Notes under the pieces: generated by a model | What the model was told of the DNA's origin: nothing | Seen by the model: the letters and a program-made list of their open reading frames with translations, nothing else | Databases searched by the model: none | Position numbers and translations under genes: made by a program | Shown: positions 1 to 64,000 of the stretch, in pieces | Numbering within the stretch: position 1 is the first letter of the stretch | Layout: every line of letters begins with the position of its first letter | Origin: Phenylobacterium sp. | GTDB lineage: Bacteria; Pseudomonadota; Alphaproteobacteria; Caulobacterales; Caulobacteraceae | DNA length: 64,000 nucleotides | Direction of reading: 5' to 3' | NCBI RefSeq assembly: GCF_030681155.1 | Contig: NZ_JAUXXE010000042.1 | Coordinates: forward strand, 19,638-83,637

Positions 1-622
1 TGTCGACGCCCACCACCTGGTCCAGCGGCGAATGCAGGATCAACAGCGGCTTCTTCATCGTCGAGATCGCTTCGCGCAGCGAGCGGCGGCGGACGTCCTC
101 GACGAACTGACGCTTGATCGTGAAGGTCTTGAGACCCAGCACCACCTGCGCCTCGCCTTTCTCCTCGATTTCCTGAAGGCTGGCGCCGAGGTGATGCAGC
201 ACATGGCTGGCGTCGGCCGGCGCGCCGATGGTGATCACCGCGCGCACCTCGGCGATGTCCTTGGCGACGGCCAGGACCGCAGCCCCGCCCAGCGAGTGGC
301 CGATCAGCACCGAGGGCGCCTGATAGTGATCGCGCAGATAGTCGGCGGCCGCGATCAGGTCGGCGGTGTTCGAGGTGAAGTTGGTCGAGGCGAACTCGCC
401 CTCGCTCGATCCCAGGCCGGTGAAGTCGAAGCGCAGCACCGCCACGCCCTGCCGCGCCAGGTCCGCGGCGATACGCCGAGCCGCCATCAGGTCCTTGGAG
501 CAGGTGAAGCAGTGGGCGAACAGGGCGAAGGCCCGCACCGGCCCGTTCGGCAGGTCGAGGCGGGCGGCCAGGATCGCGCCGGAATGACCGGGAAATTCGA
601 CGCGTTGAGCGGTCGCGGGCAT
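1..622 (-). CDS. alpha/beta hydrolase, partial (C-terminus beyond the window edge); not in the supplied ORF track
   Basis: My own minus-strand translation from ATG 622-620 (GGAGA about 7 nt upstream) gives MPATAQRVEFPGHSGAILAARLDLPNGPVRAFALFAHCFTCSKD...SVLIGHSLGGAAVLAVA. It has a GHSLGG nucleophile elbow and the frame stays open to position 1. Confidence 0.8.
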   Translation of the reverse strand, partial: MPATAQRVEFPGHSGAILAARLDLPNGPVRAFALFAHCFTCSKDLMAARRIAADLARQGVAVLRFDFTGLGSSEGEFASTNFTSNTADLIAAADYLRDHYQAPSVLIGHSLGGAAVLAVAKDIAEVRAVITIGAPADASHVLHHLGASLQEIEEKGEAQVVLGLKTFTIKRQFVEDVRRRSLREAISTMKKPLLILHSPLDQVVGVD

Positions 623-661
623 GGTCGTTCTCCGCTTAGTCGATACGTGGGGCGTCGTTCG

Positions 662-1759
662 TCAGGCCGCCTCTGGCCTGCGCCGCCGCACCCGCGCCAA
701 ACGCCGCAGCTTGCGCCAGAAGCGAGTCTTTTCCGGTTCCGGATAGGGCTGCAGATTGCGCACGAAGTCCTCGGCGCAGGCGCGCCAGGAGAAGCCTTCG
801 GCGAAGGCCCGCACGACCTTGCGATCGAGCTTCAGGCATTCCAGGCAGGCCTCGCGCAGGCCCTCGGTTGCGCTGTGGGCCAGCACCCCGGCGCCCGAGC
901 CCGGCAGGATGTCGATGGGGCCGGGGGCAGGATAGGCGGCCACCGGGATGCCGGCGGCCATCGCTTCCAGGATCACCAAGCCGAAGGTGTCGGTCAGCGA
1001 GGGAAACACGAACACGTCCGCGCAGGAGAAGTGCGCCGCCAGTTCGTCGCCGAACTTCGCGCCGGTGAAGACCGCCGCGGGGTAGCGCTCCATCAGCTCT
1101 TCGCGCTGCGGACCATCGCCCACCACCACCTTGGTGCCGGGCAGATCGAGGCCCAGGAAGGCCTCGATGTTTTTTTCAACCGCGACCCGGCCGACGGACA
1201 GGAAGATCGGCCGCGCCAGGCCCTCAAAGATGTCGGGCTCGTCCTCGCGCTTGGGATGGAACATCACGGTGTCGACGCCGCGCGACCAGACCGAGATATT
1301 GCCAAAGCCGTGGTGCTCGAGCTCGGTGCGCATGGTCGGGGTGGTGACCATCATGCGGCCCGACGGCTTGTGGAACCACTTCATGTAGGCGTAGCCGGCG
1401 GCCAGCGGCAAAGGCAGGCGGGCCGAGACATATTCGGGGAAACGGGTGTGATAGCTGGTCGTGAACGGCAGCTTCCACTCCACGCAGATGCGCCGCGCCG
1501 CCAGGCCGAGCGGCCCCTCGGTGGCGATGTGGATGGCTTCGGGCTCAAAGGCCTTGAAGCGTTCCTGCACCGGCTCGTGGGCGGCCAGCGCCACCTTGAT
1601 CTCCGGATAGGTCGGCAGCGGGAAGGTCTTGAACTGGTCGGGGCTGATCACCTCGACCGAGTGGCCCAATTCCTTCAATTCGCCGACCACGCGGGTCAGG
1701 GTTCGGACCACGCCGTTGACCTGCGGCTCCCAGGCGTCGGTGACCAGCAGGATGCGCAT
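662..1759 (-). CDS. GT4-family (GT-B) glycosyltransferase, Agt-like candidate glycosyl-diacylglycerol synthase
   Basis: These are the C-terminal 366 codons of ORF 662-2092, from ATG 1759-1757: MRILLVTDAWEPQVNGVVRT...FPSLTDTFGLVILEAMAAGIPV (EX7E-type motif). It lies directly downstream of the plcP-like gene on the same strand. Confidence 0.75.
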   Translation of the reverse strand: MRILLVTDAWEPQVNGVVRTLTRVVGELKELGHSVEVISPDQFKTFPLPTYPEIKVALAAHEPVQERFKAFEPEAIHIATEGPLGLAARRICVEWKLPFTTSYHTRFPEYVSARLPLPLAAGYAYMKWFHKPSGRMMVTTPTMRTELEHHGFGNISVWSRGVDTVMFHPKREDEPDIFEGLARPIFLSVGRVAVEKNIEAFLGLDLPGTKVVVGDGPQREELMERYPAAVFTGAKFGDELAAHFSCADVFVFPSLTDTFGLVILEAMAAGIPVAAYPAPGPIDILPGSGAGVLAHSATEGLREACLECLKLDRKVVRAFAEGFSWRACAEDFVRNLQPYPEPEKTRFWRKLRRLARVRRRRPEAA

Positions 1760-2062
1760 CGGCCGGTGGCCGTTTTCATGCGGCGCGGTGATGGCGTCGC
1801 GAATGCGGGTCGAGGGGCGGGCGGGGCTCAGCGCCTGCGCCTGAAGCCAGGCCCAGAAGGCCCCGAGTAACGCTTCCTTAGTGGGGAAATGGCGATAGAC
1901 CGTCCGCTCGCCGACCTCGGCCTCGGCGGCGATCTCGGCGAAGCTGAGGTCCTCCAGCGGTCCGGATTCCAGCTTGCGGGCCACCGCATGCATGATCTGG
2001 TCCTGGGTCGCCTGCTTCTGGCGGTCCCTCAGGCTCGAGGTGTAGCGTGTCGGCGGTATCAT
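1760..2062 (-). pseudogene. TetR-family N-terminal HTH domain only, in frame with the downstream glycosyltransferase (remnant or true fusion)
   Basis: The first ~95 codons of ORF 662-2092 read ...DQIMHAVARKLESGPLEDLSFAEIAAEAEVGERTVYRHFPTKEALLGAFWAWL, a typical TetR HTH. No ligand-binding domain follows and there is no stop before Met112 of the GT. An ATG lies at 2062-2060; the annotated ORF start at 2092 is TTG. Confidence 0.45.
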
Positions 2063-2117
2063 GACAGTCACGCTGTCACCAAAGCAGCGCAACTGTCAAT
2101 GAGGCCTATCCCCTAGT

Positions 2118-3002
2118 TCAAGCCGCGGCCGGGTGTCGCAGCGGCTCCAGCACCGGCTCCAGCGTCAGGTCGGACAAGGGTTCGAGCGCGCCGATCGTCC
2201 GATCGATCGCCGACCACGATCGCAGCTTGGCCCACTCCAGGATCTCCAGGCGGCCGTCCTCGTGCTCGACCAGGGCCGAGCAGCTTTCCACCCAATCGCC
2301 GTCGTTGATGTAGGCGATGCCGTCGATGTCGCGCATCTTGGCCTTATGGATGTGGCCGCAAATCACCCCGTCGACGCCGCGCCGACGGGCCTCGTCGGCG
2401 ACGGCGGCCTCGAAGTTCTCGACAAACTGGAGGGCGTTTTTGACGCGGGTCTTCAGGAAGGCCGAGAGGCTCCAATAGCCGAAGCCTAGTCGTCGCCTCG
2501 CCCGATTGAACAGCGTGTTGGCGGCGATCAGCGCCCGGTAGGCGTAATCCCCGACGAAGGCGAGCCACTTGGCGTGCTGGACGACGCCGTCGAATTCGTC
2601 GCCATGCAGGACCAGGAAGCGGCGGCCGTCAGCGGTCTCGTGGATCGCATCGCGAGCGACGACCACGCCGCCGAAATGGATGCCGATGAACTCTCGGATC
2701 CGGTCGTCATGATTTCCCGGTACGTAAACCACCCGCACGCCCTTGCGGGCCATGCGGAGAATTTTCTGCACCACGTCGTTGTGGGCCTGCGGCCAATACC
2801 AGCCTGAGCGTAGCTTCCAGCCATCGACGATGTCGCCCACGAGGTAGAGCGTATCGCACTCAATATGCCGGATGAAATCCAGCAATAGTTCGGCTTGGCA
2901 GCCCTTCGTGCCCAGGTGCACGTCGGAAATAAACACGGTCCGGTATTTGCGAATGGTCAGATCAGTCATTCCGTGCCCCCTCGGCTGCGGAGAACTGCTC
3001 AT
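2118..3002 (-). CDS. plcP: LpxH-like calcineurin-fold metallophosphoesterase, PlcP-type phospholipase C candidate
   Basis: Motifs are FISDVHLG, YLVGDIVDGW, VPGNHDD and LHGDEFD. A glycosyltransferase lies immediately downstream. The more likely start is ATG 2969-2967 (MTDLTIRKY), preceded by GAGGGGG; the 3002 start has no SD. Confidence 0.65.
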   Translation of the reverse strand: MSSSPQPRGHGMTDLTIRKYRTVFISDVHLGTKGCQAELLLDFIRHIECDTLYLVGDIVDGWKLRSGWYWPQAHNDVVQKILRMARKGVRVVYVPGNHDDRIREFIGIHFGGVVVARDAIHETADGRRFLVLHGDEFDGVVQHAKWLAFVGDYAYRALIAANTLFNRARRRLGFGYWSLSAFLKTRVKNALQFVENFEAAVADEARRRGVDGVICGHIHKAKMRDIDGIAYINDGDWVESCSALVEHEDGRLEILEWAKLRSWSAIDRTIGALEPLSDLTLEPVLEPLRHPAAA

Positions 3003-3016
3003 CGGTTAGGCTGATT

Positions 3017-3044
3017 GCATGTCATTCTCATGAAAGCGCACGTG
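3017..3044 (-). promoter_or_regulatory. Pho-box-like direct repeat upstream of plcP (weak candidate)
   Basis: The minus strand reads CTTTCAT-GAGA-ATGACAT. These are two 7-mers with a 4-nt spacer, matching CTGTCAT at 6/7 and 5/7, about 50-65 nt upstream of ATG 2969. Confidence 0.2.
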
Positions 3045-3122
3045 GCCCTTTTGTCGCCTCAGCTTTTGAATTAATGGTTTGGGAAGGCCGACCCTCCCCA
3101 GGTCTCCCGAAAACAAGGTCCA

Positions 3123-3758
3123 ATGGACGCCCGAACCTATCCTGCGAAGGAGACGCCGAAGTCTCGGCGTACCCGTGCGCGAATTCTCGACGCCGCCATG
3201 CGGTTGTTCGCCGAGGTCGGCTATCACGCCGCCACCAACGCCATGATCGCGGACGCCGCGAATCTGACGCGCGGCGCCATGCTCTATCACTTCGCCAGCC
3301 GCGAAGAGCTGGTCGAGGCGGCGGTGAGTCATATCGAGGTCGAGCGCGCGCGTCTGTTCGAGGCCGCCGCGTCCGGTCCGGTCGCGCCCGGCGTAGACGC
3401 CGCCGAGCAGGCGATCGACGCCTACTGGGCGCTGCTGCACGAAATCCCGTTCATCGCCTTCGCCGAGCTAGAGGCCGCCGCCCGCACCGACGCCATGCTG
3501 CGGGCCCGCCTGGCCAACGCGCAGAGCGCCTTCGACCACAATCAGGTCGGCGACCGCTTCCTCGCTCTGGCTCAGGCCGGCGGGGATCCCCGGTTCCAGA
3601 CCAGCCGCGATCTGGGACGGTTCCTGCTGGAAGGCCTGGCGCGCGGCGCCATGACCTTCGACGAGCAGGCCCGCAAGGAGCGCCTGCTGACCGTGGTCAA
3701 GCGCGCGGTGCGCGTGCTGAACCGCAAGGGCGACGTCCAGGAGCTGTGGCCGGACTAG
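3123..3758 (+). CDS. TetR/AcrR family transcriptional regulator
   Basis: The N-terminal HTH reads RTRARILDAAMRLFAEVGYHAATNAMIADAANLTRGAMLYHFASREEL. The protein is 211 aa and is divergent from plcP. Confidence 0.9.
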   Translation: MDARTYPAKETPKSRRTRARILDAAMRLFAEVGYHAATNAMIADAANLTRGAMLYHFASREELVEAAVSHIEVERARLFEAAASGPVAPGVDAAEQAIDAYWALLHEIPFIAFAELEAAARTDAMLRARLANAQSAFDHNQVGDRFLALAQAGGDPRFQTSRDLGRFLLEGLARGAMTFDEQARKERLLTVVKRAVRVLNRKGDVQELWPD

Positions 3759-3764
3759 TTTCTT

Positions 3765-3880
3765 GGATCCTCCCCCGCTGGGGGAGTTGGCGCGCGCAGC
3801 GCGACGGAGGGGGCGTGCGACAGAAGTCAAAGTCCCCTTCAGTCAGCTTTGCTGACAGCTCCCCCAGAGGGGGAGCATCG
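3765..3880. repeat. REP/BIME-like palindromic intergenic element, family 1, copy 1 (units tail-to-tail, GATC ends outward)
   Basis: It reads GATCCTCCCCCgctgGGGGGAG...CGCGCgcaGCGCG...GGAGGGGG then CCCCTTCagTCAGCtttGCTGAcagCTCCCCCagagGGGGGAGCATC. Related copies are at 15321, 21711 and 45462. Confidence 0.85.
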
Positions 3881-3903
3881 GCCTCTTGCTTGAGCGCGGT
3901 GGC

Positions 3904-5649
3904 TCACCCCACCTTCTCAGCCGCGATCCAGGCGTCGATGCGGCGCTCCAGCAGGTCCAGCGGCATGGGGCCGTCCAGCAGCATCGCGTCGTGGAAGCGG
4001 CGGATGTCGAACTTGTCGCCCAGTTCGGCCCGGGCCTTTTCGCGCAGGGCGATGATCTTCATCTCGCCGGTCTTGTAGGCCAGCGCCTGGCCGGGCCAGG
4101 AGACATAGCGGGCCAGTTCGACCTCGATGTTCAGCGGCGATAGCGCCGTGTTGTCGGTGAAGCAGGCGCGGGCCTGGTTCAGGCTCCAGCCCTTCCAGTG
4201 GATGCCGGTGTCGGCCACCAGGCGGCAGGCGCGCCACATCTCGTAGGACAGCCGCCCGAACCGCTCATAGGCGTTGCGATAGATTCCCATCTCGCCGCCG
4301 AGTTTCTCGGCATAGAGACCCCAGCCCTCGATGAAGGCGCTGACATCGGCCTCGCGGCGGAACATCGGCACGCCCTGCGCCTCCTGGCTGAGCGCGATCT
4401 GCAGATGATGGCCGGGCACGGCTTCGTGCAGGGTCAGGGCCGGCAGCTCATAGAGCCCCCGCTGGTCGAGCTTGTAGGTGTTGACCATGTAGCCGCCGGC
4501 GATCCCCAGTTTTGGATTGCCGGAGAAATAGCGGCCGGTCGTGTAGTCGGCCTCGACGTCGGCGGGGACGGGCCGCACGCCGTAGGTCAGGCGCGGCAGG
4601 GTGGCGAACCAGGCTGGGAGCTGGTCGTCGATCCGCTTGGCGATCTCCGAAGCCTTCTCCAGCAGGTCCTGGCGCGAGGTGGCGTAGAACTGAGGATCGG
4701 TGCGCAGGAAGGTCTGGAAGGCGGCGAAGTCGCCCTTGAAGCCGGTCTGGGCGATCACGCCGTCCATCTCCCTGCGGATCCGCGCGACCTCGTCGAGGCC
4801 GTTCTGGTGGATCTGGTCAGGGGTCAGCTTGGTGGTCGTGTGGTTCTCGACCAGCCAGGCATAGTAGCGCTCGCCGCCGGGCAGGCTGCGCGCCCCAAGC
4901 TGCTTCCGGCTGGCGGGCAGGTACTCGGTTGCCAGGAAGGTCGCGAACTCGGCCTGGGCCGGGCGGATCTTGTCGCGGACGACGGCGAGGGCTTCGGCCT
5001 GTAGGGCCTCGCGCTCCGCCTGGGGGATCGAGGTCGGCAGTTGCTCCAGCGGCGCCAGCATCGGGTCGCCCGCGAGGGGCGCTGCGGCCTGGGCCTTGGC
5101 GCGGGCCAGCACCTGCTCGCTCGTGCTGCGCGGCTGGGTGAAGCCCGACTTGATCCCTCGCCGGGCGTTGACGATCTCGGCGCGGTAGTAGGCCGGGACT
5201 GCGTTCAGACGGTCGATCCAGGCCTGCCCATCGGCCAAGGTCCGCATCGGCGTGGATGAGGCCAGGTAGCTGATGGTCCAGTCGAAGCCGTCGTCGGAAC
5301 TGAAGGGCATTCGGGCTTCGTCGAAAGCCAGGCGCTGAATCTGGCGCTCAAGCGTCCACTCCAGGAACTCGCGGTTCAGCTCGGCCGGGGCTGAAAGCTC
5401 GCTGGGTTTGATCGCGGCGAGCTGTTTCTGAAGTTCCTTCAGCCGTTTGGACCGGGCGACATCGGCGGCCAGGCTGGGGTCCGGCAGTCGCGACAGGGCG
5501 GCGCGATCGCCTTGGCTGCTGGCCAGGAGCGGGTCCTGCGACAGGCTGTAGGCTTCATAGTCGGCGACCAGCTTGTTCAGTGCGGCGTCATCGGCGAGCG
5601 CTGGCGTGGCGGCCAGGCTGAGGATGATGGCGAGAGGCGCGAGCCGCAT
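3904..5649 (-). CDS. DUF885-family secreted protein (metallopeptidase-like HExxH)
   Basis: It has a signal peptide MRLAPLAIILSLAATPALADD and the motif LHEAVPGHHLQ. It is 581 aa with an ATG at 5649. Confidence 0.8.
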   Translation of the reverse strand: MRLAPLAIILSLAATPALADDAALNKLVADYEAYSLSQDPLLASSQGDRAALSRLPDPSLAADVARSKRLKELQKQLAAIKPSELSAPAELNREFLEWTLERQIQRLAFDEARMPFSSDDGFDWTISYLASSTPMRTLADGQAWIDRLNAVPAYYRAEIVNARRGIKSGFTQPRSTSEQVLARAKAQAAAPLAGDPMLAPLEQLPTSIPQAEREALQAEALAVVRDKIRPAQAEFATFLATEYLPASRKQLGARSLPGGERYYAWLVENHTTTKLTPDQIHQNGLDEVARIRREMDGVIAQTGFKGDFAAFQTFLRTDPQFYATSRQDLLEKASEIAKRIDDQLPAWFATLPRLTYGVRPVPADVEADYTTGRYFSGNPKLGIAGGYMVNTYKLDQRGLYELPALTLHEAVPGHHLQIALSQEAQGVPMFRREADVSAFIEGWGLYAEKLGGEMGIYRNAYERFGRLSYEMWRACRLVADTGIHWKGWSLNQARACFTDNTALSPLNIEVELARYVSWPGQALAYKTGEMKIIALREKARAELGDKFDIRRFHDAMLLDGPMPLDLLERRIDAWIAAEKVG

Positions 5650-5799
5650 GATCAGTTCACCTGTGCAATGGAACGGCCAAGCTGGCGCCCCGGGGTTCTG
5701 GCGCCAAGGGCAATTTCAGCTAACGTCCTGGCTCGGCTTCGCGAAGAATCACCGTGTTCCATAGAAGGCGGCGCCGATCTGCATTGTCGGGGGAATTCG

Positions 5800-7206
5800 A
5801 TGAGCTTCGTGACGCGCCGCAAGCCGGTCGAGCCCCCAGCCAGCCACGGCGAGCACAGCCTGATCCGTACTTTGGGCTGGCCGCATCTAATGGCGCTGGG
5901 CGTCGGCGCCATCATCGGCACCGGGATCTACACCCTGACCGGCGTGGCGGCGGGCCTAGCCGGGCCGGGCGTCATTCTCTCCTTCGCCCTGGCCGGGGCG
6001 GTCTGCGCCTTCGCCGCGCTCTGCTACGTCGAGATGTCGACCCTGATGCCGCAGGCCGGCAGCGCCTACGCCTATTCCTATGTCGGCATGGGCGAGTTGA
6101 TCGCCTGGGTGGTCGGGTGGAGCCTGATCCTCGAATACACCGTCGTCTGTTCTACCGTTGCGGTCGGCTGGTCGGGCTATGCCGGCGGATTGATGCAGCA
6201 GGCGGGCTGGAACATGCCGGCGGAGTTCTTGGCCGGTCCCCACGCGGGCGGAATCGTCAACCTGCCGGCGGTCTTCATCACCCTGGCGGTCACCTGCCTG
6301 CTGCTGGTCGGCACCCGCGAAAGCGCGACGGTCAATTTCATCCTGGTGCTGGTGAAGTTGGTGGCGCTCAGCGCTTTCGTCGCGCTCACCCTGCCGAGCT
6401 TCAATCCCGAGCACTTCCACCCCTTCGCGCCGTTTGGGTTCGGCGCTCAGATCGGACCGGACGGCGTCAAGCGCGGGGTGGCGGCGGCGGCCGGCATCAT
6501 CTTCTTCGCCTTCTACGGCTTCGATGCGATCTCCACGGCGGCGGAGGAAGCCAAGGACCCAGGCCGCGACCTGACCATCGGCATCATCGGCTCGATGATC
6601 GCTTGCACCGCCATCTACATGATCGTCGCGGCAGCGGCGCTGGGCGCCTCGCCGTTCGAGGTGTTCTCCGCCAGCCCCGAACCCTTGGCCTTCATCCTGC
6701 GCGGCCTCGGCCATCCGCAAGTCGCCGCTGTCGTCGCCGGCGCGGCGGTCGTGGCACTGCCGACGGTGATCATGGTCTTCATGTTCGGCCAAAGCCGGAT
6801 CTTCTTCGCCATGGCGCGCGACGGCCTGCTGCCGCGCCGGCTGGCGGCGGTCGGCGCGCGCGGCGTGCCGGCCCCGGTCGTCATCCTGACCGGCGTGGTC
6901 GCCGCGGTGATCGGGGGCCTGCTGCCGCTGGGCGAGATCGCCGCCCTGGCCAACGCCGGCACCTTGCTGGCCTTTATCGCCACGGCGGTCGCGATGATGG
7001 TGCTGCGCCGGCGTTCCCCGAACTTGCCGCGTCCGTTCCGCACGCCGCTGTGGTGGCTGGTCGGGCCAATGGCGGTGGCGGGCTGCCTCTATCTGTTCTC
7101 GACCTTGCCGGTCTCGACCATCGTCAACTTCCTGATCTGGAACGCGATCGGGGTGGTGGTCTACTTGCTGTACGGCCGGGTCAGGAGCCGGTTGGCGAAC
7201 GCCTAG
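5800..7206 (+). CDS. APC-superfamily amino acid permease
   Basis: From the internal ATG at 5800 it reads MSFVTRRKP...GWPHLMALGVGAIIGTGIYTLTG, with about 12 hydrophobic segments. The upstream part of ORF 5512-7206 overlaps the DUF885 gene and its promoter region. Confidence 0.85.
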   Translation: MSFVTRRKPVEPPASHGEHSLIRTLGWPHLMALGVGAIIGTGIYTLTGVAAGLAGPGVILSFALAGAVCAFAALCYVEMSTLMPQAGSAYAYSYVGMGELIAWVVGWSLILEYTVVCSTVAVGWSGYAGGLMQQAGWNMPAEFLAGPHAGGIVNLPAVFITLAVTCLLLVGTRESATVNFILVLVKLVALSAFVALTLPSFNPEHFHPFAPFGFGAQIGPDGVKRGVAAAAGIIFFAFYGFDAISTAAEEAKDPGRDLTIGIIGSMIACTAIYMIVAAAALGASPFEVFSASPEPLAFILRGLGHPQVAAVVAGAAVVALPTVIMVFMFGQSRIFFAMARDGLLPRRLAAVGARGVPAPVVILTGVVAAVIGGLLPLGEIAALANAGTLLAFIATAVAMMVLRRRSPNLPRPFRTPLWWLVGPMAVAGCLYLFSTLPVSTIVNFLIWNAIGVVVYLLYGRVRSRLANA

Positions 7207-7354
7207 CGGCTTCCTGGATGACAGCCATGGGCGCCGCGCCTAGAGTCTGCTTCGCCTACTCCCCTGGCGATCGTGCCAAGCAAGAGCCTCGCCCGTATTC
7301 AAGGGTGGGCCGGGGGCAGGCCGGCGCGCATTCATCGCGCCTTGGGGAGCGATT

Positions 7355-8899
7355 GTGAGTTCGACGCCGAAAGAGGCCGCGGCCGGCCGTATGAGCGGGC
7401 CTCCTGGGGGCGCTGGTCCCCGCGCGGGAATGCAGGACCTGACGGTCGGGCCGATCGCCAAGACTCTGATTGTCTTCGCCATGCCGGTGCTTGGCTCCAA
7501 CATCCTGCAGTCGCTGAACGGATCGGCGAACGCCATTTGGGTCAGTCACGTGCTGGGCGAGGCGGCCCTGACCGCCACGGTCAACGCCAACAACATCTTC
7601 TTCCTGATGCTGGGCGCCGTGTTCGGCATCAGCATGGCCGCGAACCTGCTCATCTCGCAGTCGGTGGGCGGCAAGGATCTGGCCATGGTCAAGCGGGTGG
7701 TCGGTTCGGCCACCACCTTCTTCCTGGTGCTCTCCCTGGCGGTCGGGGTCGCGGGCTATCTGCTGACCCCGGCGGTGCTGAAGATCATGCAGACCCCGCC
7801 AGACGCGACGCGGGATGCGATCATCTATCTGCGGGTGATCTTCCTCGCGATGCCGTTCATGTACTTCTTCTCGTTCGTCATGATGGCGCAGCGCGGGGCG
7901 GGCGATTCCAAGACGCCCTTCTGGTTCTCGGTTTTCGCGGTCGGCATGGACGTGATCCTGAACCCGCTGCTGATCATCGGGGTCGGGCCGTTCCCGACCC
8001 TGGGCATCGCTGGCTCGGCGGCCGCCACGCTGATCAGCCAGACGGTCACCCTGGCGGCGATGATCGTCTATCTCTACCGCACCGACAGCGTGTTGATCCT
8101 GAAGCGCCACGAATGGCGGATGCTGATCCCGCAGATGGAGATCCTCAAGACCCTGGTGGTGAAGGGTTTCCCGATGGCCCTGCAGATGCTGGTCATCTCC
8201 GGCGCGGCGGTGGTGATGATCCGCTTCGTCAACGCCTATGGCTCGGAGACCGCCGCCGGCTACGGCGCGGCGATCCAGCTGTGGACCTACATCCAGATGC
8301 CAGCCATGGCGCTGGGCGCCGCAGTGTCGTCGATGGCCGCCCAGAACGTTGGCGCGGGCAAGATGGACCGCGTGGGCGCGATCGCCAAGCAAGGGGTGCT
8401 GATCGCCATGGTGATGACCGGCGTGCCGGTGTTGCTGATCTATCTGATCGAGCCGTGGGTGCTGCTCCTGTTCCTTCCGGCCTCCAGCCCTTCGACCCCC
8501 ATCGCCATGCACATCAACGCCTATGTGCTGTGGGGCTTCATTCCGTTCGGCATGGCCTTCGTGCTGAACGGCATCATTCGCGCGACCGGGGCGGTGTGGC
8601 CGCCGCTGATCGGGCTGCTGGTCTCGATGTGGTTCGTGCGGATCCCGTTCGCCCAGTTCCTGGAGCCTTATCTGGGCCAGGACGCCATCTGGTGGAGCTT
8701 CCCGCTGGGTTCGATCATCTCGCTGGTCCTGGCGGCGAGCTATTATCGCTGGGGCGGCTGGCGCAAGGCTACGCTGATGAAGGGCCTGCCGCACGGATCG
8801 GCGGCCGACACCGGCCTTGGCACCCCCATGCTGGCCGAGGAGAGCGAGGCGCTGGACGAGGCGGCTCGCGCTCAACCGGCCAGGGCGCCGGCTCAGTAG
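7355..8899 (+). CDS. MATE family efflux transporter
   Basis: It reads IAKTLIVFAMPVLGSNILQSLNGSANAIWVSHVLGEAALTA, with 12 predicted TM-like segments. The start is GTG with GGGGAG 6 nt upstream. Confidence 0.85.
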   Translation: MSSTPKEAAAGRMSGPPGGAGPRAGMQDLTVGPIAKTLIVFAMPVLGSNILQSLNGSANAIWVSHVLGEAALTATVNANNIFFLMLGAVFGISMAANLLISQSVGGKDLAMVKRVVGSATTFFLVLSLAVGVAGYLLTPAVLKIMQTPPDATRDAIIYLRVIFLAMPFMYFFSFVMMAQRGAGDSKTPFWFSVFAVGMDVILNPLLIIGVGPFPTLGIAGSAAATLISQTVTLAAMIVYLYRTDSVLILKRHEWRMLIPQMEILKTLVVKGFPMALQMLVISGAAVVMIRFVNAYGSETAAGYGAAIQLWTYIQMPAMALGAAVSSMAAQNVGAGKMDRVGAIAKQGVLIAMVMTGVPVLLIYLIEPWVLLLFLPASSPSTPIAMHINAYVLWGFIPFGMAFVLNGIIRATGAVWPPLIGLLVSMWFVRIPFAQFLEPYLGQDAIWWSFPLGSIISLVLAASYYRWGGWRKATLMKGLPHGSAADTGLGTPMLAEESEALDEAARAQPARAPAQ

Positions 8900-8940
8900 G
8901 GCGAGCCCTAGAAAAATCGCGCTGCAACGCTTGGGCGCCG

Positions 8941-8969
8941 TTGCGTCACGCAAACAAGCGTTTGATAAT
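8941..8969 (+). promoter_or_regulatory. Candidate promoter TTGCGT-N17-GATAAT with an embedded CAAAC-AAGC-GTTTG palindrome (possible TetR/PsrA-like operator)
   Basis: TTGCGT lies at 8941-8946 and GATAAT at 8964-8969. A perfect 5+5 inverted repeat with a 4-nt spacer lies at 8951-8964, about 125 nt upstream of the acyl-CoA dehydrogenase start. Confidence 0.3.
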
Positions 8970-9089
8970 GGTGGAGAGGTCGGCGCCCTAAGGGGCTGTC
9001 CGGGCGCGACATTTTTCCAAGGCGGCGCGACCCGCCATACCGCTTTTTTGAAAATCGCCTGCGCGAGGCGGGCATATGGGAGACGCTAG

Positions 9090-10409
9090 ATGGCTTGGGA
9101 TTTCGAAACGGATCCAGAATTCCAGAAGAAACTCGACTGGATTGAGGACTTCATGCGCGAGGAGGTCGAACCCCTCTCGCACCTCGGCATGGCGGTGCAC
9201 GGCCCGCTGGGCCGCGAGAAGTTCATCAAGCCGCTTCAGCAGAAGGTTAAGGATCAGGGGCTTTGGGCCTGCCACCTCGGCCCGGAACTGGGCGGCCAAG
9301 GCTTTGGTCAGCTCAAGCTTGGCCTGATGAACGAGAAGCTGGGCCGCAACGGCCTCGCGCCGACGGTCTTCGGCTGCCAGGCGCCTGACACCGGCAACGC
9401 CGAGATCATCGCCCACTACGGCACCGACAAGCAGAAAGAGCAGTACCTCTGGCCGCTGCTGAACGGCGACATCCGCTCGGCCTTCTCGATGTCCGAACCG
9501 ACCGGTGGCTCCGACCCGCTGACGTTCAAGACCCGCGCGGTCCTGGACGGCAACGAGTGGGTGATCAACGGCGAGAAGTGGTTCTCGACCAACGCCCGCT
9601 ATTCCAAGGTTCTGGTGCTGTACGCGGTCACCGATCCGGACGCCAAGGACCCCTATCGCCGGACCTCGATCTTCCTGGTGCCCACTGACACCCCCGGCGT
9701 CGAGATCGTCCGCAATGTCGGCGTCGGCAGCGGCGAGATCGGCAACGGGAGCGAGGGCTATGTCCGCTACACCAACGTGCGGGTTCCCTATGACGCCCTG
9801 CTCGGCGAGCGCGGCGCGGCCTTCGTCATCGCCCAGGTCCGCCTGGGCGGCGGCCGGGTCCACCACGCCATGCGCACGGTCGGCGCCTGCAAGCACGCGC
9901 TCGACTTGATGTGCCGCCGTGCGGTCTCGCGCACCACGCGTGATGGCAAGCTGGCCGACCTGCAGATGGTGCAGGAGCAGATCGCCGACTCCTGGATCGC
10001 TCTGGAACAGTTCCGCCTGCTGGTGCTGCGCACCGCCTGGCTGATCGACAAGCACAAGGACTACAACCTGGTGCGTAAGGACATCGCGGCCATCAAGGTC
10101 GCCATGCCCAAGGTCTATAACGACATCGCCACCAAGGCCGCCCACCTGCACGGCGCGCTGGGCGTCTCCAACGAAATGCCCTTCATGCATATGGTCACCA
10201 GCTCGCTGGTGATGGGCATCGCCGACGGTCCGACCGAGGTCCACAAGGTCACGGTCGCCAAGCAGGTTCTGAAGGACTACCGGCCCGACAACGACCTCTT
10301 CCCCAGCTACCACATCCCGCGCCTGCGGGAGGCTTCGGAAGAGAAGTACGCCAAGGAGCTCGGTGAGCTGAAGGAAGCCTACAAGGCTCGCGCCAAGACC
10401 GACGCCTAG
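9090..10409 (+). CDS. acyl-CoA dehydrogenase family protein
   Basis: It reads MAWDFETDPEFQKKLDWIEDFMREEV...FSMSEPTGGSDPLTFKT...GEKWFSTNA, with a GGGAGA SD. It is 439 aa. Confidence 0.9.
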   Translation: MAWDFETDPEFQKKLDWIEDFMREEVEPLSHLGMAVHGPLGREKFIKPLQQKVKDQGLWACHLGPELGGQGFGQLKLGLMNEKLGRNGLAPTVFGCQAPDTGNAEIIAHYGTDKQKEQYLWPLLNGDIRSAFSMSEPTGGSDPLTFKTRAVLDGNEWVINGEKWFSTNARYSKVLVLYAVTDPDAKDPYRRTSIFLVPTDTPGVEIVRNVGVGSGEIGNGSEGYVRYTNVRVPYDALLGERGAAFVIAQVRLGGGRVHHAMRTVGACKHALDLMCRRAVSRTTRDGKLADLQMVQEQIADSWIALEQFRLLVLRTAWLIDKHKDYNLVRKDIAAIKVAMPKVYNDIATKAAHLHGALGVSNEMPFMHMVTSSLVMGIADGPTEVHKVTVAKQVLKDYRPDNDLFPSYHIPRLREASEEKYAKELGELKEAYKARAKTDA

Positions 10410-10420
10410 ACAGGTTCGCC

Positions 10421-10450
10421 CCGAGACGCGCCCGGCAGGGTGCGTCTCGG
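10421..10450. terminator. GC-rich hairpin between convergent genes (possible bidirectional terminator)
   Basis: CCGAGACGC (10421-10429) pairs with GCGTCTCGG (10442-10450) around a 12-nt loop. There is no clear U-tract. Confidence 0.35.
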
Positions 10451-10460
10451 AGCAGCTTGG

Positions 10461-10826
10461 CTACAATTCCGGGGGTGGTTGGCTGAAGTCCACAATGGGC
10501 CGAACCTCGACCGTGCCGATCCGGGCCTGTGGGATGCCGGCGGCGACCTGAACCGCTTCATTGAGGTCGCTCGCCTCAATGATGATGAAGCCGCCCAGCA
10601 TCTCCTTGGTCTCCATGAACGGCCCATCGACGGCCGACATCTTCCCGCCCCGCATCCGCACGGTCATGGCTTCGTGGGGCATGGTCAGGGCCTCGCCGGC
10701 CACGAAGTGGCCGCTGGCAGTGAGGACCTCGTCATAGGTCGAGCATTCGGCCAGGACGCTGTTGGCCTCCGGGCCGCCGCCAAAGAGCGTCTCTGGATCG
10801 TAGTAGATGATGCAGGCGTAGCGCAT
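10461..10826 (-). CDS. YciI-family (dimeric alpha/beta barrel) protein
   Basis: The start is ATG 10826-10824 with an AAGGAG SD, giving MRYACIIYYDPETLFGGG...VDGPFMETKEMLGGFIIIEA. The upstream extension to 10880 overlaps the neighbouring gene. Confidence 0.8.
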   Translation of the reverse strand: MRYACIIYYDPETLFGGGPEANSVLAECSTYDEVLTASGHFVAGEALTMPHEAMTVRMRGGKMSAVDGPFMETKEMLGGFIIIEASDLNEAVQVAAGIPQARIGTVEVRPIVDFSQPPPEL

Positions 10827-10840
10827 GAAGGCTCCTTGTC

Positions 10841-11554
10841 TCAGGCGTCGAAAATGGGGGCGAAGCCGCCGTGGACCCAACGCTGGGCGTCATAGGGCGT
10901 GTCGGCCGCGTGCATGCGCGGGTCGGCGAACACCTTCTGCCAGGCCTGGTCGCGGACCGCCTTCGATGGCCATTCGATCCAGCTGAACACGACGGTCTCA
11001 TCGCTCGTCGCTTTCACCGCTTGCTTGAAGTCGGTGACCTTGCCGTCCGGTACATTGTCGCCCCAGCCATCGACGACGCGGGTCGCGCCGTACTCGATCA
11101 GGACGGCCGCCTGAAGGGTGGTCAGGTCGCGATAGGCCTCCTTGTTGGCCTCCGGAACCGCGAGCAAGGAGCCGTCGATATATCCGGCTGGCCCAGCAGC
11201 GCCCGCCTCGATGATCGGGATGAAGCCGCCATAGACCATGCGTCCGCCGTCGAACGGCATATCGGCGCCCATTTCCTCCATACGCGGGTCGCTGATCATT
11301 TGCTGATGGGCGGCCTCGGCCGCCGCCTTGTCGGGATACTCGTGCCAGGCGAACACGATCACCTCGCCGGGCTGAGCCTTCACCGCACCCTTGAAATCGG
11401 TGACCTGGCCGTCGGGCACGTCGTCGCCCCAGGCCTCGACCATCCTGGTCACGCCGAACTCCCGAAACAGCGACGCCGCGTCGGCGGCATGCTTGCGATA
11501 GGCTTCCTTGTTCGCGGCGGGGACTGCGGCGACGAACCCTTGCACATAGGCCAT
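10841..11554 (-). CDS. tandem-duplicated DUF1428 protein
   Basis: There are two internal repeats: residues ~1-117 (VPAANKEAYRKHA...WGDDVPDGQVTDFKGAV...DPRMEEM...YGGF) and ~125-237 (VPEANKEAYRDLT...WGDNVPDGKVTDFKQAV...DPRMHAA...HGGF). Confidence 0.8.
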   Translation of the reverse strand: MAYVQGFVAAVPAANKEAYRKHAADAASLFREFGVTRMVEAWGDDVPDGQVTDFKGAVKAQPGEVIVFAWHEYPDKAAAEAAHQQMISDPRMEEMGADMPFDGGRMVYGGFIPIIEAGAAGPAGYIDGSLLAVPEANKEAYRDLTTLQAAVLIEYGATRVVDGWGDNVPDGKVTDFKQAVKATSDETVVFSWIEWPSKAVRDQAWQKVFADPRMHAADTPYDAQRWVHGGFAPIFDA

Positions 11555-11833
11555 GGCTTCTTTCCTTTCGGCTGTCTTGGCGAGTGTTCCTCGAACCCGC
11601 CTTGAATGCGACTGGTCGTTCGGCGGCGGCCGGATTCGACATCGGCTCGGAATTTTTTTGACCTACAAGCTCGCCGCTTCGATGGCCCTTACGCCCCGGC
11701 CAATTTCGCGATGTCGCGGCTCAATCGGAAACCAAGGGTGTACCGGGCGGGAAGCCTGACGCTAGTGTGCGGGGCTCCGTTTTTGGAAGCTCCTTCTCTG
11801 CATTTTTAGCTGTTTCATTCTCGAGGACATTGC

Positions 11834-13606
11834 GTGACCGACGTGCAGACCCAGACGCCGCCCCCCGCAGCTTCCACCTGGCCGGTGGTGTCGCTGGCTA
11901 AGGCCCATGCGCAATTGACCGCGCCGGGCCAACGCTTTGAGATCGAGGAGAAGGTGATCCGGGGCGTGAACACCCGCACCTGGAAGAACGCGCCGGCCAC
12001 TCTGCGCGACATCTTCCTGAACGGCCGCACGTTCCAGGACCGCGAGTTCCTGGTCTACGAGGACGACCGCGCCACCTTCGAGACCTTCGCTCGCGCGACC
12101 ATCACCCTGGCCCGCCAGCTTCAGGCGGACGGCGTGAAGAAGGGCGACCGCGTCGCCGTCATCATGCGCAACATCCCTGAATGGCCGGTGGCGTTCTGGG
12201 CCGGGATCCTGGCCGGCGCGATCGTCACGCCGCTGAACGCCTGGTGGACCGGGCCGGAGCTGGAATACGGCTTGGCCGATTCCGGGACCAAGATCGCCAT
12301 TGTCGATGACGAGCGGCTGGAGCGGATCACCGCCTCGTTCGACGCCTTGCCGAGCCTGGAAAAGGTCTATGCGCCGCGCCTGGCGGCGGACCCGACCGAC
12401 CCCAAGGTGCGCCGCTTGGAGGACGTGATCGGCAAGGTGAACGACTGGGGCCTACTGGCCGACCAGCCGTTGCCCGACGTGCCGCTGGAACCGGAGGACG
12501 ACGCGACGATCCTCTATACCTCGGGCACTACGGGCAAGCCGAAGGGCGCGCTGGGCACCCATCGCAACATGACCTCGAACATCATGGCCAGCGGCATCTC
12601 GGCGACGCGGAACTTCCTGCGCGCCGGCCAGCCCTTGCCGGAATCCGACCCGCACAAGCTGCCCCAGCGGGTGAACCTGCTGGTGGTGCCGATGTTCCAC
12701 GCCACCGGCCTCAGCGCCAACCTGTCGCCGGCCATGAATTCGGGCGGAAAGATCGTGCTGATGCGCCGCTGGGAGACCGAGCCGGCCATGGCCCTGATCG
12801 AGCGCGAGAAGGTGAATTCCACCGGCGGCGTGCCGACCATCGCCTGGCAGCTGATCGAACACCCGGCCCGCGAGAAATACGACCTCTCCAGCCTGATGTC
12901 GGTGGCCTATGGCGGGGCGCCCTCGGCGCCGGAACTGGTGCGCAAGATCGTCGAGGTGTTCCCGGCGTCCCAGCCCGGCAACGGCTGGGGGATGACCGAG
13001 ACCACCGCCACCTTCACGTCGCACCTGGGCAAGGATTACGAGAACCGCCCCGACAGCGCTGGCCCGGCCGCGCCGGTCGGCGAGATGGAGATCCGCGACC
13101 CGGCCGACGGCAAGACGGTGCTGGCGCCGAACGTCGTCGGCGAGCTGTGGGTCAAGGGGCCGCAGGTCGTGAAGGGCTATTGGAACAAGCCGGAGGCCAC
13201 GGCCGAAACCTTCGTCAACGGCTGGCTGCGCACGGGGGATCTGGCGCGCCTGGACGACGAGGGCTTCCTGTTCATCGTCGACCGGGCCAAGGACATGCTG
13301 ATCCGGGGCGGTGAAAACATCTACTGCGTCGAGGTGGAGAATGTGCTGTACGACCACCCCGACGTGATGGACGCCGCCTTGGTCGGCATCCCGCACAAGA
13401 CGCTGGGCGAGGAACCGGCCGCCGTGGTTCACCTGAAGCCGGGCGGCACGGCCGACGAGGCGGAGCTGAAGGCGTTCGTTCGCGAGCGGCTGGCGGCGTT
13501 CAAGGTTCCGGTGAAGGTCGTCGTCTGGCCTGAAACCCTGCCGCGAAACGCCAACGGCAAGATCGTGAAGACGGAGCTGAAGAAGGTGTTCGAGGGTGAG
13601 GCATGA
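11834..13606 (+). CDS. AMP-dependent synthetase/ligase (acyl-CoA synthetase, class I adenylate-forming)
   Basis: Motifs are ILYTSGTTGKPKGA, GWGMTET, LRTGDLARLDDEGFLFIVDRAKDMLIRGGENI and the terminal NGKIVK. The start is GTG with a GAGGA SD. Confidence 0.9.
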   Translation: MTDVQTQTPPPAASTWPVVSLAKAHAQLTAPGQRFEIEEKVIRGVNTRTWKNAPATLRDIFLNGRTFQDREFLVYEDDRATFETFARATITLARQLQADGVKKGDRVAVIMRNIPEWPVAFWAGILAGAIVTPLNAWWTGPELEYGLADSGTKIAIVDDERLERITASFDALPSLEKVYAPRLAADPTDPKVRRLEDVIGKVNDWGLLADQPLPDVPLEPEDDATILYTSGTTGKPKGALGTHRNMTSNIMASGISATRNFLRAGQPLPESDPHKLPQRVNLLVVPMFHATGLSANLSPAMNSGGKIVLMRRWETEPAMALIEREKVNSTGGVPTIAWQLIEHPAREKYDLSSLMSVAYGGAPSAPELVRKIVEVFPASQPGNGWGMTETTATFTSHLGKDYENRPDSAGPAAPVGEMEIRDPADGKTVLAPNVVGELWVKGPQVVKGYWNKPEATAETFVNGWLRTGDLARLDDEGFLFIVDRAKDMLIRGGENIYCVEVENVLYDHPDVMDAALVGIPHKTLGEEPAAVVHLKPGGTADEAELKAFVRERLAAFKVPVKVVVWPETLPRNANGKIVKTELKKVFEGEA

Positions 13607-14178
13607 CTGTGCGTAAGCCGCTGATCGTCGGCATCGGCGGCACCACCCGTCCCGGGTCGTCCAGCGAGTGCGCGCTGCAGTGCGCCTTGCGGACCGTCGA
13701 AGCCGGGGGCGGGGAGACCCGCCTGCTCGGCGGCGAGTTCCTGTCGCATCTGCCGATCTTCAATCCGGCCAACGCCGACCAGACCGACGAGCAGAAGCTG
13801 CTGGCCGACACCGTGCGCCAGGCGGACGGCGTGATCGTCGCCAGTCCCGGCTATCACGGCTCGATCTCCGGGGTGATCAAGAACGCCCTGGATACGCTCG
13901 AGGTGCTGCGCACCGACGAGCGGCCTTACCTGACCGACCGCGCAGTCGGCTGCATCATCACCGCCGACGGCTGGCAGGCCGCCGGCACCACTTTGACAAC
14001 GCTGCGCTCGATCATACATGCGCTGCGGGGCTGGCCGACGCCGTTCGGCGCAGCCCTCAACTCGACGTCCCCCCTGTTCGACGCCACCGGCGCCTGCAAC
14101 GAGGCCAAGGACGCCTGGCAACTTACCACCGTTGGCGAGCAGGTCCTGGACTTCGCCAAGATGAAGGCCCGTACATGA
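13603..14178 (+). CDS. NADPH-dependent FMN reductase family protein
   Basis: It reads KPLIVGIGGTTRPGSSSE...ADGVIVASPGYHGSISGVIKNALD. Its ATG overlaps the ligase stop (ATGA at 13603-13606). Confidence 0.85.
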   Translation: MTVRKPLIVGIGGTTRPGSSSECALQCALRTVEAGGGETRLLGGEFLSHLPIFNPANADQTDEQKLLADTVRQADGVIVASPGYHGSISGVIKNALDTLEVLRTDERPYLTDRAVGCIITADGWQAAGTTLTTLRSIIHALRGWPTPFGAALNSTSPLFDATGACNEAKDAWQLTTVGEQVLDFAKMKART

Positions 14179-15320
14179 CCGCCCCCCACCACGCGTCCCC
14201 TGCTAACGGCGATGCGCCGCATGAATCGGCGATCTCGCCGATCGAGGACATCATCGAGGACGCCCGCAATGGGCGGCCCTACATCCTGGTCGACGCCGAG
14301 GATCGTGAGAACGAGGGCGATGTCATCATCCCGGCCCAGTTTGCGACGCCCGACCAGATCAACTTCATGGCCAAGCACGCCCGCGGCCTGATCTGCCTGT
14401 CGATCACGGCCGAGCGCGCGCGCGCGCTGCGCCTGCCGCCGATGGCGATCGATAACCAGTCGGGCCACGGCACGGCGTTCACCGTTTCGGTCGAGGCGCG
14501 CGAAGGCGTGACGACCGGCATCTCGGCCCATGACCGCGCCCACACCATCGCTGTGGCCGTCGATCCCACCAAGGGCGCCGACGAGATCGTCTCGCCCGGC
14601 CACGTGTTCCCGCTGGTCGCCAAGGATGGCGGCGTGCTGGTCCGCGCCGGCCACACTGAAGCGGCCGTTGACATCAGCCGCATGGCTGGCCTGAACCCGG
14701 CGGGCGTGATCTGCGAGATTATGAAGGATGACGGGTCGATGGCCCGCCTGCCGGACCTGATCTCGTTCGCCCAGCTTCACGGCCTGAAGATCGGCACCAT
14801 CGCGGACTTGATCGCCTATCGCCGCCGCACCGAGCGCCAGGTCGAGCGGGTGCTGGAGACGCCGTTCGACAGCGCCTATGGCGGCCGCTTCCGGATGCTC
14901 ATCTACCGCAACATCCTCGACAAGACCGAGCATGTGGTCCTGACCAAGGGCAAGATCGACCCCGACAGGCCGACCCTGGTGCGCATGCACCGCGTCGACT
15001 TCGCCGCCGACATGCTGGGCCACAAGGAAAGCCGCCGGGACTATGTGCCCAAGGCGCTGCAGGCCATCGCCGACTATGACGGCGCGGGCGTGGCGGTTTT
15101 CATCCGCGACTCCAACCCGGCCTGGCTGTCGGAGCGTTACGGCGCCGAGCCGGGCGCGGACCATGGGGCGAACGTGCTGCGTGACTACGGCGTCGGCGCC
15201 CAGATCCTCTTGGACCTCGGCGTGCGCGACATGGAACTGCTGTCCAACAGCGCCACCGTCCTGCCCGGTTCCGGAGGCTATGGTCTGCGCATCGTCGGGC
15301 GTCGCCCGCTAGACGTGTAG
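14175..15320 (+). CDS. ribB: 3,4-dihydroxy-2-butanone-4-phosphate synthase with a degenerate GTP-cyclohydrolase-II-like C-domain (RibBX type)
   Basis: The N-domain reads ILVDAEDRENEGDVIIPAQ...GHGTAFTVSVEAREGVTTGISAHDR...VRAGHTEAAVD. The C-domain reads VRMHRVDFAADMLGHKESRRDY and lacks the SECLTGD/RCDCG cysteines. Its ATG at 14175 overlaps the previous stop (ATGA). Confidence 0.85.
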   Translation: MTAPHHASPANGDAPHESAISPIEDIIEDARNGRPYILVDAEDRENEGDVIIPAQFATPDQINFMAKHARGLICLSITAERARALRLPPMAIDNQSGHGTAFTVSVEAREGVTTGISAHDRAHTIAVAVDPTKGADEIVSPGHVFPLVAKDGGVLVRAGHTEAAVDISRMAGLNPAGVICEIMKDDGSMARLPDLISFAQLHGLKIGTIADLIAYRRRTERQVERVLETPFDSAYGGRFRMLIYRNILDKTEHVVLTKGKIDPDRPTLVRMHRVDFAADMLGHKESRRDYVPKALQAIADYDGAGVAVFIRDSNPAWLSERYGAEPGADHGANVLRDYGVGAQILLDLGVRDMELLSNSATVLPGSGGYGLRIVGRRPLDV

Positions 15321-15430
15321 GGGGCTTCCCCTTCCGTCGCGCTGCGCGCTACCTCCCCAGCGGGGGAGGATCTGGTCGCCTTAGATGCTCCCCCGTTGGG
15401 GGAGTTGTCGCCGCAGGTGACTGTGGGGGG
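15321..15430. repeat. REP/BIME-like element, family 1, copy 2 (reverse orientation, GATC ends inward)
   Basis: It contains ...CCTCCCCagcGGGGGAGGATC...GATGCTCCCCCgttgGGGGGAG... It lies in the gap between the ribBX stop (15320) and the methyltransferase stop (15432). Confidence 0.8.
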
Positions 15431-15431
15431 C

Positions 15432-16178
15432 TTACAGCCCGGCCCGGAACACCCAGTGCGGCCAGACCTGCTCTGAGTGCAGGCGGCGCTCCATGACCAG
15501 TTGCTCGACGGCTTCGGTGGCGCCGATGCAGGAGGGCGCATCGGCGTCGTCGTAGACGACGTAGCCGCCCTTCGCCATGAACGGCCAGACCTCGTCCTGC
15601 GCGTACTTCACGCCGGAATAGATGTCGCAGTCGATGTGGGCGAGGGCGAAGCGAGGCTGCTTTTTGGCGATGACCGGGAAGGTGTCCTGGAACAGGCCCT
15701 TCACGATCTCCAGGTTCTTCAGCTTCAGCTTGTCGCGCCGCTTGGCCAGCGCCTCGTAGGAGGCCTCCGAGAAATCGCCCGCCCCATGCAGGTCCCGGGC
15801 GGCGTCAGTCGTCGGCATGCCGGCATAGGTGTCGCAGGCGTAGACCTTGGCCTTGGGATGGAGGGCCTTCATCAGATAGGCCATGAACAGGGCGTTGCCG
15901 CCGCGGAACGATCCGAACTCGATCACGTCGTGGCCGTCCAGGCGGTCGGCGAACATGGTCAGGATGAGGAACAGGTTCATCCGCTTGGCCTCGACCATGA
16001 CCGACCAGCCACCGCTGGCCTCCGCCGCGGCTTGGTAGAGCTTGTCGGCGGCGACCTGTTGGGCGAGGTCGGCATGCATCAGGCCCCAGCCTCGCTGGTA
16101 GCCGTCGCGGGCTGAGCGCCCGCCGATGATGGTGTCGGGGGTGCCGATGCGGGGGAGTTCGATGCGCGCCATGACCAT
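15432..16178 (-). CDS. TylF/MycF-like class I SAM-dependent methyltransferase
   Basis: It reads VIEFGSFRGGNALFMA...ALAHIDCDIYSGVKYAQDEVWPFMAKGGYVVYDD. GC3 is very high from the 16178 start onward. Confidence 0.75.
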   Translation of the reverse strand: MVMARIELPRIGTPDTIIGGRSARDGYQRGWGLMHADLAQQVAADKLYQAAAEASGGWSVMVEAKRMNLFLILTMFADRLDGHDVIEFGSFRGGNALFMAYLMKALHPKAKVYACDTYAGMPTTDAARDLHGAGDFSEASYEALAKRRDKLKLKNLEIVKGLFQDTFPVIAKKQPRFALAHIDCDIYSGVKYAQDEVWPFMAKGGYVVYDDADAPSCIGATEAVEQLVMERRLHSEQVWPHWVFRAGL

Positions 16179-16573
16179 GTTGCTATGGGCGCCCGCGATT
16201 CATGGCAATCGAAGTTCGGTGAACCAAGCTGGGCCGTAGCGGTCTTCGACATGCTGGAGCAGCGCTTGGCGCGCGACGCCCGTTTGAGGTCGTCGAGCCG
16301 CGCGAGCAGCCGGGCGCTGGCGGCCGGAGGCGGAGCTCCGAGCGAGGCTGGGAATAGGAAGGCTTGGGCGGTCTGGCCCTCACGCGGTTCGCGCTCGCGT
16401 TTGCTGGCTGAGACATAGGCCCGGTGGGTGAGGGCCAGTTCGGAGGCCAACTGACTACACGACAAGTTGCTGTAGTCGGGCGGCTGGGGCCCCAGCGCCG
16501 CCGTGGTGGTTGGTGTTGTCGCGCACGCCGTCAGCATGGCCGCGGCGGCGATCGGAAGGATCGCGCCTTTCAT
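16079..16573 (-). CDS. small lipoprotein; the 3' ~100 nt overlap the methyltransferase start and may be a non-native extension
   Basis: It has a lipobox MKGAILPIAAAAMLTAC and a GGAGG-like SD. The first ~100 codons look coding; the tail SWRASNSPASAPPTPSSAGAQPATATSEAGA is off-frame relative to the methyltransferase gene. Confidence 0.55.
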   Translation of the reverse strand: MKGAILPIAAAAMLTACATTPTTTAALGPQPPDYSNLSCSQLASELALTHRAYVSASKREREPREGQTAQAFLFPASLGAPPPAASARLLARLDDLKRASRAKRCSSMSKTATAQLGSPNFDCHESRAPIATWSWRASNSPASAPPTPSSAGAQPATATSEAGA

Positions 16574-16782
16574 TCCTGGAGCCCTCCCAAGGGGTCATTG
16601 TTGGAATGACTTTGGCACGTCCGTGGTAATTGTCTCGCGCGAACATCGCCCTGACGGACTTTGCCGCGGAGCCGCCCCGAGGATTGTCGTTTTCTTGGGC
16701 GCTGAACCCGCCTATATGACAGGTTGCTTCATTGCACCGCCCGGCCGAAAGGCCGGGCGCCGTCATTTTGGGGAAGACCGTC

Positions 16783-17451
16783 ATGACCGACATCCTGATG
16801 CCGAAGGCGACCGCCGTCTGGTTGGTCGACAACACCTCGCTGACCTTCGACCAGGTCGCGGACTTCTGCGGGCTGCATCCGCTGGAAGTTAAGGGCATCG
16901 CCGACGGCGAAGTGGCGCGCGACATTCGCGGCGCCGACCCGATCGCCAATGGCCAGCTGTCCCGCGAGGAACTGGACAAGGCGCAGGGCAATCCGAAGTA
17001 CCGCATGGTCGCCCAGAAGAGCCGCCACGCCGAGCTGCTGAAGCCGGTGAAGAAGGCTCCGCGCTACACCCCGGTGTCGCGTCGCCAGGACCGTCCGGAC
17101 GCCATCGCCTGGTTCATCCGCAACCACCCAGAGGTGGCCGACAGCCAGATCGCCCGCCTGCTGGGCACCACCAAGGCCACCATCGATCAGGTGCGCAATC
17201 GCGGCCACTGGAATTCGGCCAACATCAAGCCGGTCGATCCGGTGACGCTGGGCCTCTCGACCCAGATGGAACTTGATGCCGTGGTGAAGAAGGCTGCCGA
17301 GAAGAAGGCCAAGGACGACGCCAAGCGAGGCATCGTCGATGGTCCGACCTTGGAACCGGCGTCTGAAACCGGCGCGCCCTCGCCGCGGGCCGATGTCCAT
17401 GAGGCTGAGCAGCCCCACTACGACGACGAAGACGGCGACGACGAAGACTAG
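16783..17451 (+). CDS. DUF1013-domain protein (TrcR-like cell-cycle regulator family)
   Basis: From ATG 16783 it reads MTDILMPKATAVWLVDNTSLTFDQVADFCGLHPLEVKGIADGEVA..., with an acidic tail HYDDEDGDDED. Confidence 0.75.
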   Translation: MTDILMPKATAVWLVDNTSLTFDQVADFCGLHPLEVKGIADGEVARDIRGADPIANGQLSREELDKAQGNPKYRMVAQKSRHAELLKPVKKAPRYTPVSRRQDRPDAIAWFIRNHPEVADSQIARLLGTTKATIDQVRNRGHWNSANIKPVDPVTLGLSTQMELDAVVKKAAEKKAKDDAKRGIVDGPTLEPASETGAPSPRADVHEAEQPHYDDEDGDDED

Positions 17452-17463
17452 GGGATATCGACG

Positions 17464-17489
17464 CCAGGGAAGGGGTGTCCCTTCCCTGG
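17464..17489. terminator. perfect 11-bp hairpin between convergent genes
   Basis: It reads CCAGGGAAGGG-gtgt-CCCTTCCCTGG, 12 nt after the DUF1013 stop. There is no U-tract. Confidence 0.4.
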
Positions 17490-17596
17490 AATGAACGCTC
17501 AGGCGGCCCTGGTGACCGCCCCCGGGGACCAGGGAGACGGTCTAACAGGGTCGCCTGACGTCCGGCCCACCCCACGGACAAGGAAGAGCCTAGGCC

Positions 17597-17770
17597 CTAA
17601 TGCGCTCGCGCGCCGAGGGCCTCGATTTCTTCCTTGAGCTTGAGCTTTTGAAGCTTCATTTCCCTGAGCTTGATGGCGTCTGAGGCCGGCCTCTTCGTCT
17701 CCTCCTGGATCGCGGTTTCGAGTTTCTGATGGCGCGATCCAAGTTCACGGATACGGGCTTCAACGGCCAT
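17597..17770 (-). CDS. DUF465 (YdcH-like) small protein, 57 aa; not in the ORF track
   Basis: My own translation gives MAVEARIRELGSRHQKLETAIQEETKRPASDAIKLREMKLQKLKLKEEIEALGARAH. An AAGGAGA SD lies 9 nt upstream of ATG 17770. Confidence 0.75.
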   Translation of the reverse strand: MAVEARIRELGSRHQKLETAIQEETKRPASDAIKLREMKLQKLKLKEEIEALGARAH

Positions 17771-17900
17771 GACGTGTCATCTCCTTGTTGAACCAAACAC
17801 CAAGAGTGAACACCCGCTGGTCTGGCCTGTCAGATCACATATGTTTGCAGTCCGGCCTAGGTTGTCGGGACCTTGAAACCTGCGGTGGAGACCCAAGGGC

Positions 17901-18500
17901 ATGACCAAACCTGAGCGGCCACGCCTGGTGGTCGGCGTCTCCGGCGCGAGTGGCGTAACCTATGGCCTGCGGGTGTTGGACGCCTGTCGCGAGCTGTCTG
18001 TCGAAAGCCATTTGATCTTCTCCAAGGCCGCGGCGCTGACCCTGGCCCAGGAGACCTCGTTGTCGATCGCGCAGGCGCAAGCTCGCGCGGATGTGATCCA
18101 CAAGGTCGGCGATGTCGGCGCCTCGGTGGCGTCCGGATCGTTCCCGACCCTCGGCATGATCATCGCCCCTTGCTCTGTGCGGACCATGAGCGAGATCGCG
18201 ACGGGGGTGACGTCATCCCTGCTGACGAGGGCCGCCGACGTGACGCTCAAGGAGCGTCGGCCCCTGGTGCTGATGGTGCGCGAGACGCCCCTGCACCTGG
18301 GCCATCTGCGCACCATGGTTCGGCTGGCGGAGATGGGCGCGATCATCGCCCCGCCGCTGCCGGCCTTCTACGCCAAGCCTGCGACCCTCGACGAAATGGT
18401 CGATCAGGCCGTCGGGCGCGCCCTGGATCTGTTCGGCCTTTCCTGGCGGCCCGTAAAGCGGTGGGGCCAGGACGTCGGCCCGCTGACGGGGGACGCCTGA
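17901..18500 (+). CDS. ubiX: flavin prenyltransferase UbiX
   Basis: It reads RLVVGVSGASGVTYGLRVL...MIIAPCSVRTMSEIATGVTSSLLTRAADVTLKERRPLVLMVRETPLH. Confidence 0.9.
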   Translation: MTKPERPRLVVGVSGASGVTYGLRVLDACRELSVESHLIFSKAAALTLAQETSLSIAQAQARADVIHKVGDVGASVASGSFPTLGMIIAPCSVRTMSEIATGVTSSLLTRAADVTLKERRPLVLMVRETPLHLGHLRTMVRLAEMGAIIAPPLPAFYAKPATLDEMVDQAVGRALDLFGLSWRPVKRWGQDVGPLTGDA

Positions 18501-18501
18501 C

Positions 18502-18948
18502 ATGTCGCTTTGGGATTGGACGCTCGAAGCCTATGCGCGGCCCGGCGTGCCCGAGGCGTGCCTGGCCCTGCAGGATGAGCACGACTTGAACACCTCGTTT
18601 CTGCTCTGGGCCGTTTGGGCCGAGGGTGCGGACGCCGCGGTGCTCGCCCAGGCCGCCAACGCCGGCAAGGTTTGGGACAGCCGGGTGCTGAAGCCGGTCC
18701 GCGAGGTCCGCCGGACTCTGAAGTCGACCTTTCCCGCCGTCGATGACGGCGCGCGCGAAGGGCTGCGCGAGGACGTGAAGTCGGTGGAGCTGCGCGCAGA
18801 GCGGGTGCTTATGGAAACCTTCGAAAGCCTGACTGAAAACCGTCGAGGCGGGGTCCCGGCTCTGGCCGCGCTTCAGGCCGCTTCGCGCGCCTGGGGTATT
18901 CCGGCGCCGGATGAGGCTCTAGCTCGCCTGGCGAGCGCACTGAGCTAG
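18502..18948 (+). CDS. TIGR02444/DUF2390-like conserved hypothetical protein
   Basis: It reads LWDWTLEAYARPGVPEACLALQDEHDLNTSFLLWAVW and starts 1 nt after the ubiX stop. Confidence 0.6.
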   Translation: MSLWDWTLEAYARPGVPEACLALQDEHDLNTSFLLWAVWAEGADAAVLAQAANAGKVWDSRVLKPVREVRRTLKSTFPAVDDGAREGLREDVKSVELRAERVLMETFESLTENRRGGVPALAALQAASRAWGIPAPDEALARLASALS

Positions 18949-19037
18949 ACCGTGGCTGAGGGCGTGGCATTATCGGCGCGGGCGAGCTTGTTGTTTCGAG
19001 TTAGAGCCTTCTTTGAGGGCTTCAGGGCGGTATTGGT

Positions 19038-19256
19038 ATGAACGACGACGAGAGGGATGATCCCGAGGCAGCGCTTGGCCCACGGCTGCGCATCCTGATT
19101 CAGGAGCATTCGGATCTCGATGTCGCCGTCCAGGCCATTGCTGTCGCTCCAGTCCCGGACATGATGGTGATCGCCCGCCTGAAGCGTAAGAAGCTCTCCC
19201 TGAAGGACGAGATCGAGCGCTTGAAGGATCAGCAGACGCCCGACATCATCGCCTGA
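19038..19256 (+). CDS. DUF465 (YdcH-like) small protein
   Basis: The C-terminus reads ARLKRKKLSLKDEIERLKDQ, typical of DUF465. It is 72 aa. Confidence 0.7.
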   Translation: MNDDERDDPEAALGPRLRILIQEHSDLDVAVQAIAVAPVPDMMVIARLKRKKLSLKDEIERLKDQQTPDIIA

Positions 19257-19265
19257 AAGCGCAGG

Positions 19266-19994
19266 CTAGCGCGGCTCGAGGCCGCGCCTCTGGCGCTTGT
19301 GGCTGAACATGGCCGTGTCCGCCTCGGCGATCAGGGCTTCGGGGTCCATGTCGGTCGAGAGTTCGCACACCCCATAGGAGACGCTGAGTGGAGCGCTCCA
19401 CTCGCCGAACCGAACGGGCGAGTCTTCGATAGCTTGAGCCAGGCCGGCGGCCTTGGCCTCGGCCGTGGCCTGGTCGGCCTGGACCAGGATGACCGCGAAC
19501 TCGTCCCCGCCCATTCGGCCGACAATGTCGCTCTCGCGGACATTGGAGGTCAGGCGCTCGGACACGGCGTGAAGGCAGGCGTCGCCCGCCGCGTGGCCAT
19601 AGCGGTCGTTGACGCCCTTGAAGCCGTCCACGTCAAAATAGACCAGGCTGGCCGGAGCGTCGTAGCGCTGGGCGAAGGTGCGGGCGCGCGACAGCTCCCG
19701 CACAAAGGCGCGGCGGTTCAATAGCGGGGTGAGCGCGTCGCGGTCGGCCAGGCCCTCGACCTCGACCAGGCGTGCCTTCAGCCGTGAAACCTCCCCACGC
19801 AACTCGCCGATCTCGGTCAGCAGGGTCTGCATTGCGGCCTGAACGGCGGGTGTCAGGTCGGTTTCGCTGAGCCCCAGGAATGCGATCTGGTCAGCCGGCG
19901 CGGCGGCGTTGGACGTCGCAGGGCCCCCCGTCTGGACCGGATCGCGCTTGCGGATGGCGGAGAAGGATTCGGAACGGGCGCCGGTGATCTTCAT
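19266..19994 (-). CDS. GGDEF-domain diguanylate cyclase with N-terminal coiled coil
   Basis: It reads [22 protein letters not shown]...[18 protein letters not shown], with an RxxD I-site 5 residues before GGDEF. The likely start is ATG 19994 (MKITGAR); 20030 is TTG. Confidence 0.85.
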
Positions 19995-20116
19995 GCGGCC
20001 TTCTTTCCGATGGGAATCAGAGATTTCCAAGTCAGATCAGAATCCTGAACGTCCTTGGTTGCGGGCGCAAGGGCGGCGCCTATACTCCGCGCCTTTCCGC
20101 GAAGGGGCATGTCGGA

Positions 20117-20608
20117 ATGAGCGCAACAAAAGCGCAGGTCGCAATCATCATGGGCAGTCGGTCCGACTGGCCCACGATGAAGGCTGCGGCGGAAAGCCTA
20201 GACGCGCTCGGCGTGGCCTACGAGGCCAAGGTCGTTTCGGCCCACCGGACCCCTGATCGCATGTACGCCTTCGCCAAGGGCGCCAAGGCCGCGGGCTTCA
20301 AGGTGATCATCGCCGGCGCCGGCGGCGCCGCGCACCTGCCGGGCATGACGGCCTCGCTCACCGAACTGCCCGTGCTGGGCGTGCCGGTTGAGTCTCGAGC
20401 CCTGAAGGGCATGGACAGCCTGCTTTCGATCGTCCAGATGCCGGGTGGCATTCCGGTCGCCACCCTCGCCATCGGCGAGGCGGGCGCAAAGAACGCCGGC
20501 CTTCTAGCCGCCCAAATCCTGGCGCTCTCAGATGAGGCGCTGGGAGAACGTCTGGCGCAGTTCCGCGCCCGTCACACCGACAGCGTCGCCGAAACCGTCG
20601 AGGACTGA
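20117..20608 (+). CDS. purE: 5-(carboxyamino)imidazole ribonucleotide mutase
   Basis: It reads [26 protein letters not shown]...[11 protein letters not shown]...[14 protein letters not shown]. Confidence 0.95.
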
Positions 20609-20617
20609 GAGACCACT

Positions 20618-21697
20618 ATGTCTAAACTGCCTCTGCCCCCCGGCTCCACGATCGGGATTCTCGGCGGCGGGCAGCTTGGCCGCATGCTGGCGCTGGCCGC
20701 CGGCCGGCTGGGCTTCGACGTGGCGATACTTGAGCCGGAGCCCGGCGCTCCCGCCACTCGCGTGGCCGCCCACACGGTGGTCGGCGCCTATGATGATCCC
20801 CAGGCCCTGGAGGCGCTATCCAAGCTCGCCTCGGTGGTCACCTTCGAATTCGAGAACGTCCCAGCCTCTTCGGTCGAGCACCTGACCGCGCTGGGCGTCG
20901 CCGTCGCGCCGGGCGCGCGCGCCTTGGCCATCGCCCAGGACCGGGTCGCGGAGAAGACCTTCCTGAACGAGGCCGGCGTCGCCACCGTGGCCTTCGCCGC
21001 CGCCGACACCGCCCAGGCGGCTCAGGACGCCATGGCGTCCCTGGGCGCGCCTGTGCTGATGAAGACGCGGCGCGAAGGTTATGACGGCAAGGGCCAGCGC
21101 TGGGTCGAGCATGCCGCCGACGCGCCGGCCGCCTTCAAGGCCGTGGGCGCCAAGCCGGTAATCCTGGAGGCGCCCGCCAACTTCGTGCGCGAGCTGTCGG
21201 TGATCGCCGCCCGCGGCCGCGGCGGTGAGATCGCGGTCTATCCGCTGGCCGAGAACCACCACGAGAAGGGTGTGCTTCGCCGCACCTACGCGCCCGCCAA
21301 GGTCACCGGCGAAACAGCCGACCAGGCTGAACGGATCGCCGCCAAGGTGCTCAGCGGCCTGGACTATGTCGGCGTCATCGGCATCGAGCTGTTCGAGTTG
21401 GCCGACGGGCGGCTGCTGGTCAACGAGATCGCGCCGCGCGTTCACAACACCGGGCACTGGACGATGGACGGCTGCGAGGTCGATCAGTTCGAGCAGCACA
21501 TCCGCGCGGTGGCCGGCTGGCCGCTGGGACCCACCCACGCCCATTCGCAGGTCGAGATGCTGAACCTGTTGGGCGAGGAAGCCGACGCCTGGGCCAAGCT
21601 GGCCGGCGAGCCGGAAACCCGCGTGCACCTCTACGGCAAGCGCGACGCCAAGCCGGGTCGCAAGATGGGCCACGTGAACCGCCTGCGGCCGCTGTAG
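20618..21697 (+). CDS. purK: 5-(carboxyamino)imidazole ribonucleotide synthase
   Basis: It has an ATP-grasp fold (IGILGGGQLGRMLALAA...YDGKGQ...VNEIAPRVHNTGHWT) and follows purE by 9 nt. Confidence 0.95.
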   Translation: MSKLPLPPGSTIGILGGGQLGRMLALAAGRLGFDVAILEPEPGAPATRVAAHTVVGAYDDPQALEALSKLASVVTFEFENVPASSVEHLTALGVAVAPGARALAIAQDRVAEKTFLNEAGVATVAFAAADTAQAAQDAMASLGAPVLMKTRREGYDGKGQRWVEHAADAPAAFKAVGAKPVILEAPANFVRELSVIAARGRGGEIAVYPLAENHHEKGVLRRTYAPAKVTGETADQAERIAAKVLSGLDYVGVIGIELFELADGRLLVNEIAPRVHNTGHWTMDGCEVDQFEQHIRAVAGWPLGPTHAHSQVEMLNLLGEEADAWAKLAGEPETRVHLYGKRDAKPGRKMGHVNRLRPL

Positions 21698-21710
21698 ATT
21701 TAAGAGATGA

Positions 21711-21835
21711 GATCCTCCCCCGTCGGGGGAGGTGGATCGCCGAAGGCGAGACGGAGGGGGCTGGCGGCCTCTTGAGAGTCCAAGTCCCCCTCAATCAGCC
21801 ATTCGGCTGACAGCTCCCCCAGAGGGGGAGCATCT
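21711..21835. repeat. REP/BIME-like element, family 1, copy 3 (same arrangement as copy 1)
   Basis: It reads GATCCTCCCCCgtcgGGGGGAGgtggaTCGCCgaagGCGAgacGGAGGGGG ... CCCCCTCaaTCAGCCattcGGCTGAcagCTCCCCCagagGGGGGAGCATC. Confidence 0.85.
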
Positions 21836-21843
21836 GGCCTGCA

Positions 21844-22713
21844 TTAGGCCTCGGCGGGAATGGCCGAGAGGGCTTCTTCCAGTTCCAGGAAGCTCGGTTG
21901 TGCGCCCGAGGGCACGCTGCCGCGGCCGATCTCGACCGAGATCTGGGCGGCGTTGCCGTGCAGGTGGGCGACCAGCACCGACTGGATGATCTTGTAGAAG
22001 GAGCCTTCCTCCTCGACCACGTCCTTCAGGCGCGTGGCCATCGGGCCGACCAGGCCATAGGCCAGGAACACGCCCAGGAAGGTGCCGACCAGGGCCGAGC
22101 CGATCATGCCGCCCAGGACTTCCGGCGGCTCGGTGATCGAGCCCATGGTCTTGATGACCCCGAGCACGGCGGCGACGATGCCCAGGGCGGGCAGGGCGTC
22201 GGCGAGGTTCTGCAGGGCGTGGGCCGGGGCCAGCACTTCGTGATGGTGCTTCTCCAGCTGGGTCTCCATGGCGTCCTCGACCTGATGGGGGTCTTCGAGG
22301 TTCATGGTCATCATCCGCAGCGTGTCGCAGATGAAGTCGATGGCGAAGTGATCCTTCATCACCCGCGGGAAGCGCGAGAAGATCGTGCTCTCCTTCGGGT
22401 TCTCGATGTGGCTTTCCAGGGCGATGACGCCCTTGGACTTCATGGTCTTGGTCAGCAGGAACAGCAGCGACAGCAGGTCGCGATAGTCCGACGGCTTCCA
22501 TTTCGGGCCGGCGAACACCTTGCCGAAGCCCGACAGCGTGCCCTTGATCACCGGCACCGAGTTGCCGATCAGGAAGGCCGCGACGCCGGCGCCGCCGATG
22601 GCCATCATCTCATGTGGCAAGGCGTGAAGGATCACGCCCAGGTTGCCGCCGGAGATCAAATAACTGCCAAACACCAGCGCGAAGAGCAGCACGATGCCGA
22701 TAATCTGAAACAT
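21844..22713 (-). CDS. motA: flagellar motor stator protein MotA
   Basis: It reads MFQIIGIVLLFALVFGSYLISGGNLG...ALPALGIVAAVLGVIKTM...GSALVGTFLGVFLAYG. No motB is adjacent. Confidence 0.9.
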   Translation of the reverse strand: MFQIIGIVLLFALVFGSYLISGGNLGVILHALPHEMMAIGGAGVAAFLIGNSVPVIKGTLSGFGKVFAGPKWKPSDYRDLLSLLFLLTKTMKSKGVIALESHIENPKESTIFSRFPRVMKDHFAIDFICDTLRMMTMNLEDPHQVEDAMETQLEKHHHEVLAPAHALQNLADALPALGIVAAVLGVIKTMGSITEPPEVLGGMIGSALVGTFLGVFLAYGLVGPMATRLKDVVEEEGSFYKIIQSVLVAHLHGNAAQISVEIGRGSVPSGAQPSFLELEEALSAIPAEA

Positions 22714-22827
22714 TTGAAAAGGCTGTCCCCGCGACGTCCAGACCCGACTATCGGCGATTAATGCTTAATTCCGCGTGTGCGTTTTCCGTGTTTGCACAAG
22801 GGGTCGGCGCGGACTAACAGCGAGGCC

Positions 22828-24153
22828 ATGCCCAAATCCGCCACAGCGCCGGAAGGCCTGCCCAAGAAGACCTTCGCCATTATCTTCGGCGTCTCCCTGG
22901 TGACCGCCATGGGCAATACCGGGATGATTTCGGTGCTGCCGGCCATCGGCCGGTCGATTGGCATTCCCGATCCGATGGTCGCGGCGATCTTCTCGCTTTC
23001 GGCCCTGCTGTGGGCGTTCTCCTCACCCTGGTGGGCGCGAGCCTCCGATCGCCACGGCCGCAAGCCGCTGATGCTGATCGGCCTCTCTGGCTTCATGTTC
23101 TCAATGATCGCCTGCGCCCTGGTGGTGATGGCTGGGCTGCATCACTTCGCCACCCCGATGATCATCTTCGTCTGCTTCCTGTTCGCCCGGGCGCTGTTTG
23201 GCCTGTTTGGTTCGGCCTCCAACCCGGCGACCCAGGCCTATGTGGCCGAGCACACGGCGCCGGAGCTGCGCACCCAGTCGATGTCGAGCCTGGCCGGCGC
23301 ATTCGGCCTAGGGACCGTCATCGGCCCGTTCCTGGCGCCCCTGTTCGTCCTGCCGTTCGTCGGCTTGGCCGGGCCCATGCTTGGGTTCGCGGTGATGGCG
23401 GGCGTGATGCTGTTGGTCGTCTGGAAGATGCTGCCCGAAAGCCAGCATATGCCGGTCGCGCCGGTGCGGGCCGAGATCGCCAAGGACGCCAAGGGCGGCG
23501 ATGCGACCAAGGAAAAGCCGATGTGGCGCGATCCGCGCGTCACGCCGTTCCTGATCTACGGCTTCATCGTCGCGGTATGCCAGACCGCCCAGGCCCAGAC
23601 GCTCGGCTTCCTGATCATCGACAAGCTCGGCCTCGATCCAATGAAGGCCCAGGGCTACATCGCCATCGCCATGATGTTCGGCGCCATGGCCGGCCTGCTG
23701 GCCCAGTGGGGCATCATCCGGATGTTCGAGATGACTCCGCGCCAACTGCTGCGCTGGGGCGTGGGCGTGGCGGCGGTGGGCAATGTCATTGTCGCCCTGC
23801 AGCCGACCTATGCGGCGGTGGTCGCGGGCTTTGCGATCTCCAGCCTGGGCTTCGGCCTGGCGCGCCCGGGCTTCACGGCTGGCGCATCCTTGGCCGTGGA
23901 CATGCACGAGCAGGCCCGCGTGGCCGGCGCCATCGCCGCGGTCAACGGCGTCAACGTGGTGCTCGCGCCGTTCTTCGTCTGGCTCTATGAGCGCATCGCG
24001 CCCGCGCCGTTTGTGCTGTGCGGGCTGCTGATGGTCGCCATGCTGTTCTACGCCTTCCGCAACGCCCAACTGCGCAACGCCGACCCGCTGCCGGCCACAC
24101 GCGCCGACGCGGCCATGGCGACGCTGGAGAAGAGCGACGAGGGCGGTCTGTAA
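22828..24153 (+). CDS. MFS transporter
   Basis: From ATG 22828 it reads MPKSATAPEGLPKKTFAIIFGVSLVTAMGNTG... and includes SDRHGRKPLMLIGL (MFS motif A-like), with about 12 TM segments. Confidence 0.85.
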   Translation: MPKSATAPEGLPKKTFAIIFGVSLVTAMGNTGMISVLPAIGRSIGIPDPMVAAIFSLSALLWAFSSPWWARASDRHGRKPLMLIGLSGFMFSMIACALVVMAGLHHFATPMIIFVCFLFARALFGLFGSASNPATQAYVAEHTAPELRTQSMSSLAGAFGLGTVIGPFLAPLFVLPFVGLAGPMLGFAVMAGVMLLVVWKMLPESQHMPVAPVRAEIAKDAKGGDATKEKPMWRDPRVTPFLIYGFIVAVCQTAQAQTLGFLIIDKLGLDPMKAQGYIAIAMMFGAMAGLLAQWGIIRMFEMTPRQLLRWGVGVAAVGNVIVALQPTYAAVVAGFAISSLGFGLARPGFTAGASLAVDMHEQARVAGAIAAVNGVNVVLAPFFVWLYERIAPAPFVLCGLLMVAMLFYAFRNAQLRNADPLPATRADAAMATLEKSDEGGL

Positions 24154-24280
24154 TTCCTCTCCCTCGGGAGAGGCTAGGTGAGGGGGCGGCGCGTAGCGGC
24201 GCTCAACTGTCGTCAGCCTAGCGAGGCCGGTGGGGCCAAGTCCCTCACCCGACCTCTCCCCGGCGGGGAGAGGAGAAGAG
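24154..24280. repeat. MITE/REP-like palindromic element, family 2, copy 1
   Basis: The terminal inverted arms are TTCCTCTCCCTCGGGAGAGGCTAGGTGAGGG and CCCTCACCCGACCTCTCCCCGGCGGGGAGAGGAGAA. It fills the gap between the MFS stop and the transglycosylase stop. A second copy lies at 29734. Confidence 0.8.
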
Positions 24281-24281
24281 T

Positions 24282-25556
24282 TTATAACGCGCCGGCCTCT
24301 ACGTTCAGGCGCCGCACCATCTCCATCGAGAGATAGCCGTCGGCCGTCAGGCCACGGGCCTTCTGCCAATTGCGCAGCGCCGTGCGGGTGTTCACGCCGA
24401 CCACCCCGTCCGGTTCGCCCGGATTGAAGCCCAGCCGCAGCAGGGCGGTCTGGGCGGCGATGCGGTCGCCGATCGCCAGGGGCGTCTCATAGGGCCAGGG
24501 CCTCACCAGCGGGCCGCCGCCAGCGAACCTGTCGGCCAGCAGGCCGATGCCCAGGGCGTAGGACGTGGAGTTGTTGTAGGTGCGGATCGCGAAGTGGTTC
24601 GGCAGCAACAGGAAGATCGGCCCGCTGGCGCCAGCGGGGGCGACGAGCTGGGCCTTGGCGCCCTGGTCGGCGGGCGACCACCCGCCGCCATCGGCGGGCT
24701 TTACGCCAAGCTGGGCCCACCAGTCGGGCGTCTCGCGTGGACCTTCGGTCAGGCTGTAGTCGAAATCGGCGGGCAGGGTGACCTCGCGGGCCCAGCTCTG
24801 GCCCCGCACCCAGCCGCCCTTGGCCAGCAGATTGGCGGCCGAGGCCAGGGCGTCGTGGCTGGACCCCCAGATGTCGCGCTTGCCGTCTCCGTCGCCGTCT
24901 ACGGCGGTCGTGAGGTAGTTGGAGGGCAGGAACTGGGCCTGGCCCATGGCGCCGGCCCACGAGCCCTTCAGCTGGCTGCGCGAGGCCTCGCCTGAGCTGA
25001 TGATCTTCAGGGCGGCGATCAGCTCGCCCTCGGCGAAGTTCCGGCGGCGGCCGTGATAGGCGAGGCTGGCCATGCAGCGCACCACGTCGAAGTCGCCCTG
25101 GACGGCCCCGAACGCGCTCTCCATGGCCCAGACGGCGATCAGGATGTCGCGTGGCACGCCATACTTCTGTTCCACCGCCGGCCAGAACGGCAGTTCGGTC
25201 CGGTAGCGGCGGCCCCGTGCGATGCGCTCGTCGCTGACCGTGCCCTTTATGTAGTCGCCGATCGGCTTGGAGAATTCCGGCTGGGCCGAATCGAGGCTGA
25301 TGACCCGGGGATTGGGGGTGACGCCCGCCAGTTCGCGGTCGATCAGGGCGGCGGGCAGGCCGGCGCCTATCGCCTTGGTGCGGAACTGAGCGCGCCAAGC
25401 GTCGAACCCAGCATCGACAGATGGAGCCGGCGGGGCCGGAGTCTCGGGCGTGGGCGTAGGCCCTGGCGGCGGGACTTGGCTCGGCGCATCGGGTTTGGGC
25501 GGCGCGGGGCCTGCGCAGCCGGCGAGAAGCAAGACAAGAAAGATACGACGGTCCAT
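24282..25556 (-). CDS. lytic murein transglycosylase (MltB-like) with C-terminal peptidoglycan-binding domain
   Basis: It has a lipoprotein-like N-terminus LLLAGC, then AMESAFG...GAMGQAQFLPSNY and a C-terminal LLRLGFNPGEPDGVVGVNTRTALRNWQKARGL. Confidence 0.85.
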   Translation of the reverse strand: MDRRIFLVLLLAGCAGPAPPKPDAPSQVPPPGPTPTPETPAPPAPSVDAGFDAWRAQFRTKAIGAGLPAALIDRELAGVTPNPRVISLDSAQPEFSKPIGDYIKGTVSDERIARGRRYRTELPFWPAVEQKYGVPRDILIAVWAMESAFGAVQGDFDVVRCMASLAYHGRRRNFAEGELIAALKIISSGEASRSQLKGSWAGAMGQAQFLPSNYLTTAVDGDGDGKRDIWGSSHDALASAANLLAKGGWVRGQSWAREVTLPADFDYSLTEGPRETPDWWAQLGVKPADGGGWSPADQGAKAQLVAPAGASGPIFLLLPNHFAIRTYNNSTSYALGIGLLADRFAGGGPLVRPWPYETPLAIGDRIAAQTALLRLGFNPGEPDGVVGVNTRTALRNWQKARGLTADGYLSMEMVRRLNVEAGAL

Positions 25557-25626
25557 AAGGCAACCTAGCGAGGCGTTGCGGCGGCCCCAATCACAAGGCC
25601 GCTATCGGTTGCGATAGCTCCAGGCG

Positions 25627-25655
25627 TTGACTCAAAAGCCTCAGCCCCGTATACG
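25627..25655 (+). promoter_or_regulatory. candidate sigma-70-type promoter for rpmJ
   Basis: TTGACT lies at 25627-25632 and TATACG at 25650-25655, with a 17-nt spacer, about 55 nt upstream of the rpmJ ATG. Confidence 0.35.
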
Positions 25656-25710
25656 CGCCCGCTCTGTAATAACCCCCTGGGCGAAAGCCCGGCGCCCGAG
25701 AATTAGGTCC

Positions 25711-25836
25711 ATGAAGGTCAGAAGCTCGCTCAAGTCGCTCAAGACTCGCCACCGCGACTGCAAGCTCGTGCGTCGCAAGGGCGTGGTGTACGTCATCAAC
25801 AAGACCGATCCCCGCTTCAAAGCCAAGCAAGGCTGA
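25711..25836 (+). CDS. rpmJ: 50S ribosomal protein L36
   Basis: This is the internal ATG of ORF 25627-25836: [41 protein letters not shown] (41 aa). Confidence 0.9.
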
Positions 25837-25837
25837 G

Positions 25838-26452
25838 ATGCCTGAGGCGGCTGTCAAAGCCGTCTTGTGGGACATCGGTAATGTCGTCGTGCGCTGGAAT
25901 CCGCGCACGCTCTACGACAAGTTCTTTAAGGAACCGGCCGAAGTCGACCGGTTCCTTTCCCATGTCTGCAACATGGAATGGCACGTCGCTCACGACCTGG
26001 GCGTGACGTTCGCCGACAATCGCGCGCGGCTGTTGCCGCAGTTTCCGGAATATGCCGACGCCATCCACGCCTGGGAAACCCGGTGGTGGGAGATGTTCTC
26101 CGGCGCGATCCCGGAGACCGAGGCCGCCATCGAGGCGCTGCACGCCGCCGGCGTGCCCCAGTACGGCGTCACCAACATGTCCCAAGAGACTTTCGCCGGG
26201 ACGATCGCCATGAGCCCGGCTTTCAAGCGGTTCCAGGATTATGTGGTCTCGGCGCATGAGGGCGTAATCAAGCCCGACCCGGCCTTCTACGCTCTGGCCT
26301 GCGAGCGCTTTGGCCTGGCGCCCTCCGAGGTGTTGTTCTTCGACGACTCGGAATGGAACGTGCGCGCGGCCGAGGCCTTCGGCTTCGACGTCCATCACTT
26401 CACAGATCCCGCCGCGGTGCGACCGGCCCTGGAAGCGCGCGGGCTGCTCTAG
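25838..26452 (+). CDS. HAD-superfamily hydrolase (subfamily IA-like)
   Basis: It reads AVLWDIGNVVVRW...VTNMSQETF...LFFDDSEWNVRAAEAFGF and starts 1 nt after the rpmJ stop. Confidence 0.8.
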   Translation: MPEAAVKAVLWDIGNVVVRWNPRTLYDKFFKEPAEVDRFLSHVCNMEWHVAHDLGVTFADNRARLLPQFPEYADAIHAWETRWWEMFSGAIPETEAAIEALHAAGVPQYGVTNMSQETFAGTIAMSPAFKRFQDYVVSAHEGVIKPDPAFYALACERFGLAPSEVLFFDDSEWNVRAAEAFGFDVHHFTDPAAVRPALEARGLL

Positions 26453-26484
26453 GTCACCTCTCACGCAAATTGAGCTTGCCTAAA

Positions 26485-26510
26485 ATATGAATGATACGTC
26501 ACATTCATAT
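26485..26510. promoter_or_regulatory. 26-bp palindrome, candidate TetR operator upstream of the serine-hydrolase/TetR operon
   Basis: It reads ATATGAATG-atacgtca-CATTCATAT with perfect 9-bp arms. It is an AT-rich island in high-GC DNA, 46 nt upstream of ATG 26556. Confidence 0.4.
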
Positions 26511-26555
26511 CAACGAGCGGTCGCGAACACACGCGGCCCGAGGCGAGGGAATTCG

Positions 26556-27776
26556 ATGCGGAACATCCTGATGGCCGGCGCTGTGGCGCTGGGGGCGATT
26601 TCTGGCGGACAGGCGTGGGCCGAAGGCGGCGTCGGCGTGCGCGGGACCTGGGGCGAGCCGCAGAATTCGGCCGCCGCGTTTCACAATATGGAAGAGCTGT
26701 TCCCCTCGCGGCGGATCGCGCCGGGCGACAAGCCGATGGCGCTAAAGTCACCGGCCGCGCCGTTCGCGGCGTCCTATGACTTCAAGGGCAAGACCCACGA
26801 CCTTGAGGCGTTCGCCGCCAACACCCGCACCACGGGTTTGCTGATCATGCGCGGCGATCAGATCCTCTATGAGCGCTACTATCAGGGCTCGGCGCCGGAC
26901 AGCCGCTTCATCTCCTTCTCGGTCGGCAAGTCCTTCGTCTCCAGCTTGATCGGCATCGCCCTGGCCGAGGGCAAGATCCGCAGTCTCGACGACAAGATGA
27001 TCGACTACCTGCCCGAGCTGAAGGGCGGCGCCTATGAGACCGCGACCATCCGCGATGTGCTGGAGATGTCGTCGGGCACCTCGTTCGACGAGGAATACAC
27101 CGACGCCAAGTCCGGCATCGGCGGCTTCATCGCTCTGTTCGACCAGAACAAGGGCGGCCTCTACGACTATTCCCGCAAGTTCAAGAGCGCCCGCAAGCCG
27201 GGCGAGAAGTTCAACTACGCCAGTGCCGACACCGAGATCCTCGGCGCGTTGCTCGCCAAGGTCACCGGCCAGCGGGCGGCGGACTACATGTCGGAAAAGC
27301 TCTGGAAACCGATGGGCGCCGAGGGCGAGGCCCGCTGGATCCTGGACCAGCCGGGTGACGCAGGTCGAGAGATCGCCGCGGGCGGCCTGCTCATCCGGCT
27401 GCGGGACTACGCCCGCTTTGGCCAGCTGGCCGCCCACGACGGCGCGGTCGACGGACGCCAGGTGCTGCCCAAGGGCTGGATCGCCCAGGCCACCCAGCCG
27501 CAGCGGCCGCAGGTTGGCTACGGCAAGCTCAGCGAAGGTCCTCTGGGCTATGGCTACCAATGGTGGCTGATCCCTGGCGCCGACCGCGCCTTCACCGGCG
27601 AGGGGATCTACGGCCAGTTCCTGATGGTCAACCCGGCCCTGGATCTGGTGATGGTGAAGACCAGCAACTGGACGGGCGCGTGGGACGCCGAAATGTCGGA
27701 GGAGACCTTCGCGCTCTTCCAGGCGCTGAGTGAACAAGTGCGCGCCATGCCGGCCCAGCAGCCGCCGACTCCATGA
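26556..27776 (+). CDS. beta-lactamase-family serine hydrolase (secreted)
   Basis: From ATG 26556 it has a signal peptide MRNILMAGAVALGAISGGQAWA and an SxxK motif FSVGKSF. A GAGGGA SD precedes it. Confidence 0.8.
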   Translation: MRNILMAGAVALGAISGGQAWAEGGVGVRGTWGEPQNSAAAFHNMEELFPSRRIAPGDKPMALKSPAAPFAASYDFKGKTHDLEAFAANTRTTGLLIMRGDQILYERYYQGSAPDSRFISFSVGKSFVSSLIGIALAEGKIRSLDDKMIDYLPELKGGAYETATIRDVLEMSSGTSFDEEYTDAKSGIGGFIALFDQNKGGLYDYSRKFKSARKPGEKFNYASADTEILGALLAKVTGQRAADYMSEKLWKPMGAEGEARWILDQPGDAGREIAAGGLLIRLRDYARFGQLAAHDGAVDGRQVLPKGWIAQATQPQRPQVGYGKLSEGPLGYGYQWWLIPGADRAFTGEGIYGQFLMVNPALDLVMVKTSNWTGAWDAEMSEETFALFQALSEQVRAMPAQQPPTP

Positions 27777-27790
27777 TAGGAGAGGGGGTG

Positions 27791-28450
27791 ATGAGCACGA
27801 TCCTCACCCCTCGAAAACTGCCCACCCAGGCTCGGGCCAAGGCTCGCATCCAGCGGGTTTTGGACGCCACCCAGGCGATCTTGAACCGGGACGGGCCGGC
27901 GGCGGTGACGACCCCGGCCATCGCCGCGGCGTCCGGCGTGTCGGTGGGGTCGATCTACCAATACTTCCCCAACAAGGAGGCCATCATCCTGGCCCTCTAC
28001 GAGGCCCGCCTGACGCATATCCGGCAGGTGGCTTCGGAGGCGATGGACGATGGCGAAGGTGACTGGCGCGCATTCTTCCGCAAGTGGATCGCGCGAGTGA
28101 AGGCTGAGGAGGAAGCGGTCGGCTACGGCCTGTCGATGAGCGCGGCCTTCGAGCAGTTCCCGAAACTGGCCGAGATCGAGCCGTTGCACGCCGAGCAGAT
28201 GGCCGAGGGCGTGGTCGCTCAACTCAAGCAGTTCGGCTCGGACTGGCCCGACGAGGCGCTCTTCGACCTGGCCATCTACGCCTACTATCTGGACGCGGCG
28301 ACCTGGCGCTATTGGACGGCCGCCGAGGCGCGCTTGCCGCAGGGCGTGGACCGGCTGATTGAAACCATCATCACCGTGCTCGCGCCGGCCATGGACGGCG
28401 GAGCCCCGCCAGCCCCGCCCTATGTGCGTCGCCGTCTCAGCCGTTCCTGA
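27791..28450 (+). CDS. TetR/AcrR family transcriptional regulator
   Basis: ATG 27791 is preceded by AGGAGAGGGGG. The HTH reads [47 protein letters not shown]. Confidence 0.85.
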
Positions 28451-29021
28451 CGAACTCCAGGAACTCCTGACGGGTGCGGGGATCGTCGCGGACCTCGCCC
28501 AGCAGATGGCTGGTGGTCAGGCGCGAGCCGGGCGTGTTCACCCCGCGCATGGTCATGCAGCTATGCTCCGACACGATGACCACCCCGACGCCCTTGGGAT
28601 GCAGGATGTCCTGGATGGCGCCGGCGATCTCGGCGGTCAGCTTTTCCTGGATCTGAAGTCGTCGGGCGAAGCCGTGGACCACGCGCGCCAACTTGGAAAT
28701 GCCGACCACCCGGTTCGACGGCAGGTAACCGACGTGAGCCTTGCCCAGGAACGGCAGCATGTGGTGTTCGCAGAAACTGACCACCCGGATGTCGCGCAGG
28801 ACCACCAGCTCGTCATAGCCGCCGACCTCGTCGAAGGTCCGCTCGAGGTATTCGCGTGGATCGGTCTCGTAGCCTGAGAACAGCTCCTTGTAGGACCTGG
28901 CCACCCGCGCGGGCGTGTCCAGCAGGCCTTCGCGATGGGGATCGTCGCCCGCCCACTCGATAAGGGTGCGGACCGCCGCCTCGGCCTGCTCTTGCGTCGG
29001 ACGGTGCTTGGATTGGGGCAT
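28437..29021 (-). CDS. folE: GTP cyclohydrolase I
   Basis: It reads [13 protein letters not shown]...[22 protein letters not shown]...[12 protein letters not shown]. The likely start is ATG 29021 (MPQSKHR). It overlaps the convergent TetR gene by 14 nt. Confidence 0.95.
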
Positions 29022-29152
29022 GGGGAACTCCGCGTCGATCCGTCTCAACGAATAGGCTGCAGCTAAGGTTCAGCGGGCGGATGACATGCCCGCGTCTCGC
29101 CGCTAGGTTCGCGCGCCTTTCCGCCACCCCAGACCTGTGAGACCTTGATCCC

Positions 29153-29419
29153 ATGTCCGACGACTCCGCCCACGGCGATATCCTGAACCAAGCCGCCCAG
29201 GGCCAGCTCAAGAGCATCATTGAACGTATCGAGCGCCTCGAGCAGGAGAAGTCGGAGATCGCCGAGCAGATCAAGGAAGTCTTCGCCGAAGCCAAGGGCA
29301 ACGGCTTCGACGTGAAGATCCTGCGCAAGGTGGTCCGCATCCGCAAACAGGACCGCGCCAAGCGCCTCGAGGAAGAAGCGATCCTCGACCTGTACCTGTC
29401 GGCGATGGGAGAGATTTGA
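29153..29419 (+). CDS. gapR: DUF2312 nucleoid-associated protein GapR
   Basis: It reads [72 protein letters not shown], very close to my recollection of Caulobacter GapR. Confidence 0.9.
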
Positions 29420-29733
29420 AGCGAGCCCCACCCGACCGGAAGGAGCAGGCCAAGCGGGCCGCGCTGAACGCATTGAAGCGTGTCCGCCGCCAGGCGGACC
29501 GCGCCGATGTGAAGCTTTCGGATTGGGAGGGGGAATTCCTCGGCTCGGTCGAGGAACGCGTGAAGACCTACGGCCGCGCCTTCGGGGATCCTGAGAAGGG
29601 CGCGGCCGGCGAGGCGCTGTCAGCGCTTCAGGCGGTGAAGCTCAAGGAGATCGCCGCCAAGGCCAAGGGCGAGAAGAAGGAACTGCAAAGGCGGCCCTTC
29701 AAGCGCCGCGCCAAGCCTTATTCAGAAGACTGA
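29416..29733 (+). CDS. basic hypothetical protein, coupled to gapR
   Basis: A TTG start overlaps the gapR stop (TTGA). The 105-aa product is Lys/Arg-rich: ...[30 protein letters not shown]... I do not recognise a family. Confidence 0.5.
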
Positions 29734-29857
29734 ATTCCTCTCCCTCGGGAGAGGTTAGGTGAAGGGCGACGCGTCGCGGCGCTCTAATCCCTCGGTGAGG
29801 TTGAGTGGCTGACGCCGCCCCCTCACCCGACCTCTCCCCGAGGGGAGAGGAGAAGAG
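29734..29857. repeat. MITE/REP-like palindromic element, family 2, copy 2
   Basis: The arms are TTCCTCTCCCTCGGGAGAGGTTAGGTGAAGG and CCCTCACCCGACCTCTCCCCGAGGGGAGAGGAGAA. It lies between two convergent stops (29733 and 29861). Confidence 0.8.
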
Positions 29858-29860
29858 CCG

Positions 29861-31354
29861 CTACGCCGCGGCCGTCGCGCCGTCCGTCTCGGACGCGCCC
29901 TTGATGTTGTCTTCCAGCCCTTGCTCGCGGACCTTCCGATAGAGGGTCGAGCGGCCGATGCCGAGCCGGCGTGCGACTTCGCTCATGTGACCGGCATAGA
30001 TCTCGATGGCCAGGGCGATCAGGTCGCGCTCGATCTCTTCCAGGGTCCGCAGATGGCCGCGGTGGTCAAGGATGCGGACAGGAGCGTCCGCCGGCATTTC
30101 GGCGACCAGCTCTTCGGCGGTCGGCAGAATGGCCGGACGCTGGCTGGCGACAGCCTCGAACGCTTCGGGCGGCGGCGCGGCGACGCCCGAGATCGCCGGG
30201 AAGTCGAACGGCTGCAGATAGGGCGCATCGGCCAACACAATGGCGCGATAGACCGCGTTCTCCAGCTGGCGGACATTGCCCGGCCAGTCATAGGCGGTCA
30301 GGAAGGCCAGGGTCTCAGCCGAGGCGGCCACGACGCTCTTGCCCTCTTCGACGTTGAAGCGGCGGATGAAGTGGTCGACCAGGGCCGGGATGTCCTCGCG
30401 CCGCGTGCGCAGGGACGGGGCCTCGATCGGGAAGACGTTCAGGCGATAGAACAGGTCCTCGCGGAACAGCCCGTCCTTCACGGCCTGGGCCGGGTCGCGG
30501 TTGGTGGCAGAGACGATGCGGACATCGACCTTGATCGAGCGTTTGGAGCCGACCGGGTCGATTTCGCTTTCCTGCAGGGCGCGCAGCAGCTTGACCTGCA
30601 TGTCGAGCGGCAGTTCCCCCACCTCGTCGAGGAACAGGGTGCCGCCATTGGCTTCCTGGAACTTGCCCAGGTGCTTGTCGGTGGCGCCGGTGAAGCTGCC
30701 CTTCTCGTGGCCGAACAGAATCGATTCCACCAGATTCTCGGGCAGGGCGCCGCAGTTCACCGCGATGAACGGCTTGCCGGCGCGGTCGGAAGACCCGTGC
30801 ACGGCGCGCGCGATGACTTCTTTGCCGACGCCGCTCTCGCCGGTGATCAGGATCGGGATCGACGACTTCGCCGCCCGTTCGCCCATGCGCTTGACCATGG
30901 TCATGGCCGGAGAGTCGCCGACCATGTCGGCGAAGCTGGCGCGGCCGGTGGCGTGCTTCTTCAGCCGGTCGACCTCGCCCTTCAGCGCGCCCATCGACAG
31001 GGCGTTGCGGATCGACACGAGGATGCGTTCCGGGCTGGCCGGCTTGATGAAGAAATCGCTGGCGCCGGCCTGCATGGCCTGGACGACGGTGTCGATGCCG
31101 CCGGTCGCGGTCAGCACGATCACAGGTTGGGCGAAGTTGCGGGCGCGCATTTCGGCCAGGGTCTCCTGGCCGCTCATGCCGGGCATGACCAGATCGAGCA
31201 GGATCACATCGACCGGTGAACCCGATTGCAGACGCGTGATAGCCGTCTCGCCGCTCTCGGCGTGGACCACGGCGAAGCCTTCGCGTTCCAGCACGGCCTG
31301 GATCAATCTGCGCTGCGTCGGGTCGTCATCGACGACGAGGACCGTCTTGGTCAT
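29861..31354 (-). CDS. tacA: sigma-54-dependent response regulator, TacA-like
   Basis: From ATG 31354 it has a receiver domain ([17 protein letters not shown]...[11 protein letters not shown]), an AAA+ domain ([10 protein letters not shown]...GAFTGA-like GSFTGA...ESELFGH-like [10 protein letters not shown]) and a C-terminal HTH. Confidence 0.85.
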
Positions 31355-31482
31355 TTGAAACACCCACACACCTGGAACGGACGCTCGTTTCGCCGATGGA
31401 CTGGTCGAACGAGGCTCTTCTTGACCCGGATTGATACAGGCGCGGGGTAAAGGCGGGGTTTCGGAGTCCTGAGTCGGGGGTT

Positions 31483-31520
31483 AACGGGCATGGTTACGTT
31501 CGGTAAACCATGCCCCCGTT
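31483..31520. terminator. strong hairpin immediately after the marR stop
   Basis: It reads AACGGGCATGGTT-acgttcggta-AACCATGCCCCCGTT, with a 10-bp perfect core. There is no U-tract. Confidence 0.4.
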
Positions 31521-31522
31521 GA

Positions 31523-31987
31523 TCAGGTCTGAATCCGCTCCAGCAAAGACTTTAGCGTCTCGATCTCGGCGGCGGAGAAACCTCTCACCAGTTCGCGATC
31601 ATGTTCGCGAACCAGCTCCACGATCTGTGGCAGCCTCTCTTCGCCCAAGGGCGACAGGAACAGCGCCTGGGCCCGCGCATCGCCCGGGGCCGGCCGCCGC
31701 TCAATCAGGCCTTGCAGGCTAAGCGCCTCGACAATGGCCAGCACGCCGGAGCGGGCGATACCCATGACGCTGGCCAGTTCGGTCTGCTTCAGGCCCGGGT
31801 TCGACGCGATCAGCACCAGGGCCGAGAAGCGTTGGGTGGTGACGCCCAGGCCCCCCAGTTGGGCGTCAAAGGCTTCAGTCATGCGGATCTGCGCCCGGCG
31901 CAGGCCATAGCCGACCAGTTCGTCCAGGACCCCATATTCGATGCCCGGCCGATGCGGATCGAACTGGCGTTTTTCGTCGTGACTCAT
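31523..31987 (-). CDS. MarR family transcriptional regulator
   Basis: The winged HTH reads FSALVLIASNPGLKQTELASVMGIARSGVLAIVEALSLQGLIERR. The protein is 154 aa and is divergent from the monooxygenase. Confidence 0.9.
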   Translation of the reverse strand: MSHDEKRQFDPHRPGIEYGVLDELVGYGLRRAQIRMTEAFDAQLGGLGVTTQRFSALVLIASNPGLKQTELASVMGIARSGVLAIVEALSLQGLIERRPAPGDARAQALFLSPLGEERLPQIVELVREHDRELVRGFSAAEIETLKSLLERIQT

Positions 31988-32059
31988 CGCGTCCTCACCC
32001 TCGCATCATTCGACGATCCTCAGGTCCATCGCAACGGAGCGTTGAAGTCCAAACTCATA

Positions 32060-32078
32060 TTGTTATGGTGCATAACAA
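32060..32078. promoter_or_regulatory. candidate MarR operator
   Basis: It reads TTGTTATG-gtg-CATAACAA with perfect 8-bp arms, in the 109-nt divergent region 19 nt upstream of ATG 32097. Confidence 0.4.
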
Positions 32079-32096
32079 ATAGCGTTCGGGAGGACG

Positions 32097-33326
32097 ATGA
32101 ACATGCGGGCAGTCGTCGCCGGCGCTGGGATAGGCGGCCTGACCACCGCCCTGGCCTTGCATGCGGCCGGTCACGAGGTGGAGGTCTTCGAGGCCGCTCG
32201 CGAGATCCTGCCGCTGGGCGTGGGCATCAATCTGCTGCCGCATGCCGCAGAGGTCTTGGCCGAGCTTGGCCTGCTGGACGACCTTCTCGCGCGCGGCGTC
32301 GCGACCCGCGAACTGGTCTATTTCAACCGCCTTGGCCAGCGGATCTGGGCCGAGCCGCGCGGCGTCCTGGCCGGTCACACCGCGCCGCAGGTCTCCTTGC
32401 CGCGCGGGGTGCTGCAGTCGGTCCTGTTGGAGGCGGCCATCGCGCGGCTGGGGCCAGATCGCGTCGGCTGCAATCGGCGGCTGGCCGGGCTCAGCCAGGA
32501 CGAGCGCCAAGTGACGGGGCGGTTCGTCAGCGCCGAGGGCGAGACCTTCCGGCCGTCCGCCGATATCCTAGTCGCCGCTGACGGAATTCACTCGTTCGCC
32601 CGGGCCGCCTTCTATCCAGATGAAGGGCCGCCGACCTATTCCGGCCGCATCCTATGGCGCGCCACGACCTGGGCCGCGCCGTTTCTCACCGGCGCCAGCA
32701 TGATCATGGCCGGTCACCAGGACCAGAAGTTCGTCGCCTATCCGATCGGCGCGCCACGCGCCGACGGCTTGCAGCAGATCAACTGGATCGCCGAATTGAG
32801 GATCGCGCAAAGCTTGCGGCGTGAGGACTGGAACCGGCGCGGCGCGCTGGAAGATTTCCTGCCGCGCTTCGAGGACTGGCGTTTCGACTGGCTGGACGTG
32901 CCTGGCCTGATCGAAGGCGCCGAGGCGGTCTACGAATATCCGATGGTCGATCGCGATCCACTGACGCGCTGGAACCACGGCCGGGTCACTTTGCTGGGGG
33001 ACGCCGCCCATCCGATGTATCCGATCGGCTCGAACGGGGCGAGCCAGGCGATCCTCGACGCTCGCGCCTTGGCCCATGCGCTTAGCGCCAAGGCCGAGCC
33101 GGCGGCGGGATTGGCGGCCTATGAGCAGGCGCGTCTCTCGGCCACCGCCGCCATCGTCCTGGCCAATCGCGGCAATGGTCCAGAGCAGTGCATGCAACTG
33201 GCCCAGGAGCGGGCGCCTGACGGCTTCGACCGTGTCGAGGACGTGTTCGCGCCGGGCGAACTGGAAGCGATGGCCGCCCGCTACAAGGTGCTGACTGGCT
33301 TGCGCGCCCAGGAGGCATTGCAATGA
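32097..33326 (+). CDS. FAD-dependent aromatic-ring monooxygenase (salicylate/3-hydroxybenzoate hydroxylase-like)
   Basis: It has a GxGxxG motif (VVAGAGIGGLTTALAL), then ILVAADGIHS and LLGDAAHPMYPIGSNGASQAILDA. Confidence 0.85.
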   Translation: MNMRAVVAGAGIGGLTTALALHAAGHEVEVFEAAREILPLGVGINLLPHAAEVLAELGLLDDLLARGVATRELVYFNRLGQRIWAEPRGVLAGHTAPQVSLPRGVLQSVLLEAAIARLGPDRVGCNRRLAGLSQDERQVTGRFVSAEGETFRPSADILVAADGIHSFARAAFYPDEGPPTYSGRILWRATTWAAPFLTGASMIMAGHQDQKFVAYPIGAPRADGLQQINWIAELRIAQSLRREDWNRRGALEDFLPRFEDWRFDWLDVPGLIEGAEAVYEYPMVDRDPLTRWNHGRVTLLGDAAHPMYPIGSNGASQAILDARALAHALSAKAEPAAGLAAYEQARLSATAAIVLANRGNGPEQCMQLAQERAPDGFDRVEDVFAPGELEAMAARYKVLTGLRAQEALQ

Positions 33327-33772
33327 CGCCGGCGCTTACGCCGCTGATGACGCTGGAGGTGCTGGTCGGCGCTCCGGTGCAGATCGACGCCGCGCCGCAC
33401 GGCCGGCGGTTCATTCCTATTGTCGGCGGAACCGTGGGGGGCGGCCTGACCGGACAGGTCCTGGCCGGGGGCGGTGACTGGCAGACGGTATGGCCGGACG
33501 GCCGAATGGATATCGCCGCCCACTATGTGCTGGAGATCGACGGCCAGGGCACAGTGGAGGTGCGCTCCGACGGCGTGCGCCATGGCCCGCCGGCGGTGCT
33601 GGCCGCCCTGGCGCGCGGCGAGATCGTGGATCCGGCCAGCTACTATTTTCGGACGGCCGTGCGGCTTCGCACAGCCGCGCCCGGCTTGTCGCGCCTCAAC
33701 GCTCTGCTTGCGGTCGCCACCGGCGAGCGCGCGGCGGACCGCGTGCGGCTGCGCGCTTTTGAACTCGGCTAG
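33323..33772 (+). CDS. DUF3237-domain protein
   Basis: It reads GRRFIPIVGGTVGGGLTGQVLAGGGDWQTVWPDGRMDIAAHYVLE. An ATGA overlap joins it to the monooxygenase. Confidence 0.65.
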   Translation: MTPALTPLMTLEVLVGAPVQIDAAPHGRRFIPIVGGTVGGGLTGQVLAGGGDWQTVWPDGRMDIAAHYVLEIDGQGTVEVRSDGVRHGPPAVLAALARGEIVDPASYYFRTAVRLRTAAPGLSRLNALLAVATGERAADRVRLRAFELG

Positions 33773-33787
33773 ATTGGGAGAGGCGTT

Positions 33788-34549
33788 TTGGCCCAGCGTT
33801 TTGAGACCTCGGATGGCGTCGGCGTGGTTTGGCATGAGTGGGGCCCCGAGCATGGCGGCCCCCCGGTGGTGCTGCACCACGGCTTTGCGGTCGGCGCCAA
33901 GACCAACTGGGCTGCGCCGGGCGTCGTCGCGGCGCTGACAGCCGCCGGCCGGCGCGTGGTTGGTATCGACGCGCGTGGGCATGGCGAGTCTGACAAGCCC
34001 CATGACCAGGCCTTCTATGGCGAGGACCGCATGGCGCGCGACCTCTCTGAGCTGATCGACCAACTGGGCGTGCCGGAGGTCGACCTGGTCGGCTATTCGA
34101 TGGGCGCCATCGTCTCGCTGATCTGCGCGACGCGCGAGCCGCGCTTGCGCCGGCTGGTGATCGGCGGGGTCGGGGACGGCATCCTGGCCCAGGGCGGCGT
34201 TGATACGCGGGTGGTCGACAACCACGACATCGTCGCGGCCCTGCTGACCGACGACCTCTCCACCATCGCGCCCGCCGCCTTGGGCTTCCGCCTGCTGGCG
34301 GACGCGACCGGCGCCGACCGCCGCGCCCTGGCCGCCCAGGCGGCTGTCGTTCACGCCAGCCGGATCCCGCTGGAGGAGATCAAGGCGCCGACCTTGGTGC
34401 TGGCGGGCGACAACGATCCGCTGGCCGCGCGTCCAGAACATCTCGCCGCCGCCATCCCCGGCGCGAAGGCCGCGCTCGCCCCCGGCGATCACCGCAGTGT
34501 CGTGGCGTCGAAGGAATTCGTGGCGGCGATCCTGGAGTTCCTGGCCTGA
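33788..34549 (+). CDS. alpha/beta hydrolase
   Basis: It reads VVLHHGF...GHGESDKP...LVGYSMGA. Confidence 0.8.
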   Translation: MAQRFETSDGVGVVWHEWGPEHGGPPVVLHHGFAVGAKTNWAAPGVVAALTAAGRRVVGIDARGHGESDKPHDQAFYGEDRMARDLSELIDQLGVPEVDLVGYSMGAIVSLICATREPRLRRLVIGGVGDGILAQGGVDTRVVDNHDIVAALLTDDLSTIAPAALGFRLLADATGADRRALAAQAAVVHASRIPLEEIKAPTLVLAGDNDPLAARPEHLAAAIPGAKAALAPGDHRSVVASKEFVAAILEFLA

Positions 34550-34653
34550 CAGGGTCCGCCAAAGCACCTGACCCGGCGGCACGCTTGCCGACTCCGAAGT
34601 TCGGCGCATAGTTCCCCCAAAGGCCGCAATGAACGGCTGCTGGGAGGCGCTCG

Positions 34654-36792
34654 ATGAAGACCTTGAAGTGGGCGGCGATGCTTGCCGCGACCGCGTTGCT
34701 AGCGGCCTGTGGTCAGGGCGGCGGGGACAAGGGGCCCGGCAATGTCGACGGAGCGCGGATCGCGGCTGCAAGCGGCAATGGCGAGTGGCTCACCGTCGCG
34801 CGGACCTATGACGAGCAGCGCCACAGTCCGCTCGACAAGATCAACACCACCAATGTCGGCCAGCTCGGCCTGGCCTGGATGTACGAGTTCGACACCGATC
34901 GCGGCCAGGAGGCGACGCCGGTCGTGGTCGACGGGGTGCTCTACACCACCACGGCCTGGTCCAAGGTCTACGCCTTCGACGCCAAGACCGGCGCGCTGAA
35001 GTGGTCATACGATCCCAAGGTCGAGGGCAAGAAGGGCTTCGACGCCTGCTGCGACGTGGTCAATCGCGGCGTCGCGGTCTGGAAGGGCAAGGTCTATGTC
35101 GGCGTGCTCGACGGCCGCCTGGTCGCGCTGGACGCCGGCACCGGCAAGGAAGCCTGGTCGGTTCAGACCACCGACACCGGTCGCCCCTACACCATCACCG
35201 GCGCGCCACGCGTGGTGAAGGACAAGGTGCTGATCGGCAACGGCGGCGGCGAGTACGGGGTTCGCGGCTATCTGTCAGCCTATGACTCGGCCACCGGCAA
35301 GCTGGTCTGGCGCTTCTACACCACGCCCAATCCGAACGGGCAGCCGGACAACGCCGCCTCCGACAAAATCATGAAGGAGAAGGGCGCGGCCACCTGGTTT
35401 GGCGAGGGCTGGAAGGCCACTGGCGGCGGCGGCACGGTCTGGGATTCGATGGCCTATGATCCCGAGCTCGACATCCTCTATGCGGGGGTCGGCAACGGCA
35501 CGCCCTGGAACCATGTGAAGCGTTCGGACGGCAAGGGCGACAACCTATTCCTCTCCTCCGTCCTGGCCCTGAAGCCCGACACTGGCGAGTACGTCTGGCA
35601 CTATCAGACGACGCCCGGCGAGAGCTGGGACTACACGGCCACCCAGCACATCATCCTGGCCGACCTGACAATCAACGGCCAGCCGCGTAAGGTGCTGATG
35701 CAGGCGCCGAAGAACGGCTTCTTCTATGTGCTGGACCGCGCGAACGGCCAGCTGATCTCGGCCAAACCCTATGTGCCGATCACCTGGGCCTCGGGTGTCG
35801 ATCCGGCCACCGGCCGTCCGATCGAGAACCCCGGCGTGCGCTACGAGAACGCGCCGTCGCTGCAGGTCCCGGCCCCGTTCGGCGCGCACAACTGGCACCC
35901 GATGGCCTTCAATCCGAAGGAGGGTCTGGTCTACATCCCAGCCCAGGTGGTGCCCTTCGCCTATACCCCGGACAGGGGTTACACCTTCCGTCCGGGCGCC
36001 TGGAACGTCGGCACCGACTTCCTCGCCAACGCCCTGCCCACCGACGCGGCGCAGATGGCGGCCATCAAGGCGATGGTGAAGGGCGAGCTGATCGCCTGGG
36101 ATCCGGTCGCGCAGAAGGCGCGCTTCACGATCAAGCATCCGTATTTCTGGAACGCCGGGGTGATGTCGACCGCCGGGGGCCTGATCTTCCAGGGCGCAGC
36201 CGAGGGCGAGTTCTCGGCCTACAACGCCGCCGACGGGACCAAGCTGTGGAGCTACAAGACCGACAACGGCGTCATCGCCGCCCCGTCGACCTATGAGATC
36301 GACGGCGAGCAGTATGTGGCCCTGATGGTCGGTTACGGCGGCGCGGGCGCGCTCTCGGCGCCGGCCCTGCTGCCCGAGCGTCCGAGGCTTCCTGGCCGGC
36401 TGATGGTGTTCAAGCTGGGCGGTACGGCCAAGGCCCCGCCCTATGTGCGGCCCGAGCAGGCGGCGCTGGACTTGACCGGCGTCACCTCGACCGGCGACGC
36501 TAAGCGCGGCTTCGCCCTGTTCCATCAGAACTGCCAGGTCTGCCACGGCCCGAACGCTGGCGGGGCCTTCCTGCCCAATTTGCGCCAGTCGCAGATGCTG
36601 CTCTCGGCCGATAGCTGGAAGTCGGTGGTGATCGATGGGGCGCTCGCCGAGCGTGGCATGGCCAGCTTCAGCCGCTTCATCGACGCCAAGGGCGCCGAGG
36701 ACCTGCGCGCCTACGTGCTCAGCGAAGCCCGCGGCGCGGCGGCGCCTGCGGTCCCGGCGGCCAAGGGAGGGGCGGCGACGGCGAAGCGATAA
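34654..36792 (+). CDS. PQQ-dependent quinohemoprotein alcohol dehydrogenase (type II)
   Basis: It has a lipoprotein-like signal (LLAACG), beta-propeller W-repeats ([21 protein letters not shown], the adjacent Cys pair DACCD) and a C-terminal haem-c motif CQVCHG. Confidence 0.9.
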
Positions 36793-37093
36793 TTGGTCGG
36801 GCGTGACGCCTACATCGCGGTCTACATCCTAACGGATCGGATGCGCGGGACGCTCTACATGCGGCGTGACAAGCCAATTGTCACGCCGCATGTGGGAGCA
36901 TCGCGACGGCGTCTATCCAGGCTTCACCAAGCGATATGGGCTGAAGCGGCTGGTCTGGTACGAACCGTACGAGGATATGTCGAACGCCATCCAACGTGAG
37001 AAGTCGCTGAAGCGATGGCCGCGCGATTGGAAGATCAACCTGATCGAGCGGGAGAACCCGCATTGGAGCGATCTCTACGACAGTCTCGCCTAG
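36793..37093 (+). pseudogene. GIY-YIG (URI-domain) nuclease gene with a +1 frameshift near 36860-36863
   Basis: Frame 1 (36793-) gives AYIAVYILTDRMRGTLYM and then nonsense. Frame 2 (36866-37093) gives (G)VTSQLSRRMWEHRDGVYPGFTKRYGLKRLVWYE...EKSLKRWPRDWKINLIE. Deleting one base in TACATGCGGCGTG restores TLYIGVTSQL. Confidence 0.7.
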
Positions 37094-37109
37094 TGGGCGG
37101 GGCGTCGCC

Positions 37110-37270
37110 CCATCTCTCACTTCGTCATCCTGGGCCTTGTGCCTAGGACCCCTTTCACCATCGCAATGAACGGGGAGGGAGTGCCGTCGGCCTCCGTGCG
37201 CGCCTGCATCGCCTCGCAGCCGATAGAGGGGTCCTAGGCACAAGGCCTAGGATGACGAAGATTGGAGATG
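37110..37270. mobile_element. MITE-like element, family 3, copy 1 (about 43-bp terminal inverted repeats, 74-bp core)
   Basis: The left arm is CCATCTCTCACTTCGTCATCCTGGGCCTTGTGCCTAGGACCCC. The reverse complement of the right arm is CCATCTCCAATCTTCGTCATCCTAGGCCTTGTGCCTAGGACCCC. There is no coding capacity. Confidence 0.7.
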
Positions 37271-37337
37271 GCGAGCGAGGTCCTTCCAACTACCTCACCC
37301 CTAGGAGCGGCCGCGGCGAAGGTCTATTTGTCCCCGC

Positions 37338-39128
37338 ATGAACGCACCCGTGAACCTCGACACCATTCCTGAGTGGAACCTCGCCGACCTCTATGCCGGT
37401 CGCGACGATCCCAAGATCGAGATCGATCTGGCCGCCGCCAAGGCCGCCAATGACGAACTGGTCAAGATGAAGGGGCGCTTCACCTCGTTGCGCGGCGACC
37501 CGCTGCACCTGGGTGAATTGCTCGATCACGGCATCAATCTCTATGAGACCGCGACCAACGGCCTGTGGGGCGTTGGGGCCTACGCCTCGCTGGCGGCGTC
37601 GACCGCGCGCGATGACGCGGCCTGGGCCAAGTTCGAGGGCGACCTGCGGGCGCGGTCCTCGCAGATCGCCGCCGACAGCCTCTATTTCACGCTCGAGCTG
37701 AACCAGCTTGAGGACAATGAGATCGAGATGGCCTTTAAGGCCCATCCGCCCGCCGCACGCTGGCGGCCCTGGATGCGCCGCGTGCGGCTCTCACGCCCGC
37801 ATGAACTGTCGGCTGACCTGGAGCGTATCCTGATCGACCGCGGCCCCGCGGTCGCCAACTGGACGCGCCTCTATGACGAGACCCTGGCCCGCCTGACGGC
37901 CAAGGTCGGCCGCGAGAGCCTAACCTTGCCGGAGGCGTTGAACCGTCTTTCCGACCCTGACGCGACCCGCCGTAAGCAGGCGGCCCAGGGCCTGGCAAAG
38001 GCGCTGGAAGAGCGCACTCCGACCCTGGCCCTGTCGATGAACACCCTGGCCTTCGAGAAGCAGGTGGAGGATCGCTGGCGGAAATATCCCGACCCGGCGG
38101 CCTCGCGTCACCTGGCCAATGAAGTCGACGCCGACGCGGTCGAGGCGCTGGAGGCTGCGGTGGTCGAGGCCTATCCGTCGGTCAGCCACCGCTACTACGC
38201 GCTGAAGGCCAAGGTCATGGGCCGCAAGACCCTGGACTATTGGGACCGCAACGCCCCGCTCGACACCGCGCAACCGCGCACCTACGGCTGGGACGAAGCC
38301 AAGGGTATGGTGCTGGAGAGCTTCTCGGACTTGGCGCCCAAGTTCGCCGACACCGCGCGGACCTTCTTCAACGAACCCTGGATCGATGCTCGCCCTCGGT
38401 CGGGCAAGCAGTCGGGCGCCTATTCGCACCCGGTGACCGCCAACCGGCACCCCTATGTGTTCATGAACTATATGGGCGAGCGCCGCGACGTGCTGACCCT
38501 GGCCCACGAACTGGGCCACGCCGTCCACCAGACCTTGTGCAGCCCGCTCGGCACCTTGCTGGCCGACACCCCGCTGACCTTGGCCGAAACCGCCTCGATC
38601 TTTGGCGAGGGCCTGGTGTTCGAACGCCTGCTGGCCGGCGCCTCCAAGCAAGAGCGCATGGGCCTGCTGGCCGGCAAGATCGAGGACGGCCTTAACACCG
38701 TCGTACGCCAGATCGCCTTCCACCGCTTCGAGACTCAGTTCCACGCCATGCGTCAGGAAGGTGAACTGGCGCCTGAGGACATCAGCGCTGTCTGGCTGGA
38801 CGTTATGGCCGAGAGCCTTGGCCCGGCGGTGAAGCTGAACCCCGGCTACGAGCACTACTGGGCCTATGTCAGCCACTTCGTGCACGCGCCGTTCTACGTC
38901 TACGCCTACGCGTTCGGCGATCTGCTGGTGCGCGGCCTGATGGAGAAGCGCCGCGAGGATCCGGCCGGCTTCGCGCCGCTCTACGAGGACTTGCTCGCGG
39001 CCGGCGGCACCAGAACCTATGTCGAGGCGTTGAAGCCTTTCGGACTTAACCCGCGCGAGAAGGCCTTCTGGGCAGCGGGCGTCTCGCAATTGGAACGCCT
39101 GGTCGACGAGTTCGACGATCTGGTCTGA
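37338..39128 (+). CDS. M3-family oligoendopeptidase (PepF-like)
   Basis: The zinc motif reads TLAHELGHAVHQ. The protein is 596 aa. Confidence 0.85.
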   Translation: MNAPVNLDTIPEWNLADLYAGRDDPKIEIDLAAAKAANDELVKMKGRFTSLRGDPLHLGELLDHGINLYETATNGLWGVGAYASLAASTARDDAAWAKFEGDLRARSSQIAADSLYFTLELNQLEDNEIEMAFKAHPPAARWRPWMRRVRLSRPHELSADLERILIDRGPAVANWTRLYDETLARLTAKVGRESLTLPEALNRLSDPDATRRKQAAQGLAKALEERTPTLALSMNTLAFEKQVEDRWRKYPDPAASRHLANEVDADAVEALEAAVVEAYPSVSHRYYALKAKVMGRKTLDYWDRNAPLDTAQPRTYGWDEAKGMVLESFSDLAPKFADTARTFFNEPWIDARPRSGKQSGAYSHPVTANRHPYVFMNYMGERRDVLTLAHELGHAVHQTLCSPLGTLLADTPLTLAETASIFGEGLVFERLLAGASKQERMGLLAGKIEDGLNTVVRQIAFHRFETQFHAMRQEGELAPEDISAVWLDVMAESLGPAVKLNPGYEHYWAYVSHFVHAPFYVYAYAFGDLLVRGLMEKRREDPAGFAPLYEDLLAAGGTRTYVEALKPFGLNPREKAFWAAGVSQLERLVDEFDDLV

Positions 39129-39139
39129 GGAACACGCCA

Positions 39140-40087
39140 ATGACCTCGAAAGTCTCCAATCCCTGGCCTGAGATCGACTTCAGCAAGGACCGTGAGACTT
39201 TCGAGGCGCTTCACCTGTGGAGCCAAATCGTGGGCAAGGCGCGAACCGCCTGTGCGCCCTGGCTCAATCACGGCTGGCAGGTGGCGCTCTATGTCAGCCC
39301 ACGCGGCTTGACCACGTCGTCGGTCCCGAACGGGGCGGCGATCTTCGACATCGAGTTCGACTTCATCGACCACCTGCTGCGGGTGCGGGCCAGCAATGGC
39401 TACAGCGGCGTGCTGCCCCTGGCCGGAGAGACGGTGGCCAGCTTCTACCGCGCGCTCGATGCGATGCTGGTTCACGCGGGCGTTCCCACCCAGATCAACG
39501 GCGCGCCGAACGAGATCGCCGACGCAACGCCCTTCGCCGCCGACGACCGGCCGCGCCGCTATGATCCTGACGCCGCCTCGCGGCTGTGGCGGGCGCTGAT
39601 CCAGATCGACCGGGTGTTCCAGGTCTTCCGCACCGGCTTCCTGGGTAAGTCGAGCCCGGTGCATTTCTTTTGGGGCAGCTTCGATCTGGCGGTGACGCGT
39701 TTTTCCGGCCGTCCCGCACCGCCCCATCCGGGCGGCGTGCCGCACTTGCCCGACAGCGTGGCGCGCGAGGCTTATTCCCACGAGGTGTCCAGCGCCGGGT
39801 TCTGGCCAGGCGGCGGGCTGATCGACTATCCGGCCTTCTATTCCTACGCCTATCCCGAGCCGAAGGGTTTTCGGACTGCGACTTTGGCGCCCGAAGCGGC
39901 GCTGTTCCACGAGGGATTGGGCGAGTTCATCCTGCCCTATGAGGCGGTGCGTACGGCGCCTGACCCCGACGCCACCCTGCTGGATTTCCTGCGCAGCACC
40001 TACGCGGCTGCGGCCGACGCCGGCGGTTGGGATCGGCGGGCGCTGGAATGCGATTTCGGACAGCCCGGCGTGCCGCGGCCCTGCTGA
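39140..40087 (+). CDS. conserved hypothetical protein (DUF5996-like)
   Basis: The 315-aa ORF has good codon bias and a GAGGAA SD. It reads ...SSPVHFFWGSFDLAVTRFSG.... The family name is from memory only. Confidence 0.55.
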   Translation: MTSKVSNPWPEIDFSKDRETFEALHLWSQIVGKARTACAPWLNHGWQVALYVSPRGLTTSSVPNGAAIFDIEFDFIDHLLRVRASNGYSGVLPLAGETVASFYRALDAMLVHAGVPTQINGAPNEIADATPFAADDRPRRYDPDAASRLWRALIQIDRVFQVFRTGFLGKSSPVHFFWGSFDLAVTRFSGRPAPPHPGGVPHLPDSVAREAYSHEVSSAGFWPGGGLIDYPAFYSYAYPEPKGFRTATLAPEAALFHEGLGEFILPYEAVRTAPDPDATLLDFLRSTYAAAADAGGWDRRALECDFGQPGVPRPC

Positions 40088-40158
40088 ACGCCGGCCCGGT
40101 GGTTGCTCGTGCGCGGCTCAGCCCCTAAGCGCTTCCACTACAAAAGGGTCTGATTTCC

Positions 40159-40800
40159 ATGAGTAAGCACTGGTCCCGCGTCGAGTATCTGCATCTGACG
40201 CTCACCAATCCGAACATCCATCTTCGCGGCACGCACAGCTATTACAGCGACGCTTGGACGGGTGGGTTCGAGGACAGCGTGGTCCGCTATCACTACGGCG
40301 ACGCCTACAGCCGCGAGGCCTGGACGCCGCAGTGGCCGATCGATCAACTCCACATCGGCGACTATGTCTGCATCGGCGCCGAGGCGGTCATCCTGATGGG
40401 CGGCAATCACACTCACCGCACCGATTGGTTTAGCCTCTACCCCTTCGAGGAGGTCATTCTCGATGCATATCAGGGCAAGGGCGATACGGTGATCGCCGAC
40501 GGCGCCTGGATCGGCATGCGGGCCATGCTGATGCCCGGCGTAACGGTCGGCGAGGGCGCTATCGTCGCGTCCGGCGCGATCGTCACCAAGGACGTTGCGC
40601 CCTACATGATCGTTGCCGGAAACCCCGCCACGCCGGTGCGCTCGCGCTTCGACGAGGGCACGGTCGAGCGGTTGCTGGCCCTGAAGATCTACGATTGGCC
40701 CGAGGCCAAGTTCGCCGCCTTGCAGCCGGTGGTTTGCGCTGGCGATATCGAGGCGCTGGTCGCCGAATCGGCGCGGTGGGACGAGGCGTCACGCGCGTAG
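40159..40800 (+). CDS. xenobiotic acyltransferase (XAT) hexapeptide-repeat family, Vat/CatB-like
   Basis: It reads RYHYGDAY...LHIGDYVCIGAEAVILMGGNHTHRTDWFSLYPF...KGDTVIADGAWIGMRAMLMPGVTVGEGAIVASGAIVTKDVAPYMIVAGNPATPVRSRF. Confidence 0.75.
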   Translation: MSKHWSRVEYLHLTLTNPNIHLRGTHSYYSDAWTGGFEDSVVRYHYGDAYSREAWTPQWPIDQLHIGDYVCIGAEAVILMGGNHTHRTDWFSLYPFEEVILDAYQGKGDTVIADGAWIGMRAMLMPGVTVGEGAIVASGAIVTKDVAPYMIVAGNPATPVRSRFDEGTVERLLALKIYDWPEAKFAALQPVVCAGDIEALVAESARWDEASRA

Positions 40801-40828
40801 GCGCCACGAGGCCGAGGGGGCGAGCGCC

Positions 40829-41596
40829 ATGAGTGAGACCGAAGAGCTGATCCGGCTGAGCGTGCGCGCGCTGGTCGCCCAGATGGGCGGAGTGCCCGGC
40901 GTCGAAATGCACATGACCCGGGATTGTATCCTGGGCCTGACCGGCGAGCCCCTGGCTGACTTCAACATGCTGACCCTCGGTCCTGACCCCGACGCCGAGG
41001 GTTTCCTCACGCGAGCGGTGGCGCGCGCGAAGGCGCGGGGGCTGCCCCTCACCGCAATGATGAGCCCGCAGGTGGCGCAAGGCCTGGCGCCGGTCGCAAC
41101 GCGGCTGGGCTTGAGGGCGGTGGGGACGGCCCCGCTCATGGTGCTACGCGCCGGCACGCCGGTTCCGGTAAGCCGCCCGGTGAAGGTCACCCGAGCGCTC
41201 GGCGACGAACTCGTGGGTATTGCGGGCGACCTTGTCGCCGCGGCGTTCGACATCCAGCGCGACGCCGTCGCCAGATGCATCGATGTGGGGATCACCGAAA
41301 CCGCGGGTGTCGAAACCTACATCGGCTGCGGCGACGAGGGAGCCATGAGCGCCGTCTCCGTGACGCCGACTGGAAATACGGCGGGGATATCGCTCATGGC
41401 CACGCCGCCGGAGCATCAGCGCAGGGGCATGGGCCGCGCCCTGCTCACCCAGGTGATCGCGGACTATCGGGGCCGCGGCGTGGAGCGCTTCCATCTGGGC
41501 GCCACCGAAGCTGGCCGGCCGCTCTATGCCAGCCTCGGCTTCGAACCGATCGCCGACCTCACCGCCTGGCTCCTAGACGCACCGCCGGAAGGCTGA
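40829..41596 (+). CDS. GNAT family N-acetyltransferase
   Basis: The acetyl-CoA pocket reads PEHQRRGMGRALLTQVI...LGATEAGRPLYASLGF. Confidence 0.75.
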   Translation: MSETEELIRLSVRALVAQMGGVPGVEMHMTRDCILGLTGEPLADFNMLTLGPDPDAEGFLTRAVARAKARGLPLTAMMSPQVAQGLAPVATRLGLRAVGTAPLMVLRAGTPVPVSRPVKVTRALGDELVGIAGDLVAAAFDIQRDAVARCIDVGITETAGVETYIGCGDEGAMSAVSVTPTGNTAGISLMATPPEHQRRGMGRALLTQVIADYRGRGVERFHLGATEAGRPLYASLGFEPIADLTAWLLDAPPEG

Positions 41597-41599
41597 CGC

Positions 41600-42172
41600 T
41601 CAGGCCGCGGCCTTCGCCCGCACGAACTGCGCGAAACCTTCAAGATAGCCCTTCAGCATCGCTTCCATGGCGGGGTCGGCGAAGCTGTCGTTCTCGCCGA
41701 ACGCCTTGTGGGCCCGGGACAGCATCAGGCGGCCGCCGAAATAGGGCTCGGTTCCCAAGGTGCGCAGCACCGGCAGCCAGGCGTTCTGGCTGAGAATGGT
41801 GCCGAACCCGCCCGGCGAGGCGCCGATCAGCCCGACCGGTTTGGCGCCGAACACGCGCGCAATGTCGTCGGCAGGCCGGGTCAGCCAATCGATGGCGTTC
41901 TTGAACACACCGGGGATCGAGTTGTTGTACTCGGGCGTCACCAGCAGCAGGCCGTCGGCGGCGGCGATATCGTCTTTCAGCGCGGCGACCAGCGGCGGTA
42001 TGCCGTCTGCGGCTTCCACGTCGCCATCATAGAGCGGGATGCCGCGGATCGTGCCGGCGGTGATCGTAACCCCCTCCGGCGCCAGGGCGACCGCGGCGCG
42101 GAGCAGTTGGGCGTTGTATGAGCCGCTGCGCAGGCTGCCGGACAGGCTGACGATACGGATGGGGGCGGTCAT
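41600..42172 (-). CDS. NADPH-dependent FMN reductase family (ChrR/YieF-like)
   Basis: It reads IRIVSLSGSLRSGSYN...ADGLLLVTPEYNNSIPGVFKNAIDWLTR. Confidence 0.85.
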   Translation of the reverse strand: MTAPIRIVSLSGSLRSGSYNAQLLRAAVALAPEGVTITAGTIRGIPLYDGDVEAADGIPPLVAALKDDIAAADGLLLVTPEYNNSIPGVFKNAIDWLTRPADDIARVFGAKPVGLIGASPGGFGTILSQNAWLPVLRTLGTEPYFGGRLMLSRAHKAFGENDSFADPAMEAMLKGYLEGFAQFVRAKAAA

Positions 42173-42213
42173 GAAATGCCTATCGATGTTACGGTGGGAG
42201 CTACCCTATCAAA

Positions 42214-42320
42214 TTCGTCATCGCCGGGCTTGTCCCGGCGACCCATAAACGTGAACCGCCCCGGCAAATCCCGAGCGGCGGTACTTATGGATGGCCGGCA
42301 CAAGTGGCCGGCCATGACGA
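42214..42320. repeat. palindromic intergenic element, possibly related to family 3
   Basis: The left arm is TTCGTCATCGCCGGGCTTGTCCCGGCGACCCATAA. The reverse complement of the right arm is TCGTCATGGCCGGCCACTTGTGCCGGCCATCCATAAG. It shares TTCGTCATC...GGGC.TTGT.CC with the 37110 element. Confidence 0.6.
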
Positions 42321-42334
42321 TCTTGGTCGGGAGG

Positions 42335-43570
42335 TTAAATCAGATCACCCCCCGCCGCCGAGGCGGTTGTGCCGTGTTGCTGGTAGGCCTTGATCACGTT
42401 GCGGCCCACCGTCCAGCGGTGCACTTCGTCCGGTCCGTCGACCAGCCGTTGCGAGCGGATGTGGGTGTACCAGCTGGCCAGCGGCGTATCTTGGCTATAG
42501 CCGAGCGCGCCGTGTAGCTGGATCGCGGTGTCGACGACCTTGTGAACCATGTGGGCCAGGAAGACCTTGGCGATGGAATTTTCCTGCCGCAGGTCCATGC
42601 CCTTCTCGGCCTTGTAGGCGATGTGCAGCAGCATCAGGCGGGCCATGTAGAGTTCGCTGGCGCACTCGGCCAACATGAACTGGACGCCCTGGCGCTCGTG
42701 CAGCGGCTTGCCGAAGGTCTCGCGCTGGGTGACGTGGGCCGCGGCCATATCCAGGGCTCGCTGGGCCATGGCGACATTGTGCATGCCGTGCCGCAAGCGG
42801 CCGTAGGCGAGGCGGTGCTGGCCCATATTGAAGCCCTGGCCCTCGCCGCCCAGCAGGTTCTCGGCTGGAACCACCAGGTCTTTGATTTCGATCTCGGAGT
42901 GGCCCCCGCCCATGATGTGGCTGAGCGGGCCTTCGACGGCCATCGTCTTGATGTCGCGCTTGATGTTGTAGCCGGGGTTCGGCAGCTCGACGATGAAGGT
43001 CGAGAACTGCTGGTGGCGCGGGGCGTCCGGATCGGTCCGGGCCATGACCACGGCGAGGTCGGCGGCGCTGGCGGCCGACGAAAACCACTTCTCGCCGTTC
43101 AGCACATAGTTCTCGTTGCCGTCCTTGACGGCGGTGGTGCGCATGCCCGTCGCGTCAGCGCCGGCGGCCTTCTCGGTCATTGAGTAACAGACGCGCTTCT
43201 CACCGTTCAGCAACGGCTTGAGATACTTCTCCTTCTGGAAGTCGGTCCCGTGGGCGAGCAGGGTCAGCATGGTGGCGTCGTCCGGGCCCTGGCTGTTCAT
43301 CGACAGCGCGCCGAGGTGGCTCTGGCCCAGCTCCATCTGCACCAGGGCGTTGGCCAGCGGCCCCAGGCCCATGCCGCCGTACTCCTTGGGGATGAAGGGC
43401 AACCATAGACCCCGCGCCCGGGCCTTGGTCCGCAGTTCACCCAGCAGCTCCTTATAGTCGCGACCGGCGTGCAGTTCCTTCTCGGCGGGGATGCACTCGT
43501 CCTGCACCCATTGGCGCACCAGCGCGCGGACGGCCTTGGCCTCTTCTGGAATTTCGAAGTCGATCGCCAC
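42335..43570 (-). CDS. acyl-CoA dehydrogenase family protein (ACAD10/11- or FadE2-like)
   Basis: The preferred start is GTG 43570-43568, with AGGAGAG 7 nt upstream, giving (M)AIDFEIPEEAKAVRALV...GLWLPFIPKEYGG...YSMTEKAAGADATGMRT. The ORF-track start at 43714 has no SD. Confidence 0.85.
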   Translation of the reverse strand: MAIDFEIPEEAKAVRALVRQWVQDECIPAEKELHAGRDYKELLGELRTKARARGLWLPFIPKEYGGMGLGPLANALVQMELGQSHLGALSMNSQGPDDATMLTLLAHGTDFQKEKYLKPLLNGEKRVCYSMTEKAAGADATGMRTTAVKDGNENYVLNGEKWFSSAASAADLAVVMARTDPDAPRHQQFSTFIVELPNPGYNIKRDIKTMAVEGPLSHIMGGGHSEIEIKDLVVPAENLLGGEGQGFNMGQHRLAYGRLRHGMHNVAMAQRALDMAAAHVTQRETFGKPLHERQGVQFMLAECASELYMARLMLLHIAYKAEKGMDLRQENSIAKVFLAHMVHKVVDTAIQLHGALGYSQDTPLASWYTHIRSQRLVDGPDEVHRWTVGRNVIKAYQQHGTTASAAGGDLI

Positions 43571-43672
43571 GGCGTTTCTCTCCTGTTTTCTCTTGATTTG
43601 TGGCCGAGAGCGTCCGTCCATGAGAACCTCTCCGGCAAGTCCGATTAGCTGGGCTGCCGCCGGGTCAGGCCA

Positions 43673-43686
43673 GATATCGTGATATC
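43673..43686. promoter_or_regulatory. AT-rich pseudo-palindrome in the divergent ACAD/ligase region
   Basis: It reads GATATC-GT-GATATC, and stands out against GC-rich flanks. Confidence 0.2.
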
Positions 43687-43760
43687 CAAAGCGCCCCTTG
43701 ATGAGGCGGCGCACGGGTCGGCGGCCTTGACGCCGCCGGCCGAAAACAAAAGGGGCGGCG

Positions 43761-45461
43761 ATGCACTACAAGGAACTCAAGCAGGCTTGGTCGGAACTGA
43801 TCGCGCCGGGATCGCCCTTCGAGATCGCCGAGGTCGAGGTCCGCGGCCAACCGCTGCGGATGTTCCGCCACGCGCCGCCGTCGGTGCGAGAGATCTGGCT
43901 GGGCACCGCCCAGTACGGCGACCGCGATTATCTGGTCTATGAGAACGACCGGCTGACCTACGCCCAGGCCCACGCCAAGGTGAACGCCATCGCCGCCTGG
44001 CTGGCCGCCCAGGGCGTGAAGTCCGGCGACCGCGTCGCCGTCGCCATGCGCAACTATCCCGAATGGATGCTGATCTACTGGGCGTGCGTCTCCACCGGCA
44101 TTGCGGTGGTCGGCATGAACGCCTGGTGGGTCGCCGACGAGATAGAATACGCGATCAAGGATTCCGAGCCGAAGGTGATCTTCGCCGACGCCGAGCGGCT
44201 CGAGCGGATCCTGGAGCGCCCGGACGCCGCCAAGGGTATCCGGCTGGTCGCGGTGCGGGTCGATCCCACGCCGGCCGGGATCATTCCCTTCAGCGAGGTG
44301 ATCGCACACGGCGGCGAGATGCCGGAGGTCAGCGTCGATCCCGACGCCGACGCCTGTATCTTCTACACCTCGGGGACCACGGGCTTCCCGAAGGGCGCCC
44401 AGCTCACCCATCGCGGCTGTGTCGCCAACCTGATGAACATGGGCTTCTCGGGCCAGGTGCAGGCCTTGGCCACAGCCCGCGCCACGGGCGTCGCGCCCGA
44501 TCCCAATGCGCCGGTTCCGGTTCCCGCGGGCCTAGTGGTTACGCCGCTGTTCCACGTTACGGCCAACAACTGCGCGGCCTATGCGATCACCGCCGGCGGC
44601 GGCAAGCTGGTGCTGATGTATCGCTGGGACGCGGGCGAGGCGCTGCGGCTGATCGCGAACGAAAAGATCACGGCCATGAGCGGCGTGCCGACCATGGCGC
44701 GCGAGCTCATCACCCACCCCGACTTCGCCAGCGCCGACACCTCCAGCCTGGTCAGCCTGGGCGGCGGGGGCGCGCAGCTCCAGCCCGACCTAGTCGGCAA
44801 GATCGATGCGCAGGTGAAGACGGCCCGGCCGAACACCGGCTACGGCATGACCGAAACCTGCGGGATCATCACCTCGGTCTCGGCCGACTTCTTCGTCGAC
44901 AAGCCGGCGAGCTGCGGACCGGCCATGCCGTCCTTCGAGGTCAAGTGCGTCGACGACGATGGGAACACGGTTCCGGTCGGCGAGATCGGCGAGCTGTGGG
45001 TCAAGGGCGCGCCGGTCATCAAGGGCTACATCAACCGGCCCGAGGCGACGGCGGAGTCGATCACCGATGGCTGGCTGCACACTGGCGACGTCGCGCGCAT
45101 TGACGAGGACGGCTTCATCTTCATCGTCGACCGCAAGAAGGACATGGTCCTGCGCGGCGGCGAGAACGTCTATTGCGCCGAGGTGGAGGCCAATATCTTC
45201 CGCCATCCATCCGTGGCCGAGGCCTGCGTGTTCGGCGTTCCCGATCCGCGTCTGGGCGAGGAGGTGGGCGCCGCCGTCGTCCTGCGGCCGGGAGAAGCCC
45301 TGACTCCCGAAGCGCTTCGCGAGCACCTGGCGGGGATAAGCGCCAAGCACAAGATCCCGCGCTATGTCTGGTTCCTGGACGAGGCCATCCCGCGCAATGC
45401 GAGCGGAAAGTTCCTGAAGCGGCAACTGCGCGAGACGCTGAAGCCGGAGGCGGCGGTCTAG
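43761..45461 (+). CDS. AMP-dependent synthetase/ligase (acyl-CoA synthetase), paralog of 11834-13606
   Basis: Motifs are IFYTSGTTGFPKGA, GYGMTET, LHTGDVARIDEDGFIFIVDRKKDMVLRGGENV and SGKFLK. The N-terminal region aligns by eye with the first ligase (DRVAVAMRNYPEW vs DRVAVIMRNIPEW). Confidence 0.9.
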   Translation: MHYKELKQAWSELIAPGSPFEIAEVEVRGQPLRMFRHAPPSVREIWLGTAQYGDRDYLVYENDRLTYAQAHAKVNAIAAWLAAQGVKSGDRVAVAMRNYPEWMLIYWACVSTGIAVVGMNAWWVADEIEYAIKDSEPKVIFADAERLERILERPDAAKGIRLVAVRVDPTPAGIIPFSEVIAHGGEMPEVSVDPDADACIFYTSGTTGFPKGAQLTHRGCVANLMNMGFSGQVQALATARATGVAPDPNAPVPVPAGLVVTPLFHVTANNCAAYAITAGGGKLVLMYRWDAGEALRLIANEKITAMSGVPTMARELITHPDFASADTSSLVSLGGGGAQLQPDLVGKIDAQVKTARPNTGYGMTETCGIITSVSADFFVDKPASCGPAMPSFEVKCVDDDGNTVPVGEIGELWVKGAPVIKGYINRPEATAESITDGWLHTGDVARIDEDGFIFIVDRKKDMVLRGGENVYCAEVEANIFRHPSVAEACVFGVPDPRLGEEVGAAVVLRPGEALTPEALREHLAGISAKHKIPRYVWFLDEAIPRNASGKFLKRQLRETLKPEAAV

Positions 45462-45585
45462 GCCCCCCTCAGTCAGCTTCGCTGCCAGCTCCCCCCAGAG
45501 GGGGAGCATCTAGATGCGAGTAAGATCCTCCCCCGTTGGGGGAGGTGGATCGTTGCGTAGCAACGAGATGGAGGGAGCGCCGCCC
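45462..45585. repeat. REP/BIME-like element, family 1, copy 4 (units head-to-head, GATC ends inward)
   Basis: It reads CCCCCTCagTCAGCttcGCTGccagCTCCCCCCagagGGGGGAGCATC-tagatgcgagtaa-GATCCTCCCCCgttgGGGGGAGgtggaTCGTTGCgtaGCAACGAgatGGAGGGAG. Confidence 0.85.
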
Positions 45586-45592
45586 TGGCCGA

Positions 45593-46237
45593 CTACCCCC
45601 TCAGGAACGTCGCGATCAGCGCATCGGCGTGGGCCTCGATTTCCGCGTCGGTCGAGGTATCTACGCCATAGGCGTGGCGGACCTCGCCGGCGAGGGTGAA
45701 GGGCGCCTGGGCGGCGGCGGCGATCATGTAGATCAGGTGGCGCGGCTCCATGCGGGGCAGGTGGCCTTCGTCCATCAGCATGGTCAGGGTCTTGCGCCCG
45801 GCCCGGTGCTGGGGCCGCACGATCTCGTCGGCGATCCAGGCGGTACGGTCGGAATCGCCGACCGTCTCGTGGACCATGATCCGGGCGTGCTCAGGATGAT
45901 GGGCGCAGTAGCGGACATAGTCGCGCAGGTACTGTTTGAACCGCTCGATCAACGGCTGGCCCCGGGTGGCCCGCCAACTCGCGGCGCGCTCTTCGTTCAT
46001 CCTGTCGATCAGCTTGCGCAGGGCCGCACGCCAGAGGGTGGCTTTGTCGGTGAAGTGGTAGCGGACCAGGCTGTGCTCGACACCGGCCTTGGCGGCGATG
46101 TCACGCACCGCCACACCCTCGAAACCGCGCTCGGAAAACAGCGTCAGCGCCGCCTGCAGGATGACGTCGCGCGTCTCCTCGACCGACCGGGAATCCCGTG
46201 CCGGCCGGCCCCGCTGCTTGATCGGCGTCTCGACCAT
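45593..46237 (-). CDS. TetR/AcrR family transcriptional regulator
   Basis: From ATG 46237 it reads MVETPIKQRGRPARDSRSVEETRDVILQAALTLFSERGFEGVAVRDIAAKAGVEHSLVRYHF. The longer ORF-track start at 46579 runs into the GH3 gene. Confidence 0.85.
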   Translation of the reverse strand: MVETPIKQRGRPARDSRSVEETRDVILQAALTLFSERGFEGVAVRDIAAKAGVEHSLVRYHFTDKATLWRAALRKLIDRMNEERAASWRATRGQPLIERFKQYLRDYVRYCAHHPEHARIMVHETVGDSDRTAWIADEIVRPQHRAGRKTLTMLMDEGHLPRMEPRHLIYMIAAAAQAPFTLAGEVRHAYGVDTSTDAEIEAHADALIATFLRG

Positions 46238-46243
46238 GATCTG

Positions 46244-46267
46244 ATTATTGCCCACTTGGGTAAAAAT
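46244..46267. promoter_or_regulatory. candidate TetR operator in the divergent TetR/GH3 region
   Basis: It reads ATTATTGCCCA-ct-TGGGTAAAAAT, with 9/11 arm complementarity, and is AT-rich. Confidence 0.35.
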
Positions 46268-46305
46268 AGATAGCGTCGCTCCAAAGCCTTTGAGGAAACG
46301 CCAAG

Positions 46306-48480
46306 ATGACCGCCCAGCCCTGGATGGACACCAGCCTCTCGCCCGACGAGCGGGCCGCCCTGCTGATCGAGCAACTGACGCTGGATGAGATGATCTCGCT
46401 GGTCCACGGACCGATGCCGGCCCTGCTGGAAACTCCGCCGGCCGACGCGGCGATGGGGGCCGGCTACATCCCCGGCGTCGCGCGCCTGGGCATTCCTGCG
46501 CTGAACGAAACCGACGCCAGCCTGGGGATCGCCAACCCGCGCCAGGTGCGCAAGGGCGATGGGGCCACCGGCCTGCCATCGGGCTTGGCGCTGGCCTCGA
46601 CCTGGGATCCGGAGCTGGCCCATGCGGCTGGGGTCATGGTTGGGTCCGAAGCGCGCGACAAGGGCTTCAACGTGCTGTTGGGCGGCGGCGCGAACCTGAC
46701 GCGCGAGCCGCGCTGCGGGCGCAATTTCGAGTATCTGGGCGAAGATCCGCTGCTGGCCGGGGTGCTGGTCGGCCAGGCGATCAAGGGCGCGCAGTCCAAC
46801 GACATCGTCTGCACCCTGAAGCACTTCGCGCTGAACGATCAGGAGACCTGTCGCCACGTGGTCGACGCCCGCATCGACGAGGGGAGCTTGCGTGAAAGCG
46901 ACCTGCTGGCCTTCCAGATCGCCATCGAGATCGGCGATCCCGGCTCGGTGATGTGCGCCTACAACCGCCTGAATGGCGAGTGGGCCGGCGAGAACGACTT
47001 CCTGCTGAACCAGGTGCTGAAGAACGACTGGGGTTACCGCGGCTGGGTCATGAGCGACTGGGGCGCGGTCCACACCACGGCCAAGGCGGCGCTGGCCGGC
47101 ATGGACCAGGAGAGCGGCGAGCAACTCGACAAACAGGTCTATTTCGGCGAGCTGCTGAAGGAGGCGGTCCAGCAGGGCGAGGTGCCGTTCGAGCGCCTGT
47201 CCAACATGGTCCACCGCATCCTGCGCAGCCTGATCGACAAGGGCGTGTTCGACAGGCCCGCCGAAAAACGGCCGACGGATTACGAGGCGAACGCCAAGGT
47301 CGCCCAGGCCGCGGCAGAGGCCGGTGTGGTGATGCTGAAGAACGACGGCGTGCTCCCGCTCAAAGCTAGCCTTCGCAAGATCGCCGTGATCGGCGCCCAT
47401 GCCGATGTCGGCGTGCTGTCGGGCGGTGGTTCGTCCCAGGTGCTGCCGGTCGGCGGCGCGGGTCTCGAGATCAAGGTGACGATGGGCCTGTCCTCGGCCT
47501 TCTCGCAGATCACCTACCATCCCTCGGCGCCGCTGGCGGCGATCCGCGGCCTGACCCGCAACACCGAGGTCGTCTATGCGAGCGGCGAGGATCACGCCGC
47601 CGCCGCCGCCCTGGCCAAGGACGCCGACGTCGCCATCGTCTTTGCCGACCAGTGGGCGACCGAGGCTGAAGACCTGCCGACCCTGTCGCTGCCGAACAAC
47701 CAGGACGCCCTGATCGAGGCCGTCGCCGCGGCCAACGCCAAGACCGTCGTGGTGCTGGAAACCGGCACCCCGGTCCTGACGCCGTGGCTGGATAAGGTCA
47801 GCGCCCTGCTACAGGCCTGGTATCCGGGCACCCGCGGCGGCGAGGCGATCGCCCGCATCCTGTTCGGCGAAGTGAATCCCTCGGGCCGTCTGCCGATCAG
47901 CTTCCCGCGCGACGTCGCCGATCTGGTGCGGCCGGAAATCCCCGGCATGATCTTCGGCCCGCCGGTCGAGGGTAAGACCCTGCCGACCTCGTTCCCCGAC
48001 GTGCAGCAGCACAAGGGCCGGTTCTCGGTCGAGCACCCAGAGGGCGCAGACGTCGGTTACCGCTGGTTCGCCAAGACCGGCAAGCCCACCCTGTTCCCGT
48101 TCGGCTTTGGCCTCTCCTACACGACCTTCGCCTATGGCGGCCTGAGCGTCCAAGGCGGCGAGACCCTGACCGTCAGCCTGGACGTCACTAATGCCGGCGC
48201 CGTCGCCGGCATCGACACGCCGCAGGTCTATGCTCTGGTGACCGGCTCGGACGGCAAGGAGAGCCAACGCCTGATCGGCTGGTCGCGCGTGGCCCTGGCG
48301 CCCGGCGAGACCAAGCGCGTGACCATCAGCGCCGATCCCCGCCTGCTGGCCAATTACGATGCGGCCTTGCCAGGCTGGCGCATCACTGATGGCAAGGTCG
48401 GCGTGGCGGTCGGGACATCAGCCGAAGCCCTGACCCTGCGCGGCGAGGCGAGCCTCACCGCGCGGACGATGAAGCCCTAG
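46306..48480 (+). CDS. glycoside hydrolase family 3 beta-glucosidase
   Basis: It reads GIANPRQ...KHFALNDQE...GWVMSDWGAVH (nucleophile Asp context), with a C-terminal fibronectin-like domain. It is 724 aa. Confidence 0.9.
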   Translation: MTAQPWMDTSLSPDERAALLIEQLTLDEMISLVHGPMPALLETPPADAAMGAGYIPGVARLGIPALNETDASLGIANPRQVRKGDGATGLPSGLALASTWDPELAHAAGVMVGSEARDKGFNVLLGGGANLTREPRCGRNFEYLGEDPLLAGVLVGQAIKGAQSNDIVCTLKHFALNDQETCRHVVDARIDEGSLRESDLLAFQIAIEIGDPGSVMCAYNRLNGEWAGENDFLLNQVLKNDWGYRGWVMSDWGAVHTTAKAALAGMDQESGEQLDKQVYFGELLKEAVQQGEVPFERLSNMVHRILRSLIDKGVFDRPAEKRPTDYEANAKVAQAAAEAGVVMLKNDGVLPLKASLRKIAVIGAHADVGVLSGGGSSQVLPVGGAGLEIKVTMGLSSAFSQITYHPSAPLAAIRGLTRNTEVVYASGEDHAAAAALAKDADVAIVFADQWATEAEDLPTLSLPNNQDALIEAVAAANAKTVVVLETGTPVLTPWLDKVSALLQAWYPGTRGGEAIARILFGEVNPSGRLPISFPRDVADLVRPEIPGMIFGPPVEGKTLPTSFPDVQQHKGRFSVEHPEGADVGYRWFAKTGKPTLFPFGFGLSYTTFAYGGLSVQGGETLTVSLDVTNAGAVAGIDTPQVYALVTGSDGKESQRLIGWSRVALAPGETKRVTISADPRLLANYDAALPGWRITDGKVGVAVGTSAEALTLRGEASLTARTMKP

Positions 48481-49655
48481 GCGTCTGCGAAGAACCGAGA
48501 CTCCACCTCGCCGCGAATGAACGGCGCGGTGGGGTTGTGGGTGAAACGGTAGATCGAGTCCACGCACTCGTAAGCCACGCTCACCCCAAGCGCCCCATCG
48601 TGCGGTCCGGACCGGGATTGAAGCTCGGGGATCGCCATGTCGAAGAGGCCGGCGAGCGATGCGTCCAGGCCATGGACGAGTTGCTTGAACACCGCGCCGT
48701 CGAGATGTTCCTCCTCGATCAGCGAGAGCTGGCCATCGAAACCGAGGGCCTGGAGGGCGGCGACCTGTCGCTGCTTCATGTGCGGGGGCGATATGCGGTC
48801 GGTGGCGGCGTTCACCATCCGGAAGATCGTCGCGTCCTCGCCAGCTTCCGCCCTGGTCGCGGCGAGGTGTGGCGGATAGGCGACATCGCGGATTAGGTCC
48901 CGGTCGCGACTGTAGAAGTCCGGGGCCTGACGATTGTCTGTCGTCCATCCGCTCTTGGTCCGGCAGAACGCCATGACGTCGCCGGCCAGCGGCGCGATGA
49001 AGTCCGCGCTGGCCGGTTGGCCCAGATACTCCATCGGCGGCTGGGTGTAGGACGAGTTGTCGATCACCATCGCCAGGGTGCGTGGTGCGATCTTGGCGAT
49101 CAGGTGGGCGATATAGCCGCCGTGTGAGGAGCCGAGGGCGACGATACGTCCGGTGTCGAATTCTGCGCCCTGCTCCAGCAGATCTCCGAGCACCGCCAAG
49201 TGGTCCATGGCCTGGACGACTCCAAAGTTTTGGTACTCGTCGCGGGCCGGATGGATGGTCGCACCTACTCGCGCGGTGATGCCGGTCTGCGCTAGCCGGC
49301 GGGCGACGTCGTTCACATCGTTTGGATCGCCCAGCGAGGTCTTAGCGAAGTGAGCCAGGCCCAAAAGCATCAGTCGATCACGGTCATCGACCTGGATCCT
49401 GCCGCCGGTTTCCGGGCGCGCGCCGAAGCAATGGTACTGGACGCTGACCGCCGCCATCTCGTGCTTCGTCACGATGTGGCGGCGCAGGGCCTCGGCATAG
49501 CCGTCGTTCGTATCGCCGCCGAAACCTGGGATCACAAAGACCAGGCCAAGGGCAGGACCGGCCGGGAAACTCGCCGTGTACTCGAGCGGCGAGGGGCGCG
49601 AACGTTCCGGTTCGAAGTCGAAGGGGCCCTCAATCTCCCGACGAACAGTCCGCAT
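48477..49655 (-). CDS. alpha/beta-hydrolase-fold protein, DUF2920-like
   Basis: It reads VFVIPGFGGD...IVALGSSHGGYIAHLIAK, with no signal peptide. A GGAGA SD precedes it, 22 nt after the upstream amidohydrolase stop. The family name is from memory. Confidence 0.6.
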   Translation of the reverse strand: MRTVRREIEGPFDFEPERSRPSPLEYTASFPAGPALGLVFVIPGFGGDTNDGYAEALRRHIVTKHEMAAVSVQYHCFGARPETGGRIQVDDRDRLMLLGLAHFAKTSLGDPNDVNDVARRLAQTGITARVGATIHPARDEYQNFGVVQAMDHLAVLGDLLEQGAEFDTGRIVALGSSHGGYIAHLIAKIAPRTLAMVIDNSSYTQPPMEYLGQPASADFIAPLAGDVMAFCRTKSGWTTDNRQAPDFYSRDRDLIRDVAYPPHLAATRAEAGEDATIFRMVNAATDRISPPHMKQRQVAALQALGFDGQLSLIEEEHLDGAVFKQLVHGLDASLAGLFDMAIPELQSRSGPHDGALGVSVAYECVDSIYRFTHNPTAPFIRGEVESRFFADA

Positions 49656-49677
49656 GGCTTCTCCAGTCGAATCAACT

Positions 49678-51039
49678 CTACCGAGAATAGGCCGCCGGAT
49701 ATCCGCCGCCGAGGGTCTTGTAGCGGTCCCGGAGTTCGAGCTGGCGCGAGGTCATCGGTTGGCTTTCGCCGCGGATGAAGATGGCGGTGGGCTGGGATAG
49801 CGGCTCGAAGGGGTCGCCGGTCCAGATCACCAGGTCGGCGTCCTTACCGGGCTCCAGCGAGCCGATCTTGTCGGCGACGCCGAAAATGCGGGCCGGGTTG
49901 ATGGTCACCGCCGCCAGCCCGGCCTGATACGGCATGCCGTTGGCGATGGCGTTGCCGACATTGTAGCGCAGCTCACGAACCCGGTGCGCGCCGCCCTGGC
50001 TCTCGATGGCCAGGGTCACGCCAGCCGCTTGCAACCGCGCGGCGTTCTCCATGGTCGCGCCCAGCACCTGGAAGCTCTCGGGCCGGTCGCTCAGCGGATT
50101 GATGATCACCGGCACGCCGGCGGCAGCGATCTCGCCCGCCGTCATCCAGCCTTCCTCGGCGCCGTCCAGGATCACCTTCACGCGTTCTTCGCGGGCGAAC
50201 TGCAGGACGCTGCGGATGTCTGAGGCCTTGTGGACCGAGGCGATGATCGGCATGCGGCCCTCGACCACCGGGATAAGCGCCTCCAGGTCTGCCTTGGAGA
50301 GGCCCATGTCGCGGATGCCGGCGCGGTCGTAGGCGGCCTTATTGCGCATGTAGTCGCGCACGTCGCGGAAGGCCGCCTTCAGGGCGACAATCTCGGCTCC
50401 GCGCGCGCCGCCGGCGACATTGGCCCCGCCGTCGCCGAACGGCACCACCATGCCGACCTTCGGTTTGACCAGGATGTTGGCGCCTTCGCCCAGGTGGATG
50501 ACCGCGGCTTGGCCGGCGAATAGGGCGGTCGACTTCGAGCCGCCCCCGCCGCCGGCGGTGTAGAGCTCCTCGCCGTCGTCGGCGTGGAAGTCGGTCCCGC
50601 CGCCGCCGGCCGAGAGCGGCATGACGATGGCCCGGGTGATGCCGCCCAGCCGCGCGACCGGGATCAGGGTCGACTGCGGATCAAGGCCGTACTGGACGTC
50701 GAACGCCGCGCCGATGTCCGGGTTGTTGACGGTCAGGTCATCGCCCAATGAGCGGACCTCGACGGCCCCCAGCAGGGTGTTGGCCGCCACGAAGCCAGGC
50801 GTCACCGTCGCGCCCTTGGCGTCGATGATCCGCGCGCCGGCGGGCGCCGAGGCCCCCGCGCCGACCGAGGCGATCTTGCCGTCGTGCAGGACGATGGTCC
50901 CCTGGGCGATCTCGCCGGCGGGGCCGGCGGTCAGGATGCGGGCGTTGGTTATGGCCACGGTTTCGGCCAGGACCGGGGTGGCGATGGCGGCGGCCAGGGC
51001 CGCCAGGCTGATCGAAAGGTGCAGGGCGATCTTGGACAT
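49678..51039 (-). CDS. amidohydrolase-superfamily protein (COG1228-like), secreted
   Basis: It has a signal peptide MSKIALHLSISLAALAAAIATPVLA, then ...FVAANTLLG... and the C-terminal motif GSLEPGKDADLVIW. Confidence 0.8.
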   Translation of the reverse strand: MSKIALHLSISLAALAAAIATPVLAETVAITNARILTAGPAGEIAQGTIVLHDGKIASVGAGASAPAGARIIDAKGATVTPGFVAANTLLGAVEVRSLGDDLTVNNPDIGAAFDVQYGLDPQSTLIPVARLGGITRAIVMPLSAGGGGTDFHADDGEELYTAGGGGGSKSTALFAGQAAVIHLGEGANILVKPKVGMVVPFGDGGANVAGGARGAEIVALKAAFRDVRDYMRNKAAYDRAGIRDMGLSKADLEALIPVVEGRMPIIASVHKASDIRSVLQFAREERVKVILDGAEEGWMTAGEIAAAGVPVIINPLSDRPESFQVLGATMENAARLQAAGVTLAIESQGGAHRVRELRYNVGNAIANGMPYQAGLAAVTINPARIFGVADKIGSLEPGKDADLVIWTGDPFEPLSQPTAIFIRGESQPMTSRQLELRDRYKTLGGGYPAAYSR

Positions 51040-52472
51040 CAGCGGTTGGCCCCCTGGCCGATTTCGAAGTCCGACTTCGGCTGGAAGCGCGCGTCGTGGC
51101 GGTCATAAGCGATGCCGCCGTCCAGATAGACGCGCTCGGCGCGGGCGTAGATCGAGAAGGGGTTCTTGTCCCAGATGACCACGTCGGCCCGCTTGCCGGG
51201 CGTCAGGGATCCGGTGTCTTTTAGTCCCATCGCCTTGGCCGGGTTGGCGGTGATCCAGGCCATGGCCTGGGCCTCGGTGATGTTCAGGCCCGCGGCGCGC
51301 CCGGCCGCGAGGGCGGCGGCGGCTTCCTGATTCAGACGCTGGATGACGTCGGGGTCGTCCGACTTGATGATCGCGCAGCCGCCGGCCGCGTGGATCATCG
51401 CGGCGTTGGCCTCGATCCCGTCCCAGGCTTCCAGCTTGTTACCCCACCAGTTGGCCCAGGTGGCGGTGCAGATGTCGTTCTGCGCCAGGATGTCGGCGAT
51501 CTTGTAGGCTTCCGAGGCGTGGTGGAAGGCGGTGATCTTGTAGCCGAACTCGTTCGCGATCCCGATCATCTGGACCATTTCGTCGGCCCGGTAGCAGTGG
51601 TTCTCGACCAGGATCTCGCCTTTCAGCACCCCGGACAGGGTCTCAAGCTGCAGGTCGCGCTTGGGCGGATCGGCCTTTTCTCCACGGCCTTCCTTCGCCC
51701 GGTAGTCATCCCACTTGCGGCCATAGTCGGCGGCGCTGATCCAGGCGTTGCGATAGCCCGCGACGTTGCCCATCCGCGTGGAGGGCGCGCGGGTGCGGGA
51801 TCCATAGACCCGCTTGGGGTTCTCGCCGCAGGCCATCTTCAGGCCGTATGGCGCGCCGGGGTATTTCATCTCCTGGACGGTGCGGGCCGGGATGTTGCGC
51901 AGGGTGACCGAGCGCCCGCCGATCAGGTTGCCGGAGCCTGGCAGCACCATGATGCTGGTGACGCCGCCGGCGCGGGCCAGGTTGAAACCGGGGTCCTGCG
52001 GCCAGACCGAATGCTCGGCCCAGACGCCGGCGGTGTTCGGGTCGGTGAGCTCGTTGCCGTCAGAGTGGGCCGGGACCGAAGGCGAGGGATAGACGCCCAG
52101 GTGCGAGTGGGCGTCGATCAGCCCTGGGGTAATGTATTTGCCCGCGGCGTCCACGAAATCGTAGCTGGCCGGAGGCACCAGGCCCGCGCCGACCGCCTCG
52201 ATCTTACCGTCGCGGATCAGCACGGTCCCGCCGTCGATCCGCTCCCCGGTCCCAGTGAACACCGTGGCGCCGAACAGGGCCGTCGGGCGGCTGGGCAGCG
52301 GCCGATAGGTGGAGGCGAAAGGATCACCGTTGTTGGCCGAGTCCAGGCCCTTCGGCAGCGTCCGCGCCTTGGCGCTCTCGCCGCCTGCCGGCTTGCTGGC
52401 CGGCGCTGTGGTGGCGCAGCCGCCGACAGCTGTGGCCACGACCAGCGCCGCCACCGTCCCGAACACTCTCAT
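51039..52472 (-). CDS. amidohydrolase-superfamily protein (COG1228-like), lipoprotein/secreted
   Basis: It reads VVATAVGGC...TPGLIDAHSHLGV...GSLTPGKRADVVIW. Its stop overlaps the downstream start by 1 nt (TGATG). Confidence 0.85.
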   Translation of the reverse strand: MRVFGTVAALVVATAVGGCATTAPASKPAGGESAKARTLPKGLDSANNGDPFASTYRPLPSRPTALFGATVFTGTGERIDGGTVLIRDGKIEAVGAGLVPPASYDFVDAAGKYITPGLIDAHSHLGVYPSPSVPAHSDGNELTDPNTAGVWAEHSVWPQDPGFNLARAGGVTSIMVLPGSGNLIGGRSVTLRNIPARTVQEMKYPGAPYGLKMACGENPKRVYGSRTRAPSTRMGNVAGYRNAWISAADYGRKWDDYRAKEGRGEKADPPKRDLQLETLSGVLKGEILVENHCYRADEMVQMIGIANEFGYKITAFHHASEAYKIADILAQNDICTATWANWWGNKLEAWDGIEANAAMIHAAGGCAIIKSDDPDVIQRLNQEAAAALAAGRAAGLNITEAQAMAWITANPAKAMGLKDTGSLTPGKRADVVIWDKNPFSIYARAERVYLDGGIAYDRHDARFQPKSDFEIGQGANR

Positions 52473-52594
52473 TCCTGGTCACCCATCCCCGTCGATCTAC
52501 CGGAACGATAGGACGAACCGACCTTTCCGGGGAAGCGGGGCCGGAGAATTTTCCAGGCCCCGCCCTGAAGCTGATGAATTCGTGCCCCTGGCGC

Positions 52595-53062
52595 CTAGCA
52601 GTCCCCCAGGCGTTCGGCGGTGACGTTCATGATCATTTCCTTCATCGCCGGGGTCGGCGGCGGGTCCATGACCGTCTTGGTCTCCATCGTGTATTTCGAG
52701 GAGAAGTCGCCCGAGAAACGGCTGTCGATGGTCATCTTGCCGCCCGGATGGGTGCAGCTCGAATGACCGACATAGTCGCTGCCTTGCCGGGTCAGGGTCT
52801 GCTCGGTGCAGGTCACGCCGGCCTGTTGGTTGGCCGTCTGCATTTCCTTGAAGCTGGTCTTGGGGATACAGACTTCCATGGTGACGGGCTGGGGCATGGC
52901 CGCCATTACCGTGGTCATCTTCCACTTGCCGGGCTTGGGGCCTTCCATATCGGCGAGAGCCGGCGCAGCGCCCACCGCTTCAGGCGCCTTAACGGCCTCT
53001 TCCTTCTTCGAACAGGCGCTGGCCAGCAGCGCCACCATCACTACGCTCACTGCAATCCGCAT
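52595..53062 (-). CDS. DUF3617-like lipoprotein
   Basis: It has a lipobox VALLASAC, conserved Cys spacing (EVCIPK...VTCTEQ...SSCTHPGGKM...RLGDC) and a GGGAGAAG SD. Confidence 0.7.
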   Translation of the reverse strand: MRIAVSVVMVALLASACSKKEEAVKAPEAVGAAPALADMEGPKPGKWKMTTVMAAMPQPVTMEVCIPKTSFKEMQTANQQAGVTCTEQTLTRQGSDYVGHSSCTHPGGKMTIDSRFSGDFSSKYTMETKTVMDPPPTPAMKEMIMNVTAERLGDC

Positions 53063-53166
53063 CGTCTTCTCCCTCGAAATTTCAGGCTACGGCAGCAGGC
53101 TGATGAGAGCAGATCAGGCGTTTCGGCGCTTGCCATTTTTCAAACGCACGTTCATCAGCCTTGGCG

Positions 53167-53643
53167 ATGTCCGATGATCTGACCGAAGTCCAGACTGCTG
53201 TCGTCCCCGATGGCTATGTCATTAATCTGTGGCAGCGCGGCTTTGGCCGCACTGTCGGCCCGTTCTATTCGCGGCGCGACGAGGCCACGAAGGACGAAAC
53301 CATGGCCTTTCGCGTGGAGGAACACCACGCCAACGGCATGAACAATTGTCACGGCGGCATGCTGATGAGCTTCGCCGACATGGCCTGGGGCCGGGTCATC
53401 TCCAACAAGCGCGAGATCGGCTGGGTGACGGTGCGGCTGACCACCGACTTCCTTTCGGGCGCCCACATGGGTGACTGGGTCGAGGGCACCAGCGAGATCA
53501 TCGCCGAGCAGGACGATGTCTTCACCGTGCGTGGCCGGATCTGGTGCGGCGAGCGCACCCTGATCACCGGCACCGGCGTTTTCAAAGGTATCCGCTCGAT
53601 CGTCCGCAAGGCCGGCGATCGAGAAACACGAGGGGTGGCGTAA
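53167..53643 (+). CDS. PaaI-family hotdog-fold thioesterase
   Basis: It reads [24 protein letters not shown]. The start is ATG 53167; the TTG at 53161 is an alternative. Confidence 0.75.
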
Positions 53644-54704
53644 TGGCTTTGGATCCGGCGATCAAAGAAGGCGCGCTGGTCGGGTACGAGGACCAGCCTG
53701 TCCACTCCGAACCGGGCGCCTTGCCGCCCGAAGTTCAGGCGCCGCTGGCGCCCTTCAAGGGGCGCGAGCCCGATGCGCCGAAGTGGTTCCAGGACGCTAT
53801 CGCCAACGAGCCGGAGCGGACCTTCGTCACCTCCAAGGGCTCCAAGATCGAACTGCTGACCTGGGGCGAGATCGGCAAGCCGGGCCTGCTGCTGGTGCAT
53901 GGCAACTCAGCCCACGCCGACTGGTGGAGCTTCATCGCTCCGTTCCTGGCCACCGAGTACCGGGTCGCCTCGATGTCGCTGGCCGGCATGGGCGCCTCTG
54001 ACTGGCGCGAAACCTACGCCTTCCAGGACTTCGCCGAGGACGCCGAGGCCTGCGCCCAGGCCGCGGGCCTTTACGAGGGCGGCCGCAAGCCGGTCTATAT
54101 CGGTCACTCGTTTGGCGGCTCGCAGGTGTTCTACGCTGCTGTGAAACATCCCGAACGCATGCACGCTGCAATTCTGGTCGATGTCGGCTTCGGCGGTCCC
54201 CCGCCTGACTCGCCCGAAGGCAAGCGCATGCTGGAAGAGCAGCGTCAGCGGATCGCCAACATCCCGACTGGCGACCGCGCCCAGCGGGTCTATCCGACCA
54301 TCGGCGCGGCGCTCGACCGCTTCCGTTTCATGCCGCCCCAGGCGGCCGGCAACTTGTTCGTCGCTGATTTCATCGCCCGTCGCTCGCTAAAGCGCGCGCC
54401 GCTTGAGGATGGCTCGGGCGAGGGCTGGTCGTGGCGATTCGACCCCAATATGTGGAACAAGCTCGATCGCTCGGCGATGATGGCCATGACCACGGACGGG
54501 CCGCCGCCTGTCTCCACCCCGCTGGCCCATATCTATGGCGAGCGCTCGGTGGTCATGTCGCGCCGCAGCGGGGGCGAATCCTCGCCGTTGCCGGAAGACA
54601 TCATCGAGATCGCGATCCCGGATTCGGCCCACCACATCATGGTCGATCAGCCGCTGGCCCTTGTGGCGGCGCTTCGATCCATGCTGGCGGTCTGGCCGGC
54701 CTGA
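53643..54704 (+). CDS. alpha/beta hydrolase
   Basis: ATG 53643 overlaps the thioesterase stop (TAATG). It reads LLLVHGNSAHADWW...YIGHSFGGSQV. Confidence 0.8.
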   Translation: MALDPAIKEGALVGYEDQPVHSEPGALPPEVQAPLAPFKGREPDAPKWFQDAIANEPERTFVTSKGSKIELLTWGEIGKPGLLLVHGNSAHADWWSFIAPFLATEYRVASMSLAGMGASDWRETYAFQDFAEDAEACAQAAGLYEGGRKPVYIGHSFGGSQVFYAAVKHPERMHAAILVDVGFGGPPPDSPEGKRMLEEQRQRIANIPTGDRAQRVYPTIGAALDRFRFMPPQAAGNLFVADFIARRSLKRAPLEDGSGEGWSWRFDPNMWNKLDRSAMMAMTTDGPPPVSTPLAHIYGERSVVMSRRSGGESSPLPEDIIEIAIPDSAHHIMVDQPLALVAALRSMLAVWPA

Positions 54705-54783
54705 CCAGCAGCCCTTGAGGCCGGGCTACGGTTCGTGTAGTCCGGCTCCACCTGAGTTTTTGAAGAAGAGAGACGCCTCCGCC

Positions 54784-55014
54784 ATGGCTTCCGAATATCA
54801 CCGCGGCGACATGGAAATCCAAGAGCAGGTCTCGACCTACCACCTGTTCGTCAGCCTGGCGAAGTGGGGCTCCCTGGCGCTCGCCGCCTTGCTGATTTTC
54901 CTCGTCCTCTGGTTCTGCACGGCCACTGGCTTCATGGGCAGCGCCGCCGTTGGCGTGGTCATCGCTGTCGCCGGCTTCTTCGTCCTGCGCGAGCACGGCG
55001 AACCGGCCCACTAA
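54784..55014 (+). CDS. aa3-type cytochrome oxidase subunit IV-like small membrane protein
   Basis: It reads MASEYHRGDMEIQEQVSTYHLFVSLAKWGSLALAALLIFLVLWF (76 aa). This is the internal ATG of ORF 54535-55014. Confidence 0.65.
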   Translation: MASEYHRGDMEIQEQVSTYHLFVSLAKWGSLALAALLIFLVLWFCTATGFMGSAAVGVVIAVAGFFVLREHGEPAH

Positions 55015-55081
55015 GGCCATCGGACGCGGCCGGCTCTTCTGGAGTAGGCTCGCCCCAGGTTCTCACCTCGGTTGAGTGTTG

Positions 55082-55115
55082 ACCCATGCCGACCTCGCGG
55101 TCGGCGTGGGTTTTG
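55082..55115 (+). terminator. rho-independent terminator
   Basis: It reads ACCCATGCCGACC-tcgc-GGTCGGCGTGGGT followed by TTTT. Confidence 0.7.
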
Positions 55116-55257
55116 GCATGTCTGGAGCGCGCGAACCGTAGTTCTATTCACCGCAGCATGAATTTTTCTGAGTTGAGCGCGCCGCCGCGTTCGCCGAAGA
55201 GCGCCATGGGCTGGGACTCAGTCGGCGGATATTCGACAAACCTTGAAGCTAAAAGGG

Positions 55258-55280
55258 GTTTGAGCTCAAACAATTGTTTG
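55258..55280. promoter_or_regulatory. overlapping double palindrome GTTTG-AGCT-CAAAC-AATT-GTTTG upstream of pntA
   Basis: It contains two perfect 14-bp palindromes sharing the central CAAAC, about 90 nt upstream of the pntAA ATG, in a lower-GC leader of roughly 250 nt. Confidence 0.35.
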
Positions 55281-55368
55281 AAGTCCGCTGTTCGATTGCT
55301 GGACAATGGCTAAGGGCGGCTTCTATGGTCGCCCAAAGTTCGAAGACTAAAATGGGGGAACCGGGCGC

Positions 55369-56502
55369 ATGACGACCATCGCCGTCACCAAGGAACGCCG
55401 CGCCGGAGAGACGCGCGTGGCCGCGACTCCAGAGACGGTGAAAAAGTTCATCGGCGCCGGGTACTCGGTCGTGATCGAGGCTGGCGCCGGCGCGGCCGCT
55501 TCCTATCCCGACGCCGACTATGAGGCCGCGGGGGCCACCCTGGCGACCAGCCTGACCGACGCCATCGGCAAGGCCGATATACTGCTGAAGGTCCGCGCTC
55601 CCGTCGACGAAGAGATCGCCGCCCTAAAGGCCGGCGCCATCGTCGCCGCCACGCTCAATCCCCACATCGAGAAGGACGCCGTTAAGGCGCTGGCCGCCAA
55701 GGGCGCGACCGCATTCGCCATGGAATTCGTGCCGCGGATCACCCGCGCGCAGGTGATGGACGTACTGTCCTCGCAGGCCAACCTCGCTGGCTACCGCGCC
55801 GTGATCGAGGGCGCCGAGGCCTATGGCAAGGCCATGCCGATGATGATGACGGCTGCCGGCACGATCGCCGCGGCCAAGGTGTTCGTCATGGGCGTCGGCG
55901 TCGCCGGTCTGCAGGCCATCGCCACCGCCCGCCGCCTGGGCGCCGTGGTCACCGCCACCGACGTGCGGCCGGCCACCAAGGAACAGGTCGAAAGCCTGGG
56001 CGCCAAGTTCCTCGCGGTCGAGGACGAGGAGTTCAAGAACGCCCAGACCGCCGGCGGCTACGCCAAGGAAATGAGCGCCGAGTACCAGGCCAAGCAGGCC
56101 GAATTGGTCTCCAGCCACATCGCCAAGCAGGACATCGTCATCACCACGGCGCTGATCCCCGGCCGCCCGGCTCCCAAGCTGGTCAGCGCCGAGCAGGTCG
56201 CCTCGATGAAGGCCGGTTCGATCCTCGTGGACCTGGCCATCGAGCAGGGCGGCAATGTCGTCGGCGCGAAGCTGGGCGAGACGGTGGTTACCGCCAATGG
56301 CGCCAAGATCCTCGGCGCGCCCAACCTGCCGGGCCGCATCGCCACCGACGCCTCAGCGCTCTATGCGCGCAATCTCTTCGCCTTCGCCGGCCTCTTCCTC
56401 GACAAGGAGGGCAAGTTCGCGCCCGACTACGAGGACGAAATCCTGAAGGCCGCCCTCGTCACTCAAGGCGGGGCGATCGTCCATCCCGCCCTCACCGCTT
56501 AA
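55369..56502 (+). CDS. pntA: NAD(P) transhydrogenase subunit alpha part 1
   Basis: It reads MTTIAVTKERRAGETRVAATPETVKK...VMGVGVAGLQAIATARRLGA. Confidence 0.95.
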   Translation: MTTIAVTKERRAGETRVAATPETVKKFIGAGYSVVIEAGAGAAASYPDADYEAAGATLATSLTDAIGKADILLKVRAPVDEEIAALKAGAIVAATLNPHIEKDAVKALAAKGATAFAMEFVPRITRAQVMDVLSSQANLAGYRAVIEGAEAYGKAMPMMMTAAGTIAAAKVFVMGVGVAGLQAIATARRLGAVVTATDVRPATKEQVESLGAKFLAVEDEEFKNAQTAGGYAKEMSAEYQAKQAELVSSHIAKQDIVITTALIPGRPAPKLVSAEQVASMKAGSILVDLAIEQGGNVVGAKLGETVVTANGAKILGAPNLPGRIATDASALYARNLFAFAGLFLDKEGKFAPDYEDEILKAALVTQGGAIVHPALTA

Positions 56503-56511
56503 GAGGACCCC

Positions 56512-56829
56512 ATGGAAGCCGTCGACCCTACAGTCTTCCGACTGGCGATCTTCGTGCTCGCGATCTTCGTGGGCTACTATGTCGTCTGGAGCGTCACGCC
56601 CGCCCTGCACACGCCGCTGATGGCTGTCACCAACGCCATTTCCTCGGTGATCATCGTCGGGGCCTTGCTGGCCGCCGCCGCCCACGGGGTGGATGGCGAG
56701 CTGACCAAGAACGTCATGATCTCGAAGGGAGCCGGCGCCATCGCCGCCGCCTTCGCCGCCGTGAACATCTTCGGCGGCTTCCTGGTCACCCAGCGCATGC
56801 TCGCCATGTACAAGAAAAAGCAAAAGTAG
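56512..56829 (+). CDS. pntA: NAD(P) transhydrogenase subunit alpha part 2 (membrane)
   Basis: The 105-aa product has three hydrophobic helices: LAIFVLAIFVGYYVVWSVTPALHTPLMAVTNAISSVIIVGAL. Confidence 0.9.
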   Translation: MEAVDPTVFRLAIFVLAIFVGYYVVWSVTPALHTPLMAVTNAISSVIIVGALLAAAAHGVDGELTKNVMISKGAGAIAAAFAAVNIFGGFLVTQRMLAMYKKKQK

Positions 56830-56844
56830 AGGGAGCGGGGGGAC

Positions 56845-58266
<1,422 letters not shown>

Positions 58267-58293
58267 GCTCCGGCCAATCGACGACACTATCGA

Positions 58294-58329
58294 CGGCGCG
58301 CCCAGGATCTGGGCGCGCCGTTTTCGTTT
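58294..58329 (+). terminator. rho-independent terminator after pntB
   Basis: It reads CGGCGCGCCCA-ggatc-TGGGCGCGCCG followed by TTTTCGTTT. Confidence 0.8.
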
Positions 58330-58569
58330 GTGGCGACGGCTTTGAATCGAGCGTCGGTATTCGAGAGCGTAACCGCTTCTTCAGAAAATTAAGGCAAAGC
58401 CTGCTTCCCCGCGCGGCAATACGCGCCGCCAAGAGGGCTTCTCGCCGCCACGTTTTCGTCTAGAAGGGCGGCCACTTAACGCTCGCATATATCGAGAAAT
58501 CGTCGCAGCTAGGCCGCCTAACCTCAAGCGGGCCTCAGTAAAGCTCGGCTGTACTGGAAGAGGTTCTTT

Positions 58570-59346
58570 TTGAATTCAGTGACATTGGCCGGGGCCGGCC
58601 GCTTGCGTCATTTCTGGGTCGAGGGCGTCCTGGCGACGGCCCTGACCCTCAGCGTCGTGACCGCCGCCTACGCCACCACTGCGCTTAGCCCGTATATCGC
58701 CAAGCCTGCGCCGACCTACGCCAAGGTCGAGGCCCAGGTCCCGGCTGCGCCGCCCGCGCCGCCGCCACCTGAGTTCGCCTTTGGCGAGCCGGTGCCGGGG
58801 CACGACGTCAATTCTCCGTTCGGTTTGCGCCGGATGCCATGGGAGCGTCATGGACGCCTGCATGAGGGCGTCGATATCGCTGCGCCGTCCGGCAGACCGG
58901 TCGTGGCGGTCGCCGACGGGGTGATCACCAAGATCGGGCGCAGCGCCTCCTACGGCCGCTATGTCGAGGTCCGGCACAGCGAGGGTCTGGTCAGCTTCTA
59001 CGCCCATCTTGGCCGTGTCGATCCACACGCCAGGGCTGGCGTGGCGGTGAAGGGCGGAACGATGATCGGCAAGATAGGCTCCAGCGGAACCTCGACCGGC
59101 CCGCATCTCCACTTCGAGATCCGACAGAACGACCGCCCGCTGAATCCGGTGGCCTTCATCGACCGAGAGTTCGCTACGGCGCAGGACCTGCCCCTGAAGG
59201 CCGCCGCCTACTATCCCAAGAGCGTGCGCGTCGCCCAGGTCGCCAGCATTCCGGCGAGCAAGCGCGTGGGAAGCGGCGCACGCGAGACCCAGGACGGCCG
59301 CGTCGCCGCCACCCTTCAGGTCGCCGCCGCCACCGCCGGCGATTAG
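58570..59346 (+). CDS. M23-family peptidoglycan metalloendopeptidase
   Basis: It reads HEGVDIAAPSGRPVVAVADGVI...GSSGTSTGPHLHFEI. The start is TTG; the GTG at 58579 is an alternative. Confidence 0.85.
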   Translation: MNSVTLAGAGRLRHFWVEGVLATALTLSVVTAAYATTALSPYIAKPAPTYAKVEAQVPAAPPAPPPPEFAFGEPVPGHDVNSPFGLRRMPWERHGRLHEGVDIAAPSGRPVVAVADGVITKIGRSASYGRYVEVRHSEGLVSFYAHLGRVDPHARAGVAVKGGTMIGKIGSSGTSTGPHLHFEIRQNDRPLNPVAFIDREFATAQDLPLKAAAYYPKSVRVAQVASIPASKRVGSGARETQDGRVAATLQVAAATAGD

Positions 59347-59744
59347 AGCCGGGGCTTGCCGAACGCCCGGTCAGCCACGAAGGCCGCGAACAGGATCGCC
59401 GCGCAGGCCGCCGCCACGAACCAGGCCGGATGCGGAATGCTGGTCATGGTCCAGGCGGCGAAGCAGAAGATCAGCAGGCTGGTTATCCGGCCGGCCAGGG
59501 CCCGCCGGCCGGCGATCAGATTGGCGGTGGACGATCCGGCCAGCACGCCCAGGAACCAAGCGAGCAGTATGGCGATCTTCGCCTCCATCGGCACGCGGGA
59601 CATCACCGTCTGAAGCTGGGCAGGATTGGTGAGGTCGACGCCGGGCGGCGGCGGAAAAATCGTGTGTCCCATGCCCTCGACCACGCCGGTGACGATGGCC
59701 CCGACGACGATGCCCAGCACCACACCCAAAATCAGCCGTAACAT
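59343..59744 (-). CDS. hypothetical integral membrane protein
   Basis: The 133-aa product has four hydrophobic segments and a GGAGG SD. It overlaps the convergent M23 gene by 4 nt. Confidence 0.6.
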   Translation of the reverse strand: MLRLILGVVLGIVVGAIVTGVVEGMGHTIFPPPPGVDLTNPAQLQTVMSRVPMEAKIAILLAWFLGVLAGSSTANLIAGRRALAGRITSLLIFCFAAWTMTSIPHPAWFVAAACAAILFAAFVADRAFGKPRL

Positions 59745-59812
59745 CGTCTTCGCCTCCAGGATCGACCTGGCCGCAACCTCGGCTAGATTGGCCTGATGCT
59801 CAAGGTTCTGCG

Positions 59813-60681
59813 ATGACGACCCAGCGTTTCCACTCGACGCGGGGAGAATTGATCGACATCGGCGGTCGCCGGATGCGGGCCGTTCGGGCCGGACCTGCGT
59901 CCGAACGCCCGATGATCATCCTCGAGGCCGGCTCGTTCGGCTGCGCGGCCGATTGGGCCGTGGTTCAGGACCGGCTCGCGGCCAAGGACCTGGCCAGCAT
60001 CGCCTACGACCGCGCCGGGCTAGGGTTTTCCGATCCGGGGCATGAACCACGAGACGGCCAAGCCATCGCCGCAGACCTCGAAGCGATGCTGGAGCGCATG
60101 GGAGAGCAGGGGCCGTTCGTCGCGGTCGGCCACTCGATGGCAGGGCTGATGCTCCGGGTGTTCGTTCCGCGAAACCGCGAAAAGGTCGTCGGCGTCGTGC
60201 TGGTGGATGCGGTGACGCCTGAGATGATGGATGTGAAGACCGCCGCGCGCGCGGTTCACGCCTATCGCCGGGCGATGAAGTTCGTGGGGCGATGGTCCGG
60301 GCTGGGCTTCATGCGGCCAGTCTCGCTGCTGATTGGCGACATGATCGGGCTGGAGGGCGAAGCCTCCAAGGAAAAACGCCGGATCTACGGCTCTCCGGTT
60401 CATGCGCGCTGGTCGGCGGACGAGGTGCAGAACTGGGTGCGCACCGCCAACCAGGGGCGCGAGGCGGGCGTCTTTGATCCAGACCTGCCGGTGGCCGTGG
60501 TGACGGCCGGCGACGAACCGGCCGCCGCGTCCCTGAAGGCGCTGGAATCGGCGCCGGCTCACGCGTCGCGGCATGGCTATGTCGAGCATGTGCATGGCGC
60601 CAACCACGCCAGCCTGCTGGGCCGGAAGTTCGCCGATCCGATCGTGGCCGGCGTGGAGCACGTCCTCAAAGCGGCCGGCCG

Positions 60682-60685
<4 letters not shown>
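59813..60685 (+). CDS. alpha/beta hydrolase
   Basis: It reads MIILEAGSFG...FVAVGHSMAGL. Confidence 0.8.
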
Positions 60686-61934
<1,249 letters not shown>

Positions 61935-61947
<13 letters not shown>

Positions 61948-62780
61948 TTGGCCTGGGTGCGCGCAGCCGCGGCGCGGCTCTGCACGGCCGCCGGGGCCTT
62001 AGGATAGCGGCGCTTGAACTCGTCGAGCGTCTGGCAAGCGTCCGAGGGCTTCTTCAGGGCGATCAGGCTGCGCGACAGCTCGACCACGGCGTCGGGCGCC
62101 CAGCTGGTGTTGGGCCAGCCGCGGATCGCGCCGATATAGGCGCCGGCCGCCTCGGCCTGCGCGCCGCGCGCGGTCAGGGTCTTGCCCAGCCAATAGCGGG
62201 CTTCGGGCGCCTTGGCGCTGTCGCCATGGTCGGCGACATAGTCGCGAAAGCCGGCCTCTGCGGCGGCGTAGTCGCCGGCCAGCATGGCTTGCCGCGATTG
62301 GGAAAAGGCTTCGGCCGGGCTGAGGCCCGCATTGGCCGATGGGCCGCCGGCCAGCTCACCCGAGACATTGGGCGGGCTTGGGGCGGTCGCGCTGCTTTCG
62401 AATGCGGTGAGACGATCGGACAGCGCCTTGTTCTCGGCGCGCAGGGCGGCGGCGTCGCGCTTGGCTAGTTCGGCTTCGCGGGTGGCGTTCTCGATGTCGC
62501 CGGTCATCCGGGTCAGGCTTTGCTCGAGCTCGCCCAGGCGGCGGGAGACCTCCTGCAGTTGGTAATCTGTCTCGGCTGGCTGCACGACGACCGGCTTCCC
62601 GGAGTCGCGGCCTTGGAAGACGATCGAGCGCAGTTCGCGCATGACCTGCTCCATGCGGTCGAGCCGGCGGGCGTCGCGCGCATCCAGCGGGTCCATGGGG
62701 ACCTGGGCGAGCGCGGTGGTGGCGATCAGGCTGAGCGCCAGGGGCAAGGCGAAACGGCGAAACATCATGGAGTCCATCAT
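61935..62780 (-). CDS. cpoB: Tol-Pal-associated cell-division coordinator CpoB/YbgF (TPR)
   Basis: It has a signal peptide, a coiled coil (LRAENKALSDRL) and a C-terminal TPR region (AEARYWLGKTLTARG). It sits downstream of pal. ATG 62768 is an alternative start. Confidence 0.85.
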
Positions 62781-62832
62781 CTACAGGATCGGACGGCCAA
62801 ATTGGGGCTCTTCAGGGCGGATAGATGAGGCG

Positions 62833-62867
62833 TGAAAACGCAAAGAGGGGACCCGATGGGCCCCCTC
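62833..62867 (-). terminator. hairpin plus U-tract between pal and cpoB (terminator/attenuator)
   Basis: The minus strand reads GAGGGGGCCC-atc-GGGTCCCCTC followed by TTTGCGTTTTC. Confidence 0.5.
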
Positions 62868-62890
62868 CCGCATTCGTTCGCCAGCAGGCC

Positions 62891-63439
62891 TTACTGCGCG
62901 CCGCCGACGATCGCCGTGCGGGCGTTCCGGTTTTGCTGGAAGGCGTCCTCGGTCGTGCCCGGATCGATCGGACGTTCCTTACCGAACGACACGGTCGAGA
63001 TGCGCGACGGGGCGACCCCGCGCGAGACCAGGTGCTCACGCACCGAATTGGCGCGGCGCGAGCCCAGGGCGAGGTTGTATTCGCGGGTGCCGCGTTCGTC
63101 GGCGTTGCCTTCGATGCGGACCTGCACGTTGGGATAGCGCACCAGCCAGGCGGCTTGGGCGTCGAGCAGAGGCGCGGCGTCAGCGCGGACCGAGTAGCTG
63201 TCCAGGTCGAAGAAGACGCGTTCGCCGACATTGACGACGAAGTCTTGGATCGTGCCCGGGGTGACCGTGGCGGACGGCGCGGGCGCCGGGGTCGGGGTTG
63301 GCGTCGGGGCGACGGCGGGCGGCGGCGCGGGTTCCGGCGCAGGGCCGGGCTTCGGACGCGAGGCGCAAGCCGTAACGGACAGGGCGGCGGCCGCAACTAG
63401 GGCCAGTCGAAGGGCGTGCTTGGTATTGAAGCTCTGCAC
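62891..63439 (-). CDS. pal: peptidoglycan-associated lipoprotein Pal (OmpA-like)
   Basis: It has a lipobox LSVTAC, a Pro/Ala linker and an OmpA domain (FDLDSYSVRADA...GNADERGTREYNLALGSRRANSV). The start is GTG with an AGGAGAAG SD. Confidence 0.95.
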   Translation of the reverse strand: MQSFNTKHALRLALVAAAALSVTACASRPKPGPAPEPAPPPAVAPTPTPTPAPAPSATVTPGTIQDFVVNVGERVFFDLDSYSVRADAAPLLDAQAAWLVRYPNVQVRIEGNADERGTREYNLALGSRRANSVREHLVSRGVAPSRISTVSFGKERPIDPGTTEDAFQQNRNARTAIVGGAQ

Positions 63440-63569
63440 GTTGGCTTCTCCTATTTAAAGTTTCGACGATGGCGGGTCCCCACAGCCAGTTCTTGTTTCT
63501 ACCTGGGTTTTAGGGGGCCGGACATTTGAAAAGACCGTCAGGCGGGAATATTACACCTAACAGGACTGG

Positions 63570-64000
63570 TTAATTCTGGAGCGGTGACCACGCTGGGTCG
63601 GAGCCGGAGCCAGGATAGGGCGCAGCCCGCAAAATTCTGCCAGTCACGTCCACGGTCCACAGGCGTGGTCCGGCGCCCGGCGTCTCGCGGCTGAACATCA
63701 GAACCCGACCATTGGGCGCCCAGGTGGGGCCCTCATCCATGTAGCTGGTGGTCAGCAGCCGCTCGTCGGTGCCGTCCGGACGCATGATGCCGATGTGGAA
63801 CTGGCCGCCGGCCTGCTTCGTAAAGGCGATGAAGTCGCCGGTCGGGCTCCAGACAGGGGTGGTGTAGCGGCCCGAGCCGAACGAAATTCGGCGCCCGCCG
63901 CCGCCATTGGCGTCCATCACATAAAGCTGGGCGGTGCCGCCGCGGTCGGAATTGTAAACGATGCGCGAGCCGTCGGGTGAGAAGGACGGCGAGGTTTCGA
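63570..64000 (-). CDS. tolB: Tol-Pal system beta-propeller protein TolB, C-terminal part (N-terminus beyond the window)
   Basis: The frame is open to position 64000. It reads ...[38 protein letters not shown]...[12 protein letters not shown]...PAWSPLQN. Confidence 0.9.

Follow-up and report, generated by a model that had tools for sequence, protein, structure and literature searches.

Four intergenic sites in a 64,000-nucleotide stretch of Phenylobacterium DNA (the window) hold pairs of short hairpin-forming units, and the question they raise is whether it is the structure of these units that has been kept, and if so in which molecule. A sequence-only reading had proposed that each site carries two copies, in opposite orientation, of one unit with a conserved outer hairpin and a covarying inner hairpin, and that the sites belong to a REP/BIME-like family selected for its structure, as RNA or as single-stranded DNA.

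Anatomy of the repeat unit

All four elements are present where that reading had placed them, as 8 units in 4 inverted pairs. The pattern CTCCCCN{3,7}GGGGAG matches the window 9 times, against 0.06 matches expected from shuffled sequence, and 8 of the matches are the claimed units. A covariance model searched against the whole window with filters off returns exactly these 8 units (34-52 bits, E <= 4e-6), and the rest of the 64-kb window contains no score above 18 bits. The seed alignment of this model included four designed, non-natural stem variants; the model served for detection and alignment only, and the covariation statistics below come throughout from natural sequences. Each pair in the window consists of one unit ending in CATC (type A) and one ending in GATC (type B), with the heads together in elements 1 and 3 and the tails together in elements 2 and 4. 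All four elements sit between convergent ORF stops and begin 1-25 nt past the stop codons. Their coordinates, with covariance-model scores in bits and the predicted compatibility of the base triads considered below, are as follows.

Element 1, 3765-3880, unstranded: head-to-head dimer of unit B reversed, a 20-nt spacer and unit A forward; flanked by a plus-strand ORF stop (3756-3758) and a minus-strand ORF stop (3904).
Unit 1, 3765-3813, minus strand: type B; 48.8 bits; 7/7 triads predicted compatible; the plus strand is the G-rich one and carries, in order, GATC, the outer hairpin (Y arm CTCCCCC, loop GCT and R arm GGGGGAG; 3770-3786), the inner hairpin CGCGC-GCA-GCGCG (3791-3803) and, in the head region (3804-3813), GAGGGGG as third block.
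Unit 2, 3834-3880, plus strand: type A; 51.7 bits; head CCCCTTC (3834-3840), the mirror of its arm at 6/7 positions; inner hairpin GTCAGC-TTT-GCTGAC (3842-3856); outer hairpin CTCCCCC-AGA-GGGGGAG (3859-3875); tail CATC.
Element 2, 15328-15430, unstranded: tail-to-tail dimer of unit B forward and unit A reversed, outer hairpins 19 nt apart; fills the whole gap from the stop at 15318-15320 to the minus-strand ORF stop at 15432-15434.
Unit 3, 15328-15373, plus strand: type B, slightly decayed; 35.4 bits; head CCCCTTCC; inner hairpin at 15337-15351, TCGCGC-TGC-GCGCTA, in which a single pair is mismatched (C.T); outer hairpin CTCCCC-AGCG-GGGGAG (15353-15368); tail GATC.
Unit 4, 15383-15430, minus strand: type A; 49.6 bits; outer hairpin 15388-15404; inner hairpin at 15407-15421, GTCACC-TGC-GGCGAC, in which a single pair is mismatched (A.C); head CCCCCCAC, which is GTGGGGGG on the plus strand (15423-15430); third block predicted compatible at 7/7 with T*A-T permitted.
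Element 3, 21710-21835, unstranded: head-to-head dimer of unit B reversed, a 25-nt spacer with a GAGTC site and unit A forward; flanked by stops at 21695-21697 and 21844.
Unit 5, 21710-21760, minus strand: type B; 43.0 bits; 8/8 triads predicted compatible; outer hairpin (C)CTCCCCC-GAC-GGGGGAG(G) (21715-21731); inner hairpin TCGCC-TTC-GGCGA (21737-21749); head CCCCCTCC, inside 21750-21760; the G-rich strand, plus strand of 21710-21760, is AGATCCTCCCCCGTCGGGGGAGGTGGATCGCCGAAGGCGAGACGGAGGGGG.
Unit 6, 21786-21835, plus strand: type A; 46.6 bits; 7/7 triads predicted compatible; head CCCCCTC; inner hairpin TCAGCC-ATTC-GGCTGA (21795-21810); outer hairpin CTCCCCC-AGA-GGGGGAG (21814-21830); tail CATC.
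Element 4, 45463-45577, unstranded: tail-to-tail dimer of unit A forward and unit B reversed, 21 nt between outer hairpins; starts 2 nt past the TAG of an AMP-binding gene (45459-45461) and ends 15 nt short of the stop of a convergent TetR-family gene (45593).
Unit 7, 45463-45511, plus strand: type A; 49.8 bits; head CCCCCCTC (45463-45470); inner hairpin at 45472-45486, GTCAGC-TTC-GCTGCC, in which a single pair is mismatched; outer hairpin CTCCCCCC-AGA-GGGGGAG (45489-45506); tail CATC.
Unit 8, 45523-45577, minus strand: type B; 34.0 bits; 7/8 triads predicted compatible; outer hairpin 45528-45544; inner hairpin TCGTTGC-TAC-GCAACGA (45550-45566); head CTCCCTCC, inside 45567-45577.

Some details of the earlier description need amending. 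The outer loop, given there as 4 nt, is 3 nt in 6 of the 8 units, and the stem-loop written TCGCC-ttcg-GGCGA is correctly read as TCGCC-TTC-GGCGA. The inner stems had been called different in almost every unit and always self-complementary; they are mostly both, with CGCGC-TGC-GCGCG common to two units and one mismatch in each of three stems (those of units 3, 4 and 7). The outer hairpin, said to be conserved in sequence, is indeed nearly invariant across the copies of relatives. Among these copies the two unit types alternate in orientation, head-to-head and tail-to-tail spacers are distinct, and three-unit arrays exist.

On the G-rich strand the unit reads 5'-GATS-CTCCCCC (Y)-N3-GGGGGAG (R)-N2-3-[5-7 bp stem, GNA loop]-N1-2-GAGGGGG (RH)-3', where the first loop is 3-4 nt and the second 'loop' is a linker of 18-28 nt that encloses the inner hairpin. 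The inner loop is C-TNC-G in approximately 79% of units, and thus c-GNA-g on the opposite strand; we rejected RNA UNCG tetraloops as an identification, the loops being 3-nt TNC closed by C-G rather than C(UNCG)G. A G-quadruplex and an i-motif were also rejected, as there are too few tracts per strand, and Watson-Crick pairing of the head with GAGGGGG works only if the outer loop is AGA and hence is not general.

Covariation of the inner hairpin and of the mirror-image head

The claim of compensatory change in the inner stem is borne out by the relatives. Across 73 distinct inner hairpins 81.2% of cells are paired, compared with 47.1% in shuffles; none of 500 shuffles reached the observed value, and sliding the pairing partners gives 24-45%. 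The covariation score is 0.725 versus 0.158, pairs 2-5 each show all four Watson-Crick types, and the pair counts are 345 Watson-Crick, 2 G.T and 5 A.C. When units were picked by the outer hairpin and tail alone, a perfect stem of at least 5 bp lay upstream in 76% of them, against 3.7% in shuffles. Orthologous copies give a concordant picture, with changes at 0/66 stem and head positions and at 8 of approximately 24 loop and linker positions; in the orthologue of element 3 in Phenylobacterium sp. Root700 (locus L113, 5188-5290) the stems are all identical and the loops altered. We note that compensatory change in DNA palindromes can also come from template-switch mutation without selection.

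A second relationship involves the head. The CCCCYTC block had been listed as a conserved motif and it is conserved, but it is not a plain motif: it is the mirror image of the 5' arm of the outer hairpin and covaries with that arm. Of 522 oriented entries, 198 have upstream of them a perfect mirror of their own pyrimidine arm, corresponding to approximately three-quarters of the physical hairpins, whereas direct copies of the arm are found 39 times and permuted arms 18 times. Examples of arm and head are CCTTCTCCC with CCCTCATCC, CCTCTCCC with CCCTCTCC, and CTTCCCCC with CCCCCTTC. In a specificity matrix of approximately 10 arm types each type is accompanied by its own mirror at 0.83-1.0, and almost never by the mirror of a different type or by a direct copy; these blocks are low-complexity runs of C/T or G/A and the minor arm types have 1-8 copies each, so the effective sample is the ~10 subfamilies and not the copy number. 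We also note that many Sphingomonas heads begin with A where the mirror predicts C. Because a mirror copy cannot be produced by templated copying, the relationship indicates selection.

Since the head mirrors the pyrimidine arm, the G-rich strand reads Y-R-RH, the block order of a purine-motif intrastrand triplex. Being R reversed, RH could be accommodated antiparallel in the major groove through G*G-C, A*A-T and T*A-T triads. By these rules every triad is compatible in 5 of the window's 8 units, and the other 3 have one incompatible triad each. Seven triads, most of them G*G-C, would make a short triplex, and its formation is predicted from sequence rules.

Genomic position, spread and turnover

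The family extends well beyond the four sites, to at least 119 loci in an exact-pattern scan with one genome per species, and 169 units were counted in 100 related loci covering 740 kb. Among the matches listed, the sources are Caulobacteraceae, Sphingomonadales and unclassified (alpha)proteobacterial MAGs, apart from approximately 5 stray matches to the outer hairpin. The density in the window is approximately one dimer per 16 kb. The window itself resembles Phenylobacterium sp. Root700, and many family copies are located at contig ends.

The copies lie at gene ends. With gene contexts taken from a crude GC3-based ORF caller, 45 intergenic copies lie between convergent genes, 46 between tandem genes and 1 between divergent genes, where the background proportions are 22%, 59% and 19%; the 19 elements called 'inside' ORFs are probably artefacts of this caller. 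The upstream stop is at a median distance of 31 nt and the downstream ORF at one of 225 nt, and 6 of approximately 12 convergent gaps in the window, counted by eye, hold a dimer of this family or of the second family described below. Orientation with respect to transcription is unbiased: single units in tandem contexts are forward in 7 cases and reverse in 6, and the order of A and B shows no bias either.

It is conceivable, although we think it doubtful, that the units act as RNA in the 3' untranslated region, terminating transcription in both directions or blocking 3'-5' exonucleases in the manner of E. coli REPs, in which case a dimer would offer each of two convergent transcripts a hairpin set that it could use. 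Such a role is favoured by the position downstream of genes of 91 of the 92 classified intergenic copies, with stop codons only tens of nucleotides away, and by the very stable folding of the dimers as RNA from either strand (z = -3.2 to -5.7; element 1, -76 kcal/mol, z = -5.7); RNA can, moreover, form pyrimidine-motif triplexes (PMC4666352). Against it, the hairpins have no U-tract, their tails reading SATCT and then mixed sequence, and a scan of 3000-22900 for intrinsic terminators picks up no unit. Rfam gives 0 matches at gathering thresholds and, at E <= 1, one unrelated match at 5913-5982. Unbiased orientation is not what an RNA role leads one to expect, and G.U pairs are no commoner than A.C, which one would not usually see in an RNA helix under selection on a single strand. 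In E. coli, PIT/BoxC repeats are reported to be without terminator or promoter activity (PMC4666352), and a plain hairpin model leaves the mirror-image head without a role.

Position also bears on whether the units are DNA sites for a host protein or for topology, that is, gyrase or nucleoid-protein sites as for BIMEs, or a cruciform or H-DNA sink for supercoiling, which we consider quite improbable. The enrichment between convergent genes speaks for such a site, as does conservation of the head and of the outer palindrome CTCCCCC-N3-GGGGGAG in sequence over two orders, but half of the copies are in tandem contexts, and convergent gaps build up positive supercoiling, which would disfavour extrusion. 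The outer arm also differs among subfamilies while the mirror relation is retained, which favours structure over a fixed protein-binding sequence. A homopurine/homopyrimidine mirror repeat is the sequence requirement of H-DNA (PMC4666352), although arms of 7-9 bp are short for it.

Whole units are gained, lost and rearranged at orthologous sites. At one such site the window has no element, Root700 has a head-to-head dimer and Caulobacter sp. 602-2 has a tail-to-tail dimer; a second is head-to-head in one species and tail-to-tail in another, with flanks approximately 95% identical; at a third, two species carry different subfamilies. The Root700 insertion is accompanied by a GCGCC direct repeat, which may be a target duplication or may reflect microhomology-mediated deletion. 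Element 4 has an identical copy in four metagenome contigs of the same strain, and their candidacy as an empty site was rejected, the shorter gene call being a frameshift.

This turnover is one of several features that would suit a plain REP- or REPIN-type element moved by a RAYT-like (HUH Y1) enzyme, with the mirror relation a product of low complexity and shared descent; we regard this as unlikely. The presence or absence of whole dimers is accompanied by inverted doublets of two unit types, as in BIMEs and REPINs, and by homogenisation of loop sequences within genomes (AGC in 5/5 Root700 units, AGA in most Caulobacter units), and HUH enzymes are reported to recognise a hairpin together with a conserved flanking motif (PMC3479197, PMC8266576). 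However, a phmmer search with the E. coli RayT protein, a distant query and therefore a weak test, gave no match at E <= 10 among ORFs of 80 aa or longer from the window and the 119 loci (975 kb), and the GTAG tag is absent. For the alpha-proteobacterial CGTC REPs, too, Di Nocera et al. (PMC3733652) found no dedicated transposase. In addition, the mirror is specific to arm type and does not extend to direct or permuted arms, which composition alone explains poorly.

Relation to known repeats and the form under selection

The label REP/BIME-like captures the organisation of what is a real and widespread repeat family, and not its units. As in the REP/BIME repeats of enterobacteria and pseudomonads and in REPINs, these are short extragenic palindromes of high copy number that prefer heterodimers, with two alternating unit types, distinct head-to-head and tail-to-tail linkers, and placement between convergent or co-directional genes, near 3' ends, and almost never between divergent genes. 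Unlike REPs, the unit consists of two stem-loops and a mirror-image third block, its outer stem is strictly homopyrimidine/homopurine, and the defining features of REPs were not found: there is no GTAG, and the weak search described above gave no RAYT. Only some type B hairpins are preceded by CGTC, and those of type A have CAGTC. The REP/RAYT papers that we examined do not mention hosts of the Caulobacteraceae or Sphingomonadales type.

Closer in hosts are the CGTC REPs, which as described by Di Nocera et al. (2013, PMC3733652) occur in alpha-proteobacteria including sphingomonads, mostly as head-to-head dimers and commonly as heterodimers, no more than 20 nt from the 3' ends of ORFs and without a known dedicated transposase. 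Many of our type B inner hairpins have CCGTC before and CCAC after them. We nevertheless rejected identity with CGTC REPs on stem and loop geometry: they are described as having 8-9 bp stems starting with A-T pairs, 4-5 nt loops and a CCA tail, whereas the present stems are 5-7 bp and mostly G/C, with 3-nt loops, and the hairpin is nested within the unit, flanked by the head on one side and the outer hairpin on the other. The CIR elements of Caulobacter (Chen and Shapiro 2003, through the summary in PMC2229807) resemble the family as intergenic inverted repeats of approximately 110 bp in Caulobacter and relatives. By that summary CIRs are defined by GANTC, the CcrM site, in the centre of one inverted repeat; GANTC is absent from 8/8 window units and from the dimers of C. 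vibrioides T5M6, and identity with CIRs, as summarised there, was rejected. GAGTC adjoins the head of type A only in the element 3 spacer and in some Phenylobacterium copies. Literature searches with CTCCCCCAGAGGGGGAG, GGGGGAGGATC and similar strings returned unrelated papers only.

The nearest described relatives are instead the BoxC/PIT/TMECO intrastrand-triplex repeats of E. coli (Hoyne et al. 2000; Holder et al. 2015, PMC4666352), with which the family shares the block order of pyrimidine arm, purine arm and reverse-Hoogsteen block. TMECO/BoxC is CCCTCTCCC-loop-GGGAGAGGG-TTA/CCG-GGGTGAGGG and forms a triplex in vitro; it is always intergenic, its inverted pairs always join type A to type B, and in vivo footprinting did not detect the triplex and no function was found (PMC4666352). 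In both, the third block is the reversed purine arm with T permitted opposite A-T; both are G/C-rich, intergenic and strand-unbiased, often present as inverted pairs that always join two unit types, with loops less conserved than stems and sites that vary among close relatives. The differences are also clear. TMECO has 9-nt arms in the pattern CCCTCNCCC-N3-6-GGGNGAGGG-N3-GGGNGAGGG, while the present family has arms of 7-8 nt (CTCCCCC/GGGGGAG/GAGGGGG), a conserved GATS tail, and, in place of a 3-nt second loop, the long linker with its covarying 5-7 bp hairpin and GNA/TNC triloop. TMECO is commoner upstream of ORFs and the present copies lie directly after stop codons, in Caulobacterales and Sphingomonadales. 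Triplex searches have allowed loops of 1-6 nt (ITxF) or 0-10 nt (Hoyne et al.), as quoted in PMC4666352, and a second loop of 18-28 nt exceeds both limits, so that published searches miss variants with structured linkers.

The window also contains a second, TMECO-like family, at 24145-24280 and 29735-29858, whose head is common to the first. The reverse complement of 24240-24275 reads CCTCTCCCC-GCC-GGGGAGAGG-TCG-GGTGAGGG, near the TMECO pattern, and the head mirrors the arm at 8/9 positions, the lone A-for-T being an allowed T*A-T triad on the G-rich strand. The ninth pattern match, at 24256, belongs to this family, which the covariance model of the first family matches weakly, and the second family occupies a site where Root700 has a unit of the first.

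Taken with the anatomy, these comparisons lead us to the view, held with slightly better than even confidence, that this is a non-coding, non-autonomous repeat family of BoxC/BIME type, defined by structure and acting mainly as single-stranded DNA. In such a fold Y and R would pair as the invariant outer hairpin and RH would join as a third strand, giving a class II purine-motif intrastrand triplex of the kind that E. coli BoxC/TMECO forms in vitro, with the variable hairpin as a structured linker from R to RH. The selected form may be single-stranded DNA transiently exposed at replication or transcription, and the folds may be needed for the family to persist and for whole units to be gained, lost and rearranged. 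Copies would survive only just past gene ends, sparing promoters, and stable hairpins at mRNA 3' ends, in both directions, would be a side effect. Selection on structure, left open by the sequence-only reading between RNA and single-stranded DNA, holds as to structure, and several of our results lean to DNA or to strand-symmetric selection because G.U is almost absent, orientation is unbiased, and the GNA triloop and the purine-motif layout lie on the other strand; 3'-end placement fits an RNA role equally well. A narrower proposal, which we put forward tentatively and judge short of probable, is that the units are under selection for self-folding of the G-rich DNA strand as a purine-motif triple helix, with a GNA mini-hairpin closing it.

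To our knowledge, the triplex motifs of BoxC, PIT and TMECO have been known for 25 years without evidence that the triplex matters in cells. Earlier arguments for it were abundance and in vitro folding. What is new here is the many natural variants in which pyrimidine arm, purine arm and third block change together, the same type of argument that established RNA secondary structures, and the family joins REP/BIME-like organisation in alpha-proteobacteria to the BoxC class. Because the elements are frequent, lie at gene ends, vary among close relatives and break assemblies at the contig ends where many copies are found, they are relevant to annotation, to strain typing and to the 3'-UTR biology of Caulobacter, a model organism. 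If the narrower proposal is right, the coordinated three-way changes over approximately 10 arm variants would be the first comparative evidence of functional bacterial intrastrand DNA triplexes, and the triplex fold could be a recognition or priming structure for copying the repeats to the 3' ends of genes.

Repeat units in the window and in related genomes

We have found that the window carries four intergenic elements, each built from two units of a repeat, here called family 1, in which a head is followed by an inner hairpin, an outer hairpin and a SATC tail. The sequence-only reading had described four stretches with paired units, and their contents were verified in the sequence. The pattern CTCCCCN{3,7}GGGGAG has nine matches in the window against 0.06 expected; eight are the claimed units, and the one at 24256 is part of a related repeat, family 2. 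A covariance model run on both strands of the window with filters off returned exactly the eight units, at 34-52 bits, and no further match above 18 bits. Since its seed held four stem variants of our own design, the model was restricted to detection.

Family-1 units in the window, as placed by the covariance model
3765-3813, minus strand, family-1 unit of element 1
3834-3880, plus strand, family-1 unit of element 1
15328-15373, plus strand, family-1 unit of element 2
15383-15430, minus strand, family-1 unit of element 2
21710-21760, minus strand, family-1 unit of element 3
21786-21835, plus strand, family-1 unit of element 3
45463-45511, plus strand, family-1 unit of element 4
45523-45577, minus strand, family-1 unit of element 4

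Every element joins one CATC-tailed unit (type A) to one GATC-tailed unit (type B), head-to-head in elements 1 and 3 and tail-to-tail in elements 2 and 4. Each of the four occupies the gap between two convergent ORF stops and begins 1-25 nt past the stop codons; the G+C content of the window is 66%. We note that element 4 lies directly 3' of one of two AMP-binding (acyl-CoA synthetase-like) paralogues, at 12131-13339 and 44013-45188, whose DNA identity is 76-77%.

The proposal that these units form a repeat family holds beyond the four window sites, as scanning one genome per species for the exact pattern gave at least 119 loci. Hosts among the matches listed are Caulobacter, Phenylobacterium, Brevundimonas, Sphingomonas, Novosphingobium, Sphingopyxis and Sandarakinorhabdus, together with MAGs labelled just Alphaproteobacteria, Proteobacteria or Pseudomonadota; ~5 stray outer-hairpin matches, again among those listed, fall outside these host groups. 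Among the matches listed the covariance model found 169 units in 100 loci (740 kb). The majority of units are in dimers, with outer hairpins 63-111 nt apart when head-to-head and 17-31 nt apart when tail-to-tail, and three-unit arrays of alternating orientation were also seen. In Caulobacteraceae the dimers are A/B heterodimers; in sphingomonads type B is joined to a third type, CCCCTCCACC-stem-GGTCCCC. Over 7.6 kb the window shares 86-90% identity with a contig (L113) of Phenylobacterium sp. Root700, and its source is therefore a near relative of Root700; exact protein matches came only from metagenome contigs of the window's own strain.

Several individual copies deserve mention. In a Sphingopyxis MAG (L078), near-identical head-to-head dimers at 6736-6860 and 7784-7908 stand on both sides of murB, between co-directional genes of the cell-division (dcw) cluster, which points to a local duplication or conversion in the recent past and shows that the element is tolerated within an operon. 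Many units lie no more than 100 nt from the ends of short contigs (e.g. L017, L034, L045, L069, L085, L123), and the repeat apparently breaks short-read assemblies of Caulobacter genomes. A single copy in Christiangramia antarctica, from the unrelated phylum Bacteroidota (L024 617-648, CCCCCTC-TAA-CTCCCCC-TAA-GGGGGAG-GATC), has the three blocks and tail of family 1 with a 3-nt linker replacing the hairpin, and could be due to chance or to a separate triplex-motif family. Three clustered ACTCCCCC-N-GGGGGAGT-type hairpins with differing flanks in a Pseudomonadales MAG (L052 5899-6010) perhaps represent an unrelated repeat of homopyrimidine/homopurine hairpins in a gamma-proteobacterium.

The covarying inner stem and the mirrored head

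Among 175 units chosen by outer hairpin plus SATC tail alone, a perfect stem of 5 bp or longer lies within 25 nt upstream in 76%, against 3.7% in shuffles. In 73 distinct sequences anchored by the loop only, 81.2% of cells are paired, compared with 47.1% in shuffles (0 of 500 reach the observed value) and 24-45% when partners are slid; covariation scores 0.725 as opposed to 0.158, and pairs 2-5 each show all of C-G, G-C, A-T and T-A. The inner stem is thus kept self-complementary by compensatory change, as had been claimed from sequence alone, and the structural argument built on that claim is upheld by the covariation in these 73 sequences.

The inner loop is not free either, and reads C-TNC-G in ~79% (triplets TTC, TCC, TGC and TAC). 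On the opposite strand it reads c-GNA-g, which we take to be a DNA mini-hairpin of the exceptionally stable d(GCGNAGC) class described by Hirao and colleagues. Across the five inner pairs there are 345 Watson-Crick pairs, 2 G.T and 5 A.C, so that wobble is almost nil. RNA helices under selection on a single strand usually tolerate G.U and not A.C; the symmetry of G.T and A.C fits selection on both strands or at the DNA level.

The outer hairpin is nearly invariant, its 5' arm always all-pyrimidine and its 3' arm always all-purine. Relatives with other arms were met at orthologous sites (such as CCTCTCCC, CCTTCTCCC, CTTCCCCC, CCCTTCCCCC and CCTCCTCCC), and in these the head, the block 5' of the inner hairpin, is the reverse and not the complement of the unit's own pyrimidine arm.

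Pyrimidine arms and the heads found with them
arm CTCCCCC, head CCCCCTC
arm CCTCTCCC, head CCCTCTCC
arm CTTCCCCC, head CCCCCTTC
arm CCTTCTCCC, head CCCTCATCC
arm CCTCCTCCC, head CCCACCTCC
arm CCCTCTCTC, head CTCTCACCC

With every hairpin entered in both orientations, and A accepted where the mirror calls for T, a perfect mirror of the arm occurs in 198 of 522 oriented entries, or ~3/4 of hairpins, against 39 for direct copies and 18 for permuted arms. Each arm type has its own mirror at 0.83-1.0 in a specificity matrix, and another arm's mirror almost never. Because a templated process cannot make a mirror copy, the relation must reflect selection or chance, and chance is unlikely across ~10 arm types, with the reservation that the sequences are of low complexity and the minor arm types have few copies.

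Kinship with BoxC/PIT/TMECO repeats

Read on the G-rich strand, a unit runs 5'-GATS - CTCCCCC - N3 - GGGGGAG - linker with hairpin - GAGGGGG-3', an order that we read as that of a putative purine-motif intrastrand triplex of class II, with pyrimidine arm, purine arm and third, reverse-Hoogsteen block (Y-R-RH). The third block would sit antiparallel to the purine arm, in G*G-C and A*A-T or T*A-T triads, and heads with A for T place T in the third block, a permitted T*A-T triad. The Y-R-RH architecture is shared with E. coli BoxC, later named PIT elements and TMECO, of the form CCCTCTCCC-loop-GGGAGAGGG-TTA or CCG-GGGTGAGGG (PMC4666352). In MG1655 there are 23 TMECO copies, all intergenic and without strand bias, with five inverted pairs, each of type A plus type B; the triplex formed in vitro, in vivo footprinting did not reveal it, neither promoter nor terminator activity was detected, and motifs of the TMECO pattern are listed in the supplement for C. 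crescentus (17 copies) and Sphingopyxis (6 copies) (Holder et al. 2015, PMC4666352). Family 1 fits neither the published pattern nor the loop lengths allowed in the published searches (1-6 nt and 0-10 nt), and its second loop, unlike that of TMECO, is an 18-28-nt linker bearing a covarying hairpin. The nearest known kin of family 1 are the BoxC/PIT/TMECO intrastrand-triplex repeats; the earlier analogy with REP/BIME elements is fair for organisation, but REPs are not the closest kin. The GNA loop, a DNA-favoured motif, shares one strand with the purine-motif layout. This layout is DNA-favoured too, given the statement that purine-motif triplexes are impossible in RNA (Holder et al. 2015, PMC4666352).

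Rfam gave no family match for units in the window (gathering thresholds and E <= 1), a terminator scan of window 3000-22900 found no U-tract terminator at units, and a search by sequence found no unit sequences in the open literature. A weak test, phmmer with a distant E. coli RayT query, detected no RayT homologue in 975 kb. Compared by published description, CIR elements are probably a different repeat, the units being without GANTC, and the CGTC REPs, as described, differ from family 1 in hairpin geometry.

Family 2 occurs at window 24145-24280 and 29735-29858 as head-to-head dimers (AATTCCTCTCCCTCGGGAGAGGYTAGGTGARGGG ... CCCTCACCCGACCTCTCCCCGNNGGGGAGAGGAGAAGAG) without an inner hairpin, both between convergent genes. 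Its reverse complement, CCTCTCCCC-GCC-GGGGAGAGG-TCG-GGTGAGGG, fits the E. coli BoxC/TMECO triplex layout, making the family TMECO-like by its sequence. The site orthologous to 24145-24280 is occupied in Root700 by a family-1 unit whose head is that of family 2, in a comparison left incomplete by an N run (L113 ~2905-2915) that masks the dimer's left unit. A tandem intergenic gap at window 37120-37260 holds two 34-nt arms, CTTCGTCATCCTGGGCCTTGTGCCTAGGACCCCT and its reverse complement, which are separated by 73 nt and complementary at 97%; the arm was found once more, in a Phenylobacterium MAG (L088 3502-3533), and this third small repeat may be a MITE or else a REP dimer of the CGTC type.

Placement, turnover and the proposed form under selection

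Genomic context of 92 elements, by a crude GC3-based gene caller
convergent: 45 of 92 elements; background 22% of intergenic regions
tandem: 46 of 92 elements; background 59% of intergenic regions
divergent: 1 of 92 elements; background 19% of intergenic regions

Elements in tandem contexts lie a median of 31 nt from the upstream stop and 225 nt from the downstream ORF; 19 more elements called 'inside' ORFs are taken as artefacts of the GC3-based caller. There is no orientation bias relative to transcription, either for single units (7 forward, 6 reverse) or for A/B order (3 versus 4). An RNA-level role in the 3'-UTR, the main rival explanation, agrees with this location, but we consider it rather improbable, as it explains neither the mirror head nor the missing wobble pairs nor the lack of orientation bias.

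Element 3 and its Root700 orthologue differ at 0 of 66 positions in stems and head, at 8 of ~24 positions in loops and linker, and by a 13-nt indel in the spacer. Window 19253-19266 is an empty site, with 9 nt (AAGCGCAGG) between the stops of a small conserved gene and a convergent gene; here Root700 has a ~150-nt insertion with a head-to-head dimer and GCGCC on both flanks, which may reflect either target duplication or microhomology, and Caulobacter sp. 602-2 has a tail-to-tail dimer. C. vibrioides T5M6 and C. hibisci, with ~95% identical flanks, have A reversed then B in one and B then A reversed in the other, as if differing end units had been lost from an alternating array; at a second site one has a family-1 dimer and the other a lone CCTTCTCCC-type unit. 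These orthologous sites thus indicate that elements are gained, lost and remodelled unit-wise at gene 3' ends, paralleling the instability of TMECO sites, where local variability between strains is reported to be elevated (PMC4666352).

On balance we lean slightly towards a BoxC/BIME-like repeat whose selected form is transient single-stranded DNA. Transiently single-stranded DNA would fold into the inner GNA hairpin and the Y-R-RH triplex, copies would survive only just 3' of genes, and turnover would proceed through gain and loss of units; that this folding takes place in vivo, that DNA is preferred to RNA and how the element spreads are what we infer here. Folded as RNA, the dimers reach -58 to -80 kcal/mol (z = -3.2 to -5.7). 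As a likely by-product, the 3' ends of mRNAs from both directions would carry stable hairpins, which the host might have co-opted. The three-way covariation in these repeats provides a direct way to address a long-standing question, whether intrastrand triplexes matter in bacteria.
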